From a virus (lineage: Duplodnaviria; Caudoviricetes), in IMG/VR virus record IMGVR_UViG_3300027969_000041: 64,000 nt of DNA. One strand, given 5' to 3'. Both the position numbers and the translations under genes were made by a program. The notes beneath the pieces are model-generated. The model was not told where the DNA came from. It was given only the letters and a program-made list of their open reading frames with translations, and searched no databases. Numbering within the stretch: position 1 is the stretch's first letter; every line of letters begins with the position of its first letter. Below, one piece after another: positions 1-64,000 of the stretch.

Positions 1-2
1 TT

Positions 3-2672
3 TTACTCAAACGAGAAAAGCGAACCAAACGTATTTGTTTGGGTAGTAGAGTCTAGATCCCAGTCTAGTACTCCAATAAGGTTATCAAGTTTATTATTGA
101 TAATAGTTGCTTCCATTTCAGCATGATCAAATGGCAGATCTTGGAACCATTTAGGTAAGCGTAGTTCATCTACAGGATATGCAATACTGGTGTAACCTAA
201 CGGATTAGCTTTCACTTTGCAGACAATAACTTTCATACCATCTACTATTTGCATAGAATACTTGTCGCCGTTCATACGACGAAGGGTATTCCAATTAATA
301 CTAGCCCGAACGTGTCCTGGCATATTTGCCTTACCGGACTTTTCTTCTTTCTTTTGGTATTCAGCAATGTTGTTGGCACGTTTAGGACTACCCTTCTCCC
401 ATCCAGGACGAGATTTGAACTCAGTTCTAAATTCACTGATGCGATCTAGAATTTCTGTTTCTTGTGCGTTGTTAAGTACCTTTGTTAGAATCTCTTCTAA
501 GAATTTCTGCATAAATTCTGGTGTGTCACTACGCTTAAGATCTAAACCCATGGCCTTAATTTTACCTGGCTTGCCATCTACATCACTGCGTTTGCCTTCT
601 TTGTCATAGTACAACACAGCATATCGTTTTTTAGTAATAAACAATCCCTTGATGGCAACAATCTCGCGGCCTGCTTTAATAACTTCACCACGACTCTTTG
701 GACAGTGGTGTGCATCCAACATAAACTGCGGAAATGTACTATTAACTTCTTCAGCAATTGTATCATACAACTGTACTACAGTATCTTTATTCCATGTTAT
801 CTCTTTCTTTTCAATTTCCTTACGGAGACTTGAATAAGCACTAAAATAAGCAGAGTCTGTATCACCGTAGATAATACTTTTGCCTAAGTGATCATACTCG
901 CCCGTAACTACTTCATTGATTTTACTAGCCATGTGTCGAGCAATGCCGCGGCCTGTAAGGGTAGTGGATTGACCAATTCGATTATCAAAGAAGCGACAAC
1001 CGGCGTTAAGAATGGCACCATACAAACTATTAAGCAAAATCTTTTTAACGAGCTGTCGCTTGTCCCAATATTCTTCTTCAATTTTATTACCTGCCTTAAT
1101 TGCATCCTTAAGTTTTGCCTGCATCTCTTTACGCTCTGCGTACCACCGTTTTAGCAATCCAGGAATAATACCTTCACGTTCATGAGTAATGATTGTACCA
1201 TTAGCACTAAGCATCCACGGCTTACCACTTTCAAATATTAGTTCGTAGATTTGTGCTCCACTCATAATATCAGTTTCACCGTTTTCCCAGTCAATGATAA
1301 TGTCGTGACTGCGATCTTGAGTCATAACAAATTCATATTCGTTAGCACCAAACTTGCCCTCCCATGCAGCCGCAAAAGAGTTACCTTTGGCAATCTTTTC
1401 TTCGATTTCCGCTTTAGTATAATCTTGGCGTAACTGTCCTACAATGGTTTCTGGACCCATGTTCAATGCACGAATTACAGATGGATACAAACTGTTAATG
1501 TCCATTGATCCAATATAATCGTGCAGTCCTTTTTTAGGATAAGCAACATACGCACCAGCGGCCTGATTAACAGCGTCCTCGTCACGCTTAGGGCGACTAG
1601 GAACAATAAGTCCCCTTGCATGGGATTCGTTTACAATAGCCTGTTCAGTAACAGCGACAGCACCCATTGTAGTTTGTAGTAACACAGTATTCTCATGTGC
1701 AATAGTACTGGCAAGATCTAAGAACTTTAATTTTTTATCTAGCTTGTTTAACAATGCCGTATCTTGTCTATTATATTCAATAAACTTTCGGAAGTCATTG
1801 TTATAAAGTTGATCTAGTGTACCTTCGTAGACTGTCTTGCTCTCACCTACCTCAGTTTCTCCGATGGCATCCAGTCGATAAGTGTGTCGTTCTTCGTATG
1901 TGTACTTGCGGTACAATTCGAGACTATCCAAATGAACACGACCAACAAGGTCATAAGTAACAGCCGCTTTTCCATATTTTTCGTATTCTCTTTTCTTAGG
2001 GAATTGATCCCACAAACAAAATCTACGTGTATCTTCTTTGCTGAGAACTTTAGTAACACGATTAACAGTATAGGGGATATCAAAACCTTCGCTATTCCAC
2101 CCACTGAGTACATCGCTATCCTGAATTAAATCTAAGAACGCATCTAACATCTCCGCTTCTGTTTCGAACAACATAGTGTTAGGAAACTCTTTGACTTGTT
2201 CTTCTGCTTGCTCCATAGTCAGTGTCTTTGGCGGAACTGCAAGACATACTAGTGTATCCAACCATTGTAGGTGAACAGCAATAGCAGTGATTGGCATAAA
2301 AGCATCTTCTGGAGTGCTATAGCCACGTTCTGGATCAAAGTCCACCTCGATATCAAAAAATGCTACATTGAGTTTTGGAGCATCCTTGCCTAGATAGTTT
2401 TCTTCTAGACAACGGAATACTGGATTGATGTCACTTTCAAATAATTTGTGACTACTGTGAATTTTTTGTTCTTTGACAAACTCTTTCCAGTTACGTGCAG
2501 TAACTTTGTTAAGATTGTCTCCGTAAATGGATTTATACTTACCCCGTTGGTCTGGGTAATAGAACATATACTTTGCAGGATATTCTTGATAAAGTCTACC
2601 CTTCTTTGGATCACGTTCGATAACCTGAACAATGTCCTTTTCTCGGTCCCACCGAGCATCTACATAACTCAT
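3..2672 (-). CDS. Family B DNA polymerase (T4 gp43-like)
   Basis: Exo motifs DIEVD, NSEGFDIPY, YNRQD; pol motifs DINSLYPS, KILLNSLYG, YGDTDS. Start moved to MSYV at 2672 after an AAGGAG RBS. Confidence 0.97.
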   Translation of the reverse strand: MSYVDARWDREKDIVQVIERDPKKGRLYQEYPAKYMFYYPDQRGKYKSIYGDNLNKVTARNWKEFVKEQKIHSSHKLFESDINPVFRCLEENYLGKDAPKLNVAFFDIEVDFDPERGYSTPEDAFMPITAIAVHLQWLDTLVCLAVPPKTLTMEQAEEQVKEFPNTMLFETEAEMLDAFLDLIQDSDVLSGWNSEGFDIPYTVNRVTKVLSKEDTRRFCLWDQFPKKREYEKYGKAAVTYDLVGRVHLDSLELYRKYTYEERHTYRLDAIGETEVGESKTVYEGTLDQLYNNDFRKFIEYNRQDTALLNKLDKKLKFLDLASTIAHENTVLLQTTMGAVAVTEQAIVNESHARGLIVPSRPKRDEDAVNQAAGAYVAYPKKGLHDYIGSMDINSLYPSVIRALNMGPETIVGQLRQDYTKAEIEEKIAKGNSFAAAWEGKFGANEYEFVMTQDRSHDIIIDWENGETDIMSGAQIYELIFESGKPWMLSANGTIITHEREGIIPGLLKRWYAERKEMQAKLKDAIKAGNKIEEEYWDKRQLVKKILLNSLYGAILNAGCRFFDNRIGQSTTLTGRGIARHMASKINEVVTGEYDHLGKSIIYGDTDSAYFSAYSSLRKEIEKKEITWNKDTVVQLYDTIAEEVNSTFPQFMLDAHHCPKSRGEVIKAGREIVAIKGLFITKKRYAVLYYDKEGKRSDVDGKPGKIKAMGLDLKRSDTPEFMQKFLEEILTKVLNNAQETEILDRISEFRTEFKSRPGWEKGSPKRANNIAEYQKKEEKSGKANMPGHVRASINWNTLRRMNGDKYSMQIVDGMKVIVCKVKANPLGYTSIAYPVDELRLPKWFQDLPFDHAEMEATIINNKLDNLIGVLDWDLDSTTQTNTFGSLFSFE

Positions 2673-2743
2673 ATTTTCTCCTTTGTGTAATTTGCGGCCT
2701 ACACATACCTCTATGATCATTTGTGGCTGATCAAACCTTTCTC

Positions 2744-3034
2744 TTACATATTTATTAGTCTAATGTAGCCAATAAGATCAATAGTGACTAATAGAATATA
2801 ATTTGCTACCATACCTGTACTCTTACGTGTCCAAGCAGCCCATCCAAAGATGGCGCATTGTGTAATGAATATTGGATATAACCAAATAAACAATGGATCA
2901 GTTGCGCCGGCGGCAAGTGTAAGAGAGCAGCCGAGACTCATAGCCCATGCTGTAATTTCTAAAACAAAACGAGTAGGCCAAACTTTATAATCGGTCTTAG
3001 CCCATTCTATAATACCACTTAACAATTTATTCAT
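2744..3034 (-). CDS. Small membrane protein
   Basis: 96-aa ORF with about three hydrophobic segments, overlapping the upstream gene. Confidence 0.7.
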   Translation of the reverse strand: MNKLLSGIIEWAKTDYKVWPTRFVLEITAWAMSLGCSLTLAAGATDPLFIWLYPIFITQCAIFGWAAWTRKSTGMVANYILLVTIDLIGYIRLINM

Positions 3035-3659
3035 CGAGATTTTCTAACAACAAGTTAATGTTAATTACCATTCTATATTCGCTGTCTACCGGCGTCCAAT
3101 TGCAATGATAGTATGTAGAATCGAATATAAAAAGTTGTCCTTGCTTGGGTGTAACTTCCATTAATACTTTTGGCATTTCATCTAACTGTGTAAAAATATT
3201 TGTTTTTTTATCAAATAAAACAGTATTGCCATCAGCTGTGTTTACATAATATAATAGCGATATAAACTTTGAACCTTTTGGAAGAGCAACATTTTCTGGT
3301 ATTGTCATATCAGTATGAGGTGTTCTTAGACTTGATGTTTTATCTGGTGTATCAAAGTTTGCCTGTGCTCGTTCAACATAGTTAACAACATAATCTGTTC
3401 CTTCTAAGAACTTAAAAAGTATATAGTCAACTATCTTAACATTTTTATTAAGAGGCTGTCCGCCCTGAATAAAATAATAACTAAAAATATGTCGATCTGC
3501 AGGAAACACATCGTTACAGATTGCTGGATCGACTGAATGCGGCCTAAAAGACCATAGGCCTTCTGCTTTTAGTGTTTCTAAAAGAAATTCCTGATCTTCT
3601 TCATCTAAAAAATTATCGATTACAATTGGATCGAAATCTTTTTTAAGTTGAATAGGCAT
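3027..3659 (-). CDS. 2OG-Fe(II) oxygenase-like protein
   Basis: PHTD ... YYH facial triad, LLYYVN and RMVININ strands typical of phage 2OG oxygenases. Confidence 0.8.
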   Translation of the reverse strand: MPIQLKKDFDPIVIDNFLDEEDQEFLLETLKAEGLWSFRPHSVDPAICNDVFPADRHIFSYYFIQGGQPLNKNVKIVDYILFKFLEGTDYVVNYVERAQANFDTPDKTSSLRTPHTDMTIPENVALPKGSKFISLLYYVNTADGNTVLFDKKTNIFTQLDEMPKVLMEVTPKQGQLFIFDSTYYHCNWTPVDSEYRMVININLLLENLDE

Positions 3660-3928
3660 TAGTCTTCCTTGCGAAAACTATGACCGCTGATGTCGACAAT
3701 AGTTTCAAGATCGTCAAACTCGCGGAATACTTGATCCCATGTATCTTTCTGTGCAATCTTAATTGCTTTTTTAATCACGCTAGGTTTAACTTCTAGTTCT
3801 TCTGCTACTGCTTTAATTGTTTCGTTCAATCCTTCTGTAAGGTCTTGAATCTCTTGCATGACAGTCATGCCTTCTGCTACGATTTGTTTAATCTTAGCTT
3901 GTTCCGGTGCGCCAAATGCTTTGCCCAT
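3659..3928 (-). CDS. DsbA/GapR-like dsDNA-binding protein
   Basis: Coiled coil followed by VAEELEVKPSVIKKAIKIA; start moved to 3928 after AAGGAG. Confidence 0.6.
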   Translation of the reverse strand: MGKAFGAPEQAKIKQIVAEGMTVMQEIQDLTEGLNETIKAVAEELEVKPSVIKKAIKIAQKDTWDQVFREFDDLETIVDISGHSFRKED

Positions 3929-3977
3929 AAAAAATCTCCTTGTAAGTAAGTATATACTAAGCAAGGAGACAAGTCAA
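3929..3977 (-). promoter_or_regulatory. sigma70 promoter inside an RBS-occluding, terminator-like hairpin
   Basis: TTGACT(3977-3972)-N17-TATACT(3954-3949); 8-bp inverted repeat 3935-3942/3962-3969 followed by T6. Confidence 0.8.
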
Positions 3978-3985
3978 TGGTTATT

Positions 3986-4528
3986 TTATAAACGGGCGTC
4001 TATAATATTCCAATTGATAATTTTCCAATGATTTGTGAGATACCCTTTTTTGTCTGCTTGATAATCCAATGCCCAAGCATGTTCCCACCAATCGATTAAT
4101 AATATTATATCGTTCTTAATTTGATGATTGACAATAGTTTTGATCTCACCATTCTTGGCAAGATACACCCATCCACTGCCCTGTATGCCCATGGCAACTT
4201 TGGTAAATTCTTCTTTGAACTGGTCAAATGATTTGAAATGTTGCTCAATAAACTCTTTGGATGCTCCAACTGGTTCGTTTGTTTCATCTGGAATTTGTAG
4301 TTGCGGAAAATAGATACTATGTAAGTATGCACCTGCTTCGTTAAAATCTAAGTCACCTTCGCCTGCGTTGAAACGATTAACATAAGTTCTGTACAGTTTG
4401 CCATAATGATAATCTATAGCGTCTTCGCTTAGGCAAGGCTCTAGCGCATCGCGAGCATAGGATAACTTCACTTGTTCAAGTGGTTTAACCTCTTTACCCT
4501 CTACAACATATTTTATAAAATTAAACAT
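3986..4528 (-). CDS. Fe/Mn superoxide dismutase
   Basis: HYGKLYRTYV, LHSIYF, GIQGSGWVYL, DWWEHAW; all four metal ligands appear present. Confidence 0.93.
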   Translation of the reverse strand: MFNFIKYVVEGKEVKPLEQVKLSYARDALEPCLSEDAIDYHYGKLYRTYVNRFNAGEGDLDFNEAGAYLHSIYFPQLQIPDETNEPVGASKEFIEQHFKSFDQFKEEFTKVAMGIQGSGWVYLAKNGEIKTIVNHQIKNDIILLIDWWEHAWALDYQADKKGYLTNHWKIINWNIIDARL

Positions 4529-5127
4529 TATTTCTTTTTACCTGAACGCATATTGGCTTGCCAATGTGCAAGTTGCCCTTTACGACCACCTTGTTTGGCA
4601 ATCTTTCTTAAACTGCTGATACTAGCATGTTTAGGAATACCGTGTCTAGCACTATCACCTTTGTCTTGCGGATTACGACCGTCAGCGAAGTTTTCCTCTA
4701 CATCCTGCTGACCTTCTATAGTCAATCTGTCTAATGCTATCGGATTTAATACAACATTTGGTTTCAAGCCCTTGCTGCTGGCATAGGCCACATACACTTG
4801 ATCTGTAGGTTCTATAACAAAACTTACACAATGCTTACCGGGCCAGTCTGGTTTGCCCACACTAAACCAAATGCCTATGACAGGAATAAATGGATGTTCA
4901 TCTGTGCTCAACCGACCATATTCTCGTTCGCCTGTGGCATCACGGCGTGGCTTTAGTCCTCCACTTTTCTTAATTGCTTCTAGCCTATTAGTACAATGAT
5001 AAACTCGTTGACCTACTATGTCCTGTCCAGGAAATAGATTTGTACCAGGAATATTCTTGGGGGGTCTAAGTCCTTGGTAGTTGGTAAATCCTTCGGCAAA
5101 GTTTTCAATTAGTTCTTGAATTTTCAT
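4528..5127 (-). CDS. Putative head-internal protein: ADP-ribosyltransferase-like domain plus basic C-terminal module
   Basis: VYHCT..IKKSGGLKP..GIWFS resembles ART/PARP-like strands; N-terminus MKIQELIE; start 5127 after AGAGG. Confidence 0.55.
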   Translation of the reverse strand: MKIQELIENFAEGFTNYQGLRPPKNIPGTNLFPGQDIVGQRVYHCTNRLEAIKKSGGLKPRRDATGEREYGRLSTDEHPFIPVIGIWFSVGKPDWPGKHCVSFVIEPTDQVYVAYASSKGLKPNVVLNPIALDRLTIEGQQDVEENFADGRNPQDKGDSARHGIPKHASISSLRKIAKQGGRKGQLAHWQANMRSGKKK

Positions 5128-5128
5128 A

Positions 5129-5716
5129 TTACCTCTTAGGAGGTTGAGCACTGGCTACCATGCCGTTATAGTCAGCGTTCTTAAATTGAGGAATAGTATT
5201 CATAGCAATAGTTTCAGCTTCTCTAGCATGACTTGCTTTAATTTTAACTGCTGGTATCTCAGGAAACTCTAAACTGTAGACCCAAAATTCAAGTCCGGGT
5301 TTAGTCACTGTAAATGATTCCCCGTAGTGTTGTAGGTCCCAACTTGGTAATAATCTTTTTACCATTTTTGCGTATAAGCCTTGTCTTGAACCTTCTTTGG
5401 CAGCAAAGGTTAATCGTCTTACTGCGCCTTTTCTATCTGCTAGGAATGTTTTTAGAATATCAACTACTGTACCAAAAACTTCTGCGGCATTGCCCGTACC
5501 TGTAACACCCCATGTAGCATTTCCAGAAGATTCTACTTTAGCTGTAAATTCAATTTCCCAATCTCCCGGCGCCTCGTCCGAATCTTGTGCAGCAAAGAAT
5601 TTATAAGGAACTCCGCCAATTTCAAAATTAGCTATTGCTTGGTTGTCATCTTGAAATGTCCACTGCCATTGTTTATTGCCAGTGAACAATTCTGCAATAA
5701 ATTCATCGGCTCTCAT
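5129..5716 (-). CDS. Putative head-internal protein (possible GNAT-like fold)
   Basis: Starts MRADEFIAE at an ATGA overlap, resembling the T4 capsid-targeting sequence; the fold call is weak. Confidence 0.55.
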   Translation of the reverse strand: MRADEFIAELFTGNKQWQWTFQDDNQAIANFEIGGVPYKFFAAQDSDEAPGDWEIEFTAKVESSGNATWGVTGTGNAAEVFGTVVDILKTFLADRKGAVRRLTFAAKEGSRQGLYAKMVKRLLPSWDLQHYGESFTVTKPGLEFWVYSLEFPEIPAVKIKASHAREAETIAMNTIPQFKNADYNGMVASAQPPKR

Positions 5717-6507
5717 TCGCAGTTCCACTTTCTTAATGCTAGAGCTTTGCGTGTAGGTTCACCGTTGGGCTTTTTCATTGGCCCTTTACTGCCACCCATT
5801 CTAGCACAAAATGATTTACGACGCTTGGCCGCCTTGCTTCCGGGTTTAAGTTTGCTAGGTTTAGTAGTAACTGCTGTTTGTAATTTGCTGCCTGGATTTT
5901 CTCTACGATAGCTAGCAACACCTTTAGCATTTAAGCCACCGTTCTTGTTCTTGCCTGCCTTGCGATGCCAAGCAGCTGATTCGGCAACATGACCATCTAA
6001 GAATGTATCGGCAAACTTTTTACAAAGAGTGCGTATAGCAGGATTGCGAGTTTCTTCTAAAGTAAATGTGCGTTCATCATGCTTATCATCACCTTGACTT
6101 GGGTCTTGATATCCGCAATATACTTTATGTACTATGGAGTCATTAATTAGTTCTGTACAGCTTTCGCCATAGCGTCCGTCTGCTGTAATATCACTGTGCT
6201 CGCTACATGGACTAAGAGTTGTAATAATGATACTACCTTTTGGCACAGGTTGACCATAATTACTTTCATATTCTTCAATGGCAGCTCTTTCTGCGTGTAC
6301 TCGACTACCATCTTCGTTGGGATAATTTACAGAGGCAGCTAAATTATTATCAGGATCTAGAACACCGGCAGCAACCATACCGTAGTGTTTGCTGTCCTCT
6401 TGTTGTCCTTCGATAACCATCTCACATAACTTAACTAGTATTTGATCTAGTTTTTCGTGGTTATGTATTTCGTAGTCATCTGACTCTAATAAATCGGTTA
6501 TTTTCAT
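5713..6507 (-). CDS. Zn-dependent deaminase (RibD/CDA-like) fused to a basic phage module
   Basis: HAERAAI and TTLSPC..C motifs; C-terminal SAAWHRKAGKN...RKWNC basic module after GHVAE. Confidence 0.8.
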   Translation of the reverse strand: MKITDLLESDDYEIHNHEKLDQILVKLCEMVIEGQQEDSKHYGMVAAGVLDPDNNLAASVNYPNEDGSRVHAERAAIEEYESNYGQPVPKGSIIITTLSPCSEHSDITADGRYGESCTELINDSIVHKVYCGYQDPSQGDDKHDERTFTLEETRNPAIRTLCKKFADTFLDGHVAESAAWHRKAGKNKNGGLNAKGVASYRRENPGSKLQTAVTTKPSKLKPGSKAAKRRKSFCARMGGSKGPMKKPNGEPTRKALALRKWNCE

Positions 6508-7859
6508 TTCTTCTTAGGAACACGGATTGGTAGTTTGCTGATGTCGTGACCTTGGTCTGCATTGGCAAATTCTTGTCCAACGTTTTGTTTGACTTTTACT
6601 TTTTGTGCAAATTGTGGATTATTTGCAACACCTACCATTAAGTTATGCTGTGCTTGACTAACAGAACGCTCTAACATGTTTGTCAGTGATTCCATATAAG
6701 CATCTTCATCTACTAGAGATATCATAGCATTAGAAAGATCTACACCGGCTGCTGCCTGTCCTCTGCCCCATTTAATTAAGTTACTACGACCCGTAATAGG
6801 TTGAGGATTTAATGGCTTACCGTCAATGGTAAGATTGTATTTTCTAAATTCTCTAGGATCATCTTCGCCTTCGGGATCTCTTGGCCCCCGACTAAACCCT
6901 GTAGTGTTGGCGTGATAGTTATTCCTATATACCCCTTCTACCTTGGCTTTTAATTCTGCTAAACGGGCTTGTAATTCTTCCTTCATTAAAGAATCATTGC
7001 CAGTCTGACGTTCTACTTCACGCTCTTTATCACTGATCATAAAGTTCATAATACCAACAACTGATTCTTGTGCCTGACTAAGTTTCATCTGTACCCATTC
7101 TGGTAAATCTTCTTCATCACCGATAGCATGTTCTAAATGTTTTAAGACTCGTAGCATAGTATGGATTTGATTCTTTACAAAACTACCTTCCATACTGTCG
7201 TGGTCTTGTGGATCAATGGTATCTAATTCTGTATCCGATACGTTGCCTTGATCGTCTTCCGCCACACCTTGCCCTAATGGACTTTTTGGTGGAACATATT
7301 TCTTTCCAGTCCTCGGATCCACTCTCTGCGAGGGGTGATTTCCATAGCCTTGTTCCGCCACACCTTGCTGATCTTTTTGTAACCAATCATAAACACTTAC
7401 TAGGTCACTGGGAAAGTCTTCGTCATAGTTAAATACAGACATAGCTCTTTTATTACCTAGGTCTTTTACTGCTATAGGCCAAGCTGCATCTAATATTGCG
7501 TTCTCGTCTTTGATATTTGGATTTGCGCCAAACACTTGTTTTGCTAAATCTTCAGCATATGAAGATTCTGCTAGAGGCTTTTTATGTTTTACATCACCTT
7601 GCTTCATTGCTTTTTTCTTATCTTTGTGTTGACCAGCACCACCCATCTTGGCGTTCTTAGCAACAAAGTTACGAGGCTTTGGAGTTTCTTTCTTTTCTTG
7701 TGCAAGGATGTTATCGCCCGGTGGGTTGCGTCTTTGCATACCGCCTAGTGTACTATCCATACTTGCAATGTCGCTTGTACTAGAACTTCCACCTGTTGCG
7801 CTTTCTAATGTGTAAACAGTTTGTTCTTTAGATTTTGTAACTTTAAATTCGTGTTTCAT
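6504..7859 (-). CDS. Modular putative head-internal polyprotein
   Basis: Short modules separated by TLE, LAE, QGVAE (twice), MKE, MLE; no catalytic motif recognised. Confidence 0.6.
   Translation of the reverse strand: MKHEFKVTKSKEQTVYTLESATGGSSSTSDIASMDSTLGGMQRRNPPGDNILAQEKKETPKPRNFVAKNAKMGGAGQHKDKKKAMKQGDVKHKKPLAESSYAEDLAKQVFGANPNIKDENAILDAAWPIAVKDLGNKRAMSVFNYDEDFPSDLVSVYDWLQKDQQGVAEQGYGNHPSQRVDPRTGKKYVPPKSPLGQGVAEDDQGNVSDTELDTIDPQDHDSMEGSFVKNQIHTMLRVLKHLEHAIGDEEDLPEWVQMKLSQAQESVVGIMNFMISDKEREVERQTGNDSLMKEELQARLAELKAKVEGVYRNNYHANTTGFSRGPRDPEGEDDPREFRKYNLTIDGKPLNPQPITGRSNLIKWGRGQAAAGVDLSNAMISLVDEDAYMESLTNMLERSVSQAQHNLMVGVANNPQFAQKVKVKQNVGQEFANADQGHDISKLPIRVPKKK
7257..7271 (-). repeat. QGVAE junction repeat, copy 1
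   Basis: CAAGGTGTGGCGGAA on the minus strand. Confidence 0.9.
7353..7367 (-). repeat. QGVAE junction repeat, copy 2
   Basis: CAAGGTGTGGCGGAA, identical to copy 1. Confidence 0.9.
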
Positions 7860-8212
7860 TTTTTCATCCAGTTTGCTACAGGACTTACAGTATATACGTT
7901 GTCCATTTCTTGACTGCGACTATTAGTCCAAACTTGCTTACTACCGTCACCAACTTGTTGTGAAGCATAATTAATGATATCCATTTCGGCCTCTGTGTAA
8001 GGTGCTAATAACGGATCACCACCGATCCAGTTTTCTGCTTTAGTAGGAAATTCAGGAGCACCTGCCATTGCCAATCCAAAACGATAATGTAACCGAGCAC
8101 TGCCGTGATTCATATTCTGTGCAGGCATTGTGGTTACACTTCTCATAGAAGACTTTACATTTTTAGAAATCTTCTTTATCCCGCCTTCGACAACAAATTC
8201 TTGTGCTCTCAT
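7856..8212 (-). CDS. Putative head-internal protein
   Basis: Starts MRAQEFVVE, a CTS-like N-terminus. Confidence 0.6.
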   Translation of the reverse strand: MRAQEFVVEGGIKKISKNVKSSMRSVTTMPAQNMNHGSARLHYRFGLAMAGAPEFPTKAENWIGGDPLLAPYTEAEMDIINYASQQVGDGSKQVWTNSRSQEMDNVYTVSPVANWMKK

Positions 8213-8213
8213 A

Positions 8214-8654
8214 TTAATTACTCTTTAGACTAGCACGTAGGAACCAACCGTGTTTTTCGTGTGCGTCCATGCGTTCTGCTAGGAAATTGCTGAAGCCATG
8301 CTTACCGGCAGCTTCTGCGGCATCGTATGTTTTCTTTAGGATAATAATCATCTTTTCATTATCCATTAATAATTCTTGCATCATTGCACCTGGAAGAAGA
8401 ATTTCAGTTTCGTCTTCTACCTTGCTCAACATATTAAACCGTGATAAACTAGCAGGAGTATATGTTTCTATTTTGCGAATATTTTCTGCAAAGTTGTCAA
8501 TGCTGCCGTATACTTCTGTATAGATAACATCAAATAATTGATGATATTCGTAAAAGTCTTTACCTTCTACATTCCAGTGAAAGTTCTGTGCTTTTAGCGC
8601 AAAACTAAATTCACTGGCGAAGGCAATTTTTGCAATTTGTTGTAGCTGTTCCAT
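8214..8654 (-). CDS. dps: Dps/ferritin-like protein
   Basis: KAQNFHWNVEG, EYHQLFD, D..AE.IR, HEKHGWFL; start moved to 8654. Confidence 0.93.
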   Translation of the reverse strand: MEQLQQIAKIAFASEFSFALKAQNFHWNVEGKDFYEYHQLFDVIYTEVYGSIDNFAENIRKIETYTPASLSRFNMLSKVEDETEILLPGAMMQELLMDNEKMIIILKKTYDAAEAAGKHGFSNFLAERMDAHEKHGWFLRASLKSN

Positions 8655-8661
8655 GATACTA

Positions 8662-8670
8662 TATTTATTA
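8662..8670 (-). promoter_or_regulatory. T4-like late promoter (TAATAAATA)
   Basis: Motif 7 nt before the dps ATG; similar to T4 TATAAATA. Confidence 0.6.
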
Positions 8671-8922
8671 TTTTCCAAACCATAACTTAAACCATTCATC
8701 TGTGCCTGGTTTAATGTTTTGTTCTCGTTGTATTTGCCCTTTATTGCTGCCTACAACAGGCTGTCTTAGTGTAGCTCTATATTCTGATAGGCGCTCTGCA
8801 ACCCCTAATCCACCCATCATAGCGGCAGCTTTTAATTCGTGTATAGGATCTTCCGGAGCAAGATAAGCATCTTCTGCACTATCTTGTACTAGATCATCTA
8901 CGGTTATTCTGTATTGCTTCAT
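8668..8922 (-). CDS. Hypothetical phage protein
   Basis: 84-aa ORF ending IKPGTDEWFKLWFG, in operon. Confidence 0.75.
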   Translation of the reverse strand: MKQYRITVDDLVQDSAEDAYLAPEDPIHELKAAAMMGGLGVAERLSEYRATLRQPVVGSNKGQIQREQNIKPGTDEWFKLWFGK

Positions 8923-11900
8923 TTACAATAATCTTATTGATCAATGCATCCATGATGTTTTGTACATCTTCGCTTACAGGCACATACTTATTCTCGCTGA
9001 TCTTTTTACAACTACCTTCTTCGCCTCGTGCTTTACCTGGAACTTTTCTAAAACCTGTCCAGCACTTATCGTAGATTTTACTGTTGCCGTGTGCTTCGCA
9101 CATACCACAATCTGGGCATACTGCTTCCATGTCAATGCTTTCATCGTGCTTCTTTTTACCGGCACAGTGAGCCTTTTGTGAGAATCCTTTTGGATGACTG
9201 CAATTGATACTGCTCTTGTACTTTTGACTCCACTCTTCCGCCACTCCTTGATGTATTCGTGTCAAATCACTAGTAAGTACATCTTTAGTAATACCACCAA
9301 AGTCAGACAAAATTGTAATGCGAGAATATTTACGATCTTTTGATTGGGCTTCAATCTTTGCTTTTCGTCCTAGGTAAGATACTATATCACCAACTCCTAG
9401 TTGTTTAACTGTTGCGCCGCCTAGGTTAACTGGCGTATCACCTGCAAAGTTGCCTTGTGGTCCCCATGGATCATCGTTTGCTGATTCACCTTGCTGTTTT
9501 TGTTTTTCGGCCCATTGCTTTTCAAACTCTGCTTTTGCTTGTGCAGCTCTTTCTTTACTTGCGTCGGACTTTTGTTTTTGTTGATCCCAAGCCTTGCCTA
9601 ATTTTGCGGCAGCACTTGTACGAGTAGTCTCAGTAAGTCGAGGGCGAATTAATGCTGTGGATAATCTTTCAGCAACTGGTTGTGCTACCGGAGCAGGTTG
9701 TTGTACTGCGGGTTGTTGTGCAGGTTGTTGTGCTGGTGGTTGTATTTGCATCTTATTCCCCGAAATGTCCATTAAATGTTTAATCCAGTTTGGTGGAAGT
9801 TTTTGAGCACCATAATTTCCGCCGTTAAATCCGTTATTCCAAAAAGCAAATTTTTGTTCTGCTGTTTCAGTAGGAACCCATTTGCCCTTGGTTACCTCTA
9901 CAGAACTTTGAGATAGTGCTTGACGCATTTTGGTAAAACTCATACCGCTGCCGCCAGCCGCTTCATCTCGTTCTGTAACTTCTACTTCTATTTTAACATG
10001 CTCGTACCCTGGAAACTTTCTAACTTTCATTAACGACGCCCGGAACTGTTCGGCCATTGCTTTTCTGTCCTTACCTACTACTATCCAAACTGTATCGTAT
10101 CTTGGAGGTTTTCCTGGTAGAGGATTAATCAATTCATGCTTAATCTTTTGAAGTAAAGATCCGCCGTCGTGATCTACTGTTGAAATATTTTTAGCATATT
10201 GAGGATATAACTTATTCCATGTTTGTACTTTAACTGCTGGAGGAATAGGATCATCCGGGCCTTCAGCATTGCCAATGAACAAATAAGGATCACCACCTGT
10301 TTTATTTGCCAGTGCAATAGCCTCACTAAACAGTTGTTGATGTCCCATGTGACCAACTAAACTACCGACAGCGACTACTGCTGTTTTACTTTCGCCCCTC
10401 GGGCGTTCTGTTCTGGCACTGGCCATAGCAGCGTTCTTAGCACTGATAACATCGCGCTGTTCTTGGCTAGTAACTTTGATAGGACCTAGGCGACTATTGA
10501 TAACAATGCCTTCGTAGTCTTTGCCTAATATATCTTTACCAATAATATTAGGATCTTCAATAATGGCTTTTTCTAATGACAGCTTAATAGGTTGTAGTTT
10601 TTCTTCAACTTCTCTTTTAAGTTGTTGACTTACACGATCACGCTTGCCTGATGTATCACTGACAATCTGTTTTAATTCTTCGATGTTGTCCAATGGATTA
10701 ATAAGTTCAGTAACATCCAGTCCTTCTTTTTGTGTAAGACTATTATCAATAAACATTACACTACCACTGCTACCTACACTTAATAATTCTTTGATAAACT
10801 TATTAGAATCTTCTAGGTCTTCTCCTGTGCCAGCATCTGTGACACGGAATGGTACTAACGCAAGTTGTACACCTTCTGGTAATTTGTCATACTGTATACC
10901 TACAAATTTTAATTTACCTTCTGGAGTTTCTGTAGCAAACGGCAAATACAATACTTCGCAGGTTACTTGTTTGTTAACTAAAAACTCCGCACCTAGTTTG
11001 CTGTCTACTAATTGAATAGCATTCATCATTTCGTTGAATAGTTGATCAAACAACTGAGCACGACCTAGTATATCTGGATCAGTTGTACCTTTTTGTTTAT
11101 GGTATGCTAGGAAACCTGCTTGATAGCGCGGCTCAGTACGGCTAGTACCCATAAAAGGTTTGCCGTCTGCGTTCTTACCGAAGCGACCACCAAATCCATC
11201 TACTTTAACATTTAACGGAATATTCTGTAATCTAAAACTTCCATTACCGTCGCTTATTTCATCTAGTAGATCTAAAAAATCAGGTGCCTTTAGATCACGA
11301 AGGTGTGGCATACCTTTGCGTAGCTGTGCTTTAACTTCTGCTTCTGCTAATGGTTGAGCGGGCTTCTTGGCATTAAACGCAGCTTCATAATCTTTGGCCA
11401 TTTGTAAAACTTGCTTACGCATGTTCTTCATACCTGTTTGGTCTAACAGATAATCTATGGCTGTCATTTTTGTTTTGAAATCAGTCGTTGGATCATCGGC
11501 ATCGATCATTTGAGCGCCTTTGCCAAAGTTAATCTTTAAGAATTCATTAACTACAATTTGATGTTGATCGGGCGTAAAATATTGTTTCATTAATTCTACA
11601 CTGCCAACAAAGCTGGCCATCATTTTAGTTTGATTGCCTTCGGCAGGTGTACCAAAGAACTGCTCAAATTGTAGACTCATGTCTTTGATATATTCACTGT
11701 CTTTTGGCTCCAACGGAACCATTACAGGAACACCGTTAATTTCTAACGGAATATTTTCTTCTGGAGTAGGTTGGCGATATTTGGCACGAACCCCACCGCC
11801 TCCTACACTAGCTACAGCAAAACTAAAATTGGCATCGTGGAATGGCGGTGGCGGACTATCTAAATCTGCAACATACTCTTTGCCGTCGTCGCCTCCGAAT

Positions 11901-12682
11901 ATTCTAACACCCTTTTTCTTACCGGCACCTGTTACTTTAGCAATATATTTGTCAGTAGGAGCAACTTTGGCCAATGAACGATACAGCCATTGACGGAATA
12001 CACCCTTCATACCTACTTCTAGATCTTCCCAAGCACTACCATGACTTACCTGTGCCCATTCTGTAGGAATTTCAAATCCTCTAGCATCTGTGGTATAATC
12101 ACTAAATTCTAAATCAACTTGTAAAGTAATAGGCGGTTCGTGTACTTGCCATAATGCTAACCATTGGTCACTTCCCTTTTTTGTACCTAACAATGTAGCA
12201 CTACCAATATTAGCGCCGATGTTTTTATGTACAAATTCTTCTATCTGTGGTTCTAATCTGCGATCAATTTGTGTATCAATGTCGCCGACTTTTTTCTTTA
12301 CACGTTGAAAGTCTTTGTCAGCGACGCCAATCTCTTTTGGGTTAGTATCTGACTCGGGCTGATTTGGATTAAATCTAGGATTTGGTTGACGCAACTGCAT
12401 AAACCATTTACTGCTTCCGCTAATAAATGTTTCTACTTCTTTTTCAATTAACTCTGGACTCCAAATTGGTCTGCCGTATTGTTTAGTGAATAAGTTATTG
12501 ATATCGACTAATAGTTGTTTTACCGCAGGCTGCATAGCGGCACGGTTCTTTGAATCTATTTTACCTGCACTATAGGTGCCTGGCACGCCGGTCCATCCAA
12601 CAGTAGGTGTACCTGCAGCAGTATGACTGGCAAGGTTACCGCCTTCGTTGATTTGTTTTTTGAATATATCCCTCAGTATCAT
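8894..12682 (-). CDS. 1262-aa multidomain protein: pol-beta-like NTase + ligase-like NTase + HIGH nucleotidyltransferase + small Cys modules
   Basis: GSS..GDIDTQID..QVDLE; KVDG..EVLY..EGIVI..IKV; GHMGH..SFTKMR. Confidence 0.7.
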   Translation of the reverse strand: MILRDIFKKQINEGGNLASHTAAGTPTVGWTGVPGTYSAGKIDSKNRAAMQPAVKQLLVDINNLFTKQYGRPIWSPELIEKEVETFISGSSKWFMQLRQPNPRFNPNQPESDTNPKEIGVADKDFQRVKKKVGDIDTQIDRRLEPQIEEFVHKNIGANIGSATLLGTKKGSDQWLALWQVHEPPITLQVDLEFSDYTTDARGFEIPTEWAQVSHGSAWEDLEVGMKGVFRQWLYRSLAKVAPTDKYIAKVTGAGKKKGVRIFGGDDGKEYVADLDSPPPPFHDANFSFAVASVGGGGVRAKYRQPTPEENIPLEINGVPVMVPLEPKDSEYIKDMSLQFEQFFGTPAEGNQTKMMASFVGSVELMKQYFTPDQHQIVVNEFLKINFGKGAQMIDADDPTTDFKTKMTAIDYLLDQTGMKNMRKQVLQMAKDYEAAFNAKKPAQPLAEAEVKAQLRKGMPHLRDLKAPDFLDLLDEISDGNGSFRLQNIPLNVKVDGFGGRFGKNADGKPFMGTSRTEPRYQAGFLAYHKQKGTTDPDILGRAQLFDQLFNEMMNAIQLVDSKLGAEFLVNKQVTCEVLYLPFATETPEGKLKFVGIQYDKLPEGVQLALVPFRVTDAGTGEDLEDSNKFIKELLSVGSSGSVMFIDNSLTQKEGLDVTELINPLDNIEELKQIVSDTSGKRDRVSQQLKREVEEKLQPIKLSLEKAIIEDPNIIGKDILGKDYEGIVINSRLGPIKVTSQEQRDVISAKNAAMASARTERPRGESKTAVVAVGSLVGHMGHQQLFSEAIALANKTGGDPYLFIGNAEGPDDPIPPAVKVQTWNKLYPQYAKNISTVDHDGGSLLQKIKHELINPLPGKPPRYDTVWIVVGKDRKAMAEQFRASLMKVRKFPGYEHVKIEVEVTERDEAAGGSGMSFTKMRQALSQSSVEVTKGKWVPTETAEQKFAFWNNGFNGGNYGAQKLPPNWIKHLMDISGNKMQIQPPAQQPAQQPAVQQPAPVAQPVAERLSTALIRPRLTETTRTSAAAKLGKAWDQQKQKSDASKERAAQAKAEFEKQWAEKQKQQGESANDDPWGPQGNFAGDTPVNLGGATVKQLGVGDIVSYLGRKAKIEAQSKDRKYSRITILSDFGGITKDVLTSDLTRIHQGVAEEWSQKYKSSINCSHPKGFSQKAHCAGKKKHDESIDMEAVCPDCGMCEAHGNSKIYDKCWTGFRKVPGKARGEEGSCKKISENKYVPVSEDVQNIMDALINKIIVNEAIQNNRR
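9236..9250 (-). repeat. QGVAE junction repeat, copy 3
   Basis: CAAGGAGTGGCGGAA, one mismatch to copies 1 and 2. Confidence 0.9.
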
Positions 12683-12683
12683 G

Positions 12684-13058
12684 TTAGCGTCCTAACTTGT
12701 ACTTATCTTTGACTACATCTTCACGGAAGTGATTGAATAACTTTTCGCAGAGTTCTTTGCGTAATTCTTCTGTGAATGTTTTTTCAGGACGACCTGTTAA
12801 CTTTTTGTGATGATAGTATTCCATGCAACCTTTGTTAACCATAGGTAAGAATTCTTTAATACATTGTTCTTTGTCTAACTCTTCTTTCATACTCTGATGC
12901 TTCATCTTTTTTGCAATGGGCAAGGCATAGTCTTTGTGTAGTTTATCGTGATCTAGAATGTACCAAAATAGGTCATCGTGCATCTCTTTGTCGTCACTAT
13001 TTTTAGACATCTCTTTGCTGATATCTATTGTTTTTCCAAAAAATTCATTTAATAACAT
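12684..13058 (-). CDS. Hypothetical protein, first gene of the cargo operon
   Basis: 124-aa ORF starting MLLNEFF, downstream of a late-promoter motif. Confidence 0.75.
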   Translation of the reverse strand: MLLNEFFGKTIDISKEMSKNSDDKEMHDDLFWYILDHDKLHKDYALPIAKKMKHQSMKEELDKEQCIKEFLPMVNKGCMEYYHHKKLTGRPEKTFTEELRKELCEKLFNHFREDVVKDKYKLGR

Positions 13059-13111
13059 ATAATTAATATACCTAGATTTCGTGAGAACAGGATATACTCT
13101 CTCGTATAGAG

Positions 13112-13120
13112 TATTTATTA
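13112..13120 (-). promoter_or_regulatory. T4-like late promoter (TAATAAATA)
   Basis: Intergenic, about 54 nt upstream of 13058. Confidence 0.65.
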
Positions 13121-13140
13121 CAAGTTGATCAAACGGAAAT

Positions 13141-13536
13141 TTAGTGATTGACTAGTACTGATTGTACAGTACCAGCATTTATTTGAACTTTGCCACGAAC
13201 CCACACAAAATTGCCTGTAAAATTAAAGCAATCTACTGTGCTAGTAGACCTATTATCTATTAATCTATATGAAACTCTTGTATCTATTATATCGAACCAG
13301 TCAGTAGCTACAGGCTCAGATGCAAGGGTTGCTTGGGTTGTCATAGTACCAACAAACAAAGGAGAAGCAGTATACATAACAGTATGCATGCCATCGCCGC
13401 TACTAAAATATCCGTCGCCTTTGACTTTATCACTGACATATACTAGTGTAGTTGTGGCGGTGTTTGGATAAACAACCTGTACAGACGGGTTGCCGTTGGT
13501 GTTTGTAAAAAGAAAAGTTTGACTTAGTGCTGGCAT
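13141..13536 (-). CDS. Putative virion structural protein
   Basis: Beta-rich, Thr-rich 131 aa; ATAAATA at 13546-13552 just upstream. Confidence 0.6.
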   Translation of the reverse strand: MPALSQTFLFTNTNGNPSVQVVYPNTATTTLVYVSDKVKGDGYFSSGDGMHTVMYTASPLFVGTMTTQATLASEPVATDWFDIIDTRVSYRLIDNRSTSTVDCFNFTGNFVWVRGKVQINAGTVQSVLVNH

Positions 13537-13548
13537 AGTAAAGTATAT

Positions 13549-14220
13549 TTATGCCACTATTAGGTTCTCTCTTAGTACATATTCTTCTACAACCCGAACA
13601 TTATTACCTAAAAATAGACCAAACATGGCCAGTGTTTTATCATCCTCAACATACATAAATGGTGCTTGTACATAGGCGTTTCTGCCAGATAACCATCTAC
13701 TTGTAGAGTCTGCAATAGATATACTGCTGCCATATTTTTTAGCCCATTCTAAGAACTTAGGTCTAGAATCTAATGGCATGTTTGGTCTAAAGTTTATCTT
13801 GTATCTATATTTGTCATACGGAAAATTACTACAAATAACTTTCTTTTTACCACTGGACAGCATGAATTCTAGTTCTTCGTCGCTATCTGGCCCTGTAACT
13901 GCTTTGAGCCATTTGCCCATGTCTTTAACGATAGCATCTTTTAATTCACGATCCTTGCAAAAGAAGTTAAAATGACTTCCCTCTGCACGAATCTGTAAAT
14001 CCTTGTCTAGATAAGGTTCAACTACATTTAAAAATTCAATCACACAGGCTTTTTCCTGATCGGAGGATTTAACCCATGTGTTTGTTTTCTGTGCTGCCCA
14101 ATGTCTAGTGCCTTCTGCGCCAAGCCTAATAATCATACTAGACCTAGTTAGGATACATTCAATCTTAAAAGGCCACTTACCGTAGTAGAGCTTATTGATT
14201 TTCTGCTTCAGCCGGCTCAT
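13549..14220 (-). CDS. Hypothetical protein
   Basis: 223-aa ORF coupled to clpA. Confidence 0.75.
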   Translation of the reverse strand: MSRLKQKINKLYYGKWPFKIECILTRSSMIIRLGAEGTRHWAAQKTNTWVKSSDQEKACVIEFLNVVEPYLDKDLQIRAEGSHFNFFCKDRELKDAIVKDMGKWLKAVTGPDSDEELEFMLSSGKKKVICSNFPYDKYRYKINFRPNMPLDSRPKFLEWAKKYGSSISIADSTSRWLSGRNAYVQAPFMYVEDDKTLAMFGLFLGNNVRVVEEYVLRENLIVA

Positions 14221-16471
14221 CTTTGACCTTCATAATAGGCATAATATCAATGATATTAAGTTTTAGCTCGTTATTTGCAACTGTGACTTCGACTACGCCA
14301 CCGTTAATTAACTTACCAAACAATATCTCTTTACTCAGAGGCTTTTTAATCATTTCATCAATAGTACGTTGCAGTGGGCGAGCACCCATCTTACTGTCAA
14401 ACCCTTTGCTGATCAAGTACTCAACTGCTTCTGTGTTAGGTTTAACATGGATATTCTTATCTTTGACTAATGCATTAAGTTCGTCGATAAACTTCTTAAC
14501 AATTTTAATCATTGTTTGTTGATCTAACTTGCCAAACTTGATAACACCATCTAACCGATTACGGAATTCTGGAGCAAAGAACTTATTAACAGCGTCTTTC
14601 GGATCGCTATCGCGTTCCAAACTGCCAAAGCCGACGCTGTTCTTTTCAGCATCGGCAGCACCTAAGTTACTGGTTAGAATAACAATGGCATTACGACCAT
14701 CTGCTTTCTTACCATTACTGCCGGTGATAAAACCGTTATCCATTAATTGTAATAAAATAGTCAACACATCTGGGTGTGCTTTTTCAACTTCGTCTAGTAA
14801 TAGTACACAGTTAGGGCTTTCTTGCAAGCTGGTAATCAGCTGACCAGCATTGTCGTCAAACCCTACATAGCCCGGAGGAGCACCGATGAACTTGGCAACA
14901 CTGTGTTTCTCTTGAAATTCACTCATATCAAATCGTACAAGTTTGGTATTAAGATTTGCAGCCAGTTGTTTGGCAGCTTCTGTTTTGCCTACACCCGTCG
15001 GGCCTACAAATAAGAAGCTACCAATAGGTTTGTTAGGTGATTTTAAACCTGCTTGTGCAATAAACACTTTATCCAACAATGTTTCGATGGCTTTTTCCTG
15101 ACCATAGACCTTGGCTTTCATGTTCTTTTCTAGAGTTGCTAGATTAGCACCTTCTTTATTTGTTAGTTGTTCAACTGGCAATCCAGCAATACGACTAACT
15201 TCGAACAAAATTTCTTCATGATCAACAACACCGTCTTCTTGATCTTTGACTTTAAATCTAGCACAGGCACAGTCGATTAAGTCAATTGCTTTATCGGGCA
15301 ACTTCTTATCGCTCATATACTTGATAGAATATTTTACACTGTCAATAATTGCTTGATTAGTGATCTTAACACCGTGATGTTTTTCGTAATACTTCTTAAG
15401 ACCTTTAATAATCTTAATAGCAGTTGCTTCGTTAGGCTCATCTATGGTAACACGCTGGAATCGACGCATTAATGCACGATCCTTTTCAAAGTGTTTACGA
15501 TATTCTTCCCATGTGGTACTTGCTACAACTTTAATTGTTCCTTTACCTAGAGCAGATTTAAGCATATTGGCCATATCGTTGCTACTACCGTTGGCTGCTC
15601 CAGCCCCATTCATCATGTGTGCTTCGTCTATGAACAAGATACACTTGCCTTTTTTCTCAATAGCCCCAATAACAGTTTTGAGTCTTTCTTCAAAATCACC
15701 ACGATACTTGCTGCCTGCAAGCATAGCACTAATGTCTAGGCTATAAACAGTATGGTCCTGAATAAACTTAGGCACATTACCTTCAACAATCTTACGGGCA
15801 AGCCCTTCTGCGATGGCAGTTTTACCCACACCTGGATCACCAATCATAATAGCATTGGCTTTTGTACGGCGAGCAAGTACTAGTTGAATATCTTCAATCT
15901 CTTTTTCGCGACCAATAACAGGGTCAATCTTTCTATTCTTTGCTTTAGCTGTAAGATTAGTACAGAATTGTACAATCATCTTTTCTAGTTGTGCAGTTTG
16001 TCGAGATATACCCGGATCATCTGTAACTTGTTCTTCTTTGATAATTTCTTTCTTAATAAAACTAATGAATTGATCTTTGTCAATGTTAGCTTTACGAACA
16101 AAGTAACTAGCATGACTCTTTTTTTCTGCAAACATACTAATAAAACAATCAGCAGGTTCGATAATTTGACGACCACTAAACAATACATGTGTGAACGCAC
16201 GATTTAACATGCGGTCTACTGTGCTGGTCTTTTTAGGTTTTTCAGTATCAGCGTTGACAATTTCTTTTAGTTCATTAGAAATATATTGTTCGACATCGTC
16301 TTTTAAGACCTTGACATCTGTTCCGAAAGAAGTTAGTAGTTTTACAAACGATTCGTTATTCAGCATACTGAATAAAAAATGTTCTAGTGTAACGTACTCG
16401 TGACTATTCACACTGGCTACTTGTACAGCCTTTTCAAAGATTTCTTCTAGGTCTTTATTTGGTTCTAACAT
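14192..16471 (-). CDS. clpA: ATP-dependent Clp protease ATP-binding subunit (ClpA-type)
   Basis: Clp-N domain, Walker A GDPGVGKT and [29 protein letters not shown] loop, no ClpB middle domain. Confidence 0.95.
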
Positions 16472-16971
16472 TAACGATATTTCCTTTTTTGTGTTTTCTT
16501 AACTGCCAGTGCCCATTTAAGGGTACTAACACGATCTTGGAATACAATACCTTCTAAATGATCTAATTCATGTAAGAAGCATTTGCAATTATATCCGTCA
16601 AATTCACTTTCTTGCCACTCACCCTTGGAGTTTTGCCAGCGAGCAAGTATTTTCTTAGGACGCTTTATATTAACATAAATGCCGGGGAAACTCAAACATC
16701 CTTCCTCCACATCTTCTACTATATCTACAGTAGCAACAACCATTGGATTGAAGAATGCCTGTGCGGCATCGGGGTAGTCTCTGTGTCCCATAACAAACAT
16801 ACGAGCAGGGATTCCGACTTGATTTGCGGCAAGTCCAATGCCGTCATGTGCCAGCATTGTTTTGATCATATCTTTTTCTAACTGTACTGGATCTAGACTA
16901 GGATTAGAAAAATCAAATTCGGGTAATTGTTCTCTTAATAACGGAGAAGGAAATTTATGTATGTGTAACAT
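16471..16971 (-). CDS. def: Peptide deformylase
   Basis: GIGLAANQ, EGCLS, HELDHL motifs. Confidence 0.97.
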   Translation of the reverse strand: MLHIHKFPSPLLREQLPEFDFSNPSLDPVQLEKDMIKTMLAHDGIGLAANQVGIPARMFVMGHRDYPDAAQAFFNPMVVATVDIVEDVEEGCLSFPGIYVNIKRPKKILARWQNSKGEWQESEFDGYNCKCFLHELDHLEGIVFQDRVSTLKWALAVKKTQKRKYR

Positions 16972-16976
16972 ATTAT

Positions 16977-17795
16977 TTAAGAGAAAAGTTGTTTAATAAT
17001 ATCACGTTGATACTCGTTTAATGTTGGTACTGTTATGTTAAGTTGAATTAACATACGACCTTTAAAACGATGATCGCTAATATGTGGCATACCGTAACCA
17101 TTTGCTGCCAACATTTGTCCTGGTTGTGTTCCCGGCTTAACTTCTATTTCTAAAGTCTTGCCATCTATTGTATCTACGGTAATAGTTTTACCTATCATTG
17201 CATCGATACAGCTAACATCTATAGACCTAATTAAATCGTCACCTTGTCGAGTGAATATTGGGTGCGGATATATATGAACACTAAGATGAATATCACCTCG
17301 GGGTATATTTGGAATACTATCATCGCCCATGCTAGCTAATCGCAGAGTTGTTCCGTCTTGCACACCTGCAGGAATTTTAACATCAATTAACTGTTCTTTA
17401 CCGCTGGGTAATACAATATTTGCCATTAGGTCCTTGCCACTGAACGCTTCTTCTAAAGAGATGTCGGTTCGCATATTCAATGTTCGGTTGCGTTGTTGTC
17501 TACGCCCTCCAAACATATCTCCAAATGGTCCTCCTCCAAAAGCATTGAATATATCTTCAAAGCCCGGGGGCATTCCTCCTCCGAATTGCTGGAATCCTTG
17601 AGGCATGGGATTATCGTATTGTTGTCGTTTTTGCGGATCACTGAGTGTGCGATATGCTTCTTCAACTTCTTGAAATTTAGCTGTATCACCACCTCTATCC
17701 GGATGATGGTTTGCCGCCATCTTTCGATAGGCCCGTTTAATTTCGTCTGGTGTAGCGCCTCGATTAACGCCTAATGTTTGATAAAAGTCTGTCAT
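16977..17795 (-). CDS. DnaJ/CbpA-type J-domain chaperone without Zn finger
   Basis: J-domain with HPD, G/F-rich linker, DnaJ C-terminal domain. Confidence 0.95.
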   Translation of the reverse strand: MTDFYQTLGVNRGATPDEIKRAYRKMAANHHPDRGGDTAKFQEVEEAYRTLSDPQKRQQYDNPMPQGFQQFGGGMPPGFEDIFNAFGGGPFGDMFGGRRQQRNRTLNMRTDISLEEAFSGKDLMANIVLPSGKEQLIDVKIPAGVQDGTTLRLASMGDDSIPNIPRGDIHLSVHIYPHPIFTRQGDDLIRSIDVSCIDAMIGKTITVDTIDGKTLEIEVKPGTQPGQMLAANGYGMPHISDHRFKGRMLIQLNITVPTLNEYQRDIIKQLFS

Positions 17796-17802
17796 AATTG
17801 AA

Positions 17803-17845
17803 AAAAGGTATAGTAAATTATACTATACCTTTTGGGCAATGTCAA
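17803..17845 (-). promoter_or_regulatory. Consensus sigma70 promoter overlapping a 13-bp terminator-like inverted repeat
   Basis: TTGACA(17845-17840)-N17-TATAAT(17822-17817); arms 17803-17815 and 17821-17833. Confidence 0.85.
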
Positions 17846-17850
17846 GAATT

Positions 17851-18060
17851 TTATTTCTTAGCTGGCGGAACTTCTGTGCCCTCTAACTTTTTATGTACCT
17901 TAATTTTCTTGCAATCTTGTTTTGCTTTACCATCTTTATCCAAAACTGGTTTACCAGCTTTGTCTACTTTATCGTGGCAAACTTCTTTTATTTCTGCTTC
18001 AGCAATTGCTGGACCGGATAAAAGTAAACATAGGCCTGCTACAAATATAATATTTTTCAT
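17851..18060 (-). CDS. Small exported Lys-rich protein
   Basis: Signal-peptide-like N-terminus, two Cys. Confidence 0.7.
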   Translation of the reverse strand: MKNIIFVAGLCLLLSGPAIAEAEIKEVCHDKVDKAGKPVLDKDGKAKQDCKKIKVHKKLEGTEVPPAKK

Positions 18061-18072
18061 AATTTTAATTCC

Positions 18073-18627
18073 TTATAATAATGGTTGTGGTTCTTGGGCA
18101 GGAGCCGGCTTACCGCCAAATCCTGTTACGACTGCTGGTCCTGTTGAGATTGGAGTTGTCCCCCAGCTTGGTGTTGAATTAACTGGCCCACCCGCTGGCG
18201 CTCCAAATCCTGAATTGCTACCAAAGCCTGTTGGTGCTGGTGCTGGTGAATTAAAACCGCCGGGGTTGCCGAATCCTCCTGCTGACGGTTGGCCAAATGT
18301 TGCTGACCCGCTCTGAAATCCTGTTGCTGGTGTTTGTAGTCCGCCATTGTTGGCTCCTCCTAGTTTTTCTTGAGTACGACCAAATGCCGCAATACCTAAT
18401 ACAGCACCCATAGCAATATGGAATAGTCCTGCACCTTGAAGTGTTAAAGGATTCCATTGCGTGATATTAGTATGAGTGAAGGTCTGTAATAGACTCCATA
18501 AGATTGGAAATACAATCATGTCCATGGTACATACTAACATGTACATCCAACCCATCATTGGACGCCATTTACTGTTCATCCAATCTTCTTTTTTTGATTC
18601 GCTTGCGCTTTTTACTTCTTCTGCCAT
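18073..18627 (-). CDS. 3TM holin-like protein
   Basis: KWRPMMGWMY..TM..GAVLGIAAFGRTQEK, as in GTA-type 3TM holins; Gly/Pro-rich tail. Confidence 0.75.
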   Translation of the reverse strand: MAEEVKSASESKKEDWMNSKWRPMMGWMYMLVCTMDMIVFPILWSLLQTFTHTNITQWNPLTLQGAGLFHIAMGAVLGIAAFGRTQEKLGGANNGGLQTPATGFQSGSATFGQPSAGGFGNPGGFNSPAPAPTGFGSNSGFGAPAGGPVNSTPSWGTTPISTGPAVVTGFGGKPAPAQEPQPLL

Positions 18628-18651
18628 TTGTCGCTCCTAGTGTTTGTTATG

Positions 18652-19215
18652 TTAGAACCAAAGGTATAAGCCGTTTAGACTTAATAGTATTCCGACGCCA
18701 GCAACTACAAAACTGCCCCAGAACATGGCTACACTAACTGCTAAAATACTTGCTGATAGTACAACAATGGCTAATTGATAGGCAGTGCTTGCATATCCAA
18801 TCCAAGGGCTGGATTTTTTAGCCTCTTCGCGGGCAGCCTCCATTTCTCTTGCTTTAACAGCAATTTCTTTCTTGTCAGAATCCATGCGCTCTTTCTCAGC
18901 TTGGAATTCTGCTTTTAGTTTTGGATCAGCTGTTGTCTTTGCGGCAATTTCATATGTAACACCGCGACCTGCTTTGGCTTGATACTGTGCCCAAGTGTTA
19001 TTAGCACCTAGTGTGTTGTTTAATACTGTGCTGGACAATTTGCCACCATACCATGCGTTGACTGCCAGCAACAATGCGAATACGGAAATAACCATACCTG
19101 CTTTGTCTTTTAATTTTGCTTCACGCTCTGAACGTGAACCTGCCGGTGGCTTAGGTGCATCCGGATCTTTTGCTTGTTTAGTTACTAAATTTAGTACTGA
19201 ATCTATTAGTGCCAT
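18652..19215 (-). CDS. DUF4337-like membrane protein
   Basis: TM, WAQYQAK, coiled coil, two more TMs. Confidence 0.65.
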   Translation of the reverse strand: MALIDSVLNLVTKQAKDPDAPKPPAGSRSEREAKLKDKAGMVISVFALLLAVNAWYGGKLSSTVLNNTLGANNTWAQYQAKAGRGVTYEIAAKTTADPKLKAEFQAEKERMDSDKKEIAVKAREMEAAREEAKKSSPWIGYASTAYQLAIVVLSASILAVSVAMFWGSFVVAGVGILLSLNGLYLWF

Positions 19216-19230
19216 TTATTTTGCTCCTTA

Positions 19231-19419
19231 TTAAACTACGGCCATTGCAATGTTACATGCTTGTACGACATATCTAAATAAAACTTCATTGCCTGCACAT
19301 TCTTGAGCAGCACGAATATCTCTAATCTCTTGAAGTAGATAATTTCTTTCATCTAAACTAATATTGCCCATTTGGCATTGTTCAGTGATACTTTGAATTT
19401 CTTGTTCTAACGGATGCAT
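19231..19419 (-). CDS. Hypothetical protein
   Basis: 62-aa ORF translationally coupled in the lysis region. Confidence 0.7.
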   Translation of the reverse strand: MHPLEQEIQSITEQCQMGNISLDERNYLLQEIRDIRAAQECAGNEVLFRYVVQACNIAMAVV

Positions 19420-19769
19420 TATCTACCCTCCCATGCAGACTTGGCTGCGTCTATTCTTTGTTTTGCGGTCTTCTTTCCTAGTTCGCAGAAAGTTTTCGAA
19501 CCACCTTTACTCATGCGTTCTATATGCTTTTCTAATCCTCTAAGATTAGTAGACTGTGGATCTTGTCGCCACTCTGTGTACTTTGCTAGTTGTTCTGTAA
19601 TAGGATGTATTTCGGACCATGTTGGTTTTTCACAATCTTGTTTTTCCACGGAAAGGTCAACTGCTACAAGTTGATTGAACATTACTGGATCGTGGGGTCT
19701 TGGCCAGTATTCTTTAATAGTAGAACATCCACTCAGTGCTATTACCGCTATTAATAAAAGATGTTTCAT
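19419..19769 (-). CDS. Lipoprotein
   Basis: Lipobox ALSGC. Confidence 0.75.
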   Translation of the reverse strand: MKHLLLIAVIALSGCSTIKEYWPRPHDPVMFNQLVAVDLSVEKQDCEKPTWSEIHPITEQLAKYTEWRQDPQSTNLRGLEKHIERMSKGGSKTFCELGKKTAKQRIDAAKSAWEGR

Positions 19770-20395
19770 TAGTGAGTACCTAATACGTGCAAGGCATGTT
19801 CATAATGCTTGATGCGATCGTCTAATCCAATTGTACCACCGTTGATACGTTTGGTTAATGTTAGGATATCGCTTTTGTCGGCCCACTGATTTAAATTGTT
19901 AGCTTCCCAAAACCAGCAAGCACTTTGTACAGCACCTTCAAATGTTGCTAGGAATTCTGGAATATCTTCTACAGGTGTTTCAATACTGTCAGCAAAATTC
20001 TGATAATTTTGTTTGCCTGTTAATTGAATTAGTCCACGACCGCAATAACGGAATCCGTCACCGCTGGCTTCTGGTCCATTGCCCATTCGTCCGCCATAGA
20101 CACGATTGGCAATCATCTCCGGCTTTTGTGCGTATTGATTAGCAAGATCGTCATTGGGGAAATACTTAGGAAATACCTTGCGTAATGTTACAGCACGATA
20201 ATTTAAGTTTTCTTTTAACGCTCTAAAGCCACCACTTTCATGAGAGCATTGAGCAATAAAGGCTGCTACACGATGCGGGGTGTTAATATCGTAGTCTGGT
20301 AATGCTTGCTCTAAGGCATGATACCAATGATCTAAGTATGGATTACCTGGTAATAGTTGAGCCAGTTGCTCTCTTGATAAAATAAAATCTGACAT
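19769..20395 (-). CDS. Glycoside hydrolase family 19 endolysin
   Basis: AAFIAQCSHESGG, ENLNY, RGRGLIQLTG-like GRGLIQLTG, TKRINGG. Confidence 0.93.
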   Translation of the reverse strand: MSDFILSREQLAQLLPGNPYLDHWYHALEQALPDYDINTPHRVAAFIAQCSHESGGFRALKENLNYRAVTLRKVFPKYFPNDDLANQYAQKPEMIANRVYGGRMGNGPEASGDGFRYCGRGLIQLTGKQNYQNFADSIETPVEDIPEFLATFEGAVQSACWFWEANNLNQWADKSDILTLTKRINGGTIGLDDRIKHYEHALHVLGTH

Positions 20396-20664
20396 TACTT
20401 ATTAGCTTCCTCTGAAATAATTTTTTGTATTTGATACCATTCTTGCCATCCTTCTGCGACAATAACACATTGATAATATGTAGAATAGTTTTTAACCACA
20501 ACTTTTAGCAAATCTGCTAACGAAGTTGTATCGTTTGCTACCATATCTAAGTCTGGACATTTAAACATTAACTTACTAGGCGCTTCTGGGAATTTTTGTT
20601 TAACAGGAACTGTTGTAGAACATGCAGCTAGGAACACAGTTAGTACAAGGATAATTTTTTTCAT
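20395..20664 (-). CDS. Outer-membrane spanin (Rz1-like lipoprotein)
   Basis: Lipobox LAAC, Pro-rich, next to the endolysin. Confidence 0.75.
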   Translation of the reverse strand: MKKIILVLTVFLAACSTTVPVKQKFPEAPSKLMFKCPDLDMVANDTTSLADLLKVVVKNYSTYYQCVIVAEGWQEWYQIQKIISEEANK

Positions 20665-21110
20665 TTCTTATCTCCTCCAGCCGCCTTGTTCATTTGCGCT
20701 GCCGCATTATGAATTTCAATTGCTTCTTTAGGCAACGGGCAAATTTCTACAAATTTTGTAATTTCGGTGTTTCTATCAATGTACTTGATAATTTCCTCGC
20801 CCTTTTCCTTAATCACTTTAGTTTTGGTGATTATTTTTTCTTCAATTTTTACATTCTCTTCTTTGCTTTTTTCGTCAGCAATTGCTAATTTAGCTTCTAG
20901 TTCTTTAACACGCACCTGCCATTTTTCTTCATTGCTGGCAGCACCTAAGAACCAAACACTAATAACTAGAGCAACTGCTCCACCTATTTGTAATAGCAAT
21001 TTGTAAGGTTTTAAAATGTATGATAACCCAATTGACCCTATACCTGCAAAAAATAATAACGTCCAGAACCAGTCCGGAAGGAACGAAAGTATCCATGTAA
21101 GTTGCCACAT
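20661..21110 (-). CDS. Inner-membrane spanin (Rz-like)
   Basis: N-terminal TMs, coiled coil, C-terminal Cys. Confidence 0.7.
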   Translation of the reverse strand: MWQLTWILSFLPDWFWTLLFFAGIGSIGLSYILKPYKLLLQIGGAVALVISVWFLGAASNEEKWQVRVKELEAKLAIADEKSKEENVKIEEKIITKTKVIKEKGEEIIKYIDRNTEITKFVEICPLPKEAIEIHNAAAQMNKAAGGDKK

Positions 21111-21111
21111 A

Positions 21112-21870
21112 TTACCACCTATCTTTTTCTATGACTACAGCTTGTTTGCCGTTCCTAATTAAAAACTTATTTCCAATTTTATTGATATCGTAGTTACCGA
21201 TATACTTATTTAAGAACAGTACTTGACTTTGACTACTTTCATCTAAAGATAGTCTTCCAGGAACTGTATTTTTAACATCGTCGTATTCACCAATTGCAAT
21301 GAATTTTGCTTGAATAGGACCAGCATACGGTCTGCTAAATGTTATTGTGTTATTCTCTGCAAGCTCTACATCAACAGCACCTTGATCAAAAAAACCTTTA
21401 ACATCAATTGATTTAATTTCTGTGATCTTAGCAGCGTATTCTGCAGGAGTTGTAGGAATGTTTTCTAGTACAGCTTCTTCGTTGAATTCTACACTGTTAG
21501 GATTTTTTTGGTATCTGAAACGCCAGTCTCTAAATCCACACAAATGACTAACTCCGCTTAACAGGTCTTTCATTTGATAAGGAAGTTCCGGAGTACGTTC
21601 CATTTCAACAAACACTTGATATTGACCATCGTGTTCTTCACCCGCGCTCATATCAGCATCAAGAATAAAAGGATAACCTTTTTCAATAAATTCCATTAAG
21701 TCAGTTGCGGGATATTTTTCTTTAACACGGAATCCTAAAACTACAATGTCTGCATCCTCGCCCATCTTACTGCGATATTGATCTACAGTGAATATATCAC
21801 TAACTAATTCTTTTAGATCACCGTAGCGTAATCCTTCTGTTAAGATGTTATTGTGTTGGTTGTTCGACAT
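21112..21870 (-). CDS. Hypothetical phage protein
   Basis: 252 aa; N-terminus NILTE|G is a possible maturation site. Confidence 0.75.
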   Translation of the reverse strand: MSNNQHNNILTEGLRYGDLKELVSDIFTVDQYRSKMGEDADIVVLGFRVKEKYPATDLMEFIEKGYPFILDADMSAGEEHDGQYQVFVEMERTPELPYQMKDLLSGVSHLCGFRDWRFRYQKNPNSVEFNEEAVLENIPTTPAEYAAKITEIKSIDVKGFFDQGAVDVELAENNTITFSRPYAGPIQAKFIAIGEYDDVKNTVPGRLSLDESSQSQVLFLNKYIGNYDINKIGNKFLIRNGKQAVVIEKDRW

Positions 21871-22375
21871 TCTGTGGTTCCTCTTGTGCTACTTCGTTGG
21901 CTTCTAGGTCTTCAGTGTTGCTATAACGCATCATCTCAACATGCTGATTATGATCACGATTTTCTTTGCCAATGTAGACATCTTGCATTAGTTTCTTAGG
22001 CATAGTAATTTCTACAGTCCAAATAGGATGTGCATCAATTTTGCCTTTTTTGGTACCTGGGCGGAAATCGCCTGGTTCTTTAATTTTTCTAGGAAGTAAG
22101 ATATCTTCCTTTTTATAAACTACTTGGCATCCGTAGCCAAATAAACGCTTTGCACCTTCGGGATCAGGCATTTCTTGGTCGTCCCACATGAATGTACATT
22201 TAACACCGTATCTAGAAACTTCAGGGCCTGCAATTAATTCACCTTCTTCCCAGTTTTTAAATACATAGATATCTAATTCGTCGATAACACGCTCGAAGTC
22301 TTTTAATACTTTGAACGCACTATTATTCTCGCTGAGAGTTTGTAGGTTTTTAATTACATCAACAATATCGTGCAT
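21848..22375 (-). CDS. Hypothetical late protein
   Basis: 175 aa, downstream of a perfect TATAAATA. Confidence 0.75.
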   Translation of the reverse strand: MHDIVDVIKNLQTLSENNSAFKVLKDFERVIDELDIYVFKNWEEGELIAGPEVSRYGVKCTFMWDDQEMPDPEGAKRLFGYGCQVVYKKEDILLPRKIKEPGDFRPGTKKGKIDAHPIWTVEITMPKKLMQDVYIGKENRDHNQHVEMMRYSNTEDLEANEVAQEEPQNVEQPTQ

Positions 22376-22394
22376 GGTGGTTTCCGTTATTGTA

Positions 22395-22402
22395 TATTTA
22401 TA
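22395..22402 (-). promoter_or_regulatory. T4-type late promoter TATAAATA
   Basis: Exact consensus about 20 nt upstream of the ATG at 22375. Confidence 0.75.
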
Positions 22403-22522
22403 CCGAGATAACTTCTAAAATCTATTAATTTATTGGATCCATTTTTGGTGTATTTGAGCATACTTTTGAAGTTCGGATGTAAATATCTATGCAGATCGAT
22501 CTTCATTCATAGGGAGGTACAA

Positions 22523-23278
22523 TTGCCTAGAGCTAGAAGACACGAAAAAAATCAGTCACAGCGAGATCCTCGTTTTGTAACTGAAACAAATAACTTGATC
22601 CAGATCAAGCCATATTTGAAAAGAAAGCAGCAAGTCACGATTGTTCCACGGAACTTATCGCAGGAAAATTATCTTGAATTGCTAAAAAATCCCAAGAAAT
22701 ACATTGTTTTTGCCATAGGACCTGCGGGTACGGGTAAAACTATGTTGGCTGTACAGATGGCTATAAAACTGTTCAAAGAGGGGGTGATCAATAAAATTAT
22801 TGTTACACGACCAGCTGTCAGCGTAGATGAAGAACATGGGTTCTTACCAGGAGACCTTAATGCCAAGATGGCTCCTTGGACAAGACCTATATTTGACGTA
22901 TTTGAAGAATATTACCATCCAAAAGAAATAGCGGAAATGCTAGAGGATGGAGTGATTGAAATATCACCATTGGCCTATATGAGGGGCCGCACGTTCAAGA
23001 ATGCTTTTGTTGTTGCAGACGAAATGCAGAACGCCACACCGTCACAGATGAAAATGTTGTTAACACGACTAGGAGATAATTCTAGAATGGTAGTTACAGG
23101 AGACTTAAATCAAGCAGACAGACCACGTGAGAACGGGTTGCTAGAATTTTGCAGTTTATTCGGCCGAGGAGGTGAGTATCGGATGATTGCTATGGCACAG
23201 TTTGAAATTAGAGATGTGGAACGTCACCCTGTAGTTAAAGAAATCTTAAAAATATATAAGGAAGATTCTATCGAGTAA
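22523..23278 (+). CDS. phoH: PhoH-like ATPase
   Basis: GPAGTGKT, RPAV, YMRGRTF, DEMQN, GDLNQAD; TTG start after GGAGG. Confidence 0.95.
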   Translation: MPRARRHEKNQSQRDPRFVTETNNLIQIKPYLKRKQQVTIVPRNLSQENYLELLKNPKKYIVFAIGPAGTGKTMLAVQMAIKLFKEGVINKIIVTRPAVSVDEEHGFLPGDLNAKMAPWTRPIFDVFEEYYHPKEIAEMLEDGVIEISPLAYMRGRTFKNAFVVADEMQNATPSQMKMLLTRLGDNSRMVVTGDLNQADRPRENGLLEFCSLFGRGGEYRMIAMAQFEIRDVERHPVVKEILKIYKEDSIE

Positions 23279-23299
23279 CCCCAAACTCAATTCAACAGA

Positions 23300-23339
23300 A
23301 AACCGCATAGTAATCGATCTGCAAACGACTATGCGGTTT
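23300..23339. terminator. Putative bidirectional intrinsic terminator
   Basis: 12-bp inverted repeat AAACCGCATAGT/ACTATGCGGTTT between convergent genes. Confidence 0.75.
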
Positions 23340-23343
23340 CTTG

Positions 23344-24270
23344 TTATTGTAAGCGAGCTAATTTTACAAGTGTGGCTGCAAGATTTATCTCAGGATCTGC
23401 AATCAATGTATGATCTACTAATCCTTGTTTAATTACAAGTAATGCTGAATCTTTTTGTTCTTCGCTTTGACCAAACAAATCTAAATTCTGATACATCCAT
23501 GTATAGATGTCTTCAATCTCTTCTGGACGCACTCGACCGCACAATAATGTACGTGCTTCTTTGATCTTGCCCTTCTTAAACAATTCAACCATATCAATCT
23601 TATAATCAGCGGCAGCACTGTCTCCAGCTGTAGGAGTGGCAAGTTTTTTATCTTCTGTAATGTTTTGTTGTACTTGATTAATACATTTACGCAAATCTGG
23701 ATATGTTAGTTTGACATAAGTGTCAAGTGTATCCATATCAAAATCAATATTTTCTGTAAGCAAAATAGTTGCTACACGAGCAGTAAATTCTACTTGGTCA
23801 GTTTTCTCAACATGGTAACCTTGGCACCGACTGTGAATAGCAGGAATAATTTTGTTACGATAGTTACAAGTTAGAATGAATCTACTTGTGCTAGAGTACG
23901 TTTCCATTAATCCACGCAAGATAGCCTGCGATGCAGGGGTTAGATAATCGGCTTCGTCTAAGAGCACAACCTTAAATGGACCAAATGGAATCATTTGTAC
24001 AAAGTTTGTAATCTTATCTCGCATGTCGTCAATACGATTTTCTCTAGATGCGTTCATTTCTAACACATCGTAGTCTTCGATACCTAGTTCGTGTAACAAC
24101 ACCTTTGCCAGCGTTGTCTTACCAATACCTGCACTGCCACTAAACAACAAATGTGGAATACTGCTTTCTTTAATCCAAGCCTTGACCTGACGTTTTTGAG
24201 ACTCGTCCTTAAACACATAATCTTCAATTGTTTTAGGTCGATATTTTTCAACCCATAGTTCTTTAGCCAT
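23344..24270 (-). CDS. Clamp loader small subunit (RFC / T4 gp44-like)
   Basis: WVEKYRP, GSAGIGKT, LDEAD, SRC, YPDLR; start moved to 24270. Confidence 0.95.
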   Translation of the reverse strand: MAKELWVEKYRPKTIEDYVFKDESQKRQVKAWIKESSIPHLLFSGSAGIGKTTLAKVLLHELGIEDYDVLEMNASRENRIDDMRDKITNFVQMIPFGPFKVVLLDEADYLTPASQAILRGLMETYSSTSRFILTCNYRNKIIPAIHSRCQGYHVEKTDQVEFTARVATILLTENIDFDMDTLDTYVKLTYPDLRKCINQVQQNITEDKKLATPTAGDSAAADYKIDMVELFKKGKIKEARTLLCGRVRPEEIEDIYTWMYQNLDLFGQSEEQKDSALLVIKQGLVDHTLIADPEINLAATLVKLARLQ

Positions 24271-24541
24271 TATTTGGAACCCTTGTAAAGATGTGCCAGA
24301 CACCTGATTCGTGATGTACAGTATTAAGGAATCTAAATACTCCACCTGTCATGTCAAGTGGTTCGCCAGTTCCGAAGATTCTAAATTCACGATCTTCGAC
24401 TTCTTCTTCCTCAGAGTTTACAGCCGCCCAGATGCAAAGTAGATTTCCTTGAAACTCTGCGGTAAACGGATCTGCCCCAACAGGCATTTTTATAAGTTGT
24501 GTACCTGTTACATCTAACTGATACTTGTAAATTGTTTTCAT
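24263..24541 (-). CDS. Hypothetical protein
   Basis: MKTIYKY..; start at a TAATG overlap. Confidence 0.7.
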   Translation of the reverse strand: MKTIYKYQLDVTGTQLIKMPVGADPFTAEFQGNLLCIWAAVNSEEEEVEDREFRIFGTGEPLDMTGGVFRFLNTVHHESGVWHIFTRVPNNG

Positions 24542-24792
24542 TATACTACTTCCTCTAAAATTCCTAATATTTCTGCTAGGATTAACAACCAACCTACTAG
24601 AGATAATCCTGCCATAATAAGTGCAGCCCCTGCGGAAATTCGTACAGCACTTTTTACAACACTGACATAAAAATGCCCTTTGCTTGTGTCCTTAGGCTGG
24701 ATGTTTAGCATAGGAGAATGATGCGGGCACCGTCCTTGATTGTAATCACAGTCTGGACTATATTCTTTATTGCAAGTCTTACATTTATCCAC
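24541..24792 (-). CDS. Small membrane protein with Cys-rich N-terminus
   Basis: CKTC..C..CPHH then a TM hairpin; GTG start inferred. Confidence 0.6.
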   Translation of the reverse strand: MDKCKTCNKEYSPDCDYNQGRCPHHSPMLNIQPKDTSKGHFYVSVVKSAVRISAGAALIMAGLSLVGWLLILAEILGILEEVV

Positions 24793-25078
24793 GCAGACTC
24801 TCCAAGGTAATAATTTTACCCAAACATTCACCAAGGTCTTGATCATGCCCAACAATGTGTAGTTGTTGAAAACTGCGATCTTTCTGTCTATCGTACATAT
24901 GAGTTTGTACCACAGTACCACCGTTGGCTCTAAAAATGTTAAAACGTAATGGTTCACCGTCTAGTTCGTGACTGTCTCTTGCGCTAACAACTGAGTTCCC
25001 GCCAAGTTTAGAACTAACATATTCAACGTCGTCATCTCTGTTTAACCAGTCGCGAAGTCGTCGCTTAAGCCATCTCAT
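24785..25078 (-). CDS. Hypothetical protein
   Basis: 97-aa coupled ORF. Confidence 0.7.
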   Translation of the reverse strand: MRWLKRRLRDWLNRDDDVEYVSSKLGGNSVVSARDSHELDGEPLRFNIFRANGGTVVQTHMYDRQKDRSFQQLHIVGHDQDLGECLGKIITLESLRG

Positions 25079-25278
25079 TCAGATAACCCTTTGGCTAGTG
25101 TACGCATTTCTTCATCAGTCATAAAGAAATTATAAGTTGATGAAAAATCAACATCACCTTCTTTATTTTTAGATTCTTGTATAAATTCAACAGAATTTAA
25201 ATTTGATGGGCTAAGGCATTTCCAAGACTTAACACGGAGTCGAAATGCTTGATCTTCTTTAACTACAAAGTTTTTCAT
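25075..25278 (-). CDS. Hypothetical protein
   Basis: 67-aa ORF with ATGA overlaps. Confidence 0.7.
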   Translation of the reverse strand: MKNFVVKEDQAFRLRVKSWKCLSPSNLNSVEFIQESKNKEGDVDFSSTYNFFMTDEEMRTLAKGLSE

Positions 25279-25739
25279 TGTTTATTCCTTTCTGATTCTG
25301 CTACACGTTTACGGAGACTACTACTACTAAATGAATGATCTCGATGATTGAATACATGTACCATACCTCGACCGGCGCCTTCATTACGACCTGTGAAATT
25401 TGTATCTTCGTACTCAACTCCTAGTATACGCACATCTAGGGGTAATGTCAAGATTAAATCAATCAAATCTTGCTCAGTGCTATAGACTACAATTTCGTCA
25501 ACATATCGGCAAGCACCTAGAGTAATTTGTCGTTCAACTATTGTCTGAACAGGTTTATTTTTAGTATCCGGACGATCAATAGTTGGATCAGTTTGTAATC
25601 CGCAAATTAAGTAATCACAATGATTCTTGGCTTCTGCTAGCATAGCAATATGCCCTGCGTGAAGTAGGTCAAACGTTGAACAGGTAAACCCTACTGTTAA
25701 TCCTTGCTCTTTGAGCTCTTTTATTTTATTAAATATCAT
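25275..25739 (-). CDS. TagD-like cytidylyltransferase, copy 1
   Basis: STFDLLHAGH, YLICGLQ, YVDEI, SSSSLR. Confidence 0.9.
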   Translation of the reverse strand: MIFNKIKELKEQGLTVGFTCSTFDLLHAGHIAMLAEAKNHCDYLICGLQTDPTIDRPDTKNKPVQTIVERQITLGACRYVDEIVVYSTEQDLIDLILTLPLDVRILGVEYEDTNFTGRNEGAGRGMVHVFNHRDHSFSSSSLRKRVAESERNKQ

Positions 25740-25971
25740 TTTTGAGAATTTTTATAACTTTTTTCTTTTCTTGCTCTCGTAACCACTCATCCTCGCCTGA
25801 GAATGTAGGGCACCTTTTTAAAGCATCATCTAAAATCCATTTTATCCTATACAAATCTTGTTTGGTATAAAAGCTGGTAAATCCGTCATTACGAGGATCA
25901 CTGCACTCATAGACGGCACAATTAATTTGTTTAGCGATGTCTGCAACATCCCATGATTTTTTAAATCCCAT
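25729..25971 (-). CDS. Hypothetical protein (probably leaderless mRNA)
   Basis: 80 aa; ATG 6 nt after the -10 box. Confidence 0.7.
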   Translation of the reverse strand: MGFKKSWDVADIAKQINCAVYECSDPRNDGFTSFYTKQDLYRIKWILDDALKRCPTFSGEDEWLREQEKKKVIKILKNDI

Positions 25972-25977
25972 GTACTA

Positions 25978-26014
25978 ATTATAGAGACAAAACAAGGGTC
26001 TGTCAAGACCCTTG
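25978..26014 (-). promoter_or_regulatory. Consensus sigma70 promoter with its -35 box as the loop of a terminator-like hairpin
   Basis: CAAGGGTC-TTGACA-GACCCTTG-TTTT; TTGACA-N17-TATAAT. Confidence 0.85.
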
Positions 26015-26029
26015 ATTGCCAAGTGTTAA

Positions 26030-26410
26030 TTAACCTGGGATGTTAAAGTTAAAGTTTGATCCAGCCCCAACAGCGTGGTTACGCTGTGCGCCACTTGGTT
26101 TTTCATCTGCTGACATTAGAATAGCATTTAGATCGGCAAGTCGGATAACAATGTCGTTGCCTTCCGGTGTTCGATAGTTAATACCGCGACTCCAACGACC
26201 GTGTTCAAGTAAGATCCATTCTCCTACTTTTACATCTATTTGGTTTGGCCCAATTGCATATACCTTGGCCCAGCGTGGATGAATGCCTGTGCTTTTACCG
26301 TCATCGGAGGGTAGAAAAATTCCACCTACTGATTTTTCTATTCCAAATTCCATCTCATGAACTAAAACTTTGTTGTCCAATGGACGTAATGTGCCTTCTA
26401 CTGGTTTCAT
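26030..26410 (-). CDS. GroES-like co-chaperonin
   Basis: LRPLDNKVLV, GGIFLP, VYAIGP, VKVGEWIL. Confidence 0.85.
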   Translation of the reverse strand: MKPVEGTLRPLDNKVLVHEMEFGIEKSVGGIFLPSDDGKSTGIHPRWAKVYAIGPNQIDVKVGEWILLEHGRWSRGINYRTPEGNDIVIRLADLNAILMSADEKPSGAQRNHAVGAGSNFNFNIPG

Positions 26411-26710
26411 TTATTCCTCGGATTTCTTATTAGATTTTGTAGTAACCGCTGGAGCAGGTGTTACTACAACAGATTCTGGAACAATTATTTCTTCTTCAAC
26501 TACTTCAGTGACTACCATGGGCTTTGCATTTGGATTATCTTCATAATAATCTGCTACAATATCTTCACGCCTGCGAATAATTTTACCACCGGTGCCTAAT
26601 TCGTCACCACGTGCGTTGACATTCATGTTGCCGATTGCCGGCATCAATTCGTTTTGTCGCATTAGTTTTTCCATATCTACGACTTTGCCCTGCATTGTTT
26701 TGTATGACAT
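26411..26710 (-). CDS. Hypothetical protein
   Basis: 99-aa ORF after TAGGAG. Confidence 0.75.
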   Translation of the reverse strand: MSYKTMQGKVVDMEKLMRQNELMPAIGNMNVNARGDELGTGGKIIRRREDIVADYYEDNPNAKPMVVTEVVEEEIIVPESVVVTPAPAVTTKSNKKSEE

Positions 26711-26719
26711 TATAGTCTC

Positions 26720-27241
26720 CTATTTCAAAAATTCTTTTATATCTAACTCATATTTAATTGAGTCAACTTTATGTACGCCTAACAAGTATAGCACATAACT
26801 GGCTACGCTACTACCTCGACCTACACCCCATACAATGTTGTTTTCTCGCATCGTATCTACCAAGTATTTAAGGTAATACAATAGGTCCATCATATTATGT
26901 TGGATAAACAATTCTAGTTCTTCACTTACTCTATTAGTCTGTTCTTTAGTACTGCACATCCCATAAAGCATTTCTACTAAATTTGGACAATAGTCGTTGG
27001 GCATAAACCAATTAGATTGATTATATTTGTCAAACGATTTTAGATCTACATTTGGATCTATTTCTAGTTTTTCAAGGTCGGGCAGTCTGTCTGCATTAAG
27101 TCTGCGAGCATTATTATATTGCTCAATGACACTGTCACTGTCAATATACACATTTTCTAATGTGTCAATCTTTTGATTGTATAGTGCGGAAAATGCTTCT
27201 TGCTCAGTTACTTCTACTTGACTGTATTGGTTAAGTTTCAC
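26720..27241 (-). CDS. Short DNA polymerase III alpha (DnaE)-like fragment
   Basis: RVSEELELF, WGVGRGSSVASYVLYLLGVHKVD; ends before PDIDxD. Confidence 0.85.
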   Translation of the reverse strand: MKLNQYSQVEVTEQEAFSALYNQKIDTLENVYIDSDSVIEQYNNARRLNADRLPDLEKLEIDPNVDLKSFDKYNQSNWFMPNDYCPNLVEMLYGMCSTKEQTNRVSEELELFIQHNMMDLLYYLKYLVDTMRENNIVWGVGRGSSVASYVLYLLGVHKVDSIKYELDIKEFLK

Positions 27242-27782
27242 TTAGACCACCTTTGATAATTCTCGGTTCGAAACGAGGACCATCGCTGATGTTCAAATCT
27301 TCCCATGACGTTGTGTCGCCTGAGCCTGTATTCACTGAATCTGTATTCCACCAATGATCGCCTTGTAAATCTAATCCGGATTCTGCCGGATGTGATATAC
27401 TATACTGTACACGATCGCCTACTAGACTGTCAATAGTAAAGTGACTAATATGGAAATATTTTTCTGTAATTTTTAAGAATTTAGCAAACAATACACACCC
27501 AACATAGAAGTCATACGGATCATCTGGTAAATGTACTATGTTTGTTTCCATTTCTTTTAGAGATGGTAATAGCGGATGTTTGGAACATATAACAATACTA
27601 TTTTCCAAATACTCGTCTACAAACTGTCTTATTTTTCTAAATCCCAACCCTATATTATTGATCTGTCCAATTGGTTCAACAGCAATAGTAATGTTGTAAA
27701 GATTTGAAAGGATTAAGTTATCGGTTACTAAGGTACAGCTAAATTCTGTGGGCCATACTACTTGATCTGCGTCAGTCAACAT
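27231..27782 (-). CDS. Hypothetical protein
   Basis: 183-aa coupled ORF. Confidence 0.75.
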   Translation of the reverse strand: MLTDADQVVWPTEFSCTLVTDNLILSNLYNITIAVEPIGQINNIGLGFRKIRQFVDEYLENSIVICSKHPLLPSLKEMETNIVHLPDDPYDFYVGCVLFAKFLKITEKYFHISHFTIDSLVGDRVQYSISHPAESGLDLQGDHWWNTDSVNTGSGDTTSWEDLNISDGPRFEPRIIKGGLSET

Positions 27783-28014
27783 TAATTAAATCGTCCAAGC
27801 CTTTGTTTTGTTTTTTCAACATCGTTTGTGAATTTTCCATCTGTCTACGATGTTGTTCGGTTCTATATGTATCTAATGCTACTACAATTTGTTGTGCAGC
27901 CCCACCTTGACCCATGCGAGCAGCAATATGATATTTGCGACTAAGATCTAGAATTTTATTTTCTAGATCTTGATCTTTTAATTTGCTAGGGTCGTCTAAT
28001 AACGGATGATACAT
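27772..28014 (-). CDS. Hypothetical protein
   Basis: 80-aa coupled ORF. Confidence 0.75.
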   Translation of the reverse strand: MYHPLLDDPSKLKDQDLENKILDLSRKYHIAARMGQGGAAQQIVVALDTYRTEQHRRQMENSQTMLKKQNKGLDDLINVD

Positions 28015-28022
28015 AAGTTAAT

Positions 28023-29633
28023 TTATATATAAGTGAATATGCTAGTTCCAGTTCCTGATCCTGCGGCATTGTATACTACAACATTTACTGTGCCTGAGCT
28101 TGCGGCAGCAGTTGTTCCTTGAATACTTGTGATATTAAGTACAGCAAAACCTGTTACAGGTACACCGCCAATTTGTGCCGCAGTAGCACCTGTAAAGTTT
28201 GAGCCGGAGATAATAACGGTAGTTCCGCCAGTGCGCGGCCCTGATGATGGACTAATAGTTATTCCGCTAGGTGGTAAACTTGTTGCCGCAACCTGGAATG
28301 ATAGACTTCCTGTCTTTGTTAATACTCCGCCATCGCTACTATCTGTAATAGAATAAGGGATTATAACACTTCCTGATGCAGTTGGCGTTCCTGATACAAT
28401 TAATGTGTTGCCTGCATTGATAGATATTCCACTAACTGATTGATATCCGCTGACATTCCAACTGTAAGGAGAAGTTCCGCCGGATACTGTAATAGTTTGA
28501 TTGTATGATGATCCAACTACTCCGTCAGGCAATGATGTAGGATTAATTGACAATACGCTAGTATTCCCTGTTCCGCTAGATAGAACGTTTAATGTATACG
28601 ATGAAGTTGAGCTATGCCCTGCTGTATCTGTTGCAGTAATAGTAAACGGTAAGGTTCCGACAGTTGACGGATTATAGCTTAAGAATCCAGTTGAGCTATT
28701 TAAGCTAGAACCTATACCAGAAGATGACCAAGAGTATACACCGTTACCACCACTCGCAGAAAATTGCAGGGTATATACTACTCCGACAACAGCATTGCCG
28801 ATAGTAGAAGGGCTAATAGTAATAGAGTTTCCTCCAACTGTGCCTGTGCCAGTTGGAGAAATTGTTAATTTTAAGATTTGTTGAAGATTAAAACTAAATG
28901 CATAGTATCCTTCTCCTCTTTCAGGATCATCATTTTGTCGGAATTCGGATGTATAAAACCCGTCCTTTATTGTTAACGGAGTATAAGAATGAGTAAGATT
29001 TCTACCAGACCATGCTTTTTCAACTACTCTAGCTCTAGGCCAATTAGTTATTACTTCAGATTTTACAGGAGACATTGTAACCGTTGCACCAATGTCTCCG
29101 TGATAACCTTGATATTTTACTTTATACAATGCATTAACACCATCTGCCGCAACGGAGACTCCTTCGTTGGTACTGGCGTTAGTTACTCCAACTCCAGTTG
29201 GAGTAGCAGCAGAATAATCTACAACTAACCAACCGTCAATCAATGAGCCGACTGTAATAACAGTTGTATCAAATGCTGGCAAGGTATAGCTAGTCGAAGT
29301 GTTTACATATACAGAACTTGTACTTCCGTATTCGCCAATTTTAACAGCGATTTCTTGACCTGGTGTTACATTTGGAATACCAAAAGTATTCATTCCAGCA
29401 GGAGTGGGATATGTTAATTGTAGATTATAAACACCGTCTGGTACCGTATAGGTAAAATCTCCAGCGTAGTTATATTCTTGATCTAAATTTGAACCAGCAC
29501 TTTGTGTAAGATGCCATTGACCGTTATGATGCACGTATGCATTTTTGACCAAATGCCATTGGCCAGCTTGGTGGGCATAGGTATTTTTAGTTAGGTGCCA
29601 TTGGCCAGCTTGGTGAACATATGAGTTTTGCAT
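28023..29633 (-). CDS. Tail/virion protein with Ig-like repeats and a C-terminal IPT/TIG domain
   Basis: LPDGVVGSSYNQTI, GTLPFTITATD, ISPSSGPRTGGTTVIISGSNF; start at a TAATG overlap. Confidence 0.8.
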   Translation of the reverse strand: MQNSYVHQAGQWHLTKNTYAHQAGQWHLVKNAYVHHNGQWHLTQSAGSNLDQEYNYAGDFTYTVPDGVYNLQLTYPTPAGMNTFGIPNVTPGQEIAVKIGEYGSTSSVYVNTSTSYTLPAFDTTVITVGSLIDGWLVVDYSAATPTGVGVTNASTNEGVSVAADGVNALYKVKYQGYHGDIGATVTMSPVKSEVITNWPRARVVEKAWSGRNLTHSYTPLTIKDGFYTSEFRQNDDPERGEGYYAFSFNLQQILKLTISPTGTGTVGGNSITISPSTIGNAVVGVVYTLQFSASGGNGVYSWSSSGIGSSLNSSTGFLSYNPSTVGTLPFTITATDTAGHSSTSSYTLNVLSSGTGNTSVLSINPTSLPDGVVGSSYNQTITVSGGTSPYSWNVSGYQSVSGISINAGNTLIVSGTPTASGSVIIPYSITDSSDGGVLTKTGSLSFQVAATSLPPSGITISPSSGPRTGGTTVIISGSNFTGATAAQIGGVPVTGFAVLNITSIQGTTAAASSGTVNVVVYNAAGSGTGTSIFTYI

Positions 29634-31048
29634 TAGATAATTTGATACCAAATGTCGCCATCAACACCACCTGTCGGTGCGCTGTATGAAACTGTTCTTG
29701 CTCCAAATCCGTTTGTACCTAAAACCATTGAGGATGCAGTGGTAGCATAGACTGCATTAACAGCATAGGTTGCAGTAGTAGCATAACTTGCAGTTGTGGC
29801 ACGAGCAACAAACGTTGTACTGCTATTGACAAAATTATAAACAAATTCTGCTGTGGCAACCACTGTAGAAGTTGTACCAACTGGTTGTGTAGTTGCAGTG
29901 CTTGAACCTAGAGCACGTGGGTTACCGGAGTTGTCACCACTGATCTGTATTTTATTAATTAGTCCGGCATCTGCATCTGCAAAGATAATAAATGCAGTAC
30001 TAGTATTTGCATAAACTTGACCTTTAAGTTCTCGGGTAGAAGATGTTGTAGCTGTTGGTAATGTACTTGTAAGATTAAGAGCTAGATTTTGTCCTGTGAA
30101 TGTTGGATTAACAAAAGTAATTTGATCACCAAGTGTCATAGAACTATAAGGCAATGCTGCTGTAGGGGTAACATAGTTAGTTACTGTGTTCAATGCTCCT
30201 ACTACATATTTTGTAGATGTAGAACCTATGTAAATTAATGCACCGTTAGAAATCCCAGTAGTTGAATTAACTTTGAATGCATAAGAACCAAAGTCTGGAC
30301 TTTGATTATATGTCTTAACAACTACGTTAGGAACTAACGCAATTGACCCTAATTGTCCGTTTGATGATACTATAGTTTCTGCAGTTGTACTTGTGCTATA
30401 AGTATTAGCACCTATCTTATTCCAATTAGTTGATGTCGATGCATTGTATCCGACTTGTTTAACAAAGTATCGTGGATCTCTGTTTGAAACGGATTCTTCA
30501 CTCCATAGTTCAAACATATTGGTACCTGGATACAGGTTATATATCACACTAGAACCAGTTGACGTAGAGTCTAATGATCTAAACTTGTCATTGGAAAAAT
30601 TAATACTAGTATCAATAACATCATCGGGCGTTACAACTAACGTTAATCTTCCTGAATTTCCGGATGATGCTCCCGGCCAGTTAATTACATTTAGATTATG
30701 TAAGCCGGCAGTAATAGACATTGCCTGATATCCACCTGCGGCATAGTCAATGATGATATCTTCTGTTTGTAGTGGCAATTCGACTAAGGTAACAGAGCTG
30801 TTTTCTAAGTTTACATCTTTAATCGTGTTACCATAAAAGGATGTAGTTTCGTTGGTCTTAATTGCATTAATATTAAGATCTTTAACTCCTTCATTTACTG
30901 CTTTAATTGCTCCGTGAATATTTGCCCATTGATCTCTAAAGCCCTGTGAATCATTGTCTACACCGGGTATAGGGAATGTGCTTAGATCATTGATCTTAGC
31001 CAAATAATTTGTAGCTGAACTAATAGCTGTTGTTGCGTTGGTTGTCAC
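29633..31048 (-). CDS. Virion structural / tail-associated protein
   Basis: FPIPGVDNDSQGFRD N-terminus; Ser/Thr-rich; ends GGVDGDIWYQ. Confidence 0.7.
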   Translation of the reverse strand: MTTNATTAISSATNYLAKINDLSTFPIPGVDNDSQGFRDQWANIHGAIKAVNEGVKDLNINAIKTNETTSFYGNTIKDVNLENSSVTLVELPLQTEDIIIDYAAGGYQAMSITAGLHNLNVINWPGASSGNSGRLTLVVTPDDVIDTSINFSNDKFRSLDSTSTGSSVIYNLYPGTNMFELWSEESVSNRDPRYFVKQVGYNASTSTNWNKIGANTYSTSTTAETIVSSNGQLGSIALVPNVVVKTYNQSPDFGSYAFKVNSTTGISNGALIYIGSTSTKYVVGALNTVTNYVTPTAALPYSSMTLGDQITFVNPTFTGQNLALNLTSTLPTATTSSTRELKGQVYANTSTAFIIFADADAGLINKIQISGDNSGNPRALGSSTATTQPVGTTSTVVATAEFVYNFVNSSTTFVARATTASYATTATYAVNAVYATTASSMVLGTNGFGARTVSYSAPTGGVDGDIWYQII

Positions 31049-31088
31049 TGTATAACTCCGTTCTCCCTAATATTTAACCTGGTAAACA

Positions 31089-33926
31089 TTAAGGTAATTT
31101 TTTCTTAATTTCGTCTATTTCTGTTTTAAGCTCTTTAATTGCTTCAATTACTAGACCGATAATGTTACCGTAGGCAACAGAATATAATCCGTTTTCGTTT
31201 AATCTCACAGCTTCAGGTAGAACAGATAATAATTCCTGCGCAATAACACCTGTACTGTCCACGCCGTCGTCGATACGAGTAAACAATACACCTCGTAATT
31301 TTAGAAGTTTATCTAGGGCATTTTCAATAGTTCTAATGTTAGTCTTTGTTCGTTCGTCTGATGTTATAGTAACGTCTACAAACTGTGGTGAACCGCCCGT
31401 TGTCAAGTTTTGTGTCATTGACAGGCTAAGAGTACTACCAGAAAAACTGCCCTGAACACCGTTATTACCGCTAACAGTTATGCTAGCAATACCGCCCGGA
31501 CCTGATGGACCGCTTGGACCACTTACATTACTAGGTTGATTACTGGCTGCATTACTTGCAGGACCTGATGGACCGCTCGGCCCTTGACTTCCTTGATTCC
31601 CTTGGTTACCTTGATTCCCTTGGTTACCTTGATTTCCTTGAGGACCTGATGGTCCACTTGGACCTTGATTTCCTTGAGGACCTGATGGTCCACTTGGACC
31701 TTGACTGCCTGGATTACCTTGATTACCTGGATTACCTTGATTACCTGGATTACCGGCTGCATTACTTCCAGGCCCTGATGGTCCTTGTGCGCCACTCGGA
31801 CCTTGAGGTCCACTTGGTCCTGATGTATTGCTACCTGGACCACTTGGACCTTGACTTCCTTGGTTGCCGTTTGGACCACTTGGACCACTTGGTCCTTGTG
31901 CTCCTGCACCCGAAGGTCCGCTCGGACCAGATACAGTACTTGGAGTGTTATTTGTAGGTCCTGATGGTCCTGATGGACCACTTGGACCAGCTGCATTACT
32001 TCCAGGACCCTGTGGTCCACTCGGTCCTTGTGGACCCGATGGTCCAGATACAGTACTTGGAGTGTTATTTGTAGGTCCTTGTGGACCCGATGGTCCACTT
32101 GGACCTTGAGGTCCTTGTGCGCCACTTGGTCCTTGCGGACCACTTATTGCACTGGCTGCTCCGCTCGGTCCTTGTGGACCTTGAGGTCCTTGTGCGCCAC
32201 TTGGTCCTTGCGGGCCCGACACAGTACTTCCTGCACCGCTTGGTCCTTGTGGACCTTGAGGTCCTTGTGAGCCAGTAGGTCCTTGTGGGCCTTGTACACC
32301 CTGCGGACCCATAACAGTTCCGAGGTCAATCCATGAAACTCCGTTCCAATACCATATATGATTATTAGTTGTTAATTGATAAGCATCACCTACTTGTGCT
32401 CCGGCCGCATAGCCAGCTAATTCTGATGTATTACCAATTGTACCTCTAACAATAACAAACTGTCCAATAGGTCCTTGCGGTCCCTGAGGTCCTTGCGGGC
32501 CACTTGGTCCTTGATTACCTATTGGTCCCTGAGGTCCTTGCGGTCCCTGAGGTCCTTGCGGTCCACTTGGCCCTGACATATTACTGTCAACACCCGCAGT
32601 ACCTTGATTTCCTCGCGGTCCACTTGGTCCTTGCGGGCCACTTGGCCCTTGTGGTCCCTGTGGGCCTTGAGCACCTGACGGGCCACTTGGTCCCTGAACT
32701 CCTTGTGGTCCAACAAACGGCCCTACGTCAGTCCAGCCACTTCCGTCGTAAACATACAAGTGACCGTTGCTAGATATAATGTATCCATCATTAATTTGCG
32801 GGTTAACAATGGAGTTTAGATCAGATACATTGGCTCTAGTGCCTTTAACTACTAATGCTGCACCTACTGGGCCACTTGGTCCCTGAGGTCCCTGCGGACC
32901 TTGTGGTCCTTGTGCTCCTTGATTTCCTTGATTCCCTTGAGGACCTGATGGACCTGATGGTCCTTGCGGGCCTTGAGGACCTTGTGGCCCACGCGGCCCT
33001 GATGGTCCAGATGGACCGCTTGGTCCTTGTGGTCCTGATGGACCTGATCCTGTGAATTCTACACCATTTTGATAAAGTTTGCCGCCAAAGTAAATGTCCT
33101 TGGCAACACCTAATCCACCTGAAACTACGGCTGCTCCTGTAGTAGTTGATACAGCATTTGTAGTTGTAGTAACGAGTACTTTAGGAACAGATAATGCACC
33201 TGTGCTGGCTAGGTAACTTAAATTACTGTCAACACCCGGAGTTAGATAAGATCCTGGTCCTGCTGCTAATGTAGGATAATAAACTGTAGTAGTATTGCTA
33301 AGATCACTAATTAATACTTTAATTGCTTGACCTGCATTATCAGGAACAATAGTAGATGTACTGACCCAAGTAGCAGTAGTTCCATTACTTTGCAATAGAT
33401 ACCCGGTAGGACCTATTCCAATGAATCCTGTAGTATTAGGTGCTGTTTGATAAGGAATGCTACCTGTAGAACCACCGGCAATGTTTGTGAGTAATGTAGA
33501 CACAGGTCCTTGAGGACCTTGATTACCGCGTGATCCTTGAGGGCCACTTGGTCCCTGATTCCCAGGATTTCCCTGATTCCCAGGAACACCGATTGGTCCT
33601 TGTGGTCCCTGTACTCCACTTGGTCCACTTGGCCCTTGCGGCCCCTGAGGTCCTTGCGGTCCACTTGGTCCCGATGGGCCACTTGGTCCCGATGGGCCTT
33701 GCGGTCCCTGCGGTCCCTGAGCACCTGATGGTCCTTGAGGTCCACTCGGGCCTTGTGGTCCTTGAGGACCGGGATCGCCTTGAAGTTGTAATAACTCAGC
33801 TGCCTGTTCTGCTGTTAAGTATTGTTCTACAGATGAATCTGCTACGATAAACTTGGTCTCACCAAGCGTAGGTGTGGTTAAATTAGTGTCTAAAACCTGG
33901 GGCAGCGGTGATCTGTTAGTGGTCAT
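31089..33926 (-). CDS. Collagen-like tail fibre with C-terminal intramolecular chaperone (peptidase S74-like)
   Basis: Long Gly-Pro-Gln/Gly-Pro-Ser runs; SDERTK..GVIAQEL..VAYGN..EAIKEL. Confidence 0.9.
31495..33780 (-). repeat. Collagen-coding 9-nt-period repeats, including a 36-bp direct repeat
   Basis: GGACC/GGTCC periodicity; identical copies at 31927-31962 and 32044-32079. Confidence 0.9.
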
Positions 33927-33987
33927 TTGTTTAGGTACCTATCATTATATATGCAATAGTATATTTATTAAATCAAAAACTAGGAGA

Positions 33988-34383
33988 TTACCAATTTGTG
34001 ATATTTGTTGCAGTGTTTCCTAATCTAATCCATGTGTTTGTTGCCACACAAACATATAGATAATTATTGTTATACGACATTGATCCTGCAATTCCGGTAC
34101 TAGTTGAGTGAGCTATTGTGGCATTATTTGCAGCAACGACCGGACCTGAAGGACCGGACGGTCCACTTACTGTGCTAGTTGGTCCTTGCGGTCCCTGCGG
34201 GCCACGAATACCTGTAATACCATCTAATCCTCTAGGACCTGTTGAACCAGTATCTCCTTTTGCTAAGGTAGTTAGCTGTGACAACGACATTTGTTTGGTT
34301 CTATTATCAGCACGATCGATTACGGGAATTAGCACATCAGTGGCTGTACTGCTTAATTGAGGTAATTTGTTAATAGTGGTCAT
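33988..34383 (-). CDS. Short collagen-containing tail protein
   Basis: INKLPQL N-terminus, GPQGPQ, YLYVCVATNTWIR C-terminus. Confidence 0.8.
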   Translation of the reverse strand: MTTINKLPQLSSTATDVLIPVIDRADNRTKQMSLSQLTTLAKGDTGSTGPRGLDGITGIRGPQGPQGPTSTVSGPSGPSGPVVAANNATIAHSTSTGIAGSMSYNNNYLYVCVATNTWIRLGNTATNITNW

Positions 34384-34386
34384 GTG

Positions 34387-37300
34387 TTATTCTCTAGTTA
34401 GCGGGTCAGTTTTATCAGTGGGTAGCTGAGCAAATTGCCACCCGTCTGTGCCAAATAGGTACTTATCTGATGCGATACTATCTCCCAGCGACTGACGTTC
34501 TAATAATAGATATTTAGCTGTAGAACTATCGGCAGTTTCTTGTACAATTAATCTATCAACTTCAAAATCTAACTTTTTAAAGTCAAATCCGCTGAGTTTA
34601 ATACGGCTGATAATTTTATCACCTTGGCCGGGTAACGCATAGCATAGCGGTATTGCTCTAATATAATTAGGTACGTTATAATCTCCAGCTTGAGGAGTAC
34701 GCATAAATTTTGGATAGTTATATTCATTAACAGAGATTGCTTCACCGTTTTGTAACTGTATTGATTTGAGCTGTTTTCTCATGTTTTCTAAACTACTAGG
34801 ATAGTACACATCACTGTTATTTTCTACAAATTCACTGACACTAACTCCCAAATTATTAACTAGGTCGTCTGCAATATCTACATATATTACTTCGTAGATA
34901 ACTGATCCTGCTCTATCCGCAGCAATGGCTTTTTTAATATCACCAAAATACAATTTCTTTCTATAGAAATTTTCCCGTAACGCAGGCATGTAATCATCTA
35001 AATTGATACGCTCTATTCCAAATTCTAACATTACTTTAATGTCATGTTGTACACCAAAGTTAGGATCAAAGTATCTATAGATCAATTTAGGGTCAAATGT
35101 AAAAGAATTAGCAATAAAATCCCTATATTCATCTCGTTTTTGCTGTGTAAAGAATGGTTTAGCGTAGATTTTAGTAAATGTATTATCTGTATAGGTAACT
35201 GTACCTATAGCAACAGAACTTGTTGATGTAATTAAGGTAACAGTTTGTGTACCTGTGTAAGTATATGTAATAAGAATAGCGCCTCTTCCTCCTATTCCTG
35301 CATAGTGCGCTCCTTGCCCTATGCCACCAGCACCACCGCCACCGCCAAATAACGCACCATTTATGTCATTATTTGTAGATGTCGTTGTGTAAAATGCATT
35401 TCTACCACCATACCCACCTACTCCGGCAGCAGAACCTAATACACTTGCACTACCACCATACCCGCCTAACCCATATACACTGTCACCGTTATTACCTTTA
35501 CCAGTTCTACCGCCCGATCCACCACCTCCAACGCCACCACCGTTATATACTTCGGGGTTACTAATGCCGCCTTCACCACCTACTGCAAATTCAACTGAGG
35601 TATAATTTGTCAATGTACTAGTTCCGGTAAATCCATTACCGCCTACTGTTCCTTCACCGGCCGATGCGCCAATAATAAATGGTCCAAAGAATGTATTACC
35701 ACCGAATAAAGTTATACTTCTGTCAGTCCATCCTACTGAATATGTAATACTAGTCCCCGAAGTTAATTGTACATTATTAATTTTAGTATAACCGCCACCG
35801 CCGCCGCCGAAGTGTCCTCGATTTACTAATCCGTTTGCGCCCGGTCCCCAAACTTCGATGGTATTATTGCGAGTGAAATCTGCAGGTACTACCCAAGTTG
35901 TGCCAGTTGTTAGCAACACAACTTTTGTAGAAGTGCCAGTTGAGTGAAAAGTAGATGTTGTAGAATATGTTGTAACAGTTTTATAAATTGTAGTAGAAGA
36001 TTTTGTAGTTCCTTGTACGCTTAATGTAAACACTTTTTCTATTGAACTTAATTCGTAAACATCGCTGGCAGAAACTGTAAATGTGTATGTTCCGGTATTT
36101 TCAGTGTAGACTACCTGTCCAGATAAACTACCATCTCTTTCTAATGTTAGACCAGTGGGCAATGTTCCGCTAATTAAGGAATATTTTATACTATAATCCG
36201 TGTTTAATTGTTGAGCTACAACTGCTAGATCGCTGGTTATACCTAATTCTATACTACCTAAACTACTAGTAGACACCCATTCGATGGTACTCTCTACCTC
36301 TCCCTTTACCGCTAGTGTAAACGTGTTTACAGCAGTAGTGGTAGTTGTTAAATTATATGGAGTTAAAGTTCCCGGATTATTGGGGTTAAATTTAATTGTT
36401 CCTGTTTTACTGGCTTGTACTGTTATTGAATAGTTACGAGTATAAGCTGGCTGGTAAGGAATGTATCCATAGATGTACCCTTTCTCTGAGTCGAACATTA
36501 ATCCTTCTGGTAATCTAGATACAATCGACCCACCTTGTATAATACTGTAAGTAATTGTTCCTACATACGGAGCAGGATCATAAATTGTTACCGGTAATTG
36601 ATGATTGTTTCCTGCCCTAATAACTCCTAGGTCTGTGCCATTTAACCACTGCATAGATTGTAGGCTGAATCTAGCATTAGTAGGAACTGTGACTCCGGCA
36701 CTGGTCATTGATGTTACTGTGTTGTACAAAATTTCTGTACTCGATACCATGATCTTAAAAGTGCGTTCTGTATTAGTAACTCCGTCGGTGGCAATAACTC
36801 TAAATCTATATATTTTAGGAATACCGGGAGTAGTTGCCCCTGATACAATAAGAGGAGAAACTACATCGTGATCATAGGTATAACTATCGTAGCTTTCGTC
36901 GTCGTAACCACCAGTAGAAGAAATCTGACTGTTATATGTTAATGTATCTTTGATAAAGCCTGTAATTCTACCAGACCTATCCATGGTTAAACCTGGCGGT
37001 AATTTTCCTGCTTTTGAAGGAATGTAGTATATTATTGTACTGCCTGCTGGAGCTTCAACTGGAGTGGCCAATAACTGAAAATCAACCCATTGATCGTTTA
37101 AAGCATATTGCTCACTATTCACGCCAACTGTTAAGAATCCTGCAGGTGTTGCCCACGCAGGATTATCTCTTCCACTTACATCAACTGTAAAAGTTCGATC
37201 TGCTACGCCTAGGATATTGGTTGCTCTAACTACAAATTTATTAGTGGTAGTGTTTAGAACAGCAGTAGGCGCTCCGTAAATCGTACCAGTAGATGATATT

Positions 37301-37443
37301 GATAATCCACTGGGTAAACTGCCAGTTAACAGCTTGTAGGATATGTTTGTGCCAGATGCTACTACTCTAGTGGTCGTAGAAACCAGTTCTGTAGCAGTGA
37401 ATAAGAACCCTGAGGGGGTTATCCAAGATGGAATAGAAGTCAT
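34387..37443 (-). CDS. Baseplate/virion protein with Ig-like repeats and a glycine-rich insert
   Basis: GSLPSGLSISSTG and GTLPTGLTLE repeats; central Gly-rich domain. Confidence 0.8.
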   Translation of the reverse strand: MTSIPSWITPSGFLFTATELVSTTTRVVASGTNISYKLLTGSLPSGLSISSTGTIYGAPTAVLNTTTNKFVVRATNILGVADRTFTVDVSGRDNPAWATPAGFLTVGVNSEQYALNDQWVDFQLLATPVEAPAGSTIIYYIPSKAGKLPPGLTMDRSGRITGFIKDTLTYNSQISSTGGYDDESYDSYTYDHDVVSPLIVSGATTPGIPKIYRFRVIATDGVTNTERTFKIMVSSTEILYNTVTSMTSAGVTVPTNARFSLQSMQWLNGTDLGVIRAGNNHQLPVTIYDPAPYVGTITYSIIQGGSIVSRLPEGLMFDSEKGYIYGYIPYQPAYTRNYSITVQASKTGTIKFNPNNPGTLTPYNLTTTTTAVNTFTLAVKGEVESTIEWVSTSSLGSIELGITSDLAVVAQQLNTDYSIKYSLISGTLPTGLTLERDGSLSGQVVYTENTGTYTFTVSASDVYELSSIEKVFTLSVQGTTKSSTTIYKTVTTYSTTSTFHSTGTSTKVVLLTTGTTWVVPADFTRNNTIEVWGPGANGLVNRGHFGGGGGGYTKINNVQLTSGTSITYSVGWTDRSITLFGGNTFFGPFIIGASAGEGTVGGNGFTGTSTLTNYTSVEFAVGGEGGISNPEVYNGGGVGGGGSGGRTGKGNNGDSVYGLGGYGGSASVLGSAAGVGGYGGRNAFYTTTSTNNDINGALFGGGGGAGGIGQGAHYAGIGGRGAILITYTYTGTQTVTLITSTSSVAIGTVTYTDNTFTKIYAKPFFTQQKRDEYRDFIANSFTFDPKLIYRYFDPNFGVQHDIKVMLEFGIERINLDDYMPALRENFYRKKLYFGDIKKAIAADRAGSVIYEVIYVDIADDLVNNLGVSVSEFVENNSDVYYPSSLENMRKQLKSIQLQNGEAISVNEYNYPKFMRTPQAGDYNVPNYIRAIPLCYALPGQGDKIISRIKLSGFDFKKLDFEVDRLIVQETADSSTAKYLLLERQSLGDSIASDKYLFGTDGWQFAQLPTDKTDPLTRE

Positions 37444-37496
37444 GAGCTTTAGGTTTACCTTGTATAGAGGTATTTACCTAAATTAGCTCTGATAAA

Positions 37497-37805
37497 TTAG
37501 TGCAGAGTTCTGTTCTCTAATTGATGTACATCTTCAATTCCGAACATTTCTAGTATTAGTTGAACTTCTTCGGGCGGTTGTTCCATGAGATTTTCTGGAA
37601 TCATTAGGCTTTTTAAGCTCCCATCTGAACTGATTATGAATCCAAAATCTCCAGGTTTTAGATCCTCATCTTCATCAATTTCGACAACTTGGCCAGCGGT
37701 TGTTATAGGTTGGGTAGGAATGGGTTTTTCCTTGCTGAGTTTAGACAGAACGCCTATTGCACGTTGAATTATCAACTGCGTTAATTCAGAGAATATTTTT
37801 TTCAC
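37497..37805 (-). CDS. Hypothetical late protein
   Basis: GTG start just after TATAAATA (37817-37810). Confidence 0.65.
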   Translation of the reverse strand: MKKIFSELTQLIIQRAIGVLSKLSKEKPIPTQPITTAGQVVEIDEDEDLKPGDFGFIISSDGSLKSLMIPENLMEQPPEEVQLILEMFGIEDVHQLENRTLH

Positions 37806-37809
37806 ATGG

Positions 37810-37829
37810 TATTTATAGAGAGTTAAATA
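37810..37829. promoter_or_regulatory. Back-to-back late promoters
   Basis: TATAAATA on minus (37817-37810) and TAAATA on plus (37824-37829), facing divergent genes. Confidence 0.6.
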
Positions 37830-37859
37830 TACATACATTTTTATAAAGGAATCCTTAAA

Positions 37860-38198
37860 ATGGAAATCATTATTGCTCTCGTAATTGCAGCCGGTTTAGT
37901 ATACTGGTTCTTCTTTCGTACAAAAGACGAAGTTGTTAAAACAGTTTCACCGATGCCAGTTGGTATCGAAGCTGTAGTAGCTACTCCAGTAGCTGAAGAA
38001 GCTAAACCTACAGTTGAATATGTAGAAGCTACGGTTGAACTAGCACCTGTTGCAGTTGCAACTAGTGTGACTGTTGAAGCTGCCCCTGCTAAGAAGCCCC
38101 GTAAACCACGTGCCCCTAAAGCAGAAGCCACAGCTAAAAAGCCAGCCGCAAAAAAAGCAGCCCCTGCTGCCAAGAAGACTGTCTCAAAGAAGGCCTAA
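37860..38198 (+). CDS. Membrane-anchored protein with H1-like Ala/Lys/Pro tail
   Basis: N-terminal TM; PAKKPRKPRAPKAE..KKAAPAAKK. Confidence 0.8.
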   Translation: MEIIIALVIAAGLVYWFFFRTKDEVVKTVSPMPVGIEAVVATPVAEEAKPTVEYVEATVELAPVAVATSVTVEAAPAKKPRKPRAPKAEATAKKPAAKKAAPAAKKTVSKKA

Positions 38199-39212
38199 TT
38201 CTTTAGCTTGATTAGCTAGTTCAAAGCTGGCTAAATTTTTACCCTTCGATTCGGCCATGATGTCGAATTGATCTAGAAAGCTCAATGCCCATTCATTAAC
38301 TGCTGTATTCCAGTAGAAGTTTGAATGTGCTCTGAGCTTTCCTTTTTTGTAACCATCTTCCATTAACGGAAGAAGAGCGGGGCGTTGTAATCCGGAATGG
38401 CCGATAAGTACATCCTCGCAACTGACGGAGTAATGTATAACAGGACGCACACCGCGCCAGCTATCGATAATCCTTTTAATACGGTCGTCGTTTTCATTTA
38501 TATATTCTCCTGTGTGTATCCAATGATGGTGTATGTCTAACACCAAAGCGAGATCGTTCCCGAGTTCAAGGCTTGAGTCGATGCCCCACGAGATTTCGTC
38601 ATTCTCAATTGTGATGCAGTTTCTTGCCTCGGTGCTGAGTCTTGGGATAACTCTTTTGATACCCTCGGGACCGGCCCTACCAGCGATGTGGACATTGATC
38701 TTAAAGTCTTGGAAGGTTCGACCATAACCCATCCAACGTGCCATGTCAGCATGATATTCAAACTCCTCTATACTTCGATCTACAATATCTGGGTTATCAC
38801 TTGCCAGCACAGTAAACTGACCAGGATGAAAAGACAACCGAACGCCGTTCTTGCGAGCCAGATCTCCCACGGTTCGAAACTCTCTTTCGAGATATGCTCT
38901 AATGTCGCTAGTCCGCCAAAACCAAGACCAATCACGCTGAGTATACACAGGTAATATATCGCTGCCGAGTCGTACCATTCTAAGATTTTCATCAAGTGCT
39001 CCTACACGGTTGACGAGCTTGCGAGCAGCTTCAATGTTACCTACCATTAGGTCCCATAGTTTTTGTTCCGCAACTTCTTTGCTCTGTCTATTTAACCATG
39101 CAACAGTAGTGGAGCCTGTATTGTATTGTTTGGCATCATCTTTGGGTTTAATGCCATCTACTTGTCCTGCGTGATCAATCCACTTGCAAGCAAATCCAAT
39201 TTTCTTAGTCAT
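38184..39212 (-). CDS. uvsE: UV DNA damage endonuclease (UvsE/UvdE)
   Basis: IGFAC, RLGSD, RLSFHPGQF, TIENDE, VLDIHHH, RAHS, MAESKGK. Confidence 0.93.
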   Translation of the reverse strand: MTKKIGFACKWIDHAGQVDGIKPKDDAKQYNTGSTTVAWLNRQSKEVAEQKLWDLMVGNIEAARKLVNRVGALDENLRMVRLGSDILPVYTQRDWSWFWRTSDIRAYLEREFRTVGDLARKNGVRLSFHPGQFTVLASDNPDIVDRSIEEFEYHADMARWMGYGRTFQDFKINVHIAGRAGPEGIKRVIPRLSTEARNCITIENDEISWGIDSSLELGNDLALVLDIHHHWIHTGEYINENDDRIKRIIDSWRGVRPVIHYSVSCEDVLIGHSGLQRPALLPLMEDGYKKGKLRAHSNFYWNTAVNEWALSFLDQFDIMAESKGKNLASFELANQAKELGLL

Positions 39213-39375
39213 TTTTTACTTTCTGAATGCTCCAAGAGCCGTCCTTGTTGTCTATCCAATCTAGTATATCGCCTTCTTTCCATCCCTGCATATCTAAAAA
39301 GTCTTGAGGTAACGGCATTACTAAATCTCCGCTGCCATCGTCGGCTTCTTCTACAGTTACAGTCCAATGTGTCAT
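39205..39375 (-). CDS. AbrB/MazE-like small DNA-binding protein (56 aa, missing from the ORF track)
   Basis: Hand translation MTHWTVTVEEADDGSGDLVMPLPQDFLDMQGWKEGDILDW..; overlaps both neighbours. Confidence 0.7.
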   Translation of the reverse strand: MTHWTVTVEEADDGSGDLVMPLPQDFLDMQGWKEGDILDWIDNKDGSWSIQKVKND

Positions 39376-39647
39376 AGTTGATTCCTTGTAAGTGCGTGAT
39401 GAACTAAAAATGCTTTAAAAGCCTTGTAGACAGCAGCCGCTTCTTTTTCGTCTGCTTCTACTTTTACACCTCTAACATAAAAACCATCTTCAGTAACTTT
39501 CAGCATTTCTAATTGACCTGCGTGAAATACAATGTTGTTTTCCGGAGGAGCAGTCACTGATAAAACTGGTGTAGGGCGTGGATCGTTGATAACGAACATT
39601 TCTGGAAATGCCTTTTCAACTTCTTGTGCAATAAAACCCTGTTTCAT
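39372..39647 (-). CDS. Hypothetical protein (probably leaderless mRNA)
   Basis: 91 aa; ATG 6 nt after the -10 box. Confidence 0.7.
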   Translation of the reverse strand: MKQGFIAQEVEKAFPEMFVINDPRPTPVLSVTAPPENNIVFHAGQLEMLKVTEDGFYVRGVKVEADEKEAAAVYKAFKAFLVHHALTRNQL

Positions 39648-39653
39648 GTTACT

Positions 39654-39682
39654 ATTTTACACTACTTTGCGGAAATAGTCAA
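39654..39682 (-). promoter_or_regulatory. sigma70 promoter
   Basis: TTGACT-N17-TAAAAT. Confidence 0.75.
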
Positions 39683-40264
39683 TCAGTATTTAGAATACCA
39701 ACCAGTTAAGATGTATTTTGGTTCTGTATAAACTGTAAGTCCGCGGTGTGGATGAGTCATACCTGCAGGCCAAATAACCACAGTACCTTGTGTTGGACGA
39801 ATACGCTTCTTTTGATATAAGAATTCAGTCTCTCCCTCACCTTCGGGCATGTCATTCAAATAAATCATCCATACTAATTCTCGATTGTATGTTTCGGCTC
39901 TGTCACCGTTTTCATAATGCCAAACATGATATCCACCCATAGGCAAAGTCCTCTGCATTTTAAGACATTTATTATTGGTTAATTTAATATTGTTTAGCTG
40001 TCCAAATTCGTGTATATATTCCATTAAACAATCATGCAGGTAGTATAAGTATTTGCTGGCTAAATCGGACACTCCTAATTGCGGTGTTTCTAAAAATATG
40101 GCAAGATCTTTGCGCCCTAAATTTGAATTATCAAACTGTTTATCGTTGTTATGAACATATTCTTTTAATTCTGAGTTATTGATAATTTCTTCAAATACTT
40201 TAATTGTTGCTTGACAATCTTCTGCAGATACATGGCCAGGCCATGTTCTAATAAAATTTTCCAT
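39683..40264 (-). CDS. 2OG-Fe(II) oxygenase (prolyl-hydroxylase-like)
   Basis: YHVWHYE, MIYLND, GETEF, THPHRG, KYILTGW. Confidence 0.92.
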   Translation of the reverse strand: MENFIRTWPGHVSAEDCQATIKVFEEIINNSELKEYVHNNDKQFDNSNLGRKDLAIFLETPQLGVSDLASKYLYYLHDCLMEYIHEFGQLNNIKLTNNKCLKMQRTLPMGGYHVWHYENGDRAETYNRELVWMIYLNDMPEGEGETEFLYQKKRIRPTQGTVVIWPAGMTHPHRGLTVYTEPKYILTGWYSKY

Positions 40265-40268
40265 GATA

Positions 40269-40745
40269 TTATCCTTTGTTAATTAATACCGGCGAATGTT
40301 GTGGTAATGAACTAGCAGGATCTTCTTTTTTAGCTTCCAATGTTGCTACCCTTGAACGCAATTCACTTGATGAGTAAACATGTTGTCTTTTATGATAATG
40401 TAATTTAATACCATTATCAATACACCATTGTTTTCCTGTAAAATCTCTGTTTAAATATTCGTCGCTGAGAAATCGAATATCTATTGTTTGCGTCATTAAT
40501 AATTGTAACAAATCAAACTCTGTTTCGTAGATTAATATTTCGTCAACATATTTACACCCTTGTAATTGAACATATCTTTCGTATGAGCTTTGTACAGGTT
40601 TATTTTTAATTCCAGGACGATCTACTGTAGGATCAATTTGAAGTGCAACTATTAGATAGTCGCAGAGTTGCTTTTCCATTTTAAGCATGGTAACATGCCC
40701 TGCATGGAGTAAATCAAAACTACTACAGTTAAAACCTATTTTCAT
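40269..40745 (-). CDS. TagD-like cytidylyltransferase, copy 2
   Basis: SSFDLLHAGH, YVDEI, SSSELR. Confidence 0.9.
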   Translation of the reverse strand: MKIGFNCSSFDLLHAGHVTMLKMEKQLCDYLIVALQIDPTVDRPGIKNKPVQSSYERYVQLQGCKYVDEILIYETEFDLLQLLMTQTIDIRFLSDEYLNRDFTGKQWCIDNGIKLHYHKRQHVYSSSELRSRVATLEAKKEDPASSLPQHSPVLINKG

Positions 40746-40890
40746 TCTTATCTTTTACTGGTTCTACAATCCCGTATTGTTTATACAGCCATTGAATAAA
40801 TCTTTCAACTTCTTTGCTAGGATATGGATATGCTTGGTATGCTATAGTTACTCGTTCAAGCCAATCTTTATCAATCATTTTATTTTTCAT
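40729..40890 (-). CDS. Small hypothetical protein (53 aa, missing from the ORF track)
   Basis: Hand translation MKNKMIDKDWLERVTIAYQAYPYPSKEVERFIQWLYKQYG..; fills the gap. Confidence 0.6.
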   Translation of the reverse strand: MKNKMIDKDWLERVTIAYQAYPYPSKEVERFIQWLYKQYGIVEPVKDKNENRF

Positions 40891-41096
40891 TTTTTTGTAT
40901 TAACTGATATTGTATAATATTGTAAAATAACTTCACCCCAATTACCGCCGCCTTGTTTGTACAAATGGTTAACTTGTTTGGCACTGTCTCTAATTAATAG
41001 TTCAGCAAACTTTTCTAAAGGAATGAATATGTTATCTGGTAATTCATTTAATCTTAATCCAGACTGTTCGGCGAGTTCTTCGATTTTTTTATTCAT
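40887..41096 (-). CDS. Hypothetical protein
   Basis: 69 aa; IEELAEQSG..LEKFAELLIRD. Confidence 0.7.
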   Translation of the reverse strand: MNKKIEELAEQSGLRLNELPDNIFIPLEKFAELLIRDSAKQVNHLYKQGGGNWGEVILQYYTISVNTKK

Positions 41097-41099
41097 ACT

Positions 41100-41270
41100 T
41101 TACCAATGCCTTATAACACCTGCTATAATAAAACAATTTGTTATTATATAGCATAATACAATGGCAGTACGGATAAAAGCAATCTTGTCTGCCTCTCTAT
41201 CTGTACTGCCAGATTTTTCACCTAGGGCTTTTGCCCAAAGCTTCCAAAGGTTATGCAAATAGATCTTCAT
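41100..41270 (-). CDS. Small membrane protein
   Basis: WKLWAKALGEK..TM; start uncertain. Confidence 0.6.
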   Translation of the reverse strand: MKIYLHNLWKLWAKALGEKSGSTDREADKIAFIRTAIVLCYIITNCFIIAGVIRHW

Positions 41271-41757
41271 TCCATTCACGATGCCCTTCACGGAACGCCA
41301 TGTTAGCCTGTGTTTCACGAACTTCTACACGATAACACCACAGTCTAGCCGCTTCACCCGGTCCCCACATTTCTGGAATGTAAACGCCGTTGACATACTT
41401 ATATAGCATATCGCTCAATGCTTCGCATCCTAATGCCGGTAGAATAACGATTTTAGCCATATTTTTTTCTTGTAGCATTTTGAATGTACCTAGTTCTGGA
41501 TCATCCTGTGCAACAATAAGTGTATGATCAAATTGATCTTCTAATGTTTTCTTTAGTTCTTTTAAACCACCATAGTCGGCCGCCCAATTGCGAACATCTA
41601 GGTCGTTGGTGCCAAAGTAAAATTTCATACTAAATGAATAGCCGTGAATTAGATTACAATGACTATCACTTCGCCATTGGCGATAAGCGCAAGGGAATGC
41701 GTCGTGATATTCTTTGGTGCTTGTGTACTTGTACAGTACTGGTTGTAGGTTTGCCAT
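41251..41757 (-). CDS. queD: QueD / 6-pyruvoyl-tetrahydropterin synthase-like protein
   Basis: CAYRQW..HCNLIHGYS, FDHT, GCE, VRET. Confidence 0.85.
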   Translation of the reverse strand: MANLQPVLYKYTSTKEYHDAFPCAYRQWRSDSHCNLIHGYSFSMKFYFGTNDLDVRNWAADYGGLKELKKTLEDQFDHTLIVAQDDPELGTFKMLQEKNMAKIVILPALGCEALSDMLYKYVNGVYIPEMWGPGEAARLWCYRVEVRETQANMAFREGHREWNEDLFA

Positions 41758-41830
41758 AATTTTCTCCTATGTTAATTTTAGCATAGGCAGCAGAGTTTGT
41801 ATACCGGGATGAAAGCCGAAGGCCGGTTAG
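41758..41830 (-). ncRNA. Candidate preQ1-I-like riboswitch / structured leader
   Basis: ACCGG-CCUUCGGCUUUCAUC-CCGGU-AUACAAAC, then a CCUAUG/CAUAGG hairpin over the SD. Confidence 0.5.
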
Positions 41831-41832
41831 TG

Positions 41833-42006
41833 TTATTTAAGGTTTTTAACTTCCTGTTTAACAATTTTTAGATCTTCTTTGATCTCGTTAATCATATTAA
41901 TTTCTGCTTGACGATTACAATACAATTGTGCTAATGTAATAGCAAATAGACTCCATCCTATAAACCCACCTGCTATTAAAAATCCTATTATTAAATTATT
42001 TGCCAT
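41833..42006 (-). CDS. Small membrane protein
   Basis: N-terminal TM plus coiled coil; start 42006 after GGAG. Confidence 0.65.
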   Translation of the reverse strand: MANNLIIGFLIAGGFIGWSLFAITLAQLYCNRQAEINMINEIKEDLKIVKQEVKNLK

Positions 42007-42067
42007 AATGTTTTCTCCCATAAGTGTCAATATTTACTTAAACTTAAGAGAGGATTTAGTCCACAGT

Positions 42068-42652
42068 TTATCGTTTGTCAACAATCTTATCGCAGAGTCC
42101 GTAGGCTAGTGCTTCTTCTGCACTCATAAATGTGTCACGATCCATGTCCTTTTCGAACTCTTCATATGTTTTACCCACTGTATTATGTTTAACATATAGT
42201 TTGGTTAGCATATCTTTCATTTTGGTAATCTCTTGGTATTGAATAGCAATGTCACTTTGCATACCACGGGCACCACCACTTGGTTGATGAATCATATGGC
42301 GAGCATGGGGCAACATATAACGCTTACCCGGACTACCTGCTTGTGCTAGGAAACTGCCCATTGAGCAGGCTTGACCCATAACATAGGTACAAATATCTGG
42401 TTTGACAAACTGCATGACATCATAGATTGCCATTCCGCTGGTTATAACACCACCTGGACTATTGATATAAAAATGAATATCTTTTTCGCTGTCTTGACTT
42501 TCAAGATGCAGTATTTGAGCAACAATTAAATTACTGCTAATATCATCAACTCCACCGTTAAGGAATACGATGCGCTCGTTGAGCAATCGGCTAAAAATAT
42601 CAAAGGCACGTTCGCCTTGCCCGGTCTTTTCGACCACCATTGGTACTAACAT
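42068..42652 (-). CDS. clpP: ATP-dependent Clp protease proteolytic subunit
   Basis: DIFSRLL, YINSPGG, ACSMGS, MIHQP, DRD triad. Confidence 0.97.
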
Positions 42653-42653
42653 A

Positions 42654-43076
42654 TTAAAATTCATCCTTTAAAATTTTTGTAGAATTACTTAATCCGGCAA
42701 CAATTTGGAATTGTTCCCATGCTTTTTTCACAGCAGGCCTACTTTCTAGTTCTTCTGCTGGTAAACTTGCTTCGAGCCAGTAGTAGGGCAATCGATGTGG
42801 ATGTGCTCCAAACTGGCGAGGCTGATGTAACAGGCCCCTGCTATATAGTTCTTTGGATACATATCGAAACTTTTCTTCGTCCTTGTCTGTGTAGCGACTC
42901 CACTCGGGGTTACTCCATCCGCCGTGGTGATGATATCCCTGCCAGATACCACCCCACTGTTCGTCGTTGTTGGGGTCGAAATTTGTACGAGCAACAATGA
43001 CTAATACATCATTGATGTCTACCTTGCCGTCTATAATGTCTCTAACACATCGACTATAACTAAGTCCTATTTTCAT
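42654..43076 (-). CDS. Hypothetical protein
   Basis: 140-aa ORF; [12 protein letters not shown]. Confidence 0.75.
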
Positions 43077-43489
43077 AGGTTAATCCTTTCTTTTTTACGG
43101 GATTCAATTTCGTTAAAATGCTCGTCACAAACATTTTTAATCCAACCTGTGGTTTGTTTGGTAGAAGGTACTCCACAGATTTCGCAGGTGTTACTTGCCC
43201 AAGATTCTGCCATACTAACCATACCACGGACTTGTTCGTCCCCGCCATCATAGTAGAATCGCAGTCCGCCAAACTTTTCTTTGATTTGATGTACAACTAC
43301 CTGCGGCACAATATTGCCATACTTTGTTCTCCAGTCAATATGATGTTGTATCTGGCTACATAGGCTTTCAACAATAGGCCACCATCCTTCACCTACAGCA
43401 ACCTCGCCATAGGGCTCTGAAAACATTTTAGGAAATTGCTCTTCTAAACGCTGAACAAATTTGTCGTACTTGTCAACCTCATTTTCCAT
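43073..43489 (-). CDS. Hypothetical phage protein
   Basis: GEGWW, QIKEKFGGLRFY, CEICG. Confidence 0.8.
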   Translation of the reverse strand: MENEVDKYDKFVQRLEEQFPKMFSEPYGEVAVGEGWWPIVESLCSQIQHHIDWRTKYGNIVPQVVVHQIKEKFGGLRFYYDGGDEQVRGMVSMAESWASNTCEICGVPSTKQTTGWIKNVCDEHFNEIESRKKERINL

Positions 43490-43724
43490 TGTTCTTCTCC
43501 TGGTCGTAGGCCTTTACCATACGATACAATGGTTCCATGCGTTCTTGAAATACATCAGGCGCCTGAAGTGCCGTCCGTTGCATATCCCATACGGTTGGAT
43601 AGTGTCGTAGTAGAGATCTCGCTCGTTCCTTAATTGTTTTAGGAATTCTGGGGGTATTGCAAATATCAGTAAGAAACTGAATTGTCTGCACTACTGCACG
43701 ATACCGTTCATCCGGCAATGTCAT
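43479..43724 (-). CDS. Hypothetical protein
   Basis: MTLPDERYRAV..LRHYP; start moved to 43724. Confidence 0.75.
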   Translation of the reverse strand: MTLPDERYRAVVQTIQFLTDICNTPRIPKTIKERARSLLRHYPTVWDMQRTALQAPDVFQERMEPLYRMVKAYDQEKNNGK

Positions 43725-44262
43725 ATGCAGTTTTCTTTTCTTTAAGCAAGTTGACAAATCCTTCATCGGCTAACTTCTCACGCAGAATTTGTTCAACAAA
43801 GTCGTTGAATGTCATGTCGGCGTCGTGTGCTGCCTTAAACAATACCATTAATTCTGTTTCTGGCAGGTCAATTGGAATGCTAACGCGAGTGTCGTACTCT
43901 TCCCCAGCAACTACTGCTAGACCTTTTTGGATCCAGTCATCGTCGGATTCAAGATCAATGTAATCTACATTTTCCCATGCTTCTACCATCCAGCTATTCT
44001 TTGATTTAGCTTCTTCTTCAAATATTTCTTTATAAGCAGGATTGATCATACGATATGCACGATTATTTTGGTAGTCGTGTATTTGAACTTCGTATACTTC
44101 TTGTGACTTTTGATCAAAAACAACACTGAGACTATGCCCTGCCTGCTCACCATTCCAGCTGTCTAATGTATAGGCATCGGACCCATAGCAGTCCCAACCG
44201 TAGTTACCACCTTCGGTAATTCGATAATTGACAACTTCCATCCATTCTTTTAAAGTAATCAT
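43708..44262 (-). CDS. Hypothetical protein
   Basis: 184-aa coupled ORF. Confidence 0.8.
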   Translation of the reverse strand: MITLKEWMEVVNYRITEGGNYGWDCYGSDAYTLDSWNGEQAGHSLSVVFDQKSQEVYEVQIHDYQNNRAYRMINPAYKEIFEEEAKSKNSWMVEAWENVDYIDLESDDDWIQKGLAVVAGEEYDTRVSIPIDLPETELMVLFKAAHDADMTFNDFVEQILREKLADEGFVNLLKEKKTAYDIAG

Positions 44263-44492
44263 TTTACATCCTTAAGTTTTTGGTTAATTTCTTTTATCAG
44301 CTCTACTGCAACACATAGAGCCTGGCTTGCGTCAAAATTAGTAAGTACGCATCTGTTATAACTTTTTGGGTCTTCAATAATAGCAATTACATCTGCTAAA
44401 ATCAACTCGGCGAATTTTTCGTAATTAAAGTTGAGACCAAATTCGTTGTGTTCCCAACACTGGGGTTCAAGTTGTTTAATTCGTTCGTTCAT
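44259..44492 (-). CDS. Hypothetical protein
   Basis: MNERIKQL..YEKFAELI. Confidence 0.75.
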   Translation of the reverse strand: MNERIKQLEPQCWEHNEFGLNFNYEKFAELILADVIAIIEDPKSYNRCVLTNFDASQALCVAVELIKEINQKLKDVK

Positions 44493-45706
44493 TTATACAC
44501 CTTCAAAATAACTGTGTCTTCGTTAAAGCGACCGTTTAGTATAGTCTCTGTAGTTTTGACACTCTTAGCAAACCAAGTCTCGAATCTCTTCTGCGTATTT
44601 TGCTCTTTGAACTCTTTGATCTGTTCCGGAGGCTTACGCAGAGTCTTTTGTTCACTCTTGGCAGTAAAGTCAGTTAACGATGTACCTTTAACACCAAGTC
44701 CTTCTGAGCTTGTAGCAATGTAATAACCAATCTTACGAGTCTTAACATTGTAGACTACAACACCTTGGGCACCGACAATCTGTGCAGGAGGAGTTGACAC
44801 AATAGCCAACTTATCATCCTTGGCACAGAATTTAAGTTTAGCTACAATCTGTTCTGCAGGCTTGATCTTCTTAGCACGAGGCTTCTTCAAGATTTTAGCT
44901 TCTGCGGTAATCTGTTCACAGGCTGTCATAATACCTTCATAGAAAGCAATCAGCTTGTTAACATTTTTACGGCTGACATGCTTGTAACCTTCTTTCAATT
45001 GAGCATCCGCTTCGCCACTGGCTAGTTCCTGTAACTCCGCCATACCACGAGCAAAGAAAGTCTTAATGAAACGAGCATGGGCGGCTTTGGCACCTTTGCC
45101 TCGCAACAGATTAACAATCTTAAATGCTTTGGGATCAAATGCTTCCGGATCAGTGATCCAAGAGTCGATGGCATAGTCAATGTCTTCACTCATCTCACCT
45201 GCGGTTTCACGCAGACGATCTTGAATGTTTGGCACATAGACTTCGGTTTTAATCACTGGTTTGGCTGTTTCTGTTTCGTCTATGTCGTCTTTACCTTGCT
45301 CAACAATTCGGGCAATTTCTTTACGCAACCACAATGTACTATCACGACCTTCGTTAAATCCATCATGTATTTTAGGCATACCTCGTTGCAAACATGCGGC
45401 CACTGCGGCCACAGTCATTGAACAACGGTTGTCTTTGGTCTTCTTAAAAGCCGCAATTTCAGCTTTGGTATAATCGTTAAGAGCCATCCAGTTAATGATC
45501 TGAGGCTTGAGCTCTTTAGTAGTCTTTTCTAAACGGTAGTATTCCATAGCACCACGGAAGTGCTTGGTAAACTGAGCACCTGTCCAAGATTCAGCACCAT
45601 CCCACTTAGGGCTGTAGTCCCGTTTGGCATTCTCACGGATGCTTACGCTAGTGATCTTTTCTTTTTTAACCTTGGGTTTAATCTTAATGCCTGCTACTGT
45701 TGCCAT
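44489..45706 (-). CDS. Hypothetical early protein
   Basis: 405 aa, strong promoter and AGGAG RBS. Confidence 0.85.
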   Translation of the reverse strand: MATVAGIKIKPKVKKEKITSVSIRENAKRDYSPKWDGAESWTGAQFTKHFRGAMEYYRLEKTTKELKPQIINWMALNDYTKAEIAAFKKTKDNRCSMTVAAVAACLQRGMPKIHDGFNEGRDSTLWLRKEIARIVEQGKDDIDETETAKPVIKTEVYVPNIQDRLRETAGEMSEDIDYAIDSWITDPEAFDPKAFKIVNLLRGKGAKAAHARFIKTFFARGMAELQELASGEADAQLKEGYKHVSRKNVNKLIAFYEGIMTACEQITAEAKILKKPRAKKIKPAEQIVAKLKFCAKDDKLAIVSTPPAQIVGAQGVVVYNVKTRKIGYYIATSSEGLGVKGTSLTDFTAKSEQKTLRKPPEQIKEFKEQNTQKRFETWFAKSVKTTETILNGRFNEDTVILKVYK

Positions 45707-45737
45707 TTTGCACTCCTGTTTGTTAGTGTATGTATAT

Positions 45738-45766
45738 ATTATACAGGGTTTTTTATTCTATGTCAA
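45738..45766 (-). promoter_or_regulatory. Consensus sigma70 promoter
   Basis: TTGACA-N17-TATAAT. Confidence 0.85.
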
Positions 45767-46064
45767 GCTCGGTATTACCGGATTTGTCCAAATATTCGCT
45801 ATATTTTAACAGGAACATTATCCGCTTTGGTTCATTGTAGAAATCCAAATGTATAGTTTTTACACAATATTTGGTATTGTACCCAACATTTCTGCGGTCG
45901 CCTTTGACATCATGCTCAAACCATTCTTCATGTGTTCTGCTAGTAAAGCCCAAGACTTCTCGCATCCTGTTGCGAATTAACAACACACCGGGGGGATGCT
46001 CTTTGGCAATTTGATTGTAGATTTTAAGCCAGCTTGCTTCGGATAAAACTACAGGCTTGCTCAT
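45753..46064 (-). CDS. Hypothetical protein
   Basis: 103-aa coupled ORF. Confidence 0.75.
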   Translation of the reverse strand: MSKPVVLSEASWLKIYNQIAKEHPPGVLLIRNRMREVLGFTSRTHEEWFEHDVKGDRRNVGYNTKYCVKTIHLDFYNEPKRIMFLLKYSEYLDKSGNTELDIE

Positions 46065-46627
46065 TAGAACTCATCATTTTGAGCTACAACTATCCAACCT
46101 AACTTTTTAAGGTCTTCTCGTATCTCATCAGTTACTACACTTTCGGAAACAAATGCCTGTCCTTCTTTATAGGAGATTTGGTCTTCTTCTGTAAGATTAT
46201 TAAATTCTTCCGGAGACAATTCATCATTGCCTCGAATACCACTACAGTACCAATCAATATAATCGCCTTGTTCACGCATGTCAGCAATGATACCCCCGGC
46301 ACTTCTCCAAGAGGCACTCCAGCGTTGATCTTTTAGAATAGGCATAACATCTAACTTTTGAAAGTCGTTATTACATATTGCGGCATAGAGATTTTGAGAG
46401 TAGATTCGACTTTCACGGACCTTGTCTAAAATCCAGTCAGTGCTACGGAGGTCATATTCCATATTATCTTTTTGCCATTCTGGATCTATCATATTTTCCT
46501 CATCTTGCTCTCGCCAAGTTTTATACATTCGAATATAGTCGGGATTGGGCTCCTTACCTTCTTCCTCGCAACGTTTGATATACCCTTCTTTTTGAAAGGT
46601 ATGACGATCGGGACTTTTTGATATCAT
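46064..46627 (-). CDS. Hypothetical protein
   Basis: SWRSAGGIIAD..YIDWYCSG. Confidence 0.8.
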   Translation of the reverse strand: MISKSPDRHTFQKEGYIKRCEEEGKEPNPDYIRMYKTWREQDEENMIDPEWQKDNMEYDLRSTDWILDKVRESRIYSQNLYAAICNNDFQKLDVMPILKDQRWSASWRSAGGIIADMREQGDYIDWYCSGIRGNDELSPEEFNNLTEEDQISYKEGQAFVSESVVTDEIREDLKKLGWIVVAQNDEF

Positions 46628-46836
46628 TGCAACACTCGGGGACCAGAAGACATCTGACTTTGTAGTTTGGCATATTCTGTCGGATCGAGATCATCTAGGT
46701 CATCTGATTGTTCTAGTAACTCCCCAGACTCGGCCATACGATGAATCTCAGCTATCAATTTGTTGAGCTCTTCTTGAGTACCATCGAAGCTATCAAATGC
46801 ACCGGGTGCAAATTCAATTTTAATTTTTTTGGTCAT
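46624..46836 (-). CDS. Hypothetical protein
   Basis: 70-aa acidic ORF. Confidence 0.7.
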   Translation of the reverse strand: MTKKIKIEFAPGAFDSFDGTQEELNKLIAEIHRMAESGELLEQSDDLDDLDPTEYAKLQSQMSSGPRVLQ

Positions 46837-47002
46837 TAATTTCTTTTGGAGTTAGGGGTCTAGTTCTACAAAATAAACATTCACGGTCGTTACAAATATC
46901 TTCTAACCAATCATTGCATGGTTTGCAATAAAAGCTATCAAAATCTGCTATATAAGATTTAGGTGTCCTACATTTGGGACATTTTAGATCATTCAGGTCC
47001 AT
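46820..47002 (-). CDS. Small Cys-rich (Zn-finger-like) protein
   Basis: CPKC, CKPC, C..CLFC. Confidence 0.7.
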   Translation of the reverse strand: MDLNDLKCPKCRTPKSYIADFDSFYCKPCNDWLEDICNDRECLFCRTRPLTPKEINDQKN

Positions 47003-47835
47003 AGTGATTGGCGAACTTTAATAAGACGAATCATCATTACCTCATCTTCTTTTTCATAATCTGCTTCCAATCTTTGAAGAAGTTTATGAGCCTTGTCGCT
47101 TTGCTTTTTAAGCACAGGATCTTTCTCACCACTGAAACTTAGTCGGCCACCATTTGCTTCACGTTGTGCTTCACAGTAAGCAGTCCATCCACTGGCTTCA
47201 TACGGATCACGACGATTGCGATAAGTTTCAGTCCACCATAGGTACAATTCTTTTATTTCTCGAGCATTTTTAGCCTGCCCAGTTAGTTCACCGTAGCCTT
47301 TGTCTCCACTGTGTACACCCCAGTCTTCAGTCATACGCAATTCGCCAGCCCAATTCAAGTGATCTAATCCTGCTTCGGGGCAACGCCATGTACGCCAGCG
47401 AAACCAACCAGCGGCCCAGAATGGCGCCTTGTATTTCTTCCGTGCTTCGTCGTCCCAGGCTATGTGGCTCCATGCTTGTTCGATTTCAACAAAGTCCACA
47501 AGTTCGTTAAACAAGCACGGGAGAAACCTATTACCCACGTCGCTCCAATCACCAGGACGGATATCCCTAGCATGAGCAGTAAGGCTATGAGTACGAGTAA
47601 CCCACCGATTATTGATGTAATATTTGATATCATAAATTTTCCTTACAGGCCAAGTAACAAAATCTTGAAGATAGCTAAGACCTTCTTCGGCTAGCCAATA
47701 ACGAATTCTATGATTAAGTTCAGCGTTCTTTGTCCATTCATCCCAATCTTCCGCAGTCTTGGCTCCTCCTTTTGATGTGCCGCGAAGCCAATCTGCGAAA
47801 GGACTACAACTCCAATAATTTGTGTGGTGTGCCAT
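46993..47835 (-). CDS. Hypothetical Trp-rich protein
   Basis: 280-aa ORF. Confidence 0.8.
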   Translation of the reverse strand: MAHHTNYWSCSPFADWLRGTSKGGAKTAEDWDEWTKNAELNHRIRYWLAEEGLSYLQDFVTWPVRKIYDIKYYINNRWVTRTHSLTAHARDIRPGDWSDVGNRFLPCLFNELVDFVEIEQAWSHIAWDDEARKKYKAPFWAAGWFRWRTWRCPEAGLDHLNWAGELRMTEDWGVHSGDKGYGELTGQAKNAREIKELYLWWTETYRNRRDPYEASGWTAYCEAQREANGGRLSFSGEKDPVLKKQSDKAHKLLQRLEADYEKEDEVMMIRLIKVRQSLWT

Positions 47836-47836
47836 T

Positions 47837-48247
47837 TTATTTGCTCATTAGTTTCATCATTGTGCGTACATGAACGCGATCTTTTTCTTTTTCATCTTCG
47901 GGCAGTTGATCGTAGGGTACATGTTGTGCCGCAGTATAATCGTCTTTTGGGTTACGCTTCATCCATTCAATATGAATGTACTCTGCGGCTTGCTCAATAT
48001 TGTTAGGAAATTTAGTTACAGCTTCTGCGGCAGCTTTACCTGCGGCTAAATTTTCTTGTTGTGCTGTTGGGTGTAATTCCTCAAAAGGCACATTAATATC
48101 CGCTTTTGGACCACCGTTTTTGCTTCTTATCCTAGGAACATTTTGTTCATTTGGTGGCAATGATCTACGCCATTCTTCGTGTGCTGAACTAGCAAATTGC
48201 GTAACGGCATTCTCTGCCAATACAATGTTGATAAACTCACGGATCAT
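47837..48247 (-). CDS. RyR-domain-like protein
   Basis: AHEEW, IHIEW, HVPYDQLPEDEKEKDR. Confidence 0.7.
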   Translation of the reverse strand: MIREFINIVLAENAVTQFASSAHEEWRRSLPPNEQNVPRIRSKNGGPKADINVPFEELHPTAQQENLAAGKAAAEAVTKFPNNIEQAAEYIHIEWMKRNPKDDYTAAQHVPYDQLPEDEKEKDRVHVRTMMKLMSK

Positions 48248-48933
48248 TTACGATCTCCAAAAAGTTGTAATAGGTTAATAAACAAGTTGATGAAATCCAT
48301 ATATAGCGTTAGTGCTCCGCGAATTTCTGCACTATCACTAGTTTCCATACTAAGTTCTTCTCGAATCTTTTGTGTGTCATAGGCAGTTAAGCCAAGGAAG
48401 ATAATAATGGCCAGTGCAGAGATTACCATCTGCATTACAGTACTACCAATAAAGATATTAACAATGCTGGCAATGATGATAGCAATTAAACCAACAAACA
48501 TGAATTTGCCAAGACTGTCTAGGCTCTGTTTGGTAAAGTACCCGTAGCCACTCATTACACCAAACAATACGGCTGCACCCATAAAGGCACTGACAATACT
48601 ACCTATAGTGAATATGGCAAAGATTGTGGCAAAACTTAATCCCATTAGGGCCGCAAAGCCATGTAGACAAAGTTGTGCTACCCCTTTACTAGGATTGTTA
48701 CCTAGCACATAACTAACACCAAAGATTGCCGCAAGTGGTGAAAAGATCACAATCCATTTCATCCAACCTGTAAAAAAGAATGCCAACAACTCTGGGCTAG
48801 AGCCTACAAAGTAACTGACAAACATTGATACAATAACAGCAAGACTCATGTGTCCATACACACGACCCATTGCTGAGTTAATTTCGCTGGCAGAACGATA
48901 TGTCATTCCGCCTGTATAAGTTGTTCCAAACAT
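48244..48933 (-). CDS. Bax inhibitor-1 / YccA family membrane protein
   Basis: Seven TMs, TAYDTQ, ALTLYMDFINLF; start moved to 48933. Confidence 0.92.
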   Translation of the reverse strand: MFGTTYTGGMTYRSASEINSAMGRVYGHMSLAVIVSMFVSYFVGSSPELLAFFFTGWMKWIVIFSPLAAIFGVSYVLGNNPSKGVAQLCLHGFAALMGLSFATIFAIFTIGSIVSAFMGAAVLFGVMSGYGYFTKQSLDSLGKFMFVGLIAIIIASIVNIFIGSTVMQMVISALAIIIFLGLTAYDTQKIREELSMETSDSAEIRGALTLYMDFINLFINLLQLFGDRK

Positions 48934-48973
48934 ATTATTTTCCTTTATAGTAAAAATCCTGTTTATGTATTTA

Positions 48974-49002
48974 ATTATACACAAAACAGGAGTGATTGTC
49001 AA
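48974..49002 (-). promoter_or_regulatory. Consensus sigma70 promoter followed by TAAATA
   Basis: TTGACA-N17-TATAAT, then TAAATA at 48973-48968. Confidence 0.8.
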
Positions 49003-49359
49003 TTACTTTTTAACAAAAGTTTTCAAATCTGGCGGAGCCCATCCGACAGGTTTAAGCACTTTGCCATCTTCCCGTTTTCGAACCTTACCTGTTTCTTTAT
49101 CAATCTTAGCAAAGTTAGTACGCATAACTTCTTTCCAAGCACCTTCTGCGTCCCACCCGGCACTATGTATAGCACCAATAGTAACAACTAAAATATCAAT
49201 TAGCGCATCTAATGTTTCAACATCATCTGGCGCATCTTTAAGTTCTCGGTATTCTTCATCAATTAAATTCATATACATATCAAATTGATTTTGATCACCG
49301 GTGACACTTTGGTCACACGCCTTCATAAATTTTTCCTGATCACGAAATGGATTTGTCAT
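49003..49359 (-). CDS. MazG-like / PRA-PH NTP pyrophosphohydrolase
   Basis: LIDEEYREL, DALID, EVMRTNFAK, REDGKVLKP. Confidence 0.85.
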   Translation of the reverse strand: MTNPFRDQEKFMKACDQSVTGDQNQFDMYMNLIDEEYRELKDAPDDVETLDALIDILVVTIGAIHSAGWDAEGAWKEVMRTNFAKIDKETGKVRKREDGKVLKPVGWAPPDLKTFVKK

Positions 49360-49360
49360 A

Positions 49361-49594
49361 TTATCCTCGTCCTGTTGTTGTTTTATTAATTGAGGGACCG
49401 GTGCTGGTAAAGTCAATTCCGGCCATCCGACCTTCATACATTTTACCATTCCATGTCATAGGTAACTTTACACTTTTGTTTAGTACCACAGTTAAGTTTT
49501 GTCGTTCTTTAAACTCGTGTACTGCTGCCTCTACTGTTTTACTTGAGTTTGCTTGTTTAACGGTACAAGTCTCACCGTATCTTGTTACTTCCAT
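49361..49594 (-). CDS. Hypothetical protein
   Basis: 77-aa ORF. Confidence 0.75.
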   Translation of the reverse strand: MEVTRYGETCTVKQANSSKTVEAAVHEFKERQNLTVVLNKSVKLPMTWNGKMYEGRMAGIDFTSTGPSINKTTTGRG

Positions 49595-49892
49595 CGTTGC
49601 CCCATCTTAGATAAAATTCGCTTAGTTTCTTTGCTTCGAGCTCTGCTACTACAATATATAAATGCCCGTAAGTGTGGGCATCTACTTGCCTGTGCCACAC
49701 TGGAACTTCAATTGCATGTTCCATGACAAACTTACCTTGTTCACTCTCTTGCCAGTTCCATAACGGTTCTGCGGCATATAAGTCTGGATCTTCAACATCG
49801 CCCATACTAAATTTATGTACAACTGTCTTGTGAATTTCTTTCACAATCTCTTGCCCATCTTGTTCAACGACTTGGAATCTTACTGTACCCAT
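49572..49892 (-). CDS. Hypothetical protein
   Basis: DVEDPDLYAAEPL motif. Confidence 0.75.
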   Translation of the reverse strand: MGTVRFQVVEQDGQEIVKEIHKTVVHKFSMGDVEDPDLYAAEPLWNWQESEQGKFVMEHAIEVPVWHRQVDAHTYGHLYIVVAELEAKKLSEFYLRWGNDGSNKIR

Positions 49893-50215
49893 ATTAGATG
49901 AAATAATGTTATAAATTTTTCAGCATCGCGCTTTGATTTAAACTGCCACATATCCCATGCAATTCTATTACAGTCTTTCCATTTTGTTAGTTCTTTTTCA
50001 GTCCACTCGATAATGTCGTCTAACATAATAGATCCGGAATTTATAGTATATGATCCTCCAGAATCATGATGCCATTCTTCTTCGAGAGTTAATGTCCAAC
50101 GATTTTTTATTTTTGTTAGAACTGTTTTGATGGTAGGACCTTTTTCCATTGAGTATTTCAAATCATCATAGTCTGGATACACTTGTCCTATCATTTGGAC
50201 CCATGCAGAATTCAT
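49880..50215 (-). CDS. Hypothetical protein
   Basis: 111-aa coupled ORF. Confidence 0.7.
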   Translation of the reverse strand: MNSAWVQMIGQVYPDYDDLKYSMEKGPTIKTVLTKIKNRWTLTLEEEWHHDSGGSYTINSGSIMLDDIIEWTEKELTKWKDCNRIAWDMWQFKSKRDAEKFITLFHLIWVQ

Positions 50216-50694
50216 TATACTTTTTTCTTACGAGCAAAGTTTCGACGCTTGGGTTTAGCATCCTTAACTAATAGTGGAGTATGGCTAGCATCCTGTCTTG
50301 ATTTTTCAAGTGCGGCATGAATAGCATCTGGACTAATATCGTCTTCGGCAAAACTGCCCATACCGTCGTGTCCGTCATCTGTGAATTCTTCTTCACTGTT
50401 TGAAATAATTGACATACCAGTTCTAGCCAGCATACGATGTGCCGCATCTGGATTTTCAAATGCTTCTCGCAGACTACCTACATGACCATCTTTAGTTTGG
50501 CTAATAGTCTGCCATGTTCGAATCTCAAGCAAAGGTTCTATCTCTGTAGGAATAGATACAACATAGTGCATATCATTATATCCTTCGATATTAAATGACT
50601 TAACTACAGTACCTTGTGTAGATTTATCATTAGCTCGACGAACACCGTAAATCCAAACGACCTCGCCTACGTTGTATCTCTTTTTAACTGTCAT
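50215..50694 (-). CDS. Hypothetical protein (SH3-like N-terminus)
   Basis: YNVGEVVWI..GTVV. Confidence 0.7.
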   Translation of the reverse strand: MTVKKRYNVGEVVWIYGVRRANDKSTQGTVVKSFNIEGYNDMHYVVSIPTEIEPLLEIRTWQTISQTKDGHVGSLREAFENPDAAHRMLARTGMSIISNSEEEFTDDGHDGMGSFAEDDISPDAIHAALEKSRQDASHTPLLVKDAKPKRRNFARKKKV

Positions 50695-50700
50695 AATTTA

Positions 50701-50865
50701 TCAAGCCGGGGCTTGCTCTTTGCTTTTAACTTCGAGAAGATCTTTAACGAATTTGATAGCCTTGCGGTCAGTATCATATACATATTCTTGATCTTCATCT
50801 TCGTCGGTACGCAAAGTAACGATAACACCGTTTTTAACTTTGCGTATTTCAATAGATTCAAACAT
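50701..50865 (-). CDS. Small hypothetical protein (54 aa, missing from the ORF track)
   Basis: Hand translation MFESIEIRKVKNGVIVTLRTDEDEDQEYVYD.. Confidence 0.65.
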   Translation of the reverse strand: MFESIEIRKVKNGVIVTLRTDEDEDQEYVYDTDRKAIKFVKDLLEVKSKEQAPA

Positions 50866-50879
50866 AGGAATCCTTTCTT

Positions 50880-51605
50880 TTATTTTGGCACACTTAGGTT
50901 ATAGTTAAAGTGGAAAATACCGATGTGTGCTGTATCTCGGCTTAACTCTTGATCACACCAAATCTCATAGCCTGCCTTTTGAGCCTGCTGGCAGAAGAAA
51001 ATATCTTCACCAATTTCTAAATTAAGGTGTGGAACATATTCTTGCAAGTAATGAGGTTGTGGAATTTTTTCGTAAACTTCACGCTTACATAATACCATAC
51101 CGTGCGGTAAAACATCAATTAGTTCCATTGCTGGACTATTATCAGTTGTTTGAAACTCTGTGAAAGATCCTGCTTTACCACTCATACCGGTAAAGTTAGG
51201 ATTAGGAAAACGTCGACGACGATAGTTAGCACCAACAATAGGTTTGTCGCGAGCCAACAGACGCATAGGTGCGTCAATCGGGAATTTCATATCACTGTCA
51301 ACCCACCAAATATAGTCAAAGTCTGACTTCAAAAAGATGTCAACTAAGTTTCGTCGAGCAATAGTGATAACACTACCGATGTTAAATGCACAGTTAATTT
51401 TAATGCCATTGGCAACCATATTGGCTGCGGCCATAGCCAAGTGCTGTGCAAATTCAGCATTAACCATTTCCATTGCCGGAACTGCAATCATAACACTAGG
51501 ACGTTGACCTGGTTGTTGTGCAGGTTGCCCCATTGTACGTTGCATTGTCGCAGCCGCCGTAGGTGTCTGGCGCTGTGGAATGTTTAGTTTACCTTTGTTT
51601 TTCAT
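50880..51605 (-). CDS. GT-A glycosyltransferase-like protein
   Basis: VMIAVP, IARRNLV, WWVDSDM; sigma70-like TTGCAA-N17-TACTAT upstream. Confidence 0.75.
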   Translation of the reverse strand: MKNKGKLNIPQRQTPTAAATMQRTMGQPAQQPGQRPSVMIAVPAMEMVNAEFAQHLAMAAANMVANGIKINCAFNIGSVITIARRNLVDIFLKSDFDYIWWVDSDMKFPIDAPMRLLARDKPIVGANYRRRRFPNPNFTGMSGKAGSFTEFQTTDNSPAMELIDVLPHGMVLCKREVYEKIPQPHYLQEYVPHLNLEIGEDIFFCQQAQKAGYEIWCDQELSRDTAHIGIFHFNYNLSVPK

Positions 51606-51668
51606 TTTCTTCCTTTGTTATATATAGTAACATATTTCTTGTTAATTTGCAAATTTATTTTTGCCAAT

Positions 51669-52415
51669 TTACAGTTCACCGAATTGTCCATTTTGTCCGC
51701 CCCATCCTCCGAGGAGCCAAAGTACTTCGACGCATGGTTTATCCTGTATCACAAAATGATACAATAAACATTCGAAGTCTATTATTTTTGCTAGTTCTGG
51801 ATTATTAATATAGTATTCATACATTACTGTCAACGATTGGTTAAAGTCATCTAGTAATTCTCTACCTACAGCATATGATGTACTAGGTGTCCAAAATAAT
51901 TTTCCATTGTTTTTTAGCAAATCGGGATAACCCCACCATTCTAACCAATCCCATACTTTTGTATACTTAGAAATATATTTGTTGGTATTTTCTTGATTCA
52001 ATACTGAGGTATCTACATCTGTGTAAAAATACCGACCACTAACCTTAATAAAATAATCGTACTCTTTAAGTTCATTAATATAATGTTTTAAAAATAATAT
52101 GGTTGCCGCAGTTTCACAAGTACCTTTTGAAGTATTAGTTCTACATAGATGTGTAACAACTGGATCTAATTCTTCAGCAGACACAACTTCTAAGTTACTG
52201 ACATAATTTAAATCATTGCGGATTTTATCTACATTATGTCCTATCTCAAATAGAAATATTTTTGACTCTGGAAACAGCAATCGGATACTAGCAATAGTAA
52301 ATTGTGTTTGCCTAAATCGTTCTTCTGCCGAAAAGGCACTCCTAACTGGCGTATGTCCAAATCCATTCGTGCTATCTACATTGATAACAGAACTAATATA
52401 AAATGCAAGTTTCAT
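51669..52415 (-). CDS. Possible glycosyltransferase-like protein
   Basis: RFRQTQFTIASIR, FIKVSGRY; weak call. Confidence 0.5.
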   Translation of the reverse strand: MKLAFYISSVINVDSTNGFGHTPVRSAFSAEERFRQTQFTIASIRLLFPESKIFLFEIGHNVDKIRNDLNYVSNLEVVSAEELDPVVTHLCRTNTSKGTCETAATILFLKHYINELKEYDYFIKVSGRYFYTDVDTSVLNQENTNKYISKYTKVWDWLEWWGYPDLLKNNGKLFWTPSTSYAVGRELLDDFNQSLTVMYEYYINNPELAKIIDFECLLYHFVIQDKPCVEVLWLLGGWGGQNGQFGEL

Positions 52416-53162
52416 TTAACGAGGCGCAAATTCTTGTTGTAATTTGATATTATCAAAAAACTCTTTTTTAGTATTGCCGTCATCTTTGAATGCACCTTTG
52501 AGTACAGTTGTCTGTGTTAATGAACTATGCGCCATAATGCCGCGATTCTCACAGCATCCGTGTACTGCCTGGATGTAAACACCTAGGTCTTTGGCTCCTG
52601 TGGCTTTTTCGATTTCCCTAGCAATGTCATTACAAAGTTCCTCCTGGAGAGTACCTCGACGGGCACACCACTGTGCGATGCGAGTGTACTTGCTGAGTCC
52701 GATGAGTTTCTCAGCGGCAATAATGCCAATATAAGCAACCCCACTAACGGGTTGGTGATGATGGCTACACATACTGCGAAGCTCACTACGAACAACAAGC
52801 ATACCTTCATAACGGTCCGCTGAGTCGTTGGGAAATGCTGTTGCGTCTGGTGCTGGTTCATATCTTCCTGCCATAATTTCATTAAAGTACATTTTAGCAA
52901 GTCGTCTCGCTGTACCTTTACTGTTAGGATCGTCTTCACGATCAATAAGCAAACGATCTAGCACTAATTCAAATGCTTCTGTAGCTTCGTCAATCAGTTG
53001 TTCTTTGTTATAGTCGTTAACATATTCGCTAATGTTATCGCCTGCCCAAAACCTTTTTCCGTCGCGTCTCATCTTTGCGCGAAGATAGTTACCTAAATAC
53101 TGCTCTTCTTGATAGCCGCCATCGCCTGCCATTGCGTCTAACCCTGTTTGTCTATTTGTCAT
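52416..53162 (-). CDS. folE: GTP cyclohydrolase I
   Basis: TARRLAKMY, SMCSHH, GLSKYTR, LQEEL, HGCCENRG. Confidence 0.96.
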   Translation of the reverse strand: MTNRQTGLDAMAGDGGYQEEQYLGNYLRAKMRRDGKRFWAGDNISEYVNDYNKEQLIDEATEAFELVLDRLLIDREDDPNSKGTARRLAKMYFNEIMAGRYEPAPDATAFPNDSADRYEGMLVVRSELRSMCSHHHQPVSGVAYIGIIAAEKLIGLSKYTRIAQWCARRGTLQEELCNDIAREIEKATGAKDLGVYIQAVHGCCENRGIMAHSSLTQTTVLKGAFKDDGNTKKEFFDNIKLQQEFAPR

Positions 53163-53237
53163 TATAATTGTTCTCCGATGTTAAGGCAGTGGATTGCCAT
53201 ATGTATTAATAGTACAGTATTATTTAGGTTCTGTCAA
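53163..53237 (-). promoter_or_regulatory. sigma70 promoter plus structured folE leader
   Basis: TTGACA-N17-TACTAT; GGCA-AUCCAC-UGCC-UUAACAUC-GGAG. Confidence 0.6.
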
Positions 53238-54128
53238 CCGTAGTAGTGTATTTTTTCTAACAGCGGCATCCAATACCATCATGCTAGCACCTACTTCTTC
53301 TGCGTATTTGAGTAAGGCAGCTGTGTCTTTTGGAAAGCAAGCACCACCGAAGCCGAATAATCCATCAGGACCTGGCACCCTCAAGTGGCTTGAACCAATT
53401 CTTGAATCTAAATTGACCATACTTATCACAGTATTGTAGTTCATACCGCCTGCTATTGCAACATTATGTATTTCATTCATAAATGATACTTTAGTTGCTA
53501 GATATGTATTGATAGTATACTTGGCTAGGGCGGCTTCATCAATGGTGCAGAAGCGAACATTTTCACCGATGCCAGGTTGTCCCCAGCGAATAATACGTTC
53601 TGCATCTCGTTGATATGCACCCACACAACCGCCAATGATAGCAAACTTGCCGTTAGCATAATCTCTACTAGCATCTGCGGCAGTTAAAAACTCAGGAGCA
53701 TGGACTAGATTTTTATGTTTTGTCTGTAGTGCTTTATAAACACTAGGAGGTGCTGTACTTTTGCTAATTATAACTCCATTGTATCCTAAAGATGCAAGTT
53801 TATCTAATGCACTTTCTAGATAGCTAGTATCGCAACTGCCATCATCGCCTTGTGGACTGGGAACACATATAAACACACCTTCGCAGTCTAACAGATCTTC
53901 ATACTTGCCCTGCAGGCCTTTAGGAGGATCTACCAAAATTAGATCACAGGCATGTTCCATGTTATCTCTAATAGCACTGCCGACAAATCCCAATCCGACA
54001 ATACCAACCTTTGGCGGCTTATTAAAAAACATTTTATTTTCTTTCTTTATATTAATATAATTATCTGCAACTTCATCAGCAAAGATAATTTTTGCACCAC
54101 CTAAAGTACCGGGCATGTCAAGAGTCAT
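53220..54128 (-). CDS. UDP-glucose/GDP-mannose dehydrogenase family protein
   Basis: GLGFVG, ICVPSP, KST, PEFL, GFGGACFPKD; start could be 54032. Confidence 0.92.
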   Translation of the reverse strand: MTLDMPGTLGGAKIIFADEVADNYINIKKENKMFFNKPPKVGIVGLGFVGSAIRDNMEHACDLILVDPPKGLQGKYEDLLDCEGVFICVPSPQGDDGSCDTSYLESALDKLASLGYNGVIISKSTAPPSVYKALQTKHKNLVHAPEFLTAADASRDYANGKFAIIGGCVGAYQRDAERIIRWGQPGIGENVRFCTIDEAALAKYTINTYLATKVSFMNEIHNVAIAGGMNYNTVISMVNLDSRIGSSHLRVPGPDGLFGFGGACFPKDTAALLKYAEEVGASMMVLDAAVRKNTLLRLTEPK

Positions 54129-54352
54129 TTAGTAAGCCCCGCAAAAATAAGTTCGCGCTCTGTAACACTGGCCACAGGTTGTAGCCATCCATTTTTTATA
54201 GCTTCCATAATTATTAATTTATGATGTCTTGGACAGGTATTGCTTATTTCAAATCCCGCTCGGGGAGTGATAGTTAATCTGTCTTGGATCATAAAATTAG
54301 GATCTTCTTGCCTAATTGTGTGTACTTGGCTTTTGTAAACGGTGTATGTCAT
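54125..54352 (-). CDS. Hypothetical protein (probably leaderless mRNA)
   Basis: TTGATC-N17-TATAAT-N6-ATG. Confidence 0.7.
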   Translation of the reverse strand: MTYTVYKSQVHTIRQEDPNFMIQDRLTITPRAGFEISNTCPRHHKLIIMEAIKNGWLQPVASVTERELIFAGLTK

Positions 54353-54387
54353 GCTACTATTATAGCATGAAATCTATGCTAGATCAA

Positions 54388-55122
54388 TTAGCGACTTATC
54401 CAATCTTTGGCTCGATACGGCTTGCCCATTTTAGCATATGGTATATAACGCATGACCTTTTTCTTTACCCGTTTAATAATAACATGATTATGATCGTAAT
54501 TAAATGCTTTAAGATACATTCTCCAGCAATTAAATTTGCGTCTCATACCTTTTTGGTCTTCGCTGAGATATGCAATAACTTGTTCTTCGTTATTGTTGAA
54601 CTTATCCATTAGTTCACAGGCAATGTTAAATCCGTAGGCATCTATTTCATCACGGTTACCTAAGTACTCCTGTTCTTGCCGTTGTTCAGTTTTTTCTGCA
54701 CTACTGGCATAATCTGGAAGTTCTTTGAACTTTCTACTACGATATTGTCTCATATGTATAAGTTCGTGTAAGATAGTATCTGCAAACAATGCACACATTC
54801 TGTAGAATCGTTGATGGGTTACATATACAGATCCGATAAGAGGATTATAAACAAATACAATTTCTATACATTGTCTACGAGCTTTGTCATCATCGCTGTA
54901 GTAAGCACCACCTGTGTATACATGCCCAAAATCTACTTTTGTATCAGAACGCTTGATAACTTTTACAGGAAGTTGAGATTTAATATGTTTGGAAATTATA
55001 CTATGGAATTTAGAATTGGTTAATTCCTGTCCAACTAGTTTGGGTGAAATTTCAGCCAAAAATTGTATTAGACCTTGACGATCTAGCATTGACCAATCAA
55101 ACTTTGCAGTATTTCTAGCCAT
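54388..55122 (-). CDS. Zincin-like metallopeptidase-domain protein
   Basis: LHELIHMRQ and EIDAYG. Confidence 0.7.
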   Translation of the reverse strand: MARNTAKFDWSMLDRQGLIQFLAEISPKLVGQELTNSKFHSIISKHIKSQLPVKVIKRSDTKVDFGHVYTGGAYYSDDDKARRQCIEIVFVYNPLIGSVYVTHQRFYRMCALFADTILHELIHMRQYRSRKFKELPDYASSAEKTEQRQEQEYLGNRDEIDAYGFNIACELMDKFNNNEEQVIAYLSEDQKGMRRKFNCWRMYLKAFNYDHNHVIIKRVKKKVMRYIPYAKMGKPYRAKDWISR

Positions 55123-55222
55123 TGTACAGCCTTTATAGTACCCAAATATTTAGCTGGGCATAGTTTCTATTATACAATTACTTTTGGTTATGTCAAATAA
55201 ATACTACTATAATTATTAATCC

Positions 55223-55957
55223 ATGCTAAATTTTCTAGAAATTTTACAAAACGGAATTACTATTGCTAGTTCGGGCACCAGTAGTGGTAAATCCAAAGAA
55301 TATTACCAAAATCCCAAAAAATTAGAATCTGCTAACAAAGTATCTTTGGAGGCCCAGCATATAAATTCCGATAGTAAAATTTATACCTGTTGCAATATCA
55401 AACATGCAGGCGGGCTGTTAGCTCAAACATTGCCTGCCCTTAGCCTAGGAGCAACAGTAGATATTGTACCCTTTAACGCTTATAGGTTTATTGCAGATAT
55501 AGGCAATTATACGCATACTCATATAACACCATTGCATGCCAGGGCAATCATGTTAACCAAAGGTTTTGAAAATTTAGATCTTTCAGGAGTTTGGATTACC
55601 TGCGGGGCTGACCCAGTCTCTTGGGAAATTATAGAAGAATTTGTAAAACGTGGTGCAACATTTATGGTTAACTGGGGTATGAGTGAAATTGGACCAATTG
55701 CGATCAATATAGTATTTGATAATATGGAAAAAGTTAAAAGATACAAAGAATTGTCGCCCCCGAATGCAAGTATTTTAGGCAACACTGCATGGTGCCAATA
55801 CAAAATAGTTGATGAAGAACTAGTAGTAAGCGGAGATATTTGTATTTTTAATGGTTGGTATTGTACTAAAGATCGTGTAGTAGATATAGAAGGTACTCTA
55901 TATTATCTTGGGAGAACTAATAAGGAACTAGATTTGTGGGAATCAAAAAAAAGTTAA
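55223..55957 (+). CDS. Minimal ANL-family adenylate-forming enzyme
   Basis: SSGTSSGKSK (A3), WGMSEIG (A5), TKD (A7), YLGR (A8); no C-terminal lid. Confidence 0.8.
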   Translation: MLNFLEILQNGITIASSGTSSGKSKEYYQNPKKLESANKVSLEAQHINSDSKIYTCCNIKHAGGLLAQTLPALSLGATVDIVPFNAYRFIADIGNYTHTHITPLHARAIMLTKGFENLDLSGVWITCGADPVSWEIIEEFVKRGATFMVNWGMSEIGPIAINIVFDNMEKVKRYKELSPPNASILGNTAWCQYKIVDEELVVSGDICIFNGWYCTKDRVVDIEGTLYYLGRTNKELDLWESKKS

Positions 55958-56526
55958 CAACAGTACTTTATTCTGATATCCATAAACCGTCTCTAGAAAA
56001 GTTTTGTAAATTGTGTCAAGAGCAGGGATATAAAAACAATCAAAGTTTAGATGCAATAAAACTTGAATGGTGTTTAGATCAAGGCGGTCAATTTTTTCTA
56101 ACGTATATAGATGATATAATTGTTAGTATTAGTGGTTGTCATCCGTTGCCAGAAATAAGCAAGGATACTTATCGTATTTTGTTTAGGGGAGCAACTCTTC
56201 ACCAATATCAGAATCATCTAGGAATCATGAGCAAAACGCACATGACTTCGATTCCCTTTTACACACATATTCCATTAGCAATCAATTGGACAAATTTATT
56301 AGGAAATAAGCAATTAGTTATAACAACTAACTGGGATAATTCTAATGTTGTTTCTATGAATAAAAGCCACAAGGTATTGGGCCTACTTGCAAAACAGGGA
56401 ATAGTCGATTGCTTAATTGAAAAAACTGAATTATTTTATACTGAACAAACAGTGTGGCAACTAAACAAGGATAGATATACTGAAGTTAGAAATCAGTTCA
56501 AGCAACGGAATAATATAGATGACTGA
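55936..56526 (+). CDS. GNAT-like acyltransferase
   Basis: IVSISGCH..YRILFRGATL..; fold inferred. Confidence 0.5.
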   Translation: MGIKKKLTTVLYSDIHKPSLEKFCKLCQEQGYKNNQSLDAIKLEWCLDQGGQFFLTYIDDIIVSISGCHPLPEISKDTYRILFRGATLHQYQNHLGIMSKTHMTSIPFYTHIPLAINWTNLLGNKQLVITTNWDNSNVVSMNKSHKVLGLLAKQGIVDCLIEKTELFYTEQTVWQLNKDRYTEVRNQFKQRNNIDD

Positions 56527-57256
56527 TCATAAAAACTATCTATTCATACTTGCAAATCAAGGTGCCGGTGGACATCGCCTAGGTAGGTTAATCAGCACAC
56601 TTGACTCAGTGTACTGGTATGCATCTGAAAAAAATGGAATAACCCCTAACCAATTATTTCTTGATTATAGTCCTAATCGTGTATCAGGTAAAGATATCAG
56701 TGAATATCATTATGATAGATTAATTGGAGAACATACAGTTCCCTTAGTAGGAGAACGTATAGAAGTTTGGTGGAACAAAACTGACATAGATTTTTACTAT
56801 AATTCTGTATGGGCATCGAGGATGTCTAAATTTTCTGATATCTTAGACACACAATATCTACATTGGGTATTACACGACACCCCCTTATCCATGCTAAACA
56901 GATTTTCAAATGCAAAAGTTATTTCTCTAATTGACACAGACATAGATAGTGTCGCTGATCGATATTTGAAAACTACGGCAAAGTTTCCGGCATACTATAA
57001 ATTGCCCGGCCTCAAACCAGATTACAAAAATCAATATGCACAAGATGTATGTGCGTTAGAAAAAAAGAACCCAGGGGCAACCTTGCAAGATTTATGGGAA
57101 TATCAAAACCCTAAACAGAACTATTTGCAATTTGTTAAAAATAAACTAGCGTTAGATAATAACCAGCGTATAAAAACAGATCACCCCAGGCATTTAAAAA
57201 TAACCTGGGGTAATCTAGATCTAATATCAATTGAGAAGTTTATAAAACTACCTTAA
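56519..57256 (+). CDS. P-loop sulfotransferase/kinase-like protein
   Basis: LFILANQGAGGHRLGRL, then helical body. Confidence 0.45.
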   Translation: MTDHKNYLFILANQGAGGHRLGRLISTLDSVYWYASEKNGITPNQLFLDYSPNRVSGKDISEYHYDRLIGEHTVPLVGERIEVWWNKTDIDFYYNSVWASRMSKFSDILDTQYLHWVLHDTPLSMLNRFSNAKVISLIDTDIDSVADRYLKTTAKFPAYYKLPGLKPDYKNQYAQDVCALEKKNPGATLQDLWEYQNPKQNYLQFVKNKLALDNNQRIKTDHPRHLKITWGNLDLISIEKFIKLP

Positions 57257-57813
57257 GATTTTACAAACAGTCTAGTTAATATTGGACTGGTTTCGGGGAG
57301 TGGGCCGCCGTAAAACACTGACATATCAAAATTGCTCCAGTTTGAGGCAGTCATACCTGTTGCTACAGAATCCAATACTTGCAATCCATTTACGGCAGAT
57401 TGTGTAACTAACGTATCATCACCAAGTTGTTCATCGGTTAAACCTGTAACTCGCGTACCCCGATTAGTTAACATTTCCTCACCCGACCTTACAAATTTTT
57501 TATAAAGATCTATTGAAATTTCGTCGTTAATACTCTTGAAGAACCAAACTCTTGTTCCAATTGGAGATTTTTCTAATAATGTTGAAAGCAGGTGGCCTGC
57601 TGCCCCAGTTCTAGAAACCGTTAACACATATTCTCCAGACTCGGACTCGGTATATGTTTTGTCAAACATAAGATTAAAAATTTCATCAAATGATCGATAA
57701 ATTAGAGTTCTAGCAAACGAACCTATAAATCTATTGATACTCAGATCATCATCTAAAGTATCTTTAAGAAGCGCATTTGTTCCGTCTAGTCCGACAAAAA
57801 TATTAAGTCTCAT
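57253..57813 (-). CDS. Hypothetical protein
   Basis: 186-aa ORF, no motif recognised. Confidence 0.7.
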   Translation of the reverse strand: MRLNIFVGLDGTNALLKDTLDDDLSINRFIGSFARTLIYRSFDEIFNLMFDKTYTESESGEYVLTVSRTGAAGHLLSTLLEKSPIGTRVWFFKSINDEISIDLYKKFVRSGEEMLTNRGTRVTGLTDEQLGDDTLVTQSAVNGLQVLDSVATGMTASNWSNFDMSVFYGGPLPETSPILTRLFVKS

Positions 57814-57845
57814 ATGTTATTTCCTAGTAGTAAACACAGTTATAA

Positions 57846-58763
57846 TTATTTAGTTGAGTTTTTTGATGCCTGTACAATAAAGTTAATTTGTTCTAGCCAT
57901 TCTCGCCCGTGTCTCTGTTTAAGCAATTCTTCAACTTTAATTTCATTATGGCGATCTATTGCTGTAGCGTTTGCTTGTAATAATTTATTGTTAAAATCTG
58001 TAATGTCCGTACACGGGGTATATGTATTAGTTAATATACCTAGGGCACAACCTTTACCAGCGTTTGTATAAACATCAACTACATCTCTTGGATTTGCTAT
58101 GCCTTTTACAACAATATCTATATCGTTATTGTCTATGTAATTTAAAAAATCTAGATCGTTAGATAATCCTAATTCCAATAGTATATTTGGCACAGACGAA
58201 TAAAATTGTATGGGAATTAAATTTTCTTTTGCAAAACTTAGTAGTCCTGCATTTTCTTCTAAGATTTTTTCGTACATGCGTGAGTCGTTGTTGTACCAGG
58301 TATATATAGGAAAGTCAATGTTCCATCCACCTACAAAATGCCACCATTTGAATGCAACTTCGTTGCCGTTGTATGACAAAATAATTTTTGCATCAGGAAA
58401 ATTTTCTCTGAGCCAATTCAAATTGTTTTTGTAACTGAACCAGTGAGACTTGATTATTTTTATACCGGTTTCCCAATTGTCAAATGGTTTTTTAATTTCT
58501 TCTACAAATTCTTCTTTAGACAGTGCGGTAAGATCTTCAAAATTTTCGCCTATTTTATTATAGGGTCCAAAATAAGCCCCTGAGTGATTTCCTACTTTTA
58601 CCACTCTTCCGCTTGGAAAAGTAACATCCATATTATATCTTGGAAGGTTATCTTTATCGCTGTTATTAATAGACGGGTGTAGTCCAATTAACGCTAAAAT
58701 TCTACTCCACTTTGATCCAGGTGCACCTGTTGCAAAAATTAAATCTTGTCCTGTATAATTCAT
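57846..58763 (-). CDS. P-loop sulfotransferase/kinase-like protein (GAPGSKWS family)
   Basis: TGAPGSKWS, GAYFGP, IKSHWF, GGWNIDFP.Y; paralogue of 62997-63701. Confidence 0.6.
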   Translation of the reverse strand: MNYTGQDLIFATGAPGSKWSRILALIGLHPSINNSDKDNLPRYNMDVTFPSGRVVKVGNHSGAYFGPYNKIGENFEDLTALSKEEFVEEIKKPFDNWETGIKIIKSHWFSYKNNLNWLRENFPDAKIILSYNGNEVAFKWWHFVGGWNIDFPIYTWYNNDSRMYEKILEENAGLLSFAKENLIPIQFYSSVPNILLELGLSNDLDFLNYIDNNDIDIVVKGIANPRDVVDVYTNAGKGCALGILTNTYTPCTDITDFNNKLLQANATAIDRHNEIKVEELLKQRHGREWLEQINFIVQASKNSTK

Positions 58764-59407
58764 TTTTTCCATATCCAAAATAATCTGTACGGGCTTCGGC
58801 TCTCTGTATTTGTTTTTAACGCAACTTTGTCTACCCAGTTTTCTTTTTTATCCCCAAATCTATTAGTTCTGGTTATCAACTCTGGCCCTGAGCATAATGT
58901 TAGATTTAATTCCTCTGTCCAACTATGTACTAAGTCGGTACTCCAGCCATAATATATATTTCTAGAATCACTATGATCTTTCATGTTGCCACGAAATATT
59001 GCATATCCACCGGGCTTTAATACTCGTTGCATTTCTAACAGTTGTTTTTCAATTAATTCTGTTGTTCCAAAATTTATACTTCCAAAGCATATAACAACAT
59101 CTGCGGTGTTATCATTGTACGGTATATGCGTTATGTCTGCTTTTATATCTGCAGAATCATTTACTAAATCAATACCTACTAAATTATCAATTAAAGATTT
59201 GTATTGATTATCGCCGCACCCAAGATCTAATACAAGAGACGGAGTAAGTCTGTTGACAAACTCAATCATTTCCATGCCGCATTTTTCGTATTTGTTAATT
59301 CTCTTTTCTATAAACTTAGTCTTGCCAAGTCTCGGATATTGAATTTGATATCTACGTTCGGGAGGAGTAAATGATTCTTTTAATTTTTTCTCTAAATCGT
59401 TGTTCAT
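58760..59407 (-). CDS. Class I SAM-dependent methyltransferase
   Basis: VLDLGCG, GID, FGSINF, RVLKPGG. Confidence 0.9.
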   Translation of the reverse strand: MNNDLEKKLKESFTPPERRYQIQYPRLGKTKFIEKRINKYEKCGMEMIEFVNRLTPSLVLDLGCGDNQYKSLIDNLVGIDLVNDSADIKADITHIPYNDNTADVVICFGSINFGTTELIEKQLLEMQRVLKPGGYAIFRGNMKDHSDSRNIYYGWSTDLVHSWTEELNLTLCSGPELITRTNRFGDKKENWVDKVALKTNTESRSPYRLFWIWKK

Positions 59408-60210
59408 ACTAGGTCAATAGTCCGTGGGCAAGTTTTTAAAAAATTGTAAGTGTTATCAGTTACACGACCAGTTATGTTTAGTGTGGGTCTATTAAAATGA
59501 CTGAAGTTTGCAGTTCCGTGAGGAATATCTCTCCACGGCCATGTTATACAATCTCCCTTCTTCCATGTTAGGTATTCATTGCCTTGTTTCCATACTTGTC
59601 CGTCATGCTGATTATCTAAGAATATAATAACACGCATTAACTTTCTCTGATCGTAATCGCACTCGGCAAATGTTCTATAGTCATCTCTTTGTTTCTTTAA
59701 TATACCACCGAAGTTATCCAGATGCCAGTAAAACATTTGTCCCGGTTTTTGTACATCAAACTTGATATTGGGTTTGCCACCGGTTAATAATGCTGGATGT
59801 TCAAACCCAAACAGATCAGACATTTGTTGCAGTAGTGGCGGTAATTCTGCATGACGTGTTCTGTTAAGTACGGTATAGGAATTTTCACCTTCGACATTAT
59901 AACCCCATCTCTTAAAATCGTTATATTCCATTGAGTTGTTGTTATCTTGTCTAGTTTCTGACCTATAGTCAAATGTTGCAGGGAATGTTTGCTCAGTCAT
60001 TGCTATAACTTCGTCTGCCCAATTTCCCGAAAATCTGCAAATAGGAACAACAACAGGAATTTCTGATGTTGTATCATCTACCGTTGGATCAAAATGATAT
60101 CGGCTAGTTGCTTTGCAAAATTCATAAAGTCCGTCAAATTTCTCGTAAGAAACTGGCTCCGCAGTTTTTAAGTTTGACCATAACTCGTAGGGGCTTTTAT
60201 CGAAATCCAT
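59404..60210 (-). CDS. 2OG-Fe(II) dioxygenase-like (cupin) protein
   Basis: PGQMFYWHLD..IPHGTAN..R; start at a TAATG overlap. Confidence 0.75.
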   Translation of the reverse strand: MDFDKSPYELWSNLKTAEPVSYEKFDGLYEFCKATSRYHFDPTVDDTTSEIPVVVPICRFSGNWADEVIAMTEQTFPATFDYRSETRQDNNNSMEYNDFKRWGYNVEGENSYTVLNRTRHAELPPLLQQMSDLFGFEHPALLTGGKPNIKFDVQKPGQMFYWHLDNFGGILKKQRDDYRTFAECDYDQRKLMRVIIFLDNQHDGQVWKQGNEYLTWKKGDCITWPWRDIPHGTANFSHFNRPTLNITGRVTDNTYNFLKTCPRTIDLV

Positions 60211-60818
60211 TATAATTTTCTCCATACCCAATATAGTCTAAACGGATTTCCGCCATTACTTCTATCAAGTTTTTGTTTTTGTTTGGTATGAACTTTGCCA
60301 ACAACTTCTAAATTAAATTTGTTGCTAAAATATTCAATATCAGTATCTTCCCAAAAATAGTTATTCTTAAAAGTTGAGGTTAATTGATTCTCAGAATATT
60401 GATCCCATTTTTTTATAACACGCATAAAAATATGTCCATTAGTTTTAACCCACGAAAGTGCTTTATCTAAATTCTTTTCTACGTAATCTCTGTTAACAAA
60501 TTGTATACTACCTAGACATAATAATACATCAACTGAATTTACTTCTATAGGTGCATCTAAAATTGTTGATTGAAAATCTATATTAGGAAATGGATTTGCA
60601 TCAAATCCTATTAGATTTTTAATTTTGTGTTTCCACTTATTATGCCCGCAGCCTGCATCAACTACTAGGCCGGGTTCTAATTTATTAACAGCATCTACTA
60701 ACCATTTTTGATTCCAAGACTGTCGTTCACTAATAGTCTCAGGATCTTTCTTATTACTCCAGGAGTCGGGATTATATTTTTTATCTAGTCCTAATTCCCA
60801 GTATGGATCTGTTTTCAT
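60210..60818 (-). CDS. Class I SAM-dependent methyltransferase
   Basis: VVDAGCG, GFD, LGSIQF. Confidence 0.85.
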   Translation of the reverse strand: MKTDPYWELGLDKKYNPDSWSNKKDPETISERQSWNQKWLVDAVNKLEPGLVVDAGCGHNKWKHKIKNLIGFDANPFPNIDFQSTILDAPIEVNSVDVLLCLGSIQFVNRDYVEKNLDKALSWVKTNGHIFMRVIKKWDQYSENQLTSTFKNNYFWEDTDIEYFSNKFNLEVVGKVHTKQKQKLDRSNGGNPFRLYWVWRKL

Positions 60819-60838
60819 TAATTATATCTTTTGATTAT

Positions 60839-61195
60839 TTAAGTAAAGAGATTACCGAAGATAAAATAATCACAGACAAAAGTTAGTTCTGCACCTATGA
60901 ATACTGCAATCCAATAGTTTCCTATCCAACTCCATAGTTTGCGTATTACCCACCAAGCCGCTAATACTCTTAATGTGTATAAGGCATCATGCTGTAGATA
61001 ATCTAATACACCGGGTAATGCTACTGCATTAAAATAATATCCAAACACAAAAGTATCGTAGGCATAGCTGGCCTGGGCCATAACAAAAACTGCCGCAAAG
61101 AACGGCAGGAATTTGTTTAATAGTTTGACTGCAGGCCCGCTAACAATGAGCCTGTAGCTAACATAGGTAATGTTGGCAATTAGTAGTTCGAACAA
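60839..61195 (-). CDS. Membrane protein
   Basis: Three to four hydrophobic segments; TTG start. Confidence 0.7.
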   Translation of the reverse strand: MFELLIANITYVSYRLIVSGPAVKLLNKFLPFFAAVFVMAQASYAYDTFVFGYYFNAVALPGVLDYLQHDALYTLRVLAAWWVIRKLWSWIGNYWIAVFIGAELTFVCDYFIFGNLFT

Positions 61196-61197
61196 TT

Positions 61198-62157
61198 TTA
61201 TTCAGGTTTAATTTTTTTTGCAAACGGTTGCCATTGTTCGCGTAATCTATGCATCCCTGCTCGGACTCCTTCCGGAGTCTGTTCTTTAGGACTAATGAAT
61301 ATAAATTGTTCATCGTATCGTTCTTTTGTTTCTTTTGAATTAAGAACAGGAATAAAATTCTTGTGGTACCAATCCTGTACTTCTTCTGGAGTATTCTTTG
61401 GCAATATTAAATTCCAGCAAGCGTATACATTTAATCCGGGAATATAGTCCTTTATTAATTTGGCTTTTTCTAACCCCGGCATCGGTTGTTCCCCTGCGAG
61501 TGCAATTAATTTGATCTTTCCTGACTTAACCATCTGTGCGCCTACTGCAATAGGAAACACTCCAAATTCAACCTGCCCTGCTAGTACGTCAGTCATAGCC
61601 TGTGCGGGCCCTTTATACATAATAGTTTCAACAGTATCTTTATTAGGTTTGATTTTTGTAACCATATATTCAACAGCTAATTTATGCCCAGATCCGCCAA
61701 CAGCAAAATTAATCGGCCGACTACCCGACTTAATTTCAGCAATTAATTTTTCCGGGGTATCGATGTCTGATCCTAATTTGGCATAAATCCCTAATGGACT
61801 TTTACCCATATTTGTAACAGGAACAAAATCCATAGCATTAAATTTTACATAGTTTGGATACCAAATTTCTGCAGTAACGTATGTACTTTGACATGCAGGG
61901 ATACCGATATAATGACCGTCATTTTTTAATGTATTAAGATGATTCATTGCAATAGTATCACCTGCTCCTGGCTTATAATCAAATACAAATTTGACTTTTG
62001 CCTTTTCTTCCACCTGTTTAGCTAGAATTCTAAATGCAATTTCGTTGCCAGCGCCCGGTGCATTAGGAACAACAACGGTGATAGGTGCCGACGGTTCCCA
62101 AGCATGTGCAAATATTGCACTACCTAATAATAAAATCGCTGTTAAGAATTTTTTCAT
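61198..62157 (-). CDS. Bug/TctC-family solute-binding protein
   Basis: Signal peptide, VVPNAPGAG, KPGAG, YKGPAQAMTDVLAGQV. Confidence 0.92.
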   Translation of the reverse strand: MKKFLTAILLLGSAIFAHAWEPSAPITVVVPNAPGAGNEIAFRILAKQVEEKAKVKFVFDYKPGAGDTIAMNHLNTLKNDGHYIGIPACQSTYVTAEIWYPNYVKFNAMDFVPVTNMGKSPLGIYAKLGSDIDTPEKLIAEIKSGSRPINFAVGGSGHKLAVEYMVTKIKPNKDTVETIMYKGPAQAMTDVLAGQVEFGVFPIAVGAQMVKSGKIKLIALAGEQPMPGLEKAKLIKDYIPGLNVYACWNLILPKNTPEEVQDWYHKNFIPVLNSKETKERYDEQFIFISPKEQTPEGVRAGMHRLREQWQPFAKKIKPE

Positions 62158-62258
62158 GTTTATATAATCTCCTTAAATATATTTAATAGAAAAAAACAAA
62201 AGTTTTAATGAATTTTGAAACTTCTGATGAAATATTTAACAAAAATAGGAATTTTTTA

Positions 62259-62993
62259 ATGAATACTAGAATTTTTAATCTAATTGTAAAAAAATTAGAA
62301 ATCGCATTTAATTTGCCCAAGTATCAGACAGTTATAGACACTTTAGACAAAACAACCGATCTAGACAGTTTACCATGGACTCCTGCACGTTTTGACAAGT
62401 TTAGGGAATCTATTAAAAAGGAACTTCAATTTAGTGTCGTAGACCTAACAGGTACAGTTAATGAAGTTGTAGATCGCTTAGATAAGAAATACCTAAATCG
62501 ATTCTTTGGAGAAATTTGGAAACCAACTACTGAGATATATCAGTATAGCGGATGGGGATTAGTTGAAGAAATTAATAAAACAGATCCTAAGTCTGTATTA
62601 GATTTTGGGTGTGGATACAATCCGTTCAAAGGTCGTATTAAAAACCTAGTAGGTATTGATCCATATAATAATTGTGCAGACTATATGGTTGATATTTTAG
62701 AGTTCAAAGTACCTCCTGAAAGTTTTGATCATATCATTGTTTTTGGCAGTTTGAATTTTAATAGCCGTGATGAAATCAATGAAAGATTTGCAAAATTAGT
62801 CAGTGTACTAATGCCCAGAGGTAAAATGTATTTTAGAGCCAACCCCGGGATACTATGGCCTGATGGTCCTTATGTTGACATATTTCCGTGGTCGTTTGAA
62901 GTTGCCTTCGAACTAGGACAAACACATAACTTAACCTTGGAAACTTTCAAGAAAGATAACAATAATAGATTGTACTTTGTTTATAAGAAATAA
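62259..62993 (+). CDS. Class I methyltransferase with N-terminal helical (ACP-like?) domain
   Basis: VLDFGCG, GID, FGSLNF; start moved to 62259 after AGGA. Confidence 0.85.
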   Translation: MNTRIFNLIVKKLEIAFNLPKYQTVIDTLDKTTDLDSLPWTPARFDKFRESIKKELQFSVVDLTGTVNEVVDRLDKKYLNRFFGEIWKPTTEIYQYSGWGLVEEINKTDPKSVLDFGCGYNPFKGRIKNLVGIDPYNNCADYMVDILEFKVPPESFDHIIVFGSLNFNSRDEINERFAKLVSVLMPRGKMYFRANPGILWPDGPYVDIFPWSFEVAFELGQTHNLTLETFKKDNNNRLYFVYKK

Positions 62994-62996
62994 AAT

Positions 62997-63701
62997 TTAT
63001 AATTTATTTTGATTATAAATTGCAATACTTACATCTTTAGTACCTTCTGTGTGGATCAAATGTTTGTAGACCCAATCTTGTTCTACAGTATTCTCAATTT
63101 GATCCACGGTCCAATCAAAGGTTGATTTTAGATAATCTGCTGTTAGTGGTTGGATCTCAACATTCCTGCTGTTGCAGAAATTAATAATCCTGTTATTGTG
63201 TTCTGCTATCATTGCCTTCATGGTATCATCGTCTTTGTAATAAGGACGATAATCTGGATAACTAATGTTCCATCCACCTGCCCCGAACCATCCTTGTTCA
63301 CATTTTATGTCGGGGCGCAAGATCATAATGATTGGATTATTGGGCCACGTATCTGCAATATAATCTAAGTTGTGAGAGAAGAAATGGCTTTTGACTAGCA
63401 GCCTGCCGTAGCTAGAGTCTGTCCATTCTCGAGCAATACTATTTTCTACAACCTCTGGATCGAGTAAATTAATGTTGTGAAAGTCTTCTCCATATCCGTG
63501 TCCTGGTCCAAAGTAGACACCTGTATGGGTTATACTTCTTGCCAGTGGAGTTGGCCCAGTGTGCGTATATTCTCTTTCAGGAGATCGGTCTGTAATATTA
63601 AAATTTAACGACTTAATGGCTTGTAAAATATTAGCACTTCCACTCCATTTTGATCCGGGAGCTCCGGTAAACCATACTAGTCTTTCTGATAGATTATTCA
63701 T
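62997..63701 (-). CDS. P-loop sulfotransferase/kinase-like protein (GAPGSKWS family)
   Basis: TGAPGSKWS, GVYFGP, VKSHFF, GGWNISYP.Y. Confidence 0.6.
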   Translation of the reverse strand: MNNLSERLVWFTGAPGSKWSGSANILQAIKSLNFNITDRSPEREYTHTGPTPLARSITHTGVYFGPGHGYGEDFHNINLLDPEVVENSIAREWTDSSYGRLLVKSHFFSHNLDYIADTWPNNPIIMILRPDIKCEQGWFGAGGWNISYPDYRPYYKDDDTMKAMIAEHNNRIINFCNSRNVEIQPLTADYLKSTFDWTVDQIENTVEQDWVYKHLIHTEGTKDVSIAIYNQNKL

Positions 63702-63711
63702 TTAGATTATA

Positions 63712-64000
63712 TTAAAAAACTTTAACACCATTAATATCTTGCCAACGAAGGGCATCGTTCCATGAATTCACCAAAGGCTCGCCTTTAACATTCATGCTAG
63801 TATTCATTAAAATTGGACATCCACTAGCTTTATACCATGCTTCTAATAGTGCCCTAAACCTAGGGTTATCTTCTTTTTCCACAGTTTGTACCCTACTTGT
63901 ACCGTCAACATGACAGATTCCGGGCAGTAAATCGGGCCGTTTACAACGAGCCACAAACTGCATATATGGGCTAGATTTTACTGGCATATCAAAATATAGT
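63712..64000 (-). CDS. Carbamoyltransferase (NodU/CmcH-type), C-terminal part; gene runs off the window
   Basis: SPYM, HVDGTSRVQTV, LMNTSMNVKGEPLV. Confidence 0.93.
   Translation of the reverse strand, partial: LYFDMPVKSSPYMQFVARCKRPDLLPGICHVDGTSRVQTVEKEDNPRFRALLEAWYKASGCPILMNTSMNVKGEPLVNSWNDALRWQDINGVKVF

Follow-up and report, generated by a model that had tools for sequence, protein, structure and literature searches.

Clusters of tailoring genes are known from cyanophages. A dioxygenase/halogenase array was described in Syn9, and operons of 2OG oxygenases, sulfotransferases, and methyltransferases were predicted to modify tail-collar or collagen-like proteins encoded alongside them (Iyer et al. 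2010, PMC2938197); the “sugar- and amino-acid-modification” cluster of S-SSM6a and P-SSM2, with its carbamoyltransferases, methylases, halogenase, and oxygenases, was proposed to act in capsule decoration or to yield a secondary metabolite (Iyer et al. 2021, PMC7824862). Moreover, a viral tctA was reported as an auxiliary gene, with no role assigned, on SUP05 phage contigs (Roux et al. 2014, PMC4164917). To judge from the accessible parts of the first two papers, this earlier literature only touches on the gene cassette described here.

The locus is a tightly packed gene block of a freshwater giant phage. Hereafter, “the window” is the whole 64-kb stretch of DNA analyzed, and “the island” is its last 9 kb (55223–64000). 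The phage-encoded origin originally proposed holds: the source contig measures 201 kb and encodes a DNA polymerase with about 50% identity to those of the jumbo phages Phosso and Atu_ph07. All the genes named in the original prediction were found in the island, and this gene content is backed by Pfam, fold models, and paralogy. The features are as follows:

55123–55222, no strand: divergent intergenic region between the leftward HExxH-protein operon and the mini-ANL gene
55223–55957, plus: mini-ANL, stand-alone adenylate-forming core, 244 aa (Pfam AMP-binding)
55936–56526, plus: GNAT-like partner, 196 aa; GTG start overlapping the end of the ANL gene
56519–57256, plus: P245, P-loop-like protein (GxGGHRLGR), predicted sulfotransferase/kinase-like fold
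57253–57813, minus: 186-aa protein, closing the long minus-strand operon
57846–58778, minus: sulfotransferase-fold paralog with a C-terminal extension, motif TGAPGSKWS
58760–59407, minus: class I SAM methyltransferase, 215 aa (Pfam Methyltransf_11, E 7e-11)
59404–60231, minus: 2OG/Fe(II) oxygenase, DSBH fold, H170-x-D172, H238, R248
60210–60818, minus: methyltransferase paralog, 202 aa
60839–61195, minus: 118-aa protein with four hydrophobic helices, after the binding-protein gene
61198–62157, minus: TctC/Bug-family periplasmic solute-binding protein carrying a signal peptide; heads a seven-gene operon
62158–62258, no strand: divergent intergenic region between the TctC and methyltransferase genes
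62259–62993, plus: methyltransferase with a conserved N-terminal domain of about 95 aa (LPWTPAR motif)
62997–63701, minus: sulfotransferase-fold protein, 234 aa, TGAPGSKWS (structure model)
63712–64000, minus: NodU/CmcH-type carbamoyltransferase, C-terminal part (Pfam E 1e-25)

The 186-aa gene, which has weak homologs in a few related cassettes, was missing from the original list. The repeated orientation switches first noted are real and yield four tight transcription units. From TctC to the 186-aa gene, neighbours overlap or lie no more than about 35 bp apart, TctC being the head of a seven-gene, overlap-coupled operon that holds tailoring enzymes. Parts of the stretch recur without a single mismatch in contigs from two other freshwater studies, which span several of its gene junctions. 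Furthermore, since every methyltransferase and sulfotransferase-like paralog of the 64-kb window falls inside the 9-kb island, and the set recurs together in other phages, the clustering goes beyond chance.

TAAATA motifs are indeed present at the divergent junctions, as originally stated, but a promoter role is not borne out: the hexamer has 39 copies across the window, no better than chance, and the T4 late box TATAAATA is depleted in it (two observed, 7.5 expected). A perfect sigma-70 promoter on the minus strand (TTGACA-16-TATAAT, 55196–55169), predicted to drive the leftward HExxH-protein operon, is the better explanation of the first junction; the mini-ANL gene is preceded by a weaker TTGGTT-18-TATAAT. 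At the second junction, the palindrome TAAATATATTTA stands immediately upstream of the TctC ribosome-binding site.

As far as the cyanophage clusters are described in the accessible text of the two Iyer papers, the island resembles them in being phage-borne, in its size (8–12 tailoring genes), and in combining NodU/CmcH-type carbamoyltransferases, methyltransferases, and several 2OG/cupin oxygenases; their amino-acid halogenase is paralleled in the island’s marine relatives. Within the same limits, the core of the island (a lidless 243-aa ANL, GNAT-like, P-loop-like, and tricarboxylate-transporter genes) is not mentioned for those clusters; unlike them, the island has prominent sulfotransferase-fold enzymes, and no HAD phosphatase was seen in it.

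ANL enzymes activate carboxylates, and their lid domain normally provides the catalytic A10 lysine. The ANL adenylation enzyme originally proposed is confirmed by Pfam (PF00501, E 1.3e-11), though as a truncated form that matches profile positions 200–374 of 384 only: the protein begins at the A3 motif, has neither the N-terminal ~170 aa nor the C-terminal lid domain, and ends 12 residues past the hinge with an invariant C-terminal Lys. By sequence, its nearest relatives are acyl-CoA synthetases of the ANL superfamily (the feruloyl/fatty-acyl-CoA synthetases 8wev/8weu, MenE, and steroid-CoA ligase models), with which it shares motifs A3 (P-loop), A5 (GxSE), A7 (Asp), and A8 (Gly-Arg hinge), all four of them invariant in its own family. 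Unlike that of these synthetases, its family is both large (at least 771 homologs) and uniform in length (all about 243 aa), and a search for longer forms of this family found none. Since both the lid, with its A10 lysine, and the N-terminal subdomain are missing, its adenylation activity is putative. The mini-ANL is also present in Methylophilaceae chromosomes without the remaining cassette.

The predicted GNAT-like protein is present, while its assignment to the GNATs is backed weakly: an Atlas feature search gave a lead, the best PDB matches of the family profile are GNAT acetyltransferases (E 0.011 and 0.73), and weak Acetyltransf_1 matches occur in seven of 32 members (best E 0.021). Two of the three “P-loop sulfotransferase/kinase-like” proteins of the original prediction are sulfotransferase-fold paralogs (31% identity, E 2e-24), while the third, P245, forms a family apart, with likeness to them only around the P-loop strand (hhalign 82%) and an Atlas fold at TM 0.56–0.58 to sulfotransferases. 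P245 and the GNAT-like protein are fused in three lineages (L008, L024, and L076).

Co-conservation was counted in viral loci that, after dereplication, numbered 27, each with 8 kb or more on either side of the mini-ANL and an ANL identity of 41–67%. The GNAT-like protein is the constant companion of the mini-ANL, GNAT-like/P245 partners being found in 25 of these 27 well-covered loci. A tripartite tricarboxylate transporter (TTT) part occurs in 19 (TctA in 16, TctC-type in 19), a methyltransferase likewise in 19, a sulfotransferase-like gene in 17, an oxygenase in 13, and a carbamoyltransferase in six. One locus (L010) is collinear with the window over 12 genes despite 60% ANL identity. The co-inherited core comprises the mini-ANL with its two partners, the GNAT-like protein and P245, as well as one methyltransferase type and tricarboxylate-type transporter parts, the latter represented in this window by the secreted TctC and the small membrane protein. 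Around it lies a variable shell, in which 2OG oxygenases, sulfotransferase-fold enzymes, methyltransferases, and a carbamoyltransferase differ in number. A second truncated ANL is found in marine relatives, which also encode a tryptophan halogenase, radical SAM enzymes, a class IV aminotransferase, and a beta-hydroxylase-like cupin. No cultured phage among 50,697 records carries the mini-ANL, and a TctA search gave only ~25%-identical matches in doubtful records. In the collection searched, the core is absent from every cultured phage, and the sole matches to the sulfotransferase-like protein and to the methyltransferase type are uncultured single-cell “Marine virus” records.

The content of the loci varies strongly. 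Tailoring genes differ even among close relatives, and the five-gene block 57253–60818 is absent from the closest one, so that the tailoring steps are dispensable add-ons. Some loci contain the mini-ANL alone, TctC is found in unrelated contexts (L005), and contigs of co-occurring strains diverge at 62233–62292, a mosaic breakpoint. All this would suit a hypervariable dumping ground of independently useful auxiliary genes, adjacent through shared ancestry only and sharing no pathway. We consider this improbable: co-occurrence extends down to 41–47% ANL identity despite rearranged gene order, which argues for selection and not inertia, the P245–GNAT fusion has arisen or been kept in three lineages, and genes overlap within operons. 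Far from lacking co-conservation across genomes, the set recurs in dozens of diverged contigs, and since the block recurs as a unit across many uncultured water phages, its genes very probably work together. The single functional pathway originally proposed is therefore upheld by this co-conservation together with the fusion.

TTT systems import carboxylates. The Bug/TctC binding protein of the original prediction was recovered with a Pfam E of 8e-20, a signal peptide, and a full-length match to PDB Bug proteins. Its presence had been called unusual; instead, it is among the most conserved parts of the cassette, and relatives encode TctA too. Given the co-conservation of the genes, with transporter parts in 19 of 27 loci, the importer is a core part and no oddity. 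Compared with known systems (TctCBA of Salmonella, Bug proteins of Bordetella, TC 2.A.80), the shared elements are the full-length, signal-peptide TctC/Bug of the window and the 477–502-aa TctA (PF01970) of relatives. TctA lies 1.5–7.6 kb from the mini-ANL in the loci carrying it, and many relatives encode it together with a divergent TctC: the neighbour of TctA, a secreted protein of 353 aa, is such a TctC (hhalign 96%, E 2e-9; BugD as best PDB match). Unlike in the TTT systems, there is no recognizable TctB, and the window phage shows TctC without TctA, which was found neither in the 64-kb window nor within 10 kb in the closest relative. The predicted membrane protein (118 aa, four hydrophobic helices) stands at the place expected for TctB, but sequence comparison with TctB gave no similarity; in relatives, it adjoins the binding-protein gene or lies within a few genes of it. 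In contrast to lone viral tctA/TTT genes, those described here form part of an enzyme cassette and are inherited together with it.

As for the tailoring enzymes, the three methyltransferases are related, as predicted, being mutual paralogs (E 1e-16 to 1e-20) of which just one passes Pfam thresholds. The type encoded at 62259–62993, whose conserved start is an internal MNTRIF, is the one adjoining TctA/TctC throughout the family; an ACP-type serine proposed in its N-domain was rejected, the serine not being conserved. The sulfotransferase-fold proteins of the window match no Pfam sulfotransferase model, whereas the ten best structural matches of the 62997–63701 model (pLDDT 95) are all sulfotransferases. 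Compared with PAPS-dependent enzymes (TPST1/2, Stf0/Stf1/Stf9, and OLS/CurM ST domains), they share the fold (Z 7.6–10.2 over 172–192 aligned residues) and, after strand 1, a glycine-rich loop for phosphate binding, but identity is 10–13%, their loop has the sequence GAPGSKWS, and their invariant residues (His, Asp, and Trp) depart from the classic motifs; the donor is putative. The 5'-PSB Lys/Arg is kept in only 23 of 32 family members and missing in nine, which makes PAPS use uncertain. The 2OG dioxygenase had no match in the Pfam search; its fold model (pLDDT 91), whose structural matches are solely 2OG/Fe oxygenases (Z up to 11.5), and the invariant facial triad plus Arg (H170-x-D172, H238, R248) agree with the original assignment.

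The closest solved folds to the 62997–63701 model are tyrosylprotein sulfotransferases (TPST, Z 10.2, 9.7, and 9.6), and the best oxygenase matches include prolyl hydroxylases, a viral collagen prolyl hydroxylase, and AspH. These are peptide-modifying enzymes, which fit a protein target as well. The cassette might therefore modify phage structural proteins post-translationally, a collagen-like tail-collar fibre being hydroxylated and then sulfated, methylated, or carbamoylated, with the transporter only supplying a co-substrate such as 2-oxoglutarate. The window encodes, at 31089–33926, a collagen-like fibre of 945 aa with a tail-collar end; in 11 marine loci, the cassette has an Mtd_N fibre-like gene as its neighbour; and the prediction of Iyer et al. 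(2010, PMC2938197) concerns such operons. However, the fibre gene is 21 kb away and outside the conserved set, the fold matches are distant (Z ~10, 10–14% identity), and the oxygenase equally matches small-molecule enzymes (AsqJ, Z 11.2; SnoK, Z 10.6). Signal peptides are absent from all the enzymes, which is compatible with this explanation and not diagnostic. It accounts for neither the ANL/GNAT/P245 core nor the importer, the parts with the strongest conservation, and we regard it as possible but unlikely.

Other matches of the same sulfotransferase-fold model act on sugars (Stf0, Stf9, and heparan sulfate enzymes). The carbamoyltransferase, correctly predicted (Pfam E 1e-25), continues past the window (full protein 484 aa in L007) and is of NodU/CmcH type, with cyanophage homologs annotated as “Nol-like”. 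By analogy with NodS/NodU/NodH-type methylation, carbamoylation, and sulfation, the enzymes might decorate a glycolipid or sugar polymer of the infected cell, be it capsule, LPS, or a Nod-factor-like glycan, and could in this way, for example, prevent superinfection. The capsule-decoration or secondary-metabolite proposal for the cyanophage cluster (Iyer et al. 2021, PMC7824862) agrees with this, as does a UDP-glucose dehydrogenase-like gene just left of the island (53220–54128); yet the latter’s product lacks the C-terminal domain and belongs to a different operon. Moreover, glycosyltransferase, flippase, and polymerase are absent from both the island and the conserved set, the carbamoyltransferase is present in just six of the 27 loci, and the importer and the ANL would have no explanation, making a glycan target distinctly unlikely.

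Other phage base hypermodifications employ GNAT-fold (Mom) and P-loop kinase enzymes. The phage has 7-deazaguanine genes, with folE (52416–53162) adjoining the island, and QueD or FolE homologs lie 3–7 kb from the mini-ANL in several diverged loci. The cassette could thus make or attach the side chain of a hypermodified base, for example if 7-carboxy-7-deazaguanine or an imported acid were activated and then joined to a base. This adjacency may, however, be plain synteny, the DNA polymerase also being near in the same loci; the island has no DNA-binding or transglycosylase domain, and at L095, the Methylophilaceae chromosomal locus examined, housekeeping genes surround the mini-ANL, none of the genes scanned there being a 7-deazaguanine gene. 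Furthermore, we know of no precedent in base modification for a periplasmic binding protein or sulfotransferase-fold enzymes. A base target is, in our judgment, highly improbable.

The original prediction had allowed for three kinds of target (small molecule, virion protein or glycan, and base); the evidence leans towards an imported small carboxylate without settling the matter. Our best reading is the uptake, adenylation, and decoration of a carboxylate, with a substrate that is probably amino-acid-like. The halogenase, aminotransferase, radical SAM enzymes, cupin, and second ANL of marine relatives give the cassette a small-molecule flavour and count in favour of this reading, alongside the co-conservation, the operon structure, the invariant ANL motifs, the oxygenase residues and fold, and the sulfotransferase fold; no carrier protein is present in the island, which counts against it. 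Also counted on that side were the mini-ANL’s missing lid and N-terminal subdomain, the missing TctA in the window and near the closest relative’s cassette, the lack of likeness to TctB, the uncertain PAPS use, the likeness of the folds to peptide-modifying enzymes, the five-gene block absent from the closest relative, and the mini-ANL without a cassette in Methylophilaceae.

According to this carboxylate reading, TctC would capture a periplasmic carboxylate during infection, and a TctA permease, phage-encoded in relatives and here possibly encoded elsewhere in the genome or by the host, would import it. The lidless ANL would adenylate the carboxyl group, and the GNAT-like/P245 pair would hand the acyl group to an acceptor; the oxygenase might add a hydroxyl group, and sulfotransferase-fold enzymes, methyltransferases, and the carbamoyltransferase might then cap hydroxyl or amino groups. 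The product could be a metabolite, toxin, or signal, or else a precursor for later attachment to a macromolecule. With about an even chance of being right, the island would represent the local version of a modular “uptake-and-tailoring” cassette, serving a putative carboxylate pathway, that is widespread in uncultured large aquatic phages.

The window belongs to a 201-kb contig from a freshwater phage that has not been cultured. The family-B DNA polymerase of this phage shares 46-50% identity with the enzymes of two jumbo phages, Sinorhizobium phage Phosso and Agrobacterium phage Atu_ph07, and the window further contains genes for a Clp-type protease and a collagen-like tail fibre. Contig pieces from two other freshwater studies are identical to parts of the stretch and span several gene junctions. 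A DNA-level search with the 52-64 kb region did not retrieve any match from cultured phages. Over the island at 55223-64000, where ORF calling returned thirteen genes, the G+C content drops from about 0.40 to 0.35. In agreement with the repeated orientation switches originally described, these genes form four transcription units:

Transcription unit 1, plus strand: mini-ANL (55223-55957), GNAT-like protein (55936-56526), P-loop-like protein P245 (56519-57256)
Transcription unit 2, minus strand: binding protein TctC (61198-62157), 118-aa membrane protein (60839-61195), methyltransferase, oxygenase (59404-60231), methyltransferase (58760-59407), sulfotransferase-like protein (57846-58778), 186-aa protein (57253-57813)
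Transcription unit 3, plus strand: one methyltransferase gene on its own, with the internal Met at 62259 as the conserved start
Transcription unit 4, minus strand: carbamoyltransferase (63712-64000) and second sulfotransferase-like protein (62997-63701)

The genes of the unit headed by TctC overlap or are separated by gaps of no more than about 35 bp. Pfam matches were obtained for the 244-aa ANL fragment, TctC, the methyltransferases (one clear and two weak) and the C-terminal part of the carbamoyltransferase. An all-against-all BLAST recovered three methyltransferases and two P-loop proteins as paralogs, with no further copies in the 64 kb. Together with the fold models, these data bear out the gene content of the original prediction, the GNAT assignment being only weakly signalled; the 186-aa protein, to which no function was assigned, had not been listed. 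A RiPP-type precursor peptide was considered and rejected, the island having neither a free intergenic slot nor a conserved small ORF.

The TAAATA hexamers reported at the divergent junctions do exist, but a promoter role for them is not supported: the hexamer is common (39 copies in the window), and its reading as a T4-type late promoter was rejected because the T4 late box TATAAATA is depleted in the window. The first divergent junction carries, on the minus strand at 55169-55196, a perfect sigma-70 promoter (TTGACA-16 nt-TATAAT, 12/12), which serves a leftward operon composed of an HExxH-motif gene (54388-55122), a 75-aa gene and a UDP-glucose-dehydrogenase-like gene. The first of them (minus strand) codes for a 244-aa protein without Pfam hits, in which a HELIH motif resembles a metal site; at seven dereplicated related loci its homologs are neighbours of the mini-ANL cassette, and it may therefore be part of the unit. 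The last one (53220-54128, minus strand) encodes a 302-aa UDP-glucose/GDP-mannose dehydrogenase-like protein having the NAD-binding and central domains and lacking the C-terminal UDP-binding domain. Upstream of the island (47837-49449, minus strand), three features lie side by side: a membrane protein of the Bax-inhibitor-1 family (Pfam E 1e-53), a weak RyR-domain match below threshold (E 4e-5) and a MazG/PRA-PH-like pyrophosphohydrolase.

The co-conservation of the island genes was analyzed by scanning viral contigs with a mini-ANL alignment, which retrieved 80 loci (41-67% identity). Dereplication at 90% ANL identity yielded 46 groups; in 27 of these, the ANL gene is flanked by 8 kb or more on each side. 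The genes recur together across these 27 well-covered loci, as follows:

Occurrence of island gene families in the 27 well-covered mini-ANL loci
GNAT-like / P245 partners: 25/27
Any tricarboxylate-transporter gene: 19/27
TctC-type protein: 19/27
Methyltransferase family: 19/27
Sulfotransferase-like family: 17/27
TctA: 16/27
Oxygenase family: 13/27
118-aa membrane protein: 7/27
Carbamoyltransferase: 6/27

The original interpretation as a phage-encoded pathway is thus partly supported: there is good support for a functional unit whose genes are inherited together, with several candidate targets. The cassette consists of a conserved core and a variable set of tailoring enzymes. On a 143-kb contig (L010), twelve genes are collinear with the window, with an ANL identity of only 60% and with tctA additionally present. 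The closest relative (L001/L063), whose TctC is 94% identical, lacks the five-gene block at 57253-60818 (two methyltransferases, the oxygenase, a sulfotransferase-like protein and the 186-aa gene), so that its membrane-protein gene abuts the P245 gene. Moreover, contigs of co-occurring strains from three freshwater runs diverge at 62233-62292, at the conserved start of a methyltransferase, which suggests a recombination breakpoint between these strains. Marine relatives also encode a class IV aminotransferase, radical SAM enzymes, a beta-hydroxylase-like cupin and, as a neighbour, an Mtd_N fibre-like gene; they also carry a tryptophan halogenase gene between the GNAT-like gene and mini-ANL (as at L062:8762-9835) and, after the TctC-like gene, a second truncated ANL of 388 aa (as at L062:15329-16495; profile positions 126-359).

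The mini-ANL protein matches PF00501 (E 1.3e-11) over profile positions 200-374 only. It possesses the ANL core motifs A3 (Ser/Thr/Gly-rich P-loop), A5 (GxTE), A7 (Asp) and A8 (Gly-Arg hinge), with S16, S17, G18, G22, G152, E155, T215, D217, G230 and R231 invariant in 27 sequences, and lacks the organization of a full-length ANL enzyme, that is, an N-terminal domain of about 400 aa followed by a rotating C-terminal lid with the A10 lysine. The protein begins at the A3 loop and terminates 12 aa past the A8 hinge, with an invariant lysine (K243) that might act as a stand-in for the catalytic A10 lysine. The family comprises at least 771 clusters, all of about 243 aa; a search for longer relatives did not find any, and mini-ANL is absent among 50,697 records of cultured phages. 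The uniform length, the invariant motifs and the lack of longer relatives argue that mini-ANL is a stable "lidless" form and not a gene remnant, with predicted adenylating activity.

As for the partners of mini-ANL, the best PDB matches of the GNAT-like family profile are GNATs, and these matches are weak (E 0.011 and 0.73, over the first 78 residues), as are the Acetyltransf_1 matches of seven out of 32 family members (best E 0.021) and the lead to GNATs given by the Atlas feature neighbours. The original prediction had counted three sulfotransferase/kinase-like P-loop proteins. Two of them are indeed paralogs, and the model of the 234-aa one has a sulfotransferase fold, but the third, P245 (56519-57256), belongs to a separate family, whose likeness to the paralogs is limited to the first strand and loop, plus the Atlas model; its profile did not retrieve anything from PDB sequences. 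Natural P245-GNAT fusions of 413-417 aa, with the P-loop-like half at the N-terminal and the GNAT-like half at the C-terminal, occur in three lineages on related contigs:

L008:10732-11985, P245-GNAT fusion
L024:10733-11986, P245-GNAT fusion
L076:6535-7776, P245-GNAT fusion

A complex prediction for mini-ANL and the GNAT-like protein scored 0.00, giving no verdict and carrying no weight either way. Regarding a possible carrier, no conserved phosphopantetheine-attachment serine of the NRPS/ACP type is present in the methyltransferase N-domain or in the small proteins encoded upstream of ANL. An ACP-like role of the former was rejected because the serine of its "DSL" motif is not conserved (D, G, S, T or E in 15 homologs); the latter, hydrophobic proteins of 67-120 aa directly upstream of mini-ANL in more distant loci and in bacteria, have no ACP motif.

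TctC is a binding protein of the tripartite tricarboxylate transporter (TTT) type, matching PF03401 (E 8e-20) and, over its full length, BugE and BugD in the PDB (E 2e-16), and it starts with a signal peptide (MKKFLTAILLLGSAIFAHA). No tctA gene (PF01970) was found within the 64-kb window; in 16 of the 27 well-covered relatives tctA adjoins the cassette, and hhalign identifies the protein encoded beside it (347-378 aa, with a signal peptide) as a divergent TctC (96%, E 2e-9). With its four hydrophobic helices, the 118-aa protein sits where TctB, the small four-TM subunit (PF07331), would be expected; its identification as TctB was rejected on sequence, with no Pfam hit and an hhalign probability of 0.7% against five bona fide TctB proteins.

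Among the tailoring enzymes, the 234-aa protein was modelled with a pLDDT of 95 and shows the sulfotransferase fold, with the phosphate-binding loop after strand 1. Sulfotransferases fill its top ten VIA matches (Z from 10.2 down to 7.2), and tyrosylprotein sulfotransferases come first (rmsd 3.4 Å over 173 residues at Z 10.2); Foldseek alone is weak (best E 0.016), and the family profile searched against the PDB was uninformative, retrieving only the P-loop strand of adenylate-kinase-like proteins (E 0.06). The 5'-PSB Lys, conserved as Lys/Arg in PAPS-dependent sulfotransferases, is present in both sulfotransferase-fold proteins of the window, the position being K/R in only 23 out of 32 family members. 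A scan of viral contigs with the 234-aa protein alone gave no confirmed relatives.

The 275-aa oxygenase has no Pfam hit, and its model (pLDDT 91) is a double-stranded beta-helix. Its best 50 VIA matches are all 2OG/Fe oxygenases (Z 11.5 to 8.2), with no subfamily prominent, and the iron triad (H170-x-D172, H238) and R248, the basic residue for the 2OG C5 carboxylate, are invariant in 25 sequences, as in 2OG/Fe(II) oxygenases; the profile search of PDB sequences was uninformative (best match AtsK, E 0.6). The methyltransferases are assigned to the class I SAM-dependent enzymes, with a Rossmann-type SAM-binding domain and a glycine-rich motif I: the one at 58760-59407 passes Methyltransf_11, _8 and _25, and the other two, which fall below the Pfam cut-offs, are its paralogs (E 1e-16 to 1e-20) and share D-x-G-C-G. 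The carbamoyltransferase shows its C-domain in the window (E 1e-25), and the full protein of 484 aa, with Carbam_trans_N and Carbam_trans_C, is found on a related contig (L007) that extends the window end by only 1.7 kb; exact words from the window end gave no match in IMG/VR. It shares 45% identity with a protein of the Ralstonia jumbo phage RsoM2USA and 29-35% with cyanophage "Nol-like" enzymes. The RsoM2USA homolog (L115, 123467-125038), full length and the closest in a cultured phage, is annotated only as a hypothetical protein and has no other island genes nearby.

The TPST-like and prolyl-hydroxylase-like folds fit a decoration of the phage collagen-like or tail-collar fibre, which is the main alternative to a small-molecule pathway; bacterial oxygenase/sulfotransferase/methyltransferase operons were predicted by Iyer et al. 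(PMC2938197) to carry out such fibre decoration. Decoration of a glycan is also possible, as is the modification of a DNA base: folE lies next to the island, and several loci have QueD or FolE close to ANL, although this nearness may be synteny only. Turning back to the small-molecule pathway, from the gene content and co-inheritance, which are observed, we infer all the following steps. A carboxylate would be captured in the periplasm by TctC, imported by a TctA permease and activated by the ANL core; the GNAT-like/P245 pair would then move the activated acid onto an acceptor, the oxygenase would hydroxylate it, and the sulfotransferase-fold, methyl- and carbamoyl-transferases would cap the new groups. 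A further-reaching proposal, which we regard as unlikely, is that large aquatic phages possess a complete route of their own, in which an organic acid enters through a phage-encoded TTT-type importer and is activated by a new class of lidless, half-size ANL enzyme, the P245 and GNAT-like partners (fused in some lineages) taking over from the missing lid and carrier. The resulting hydroxylated, sulfated, methylated or carbamoylated (in marine relatives, halogenated) metabolite would have its own role in infection, for instance that of a toxin or signal, or of a precursor used in decorating virions or DNA.

The island is a phage tailoring-gene island of a kind already known, with an uncharacterised core. 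Closest among published descriptions is a gene cluster of cyanophages that encodes carbamoyltransferases, methylases, a halogenase and oxygenases, and for which capsule decoration or a secondary metabolite was proposed (PMC7824862). Viral tctA has been reported on SUP05 phage contigs, its role being not known (PMC4164917), and the literature search found no description linking the transporter to the mini-ANL/GNAT/P-loop core.

Mini-ANL was also retrieved from Methylophilaceae assemblies, two of them single-cell genomes, of a species-representative genome collection. In small Methylophilaceae genomes (L095:9820-10726, plus L092-L094 and L102-L104) it is accompanied by the upstream small hydrophobic protein, without the rest of the cassette; one locus is clearly chromosomal, with genes for DnaB, alanine racemase, RadA-like and squalene-synthase-like proteins and peptide deformylase. 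It occurs in only three of 151 sampled Methylophilaceae genomes, all small. The absence of tctA from four small genomes with mini-ANL is only a hint because they are incomplete. This occurrence, together with the similar G+C content, points to gene exchange with small, low-G+C Methylophilaceae, which does not in itself prove the host, and provides a lead to a host group and a laboratory system.

Studies in cultured systems are lacking for every part of the cassette. The "auxiliary" genes of phages tend to be interpreted singly; here a transporter, an activating enzyme and tailoring enzymes are inherited together, in both freshwater and marine phages. If active, mini-ANL would be an adenylating enzyme working without the domain thought to supply the catalytic lysine. 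Should its product be a small molecule, the cassette would be an unexplored source of virus-encoded natural-product chemistry, supplied by a nutrient importer that the virus itself installs.
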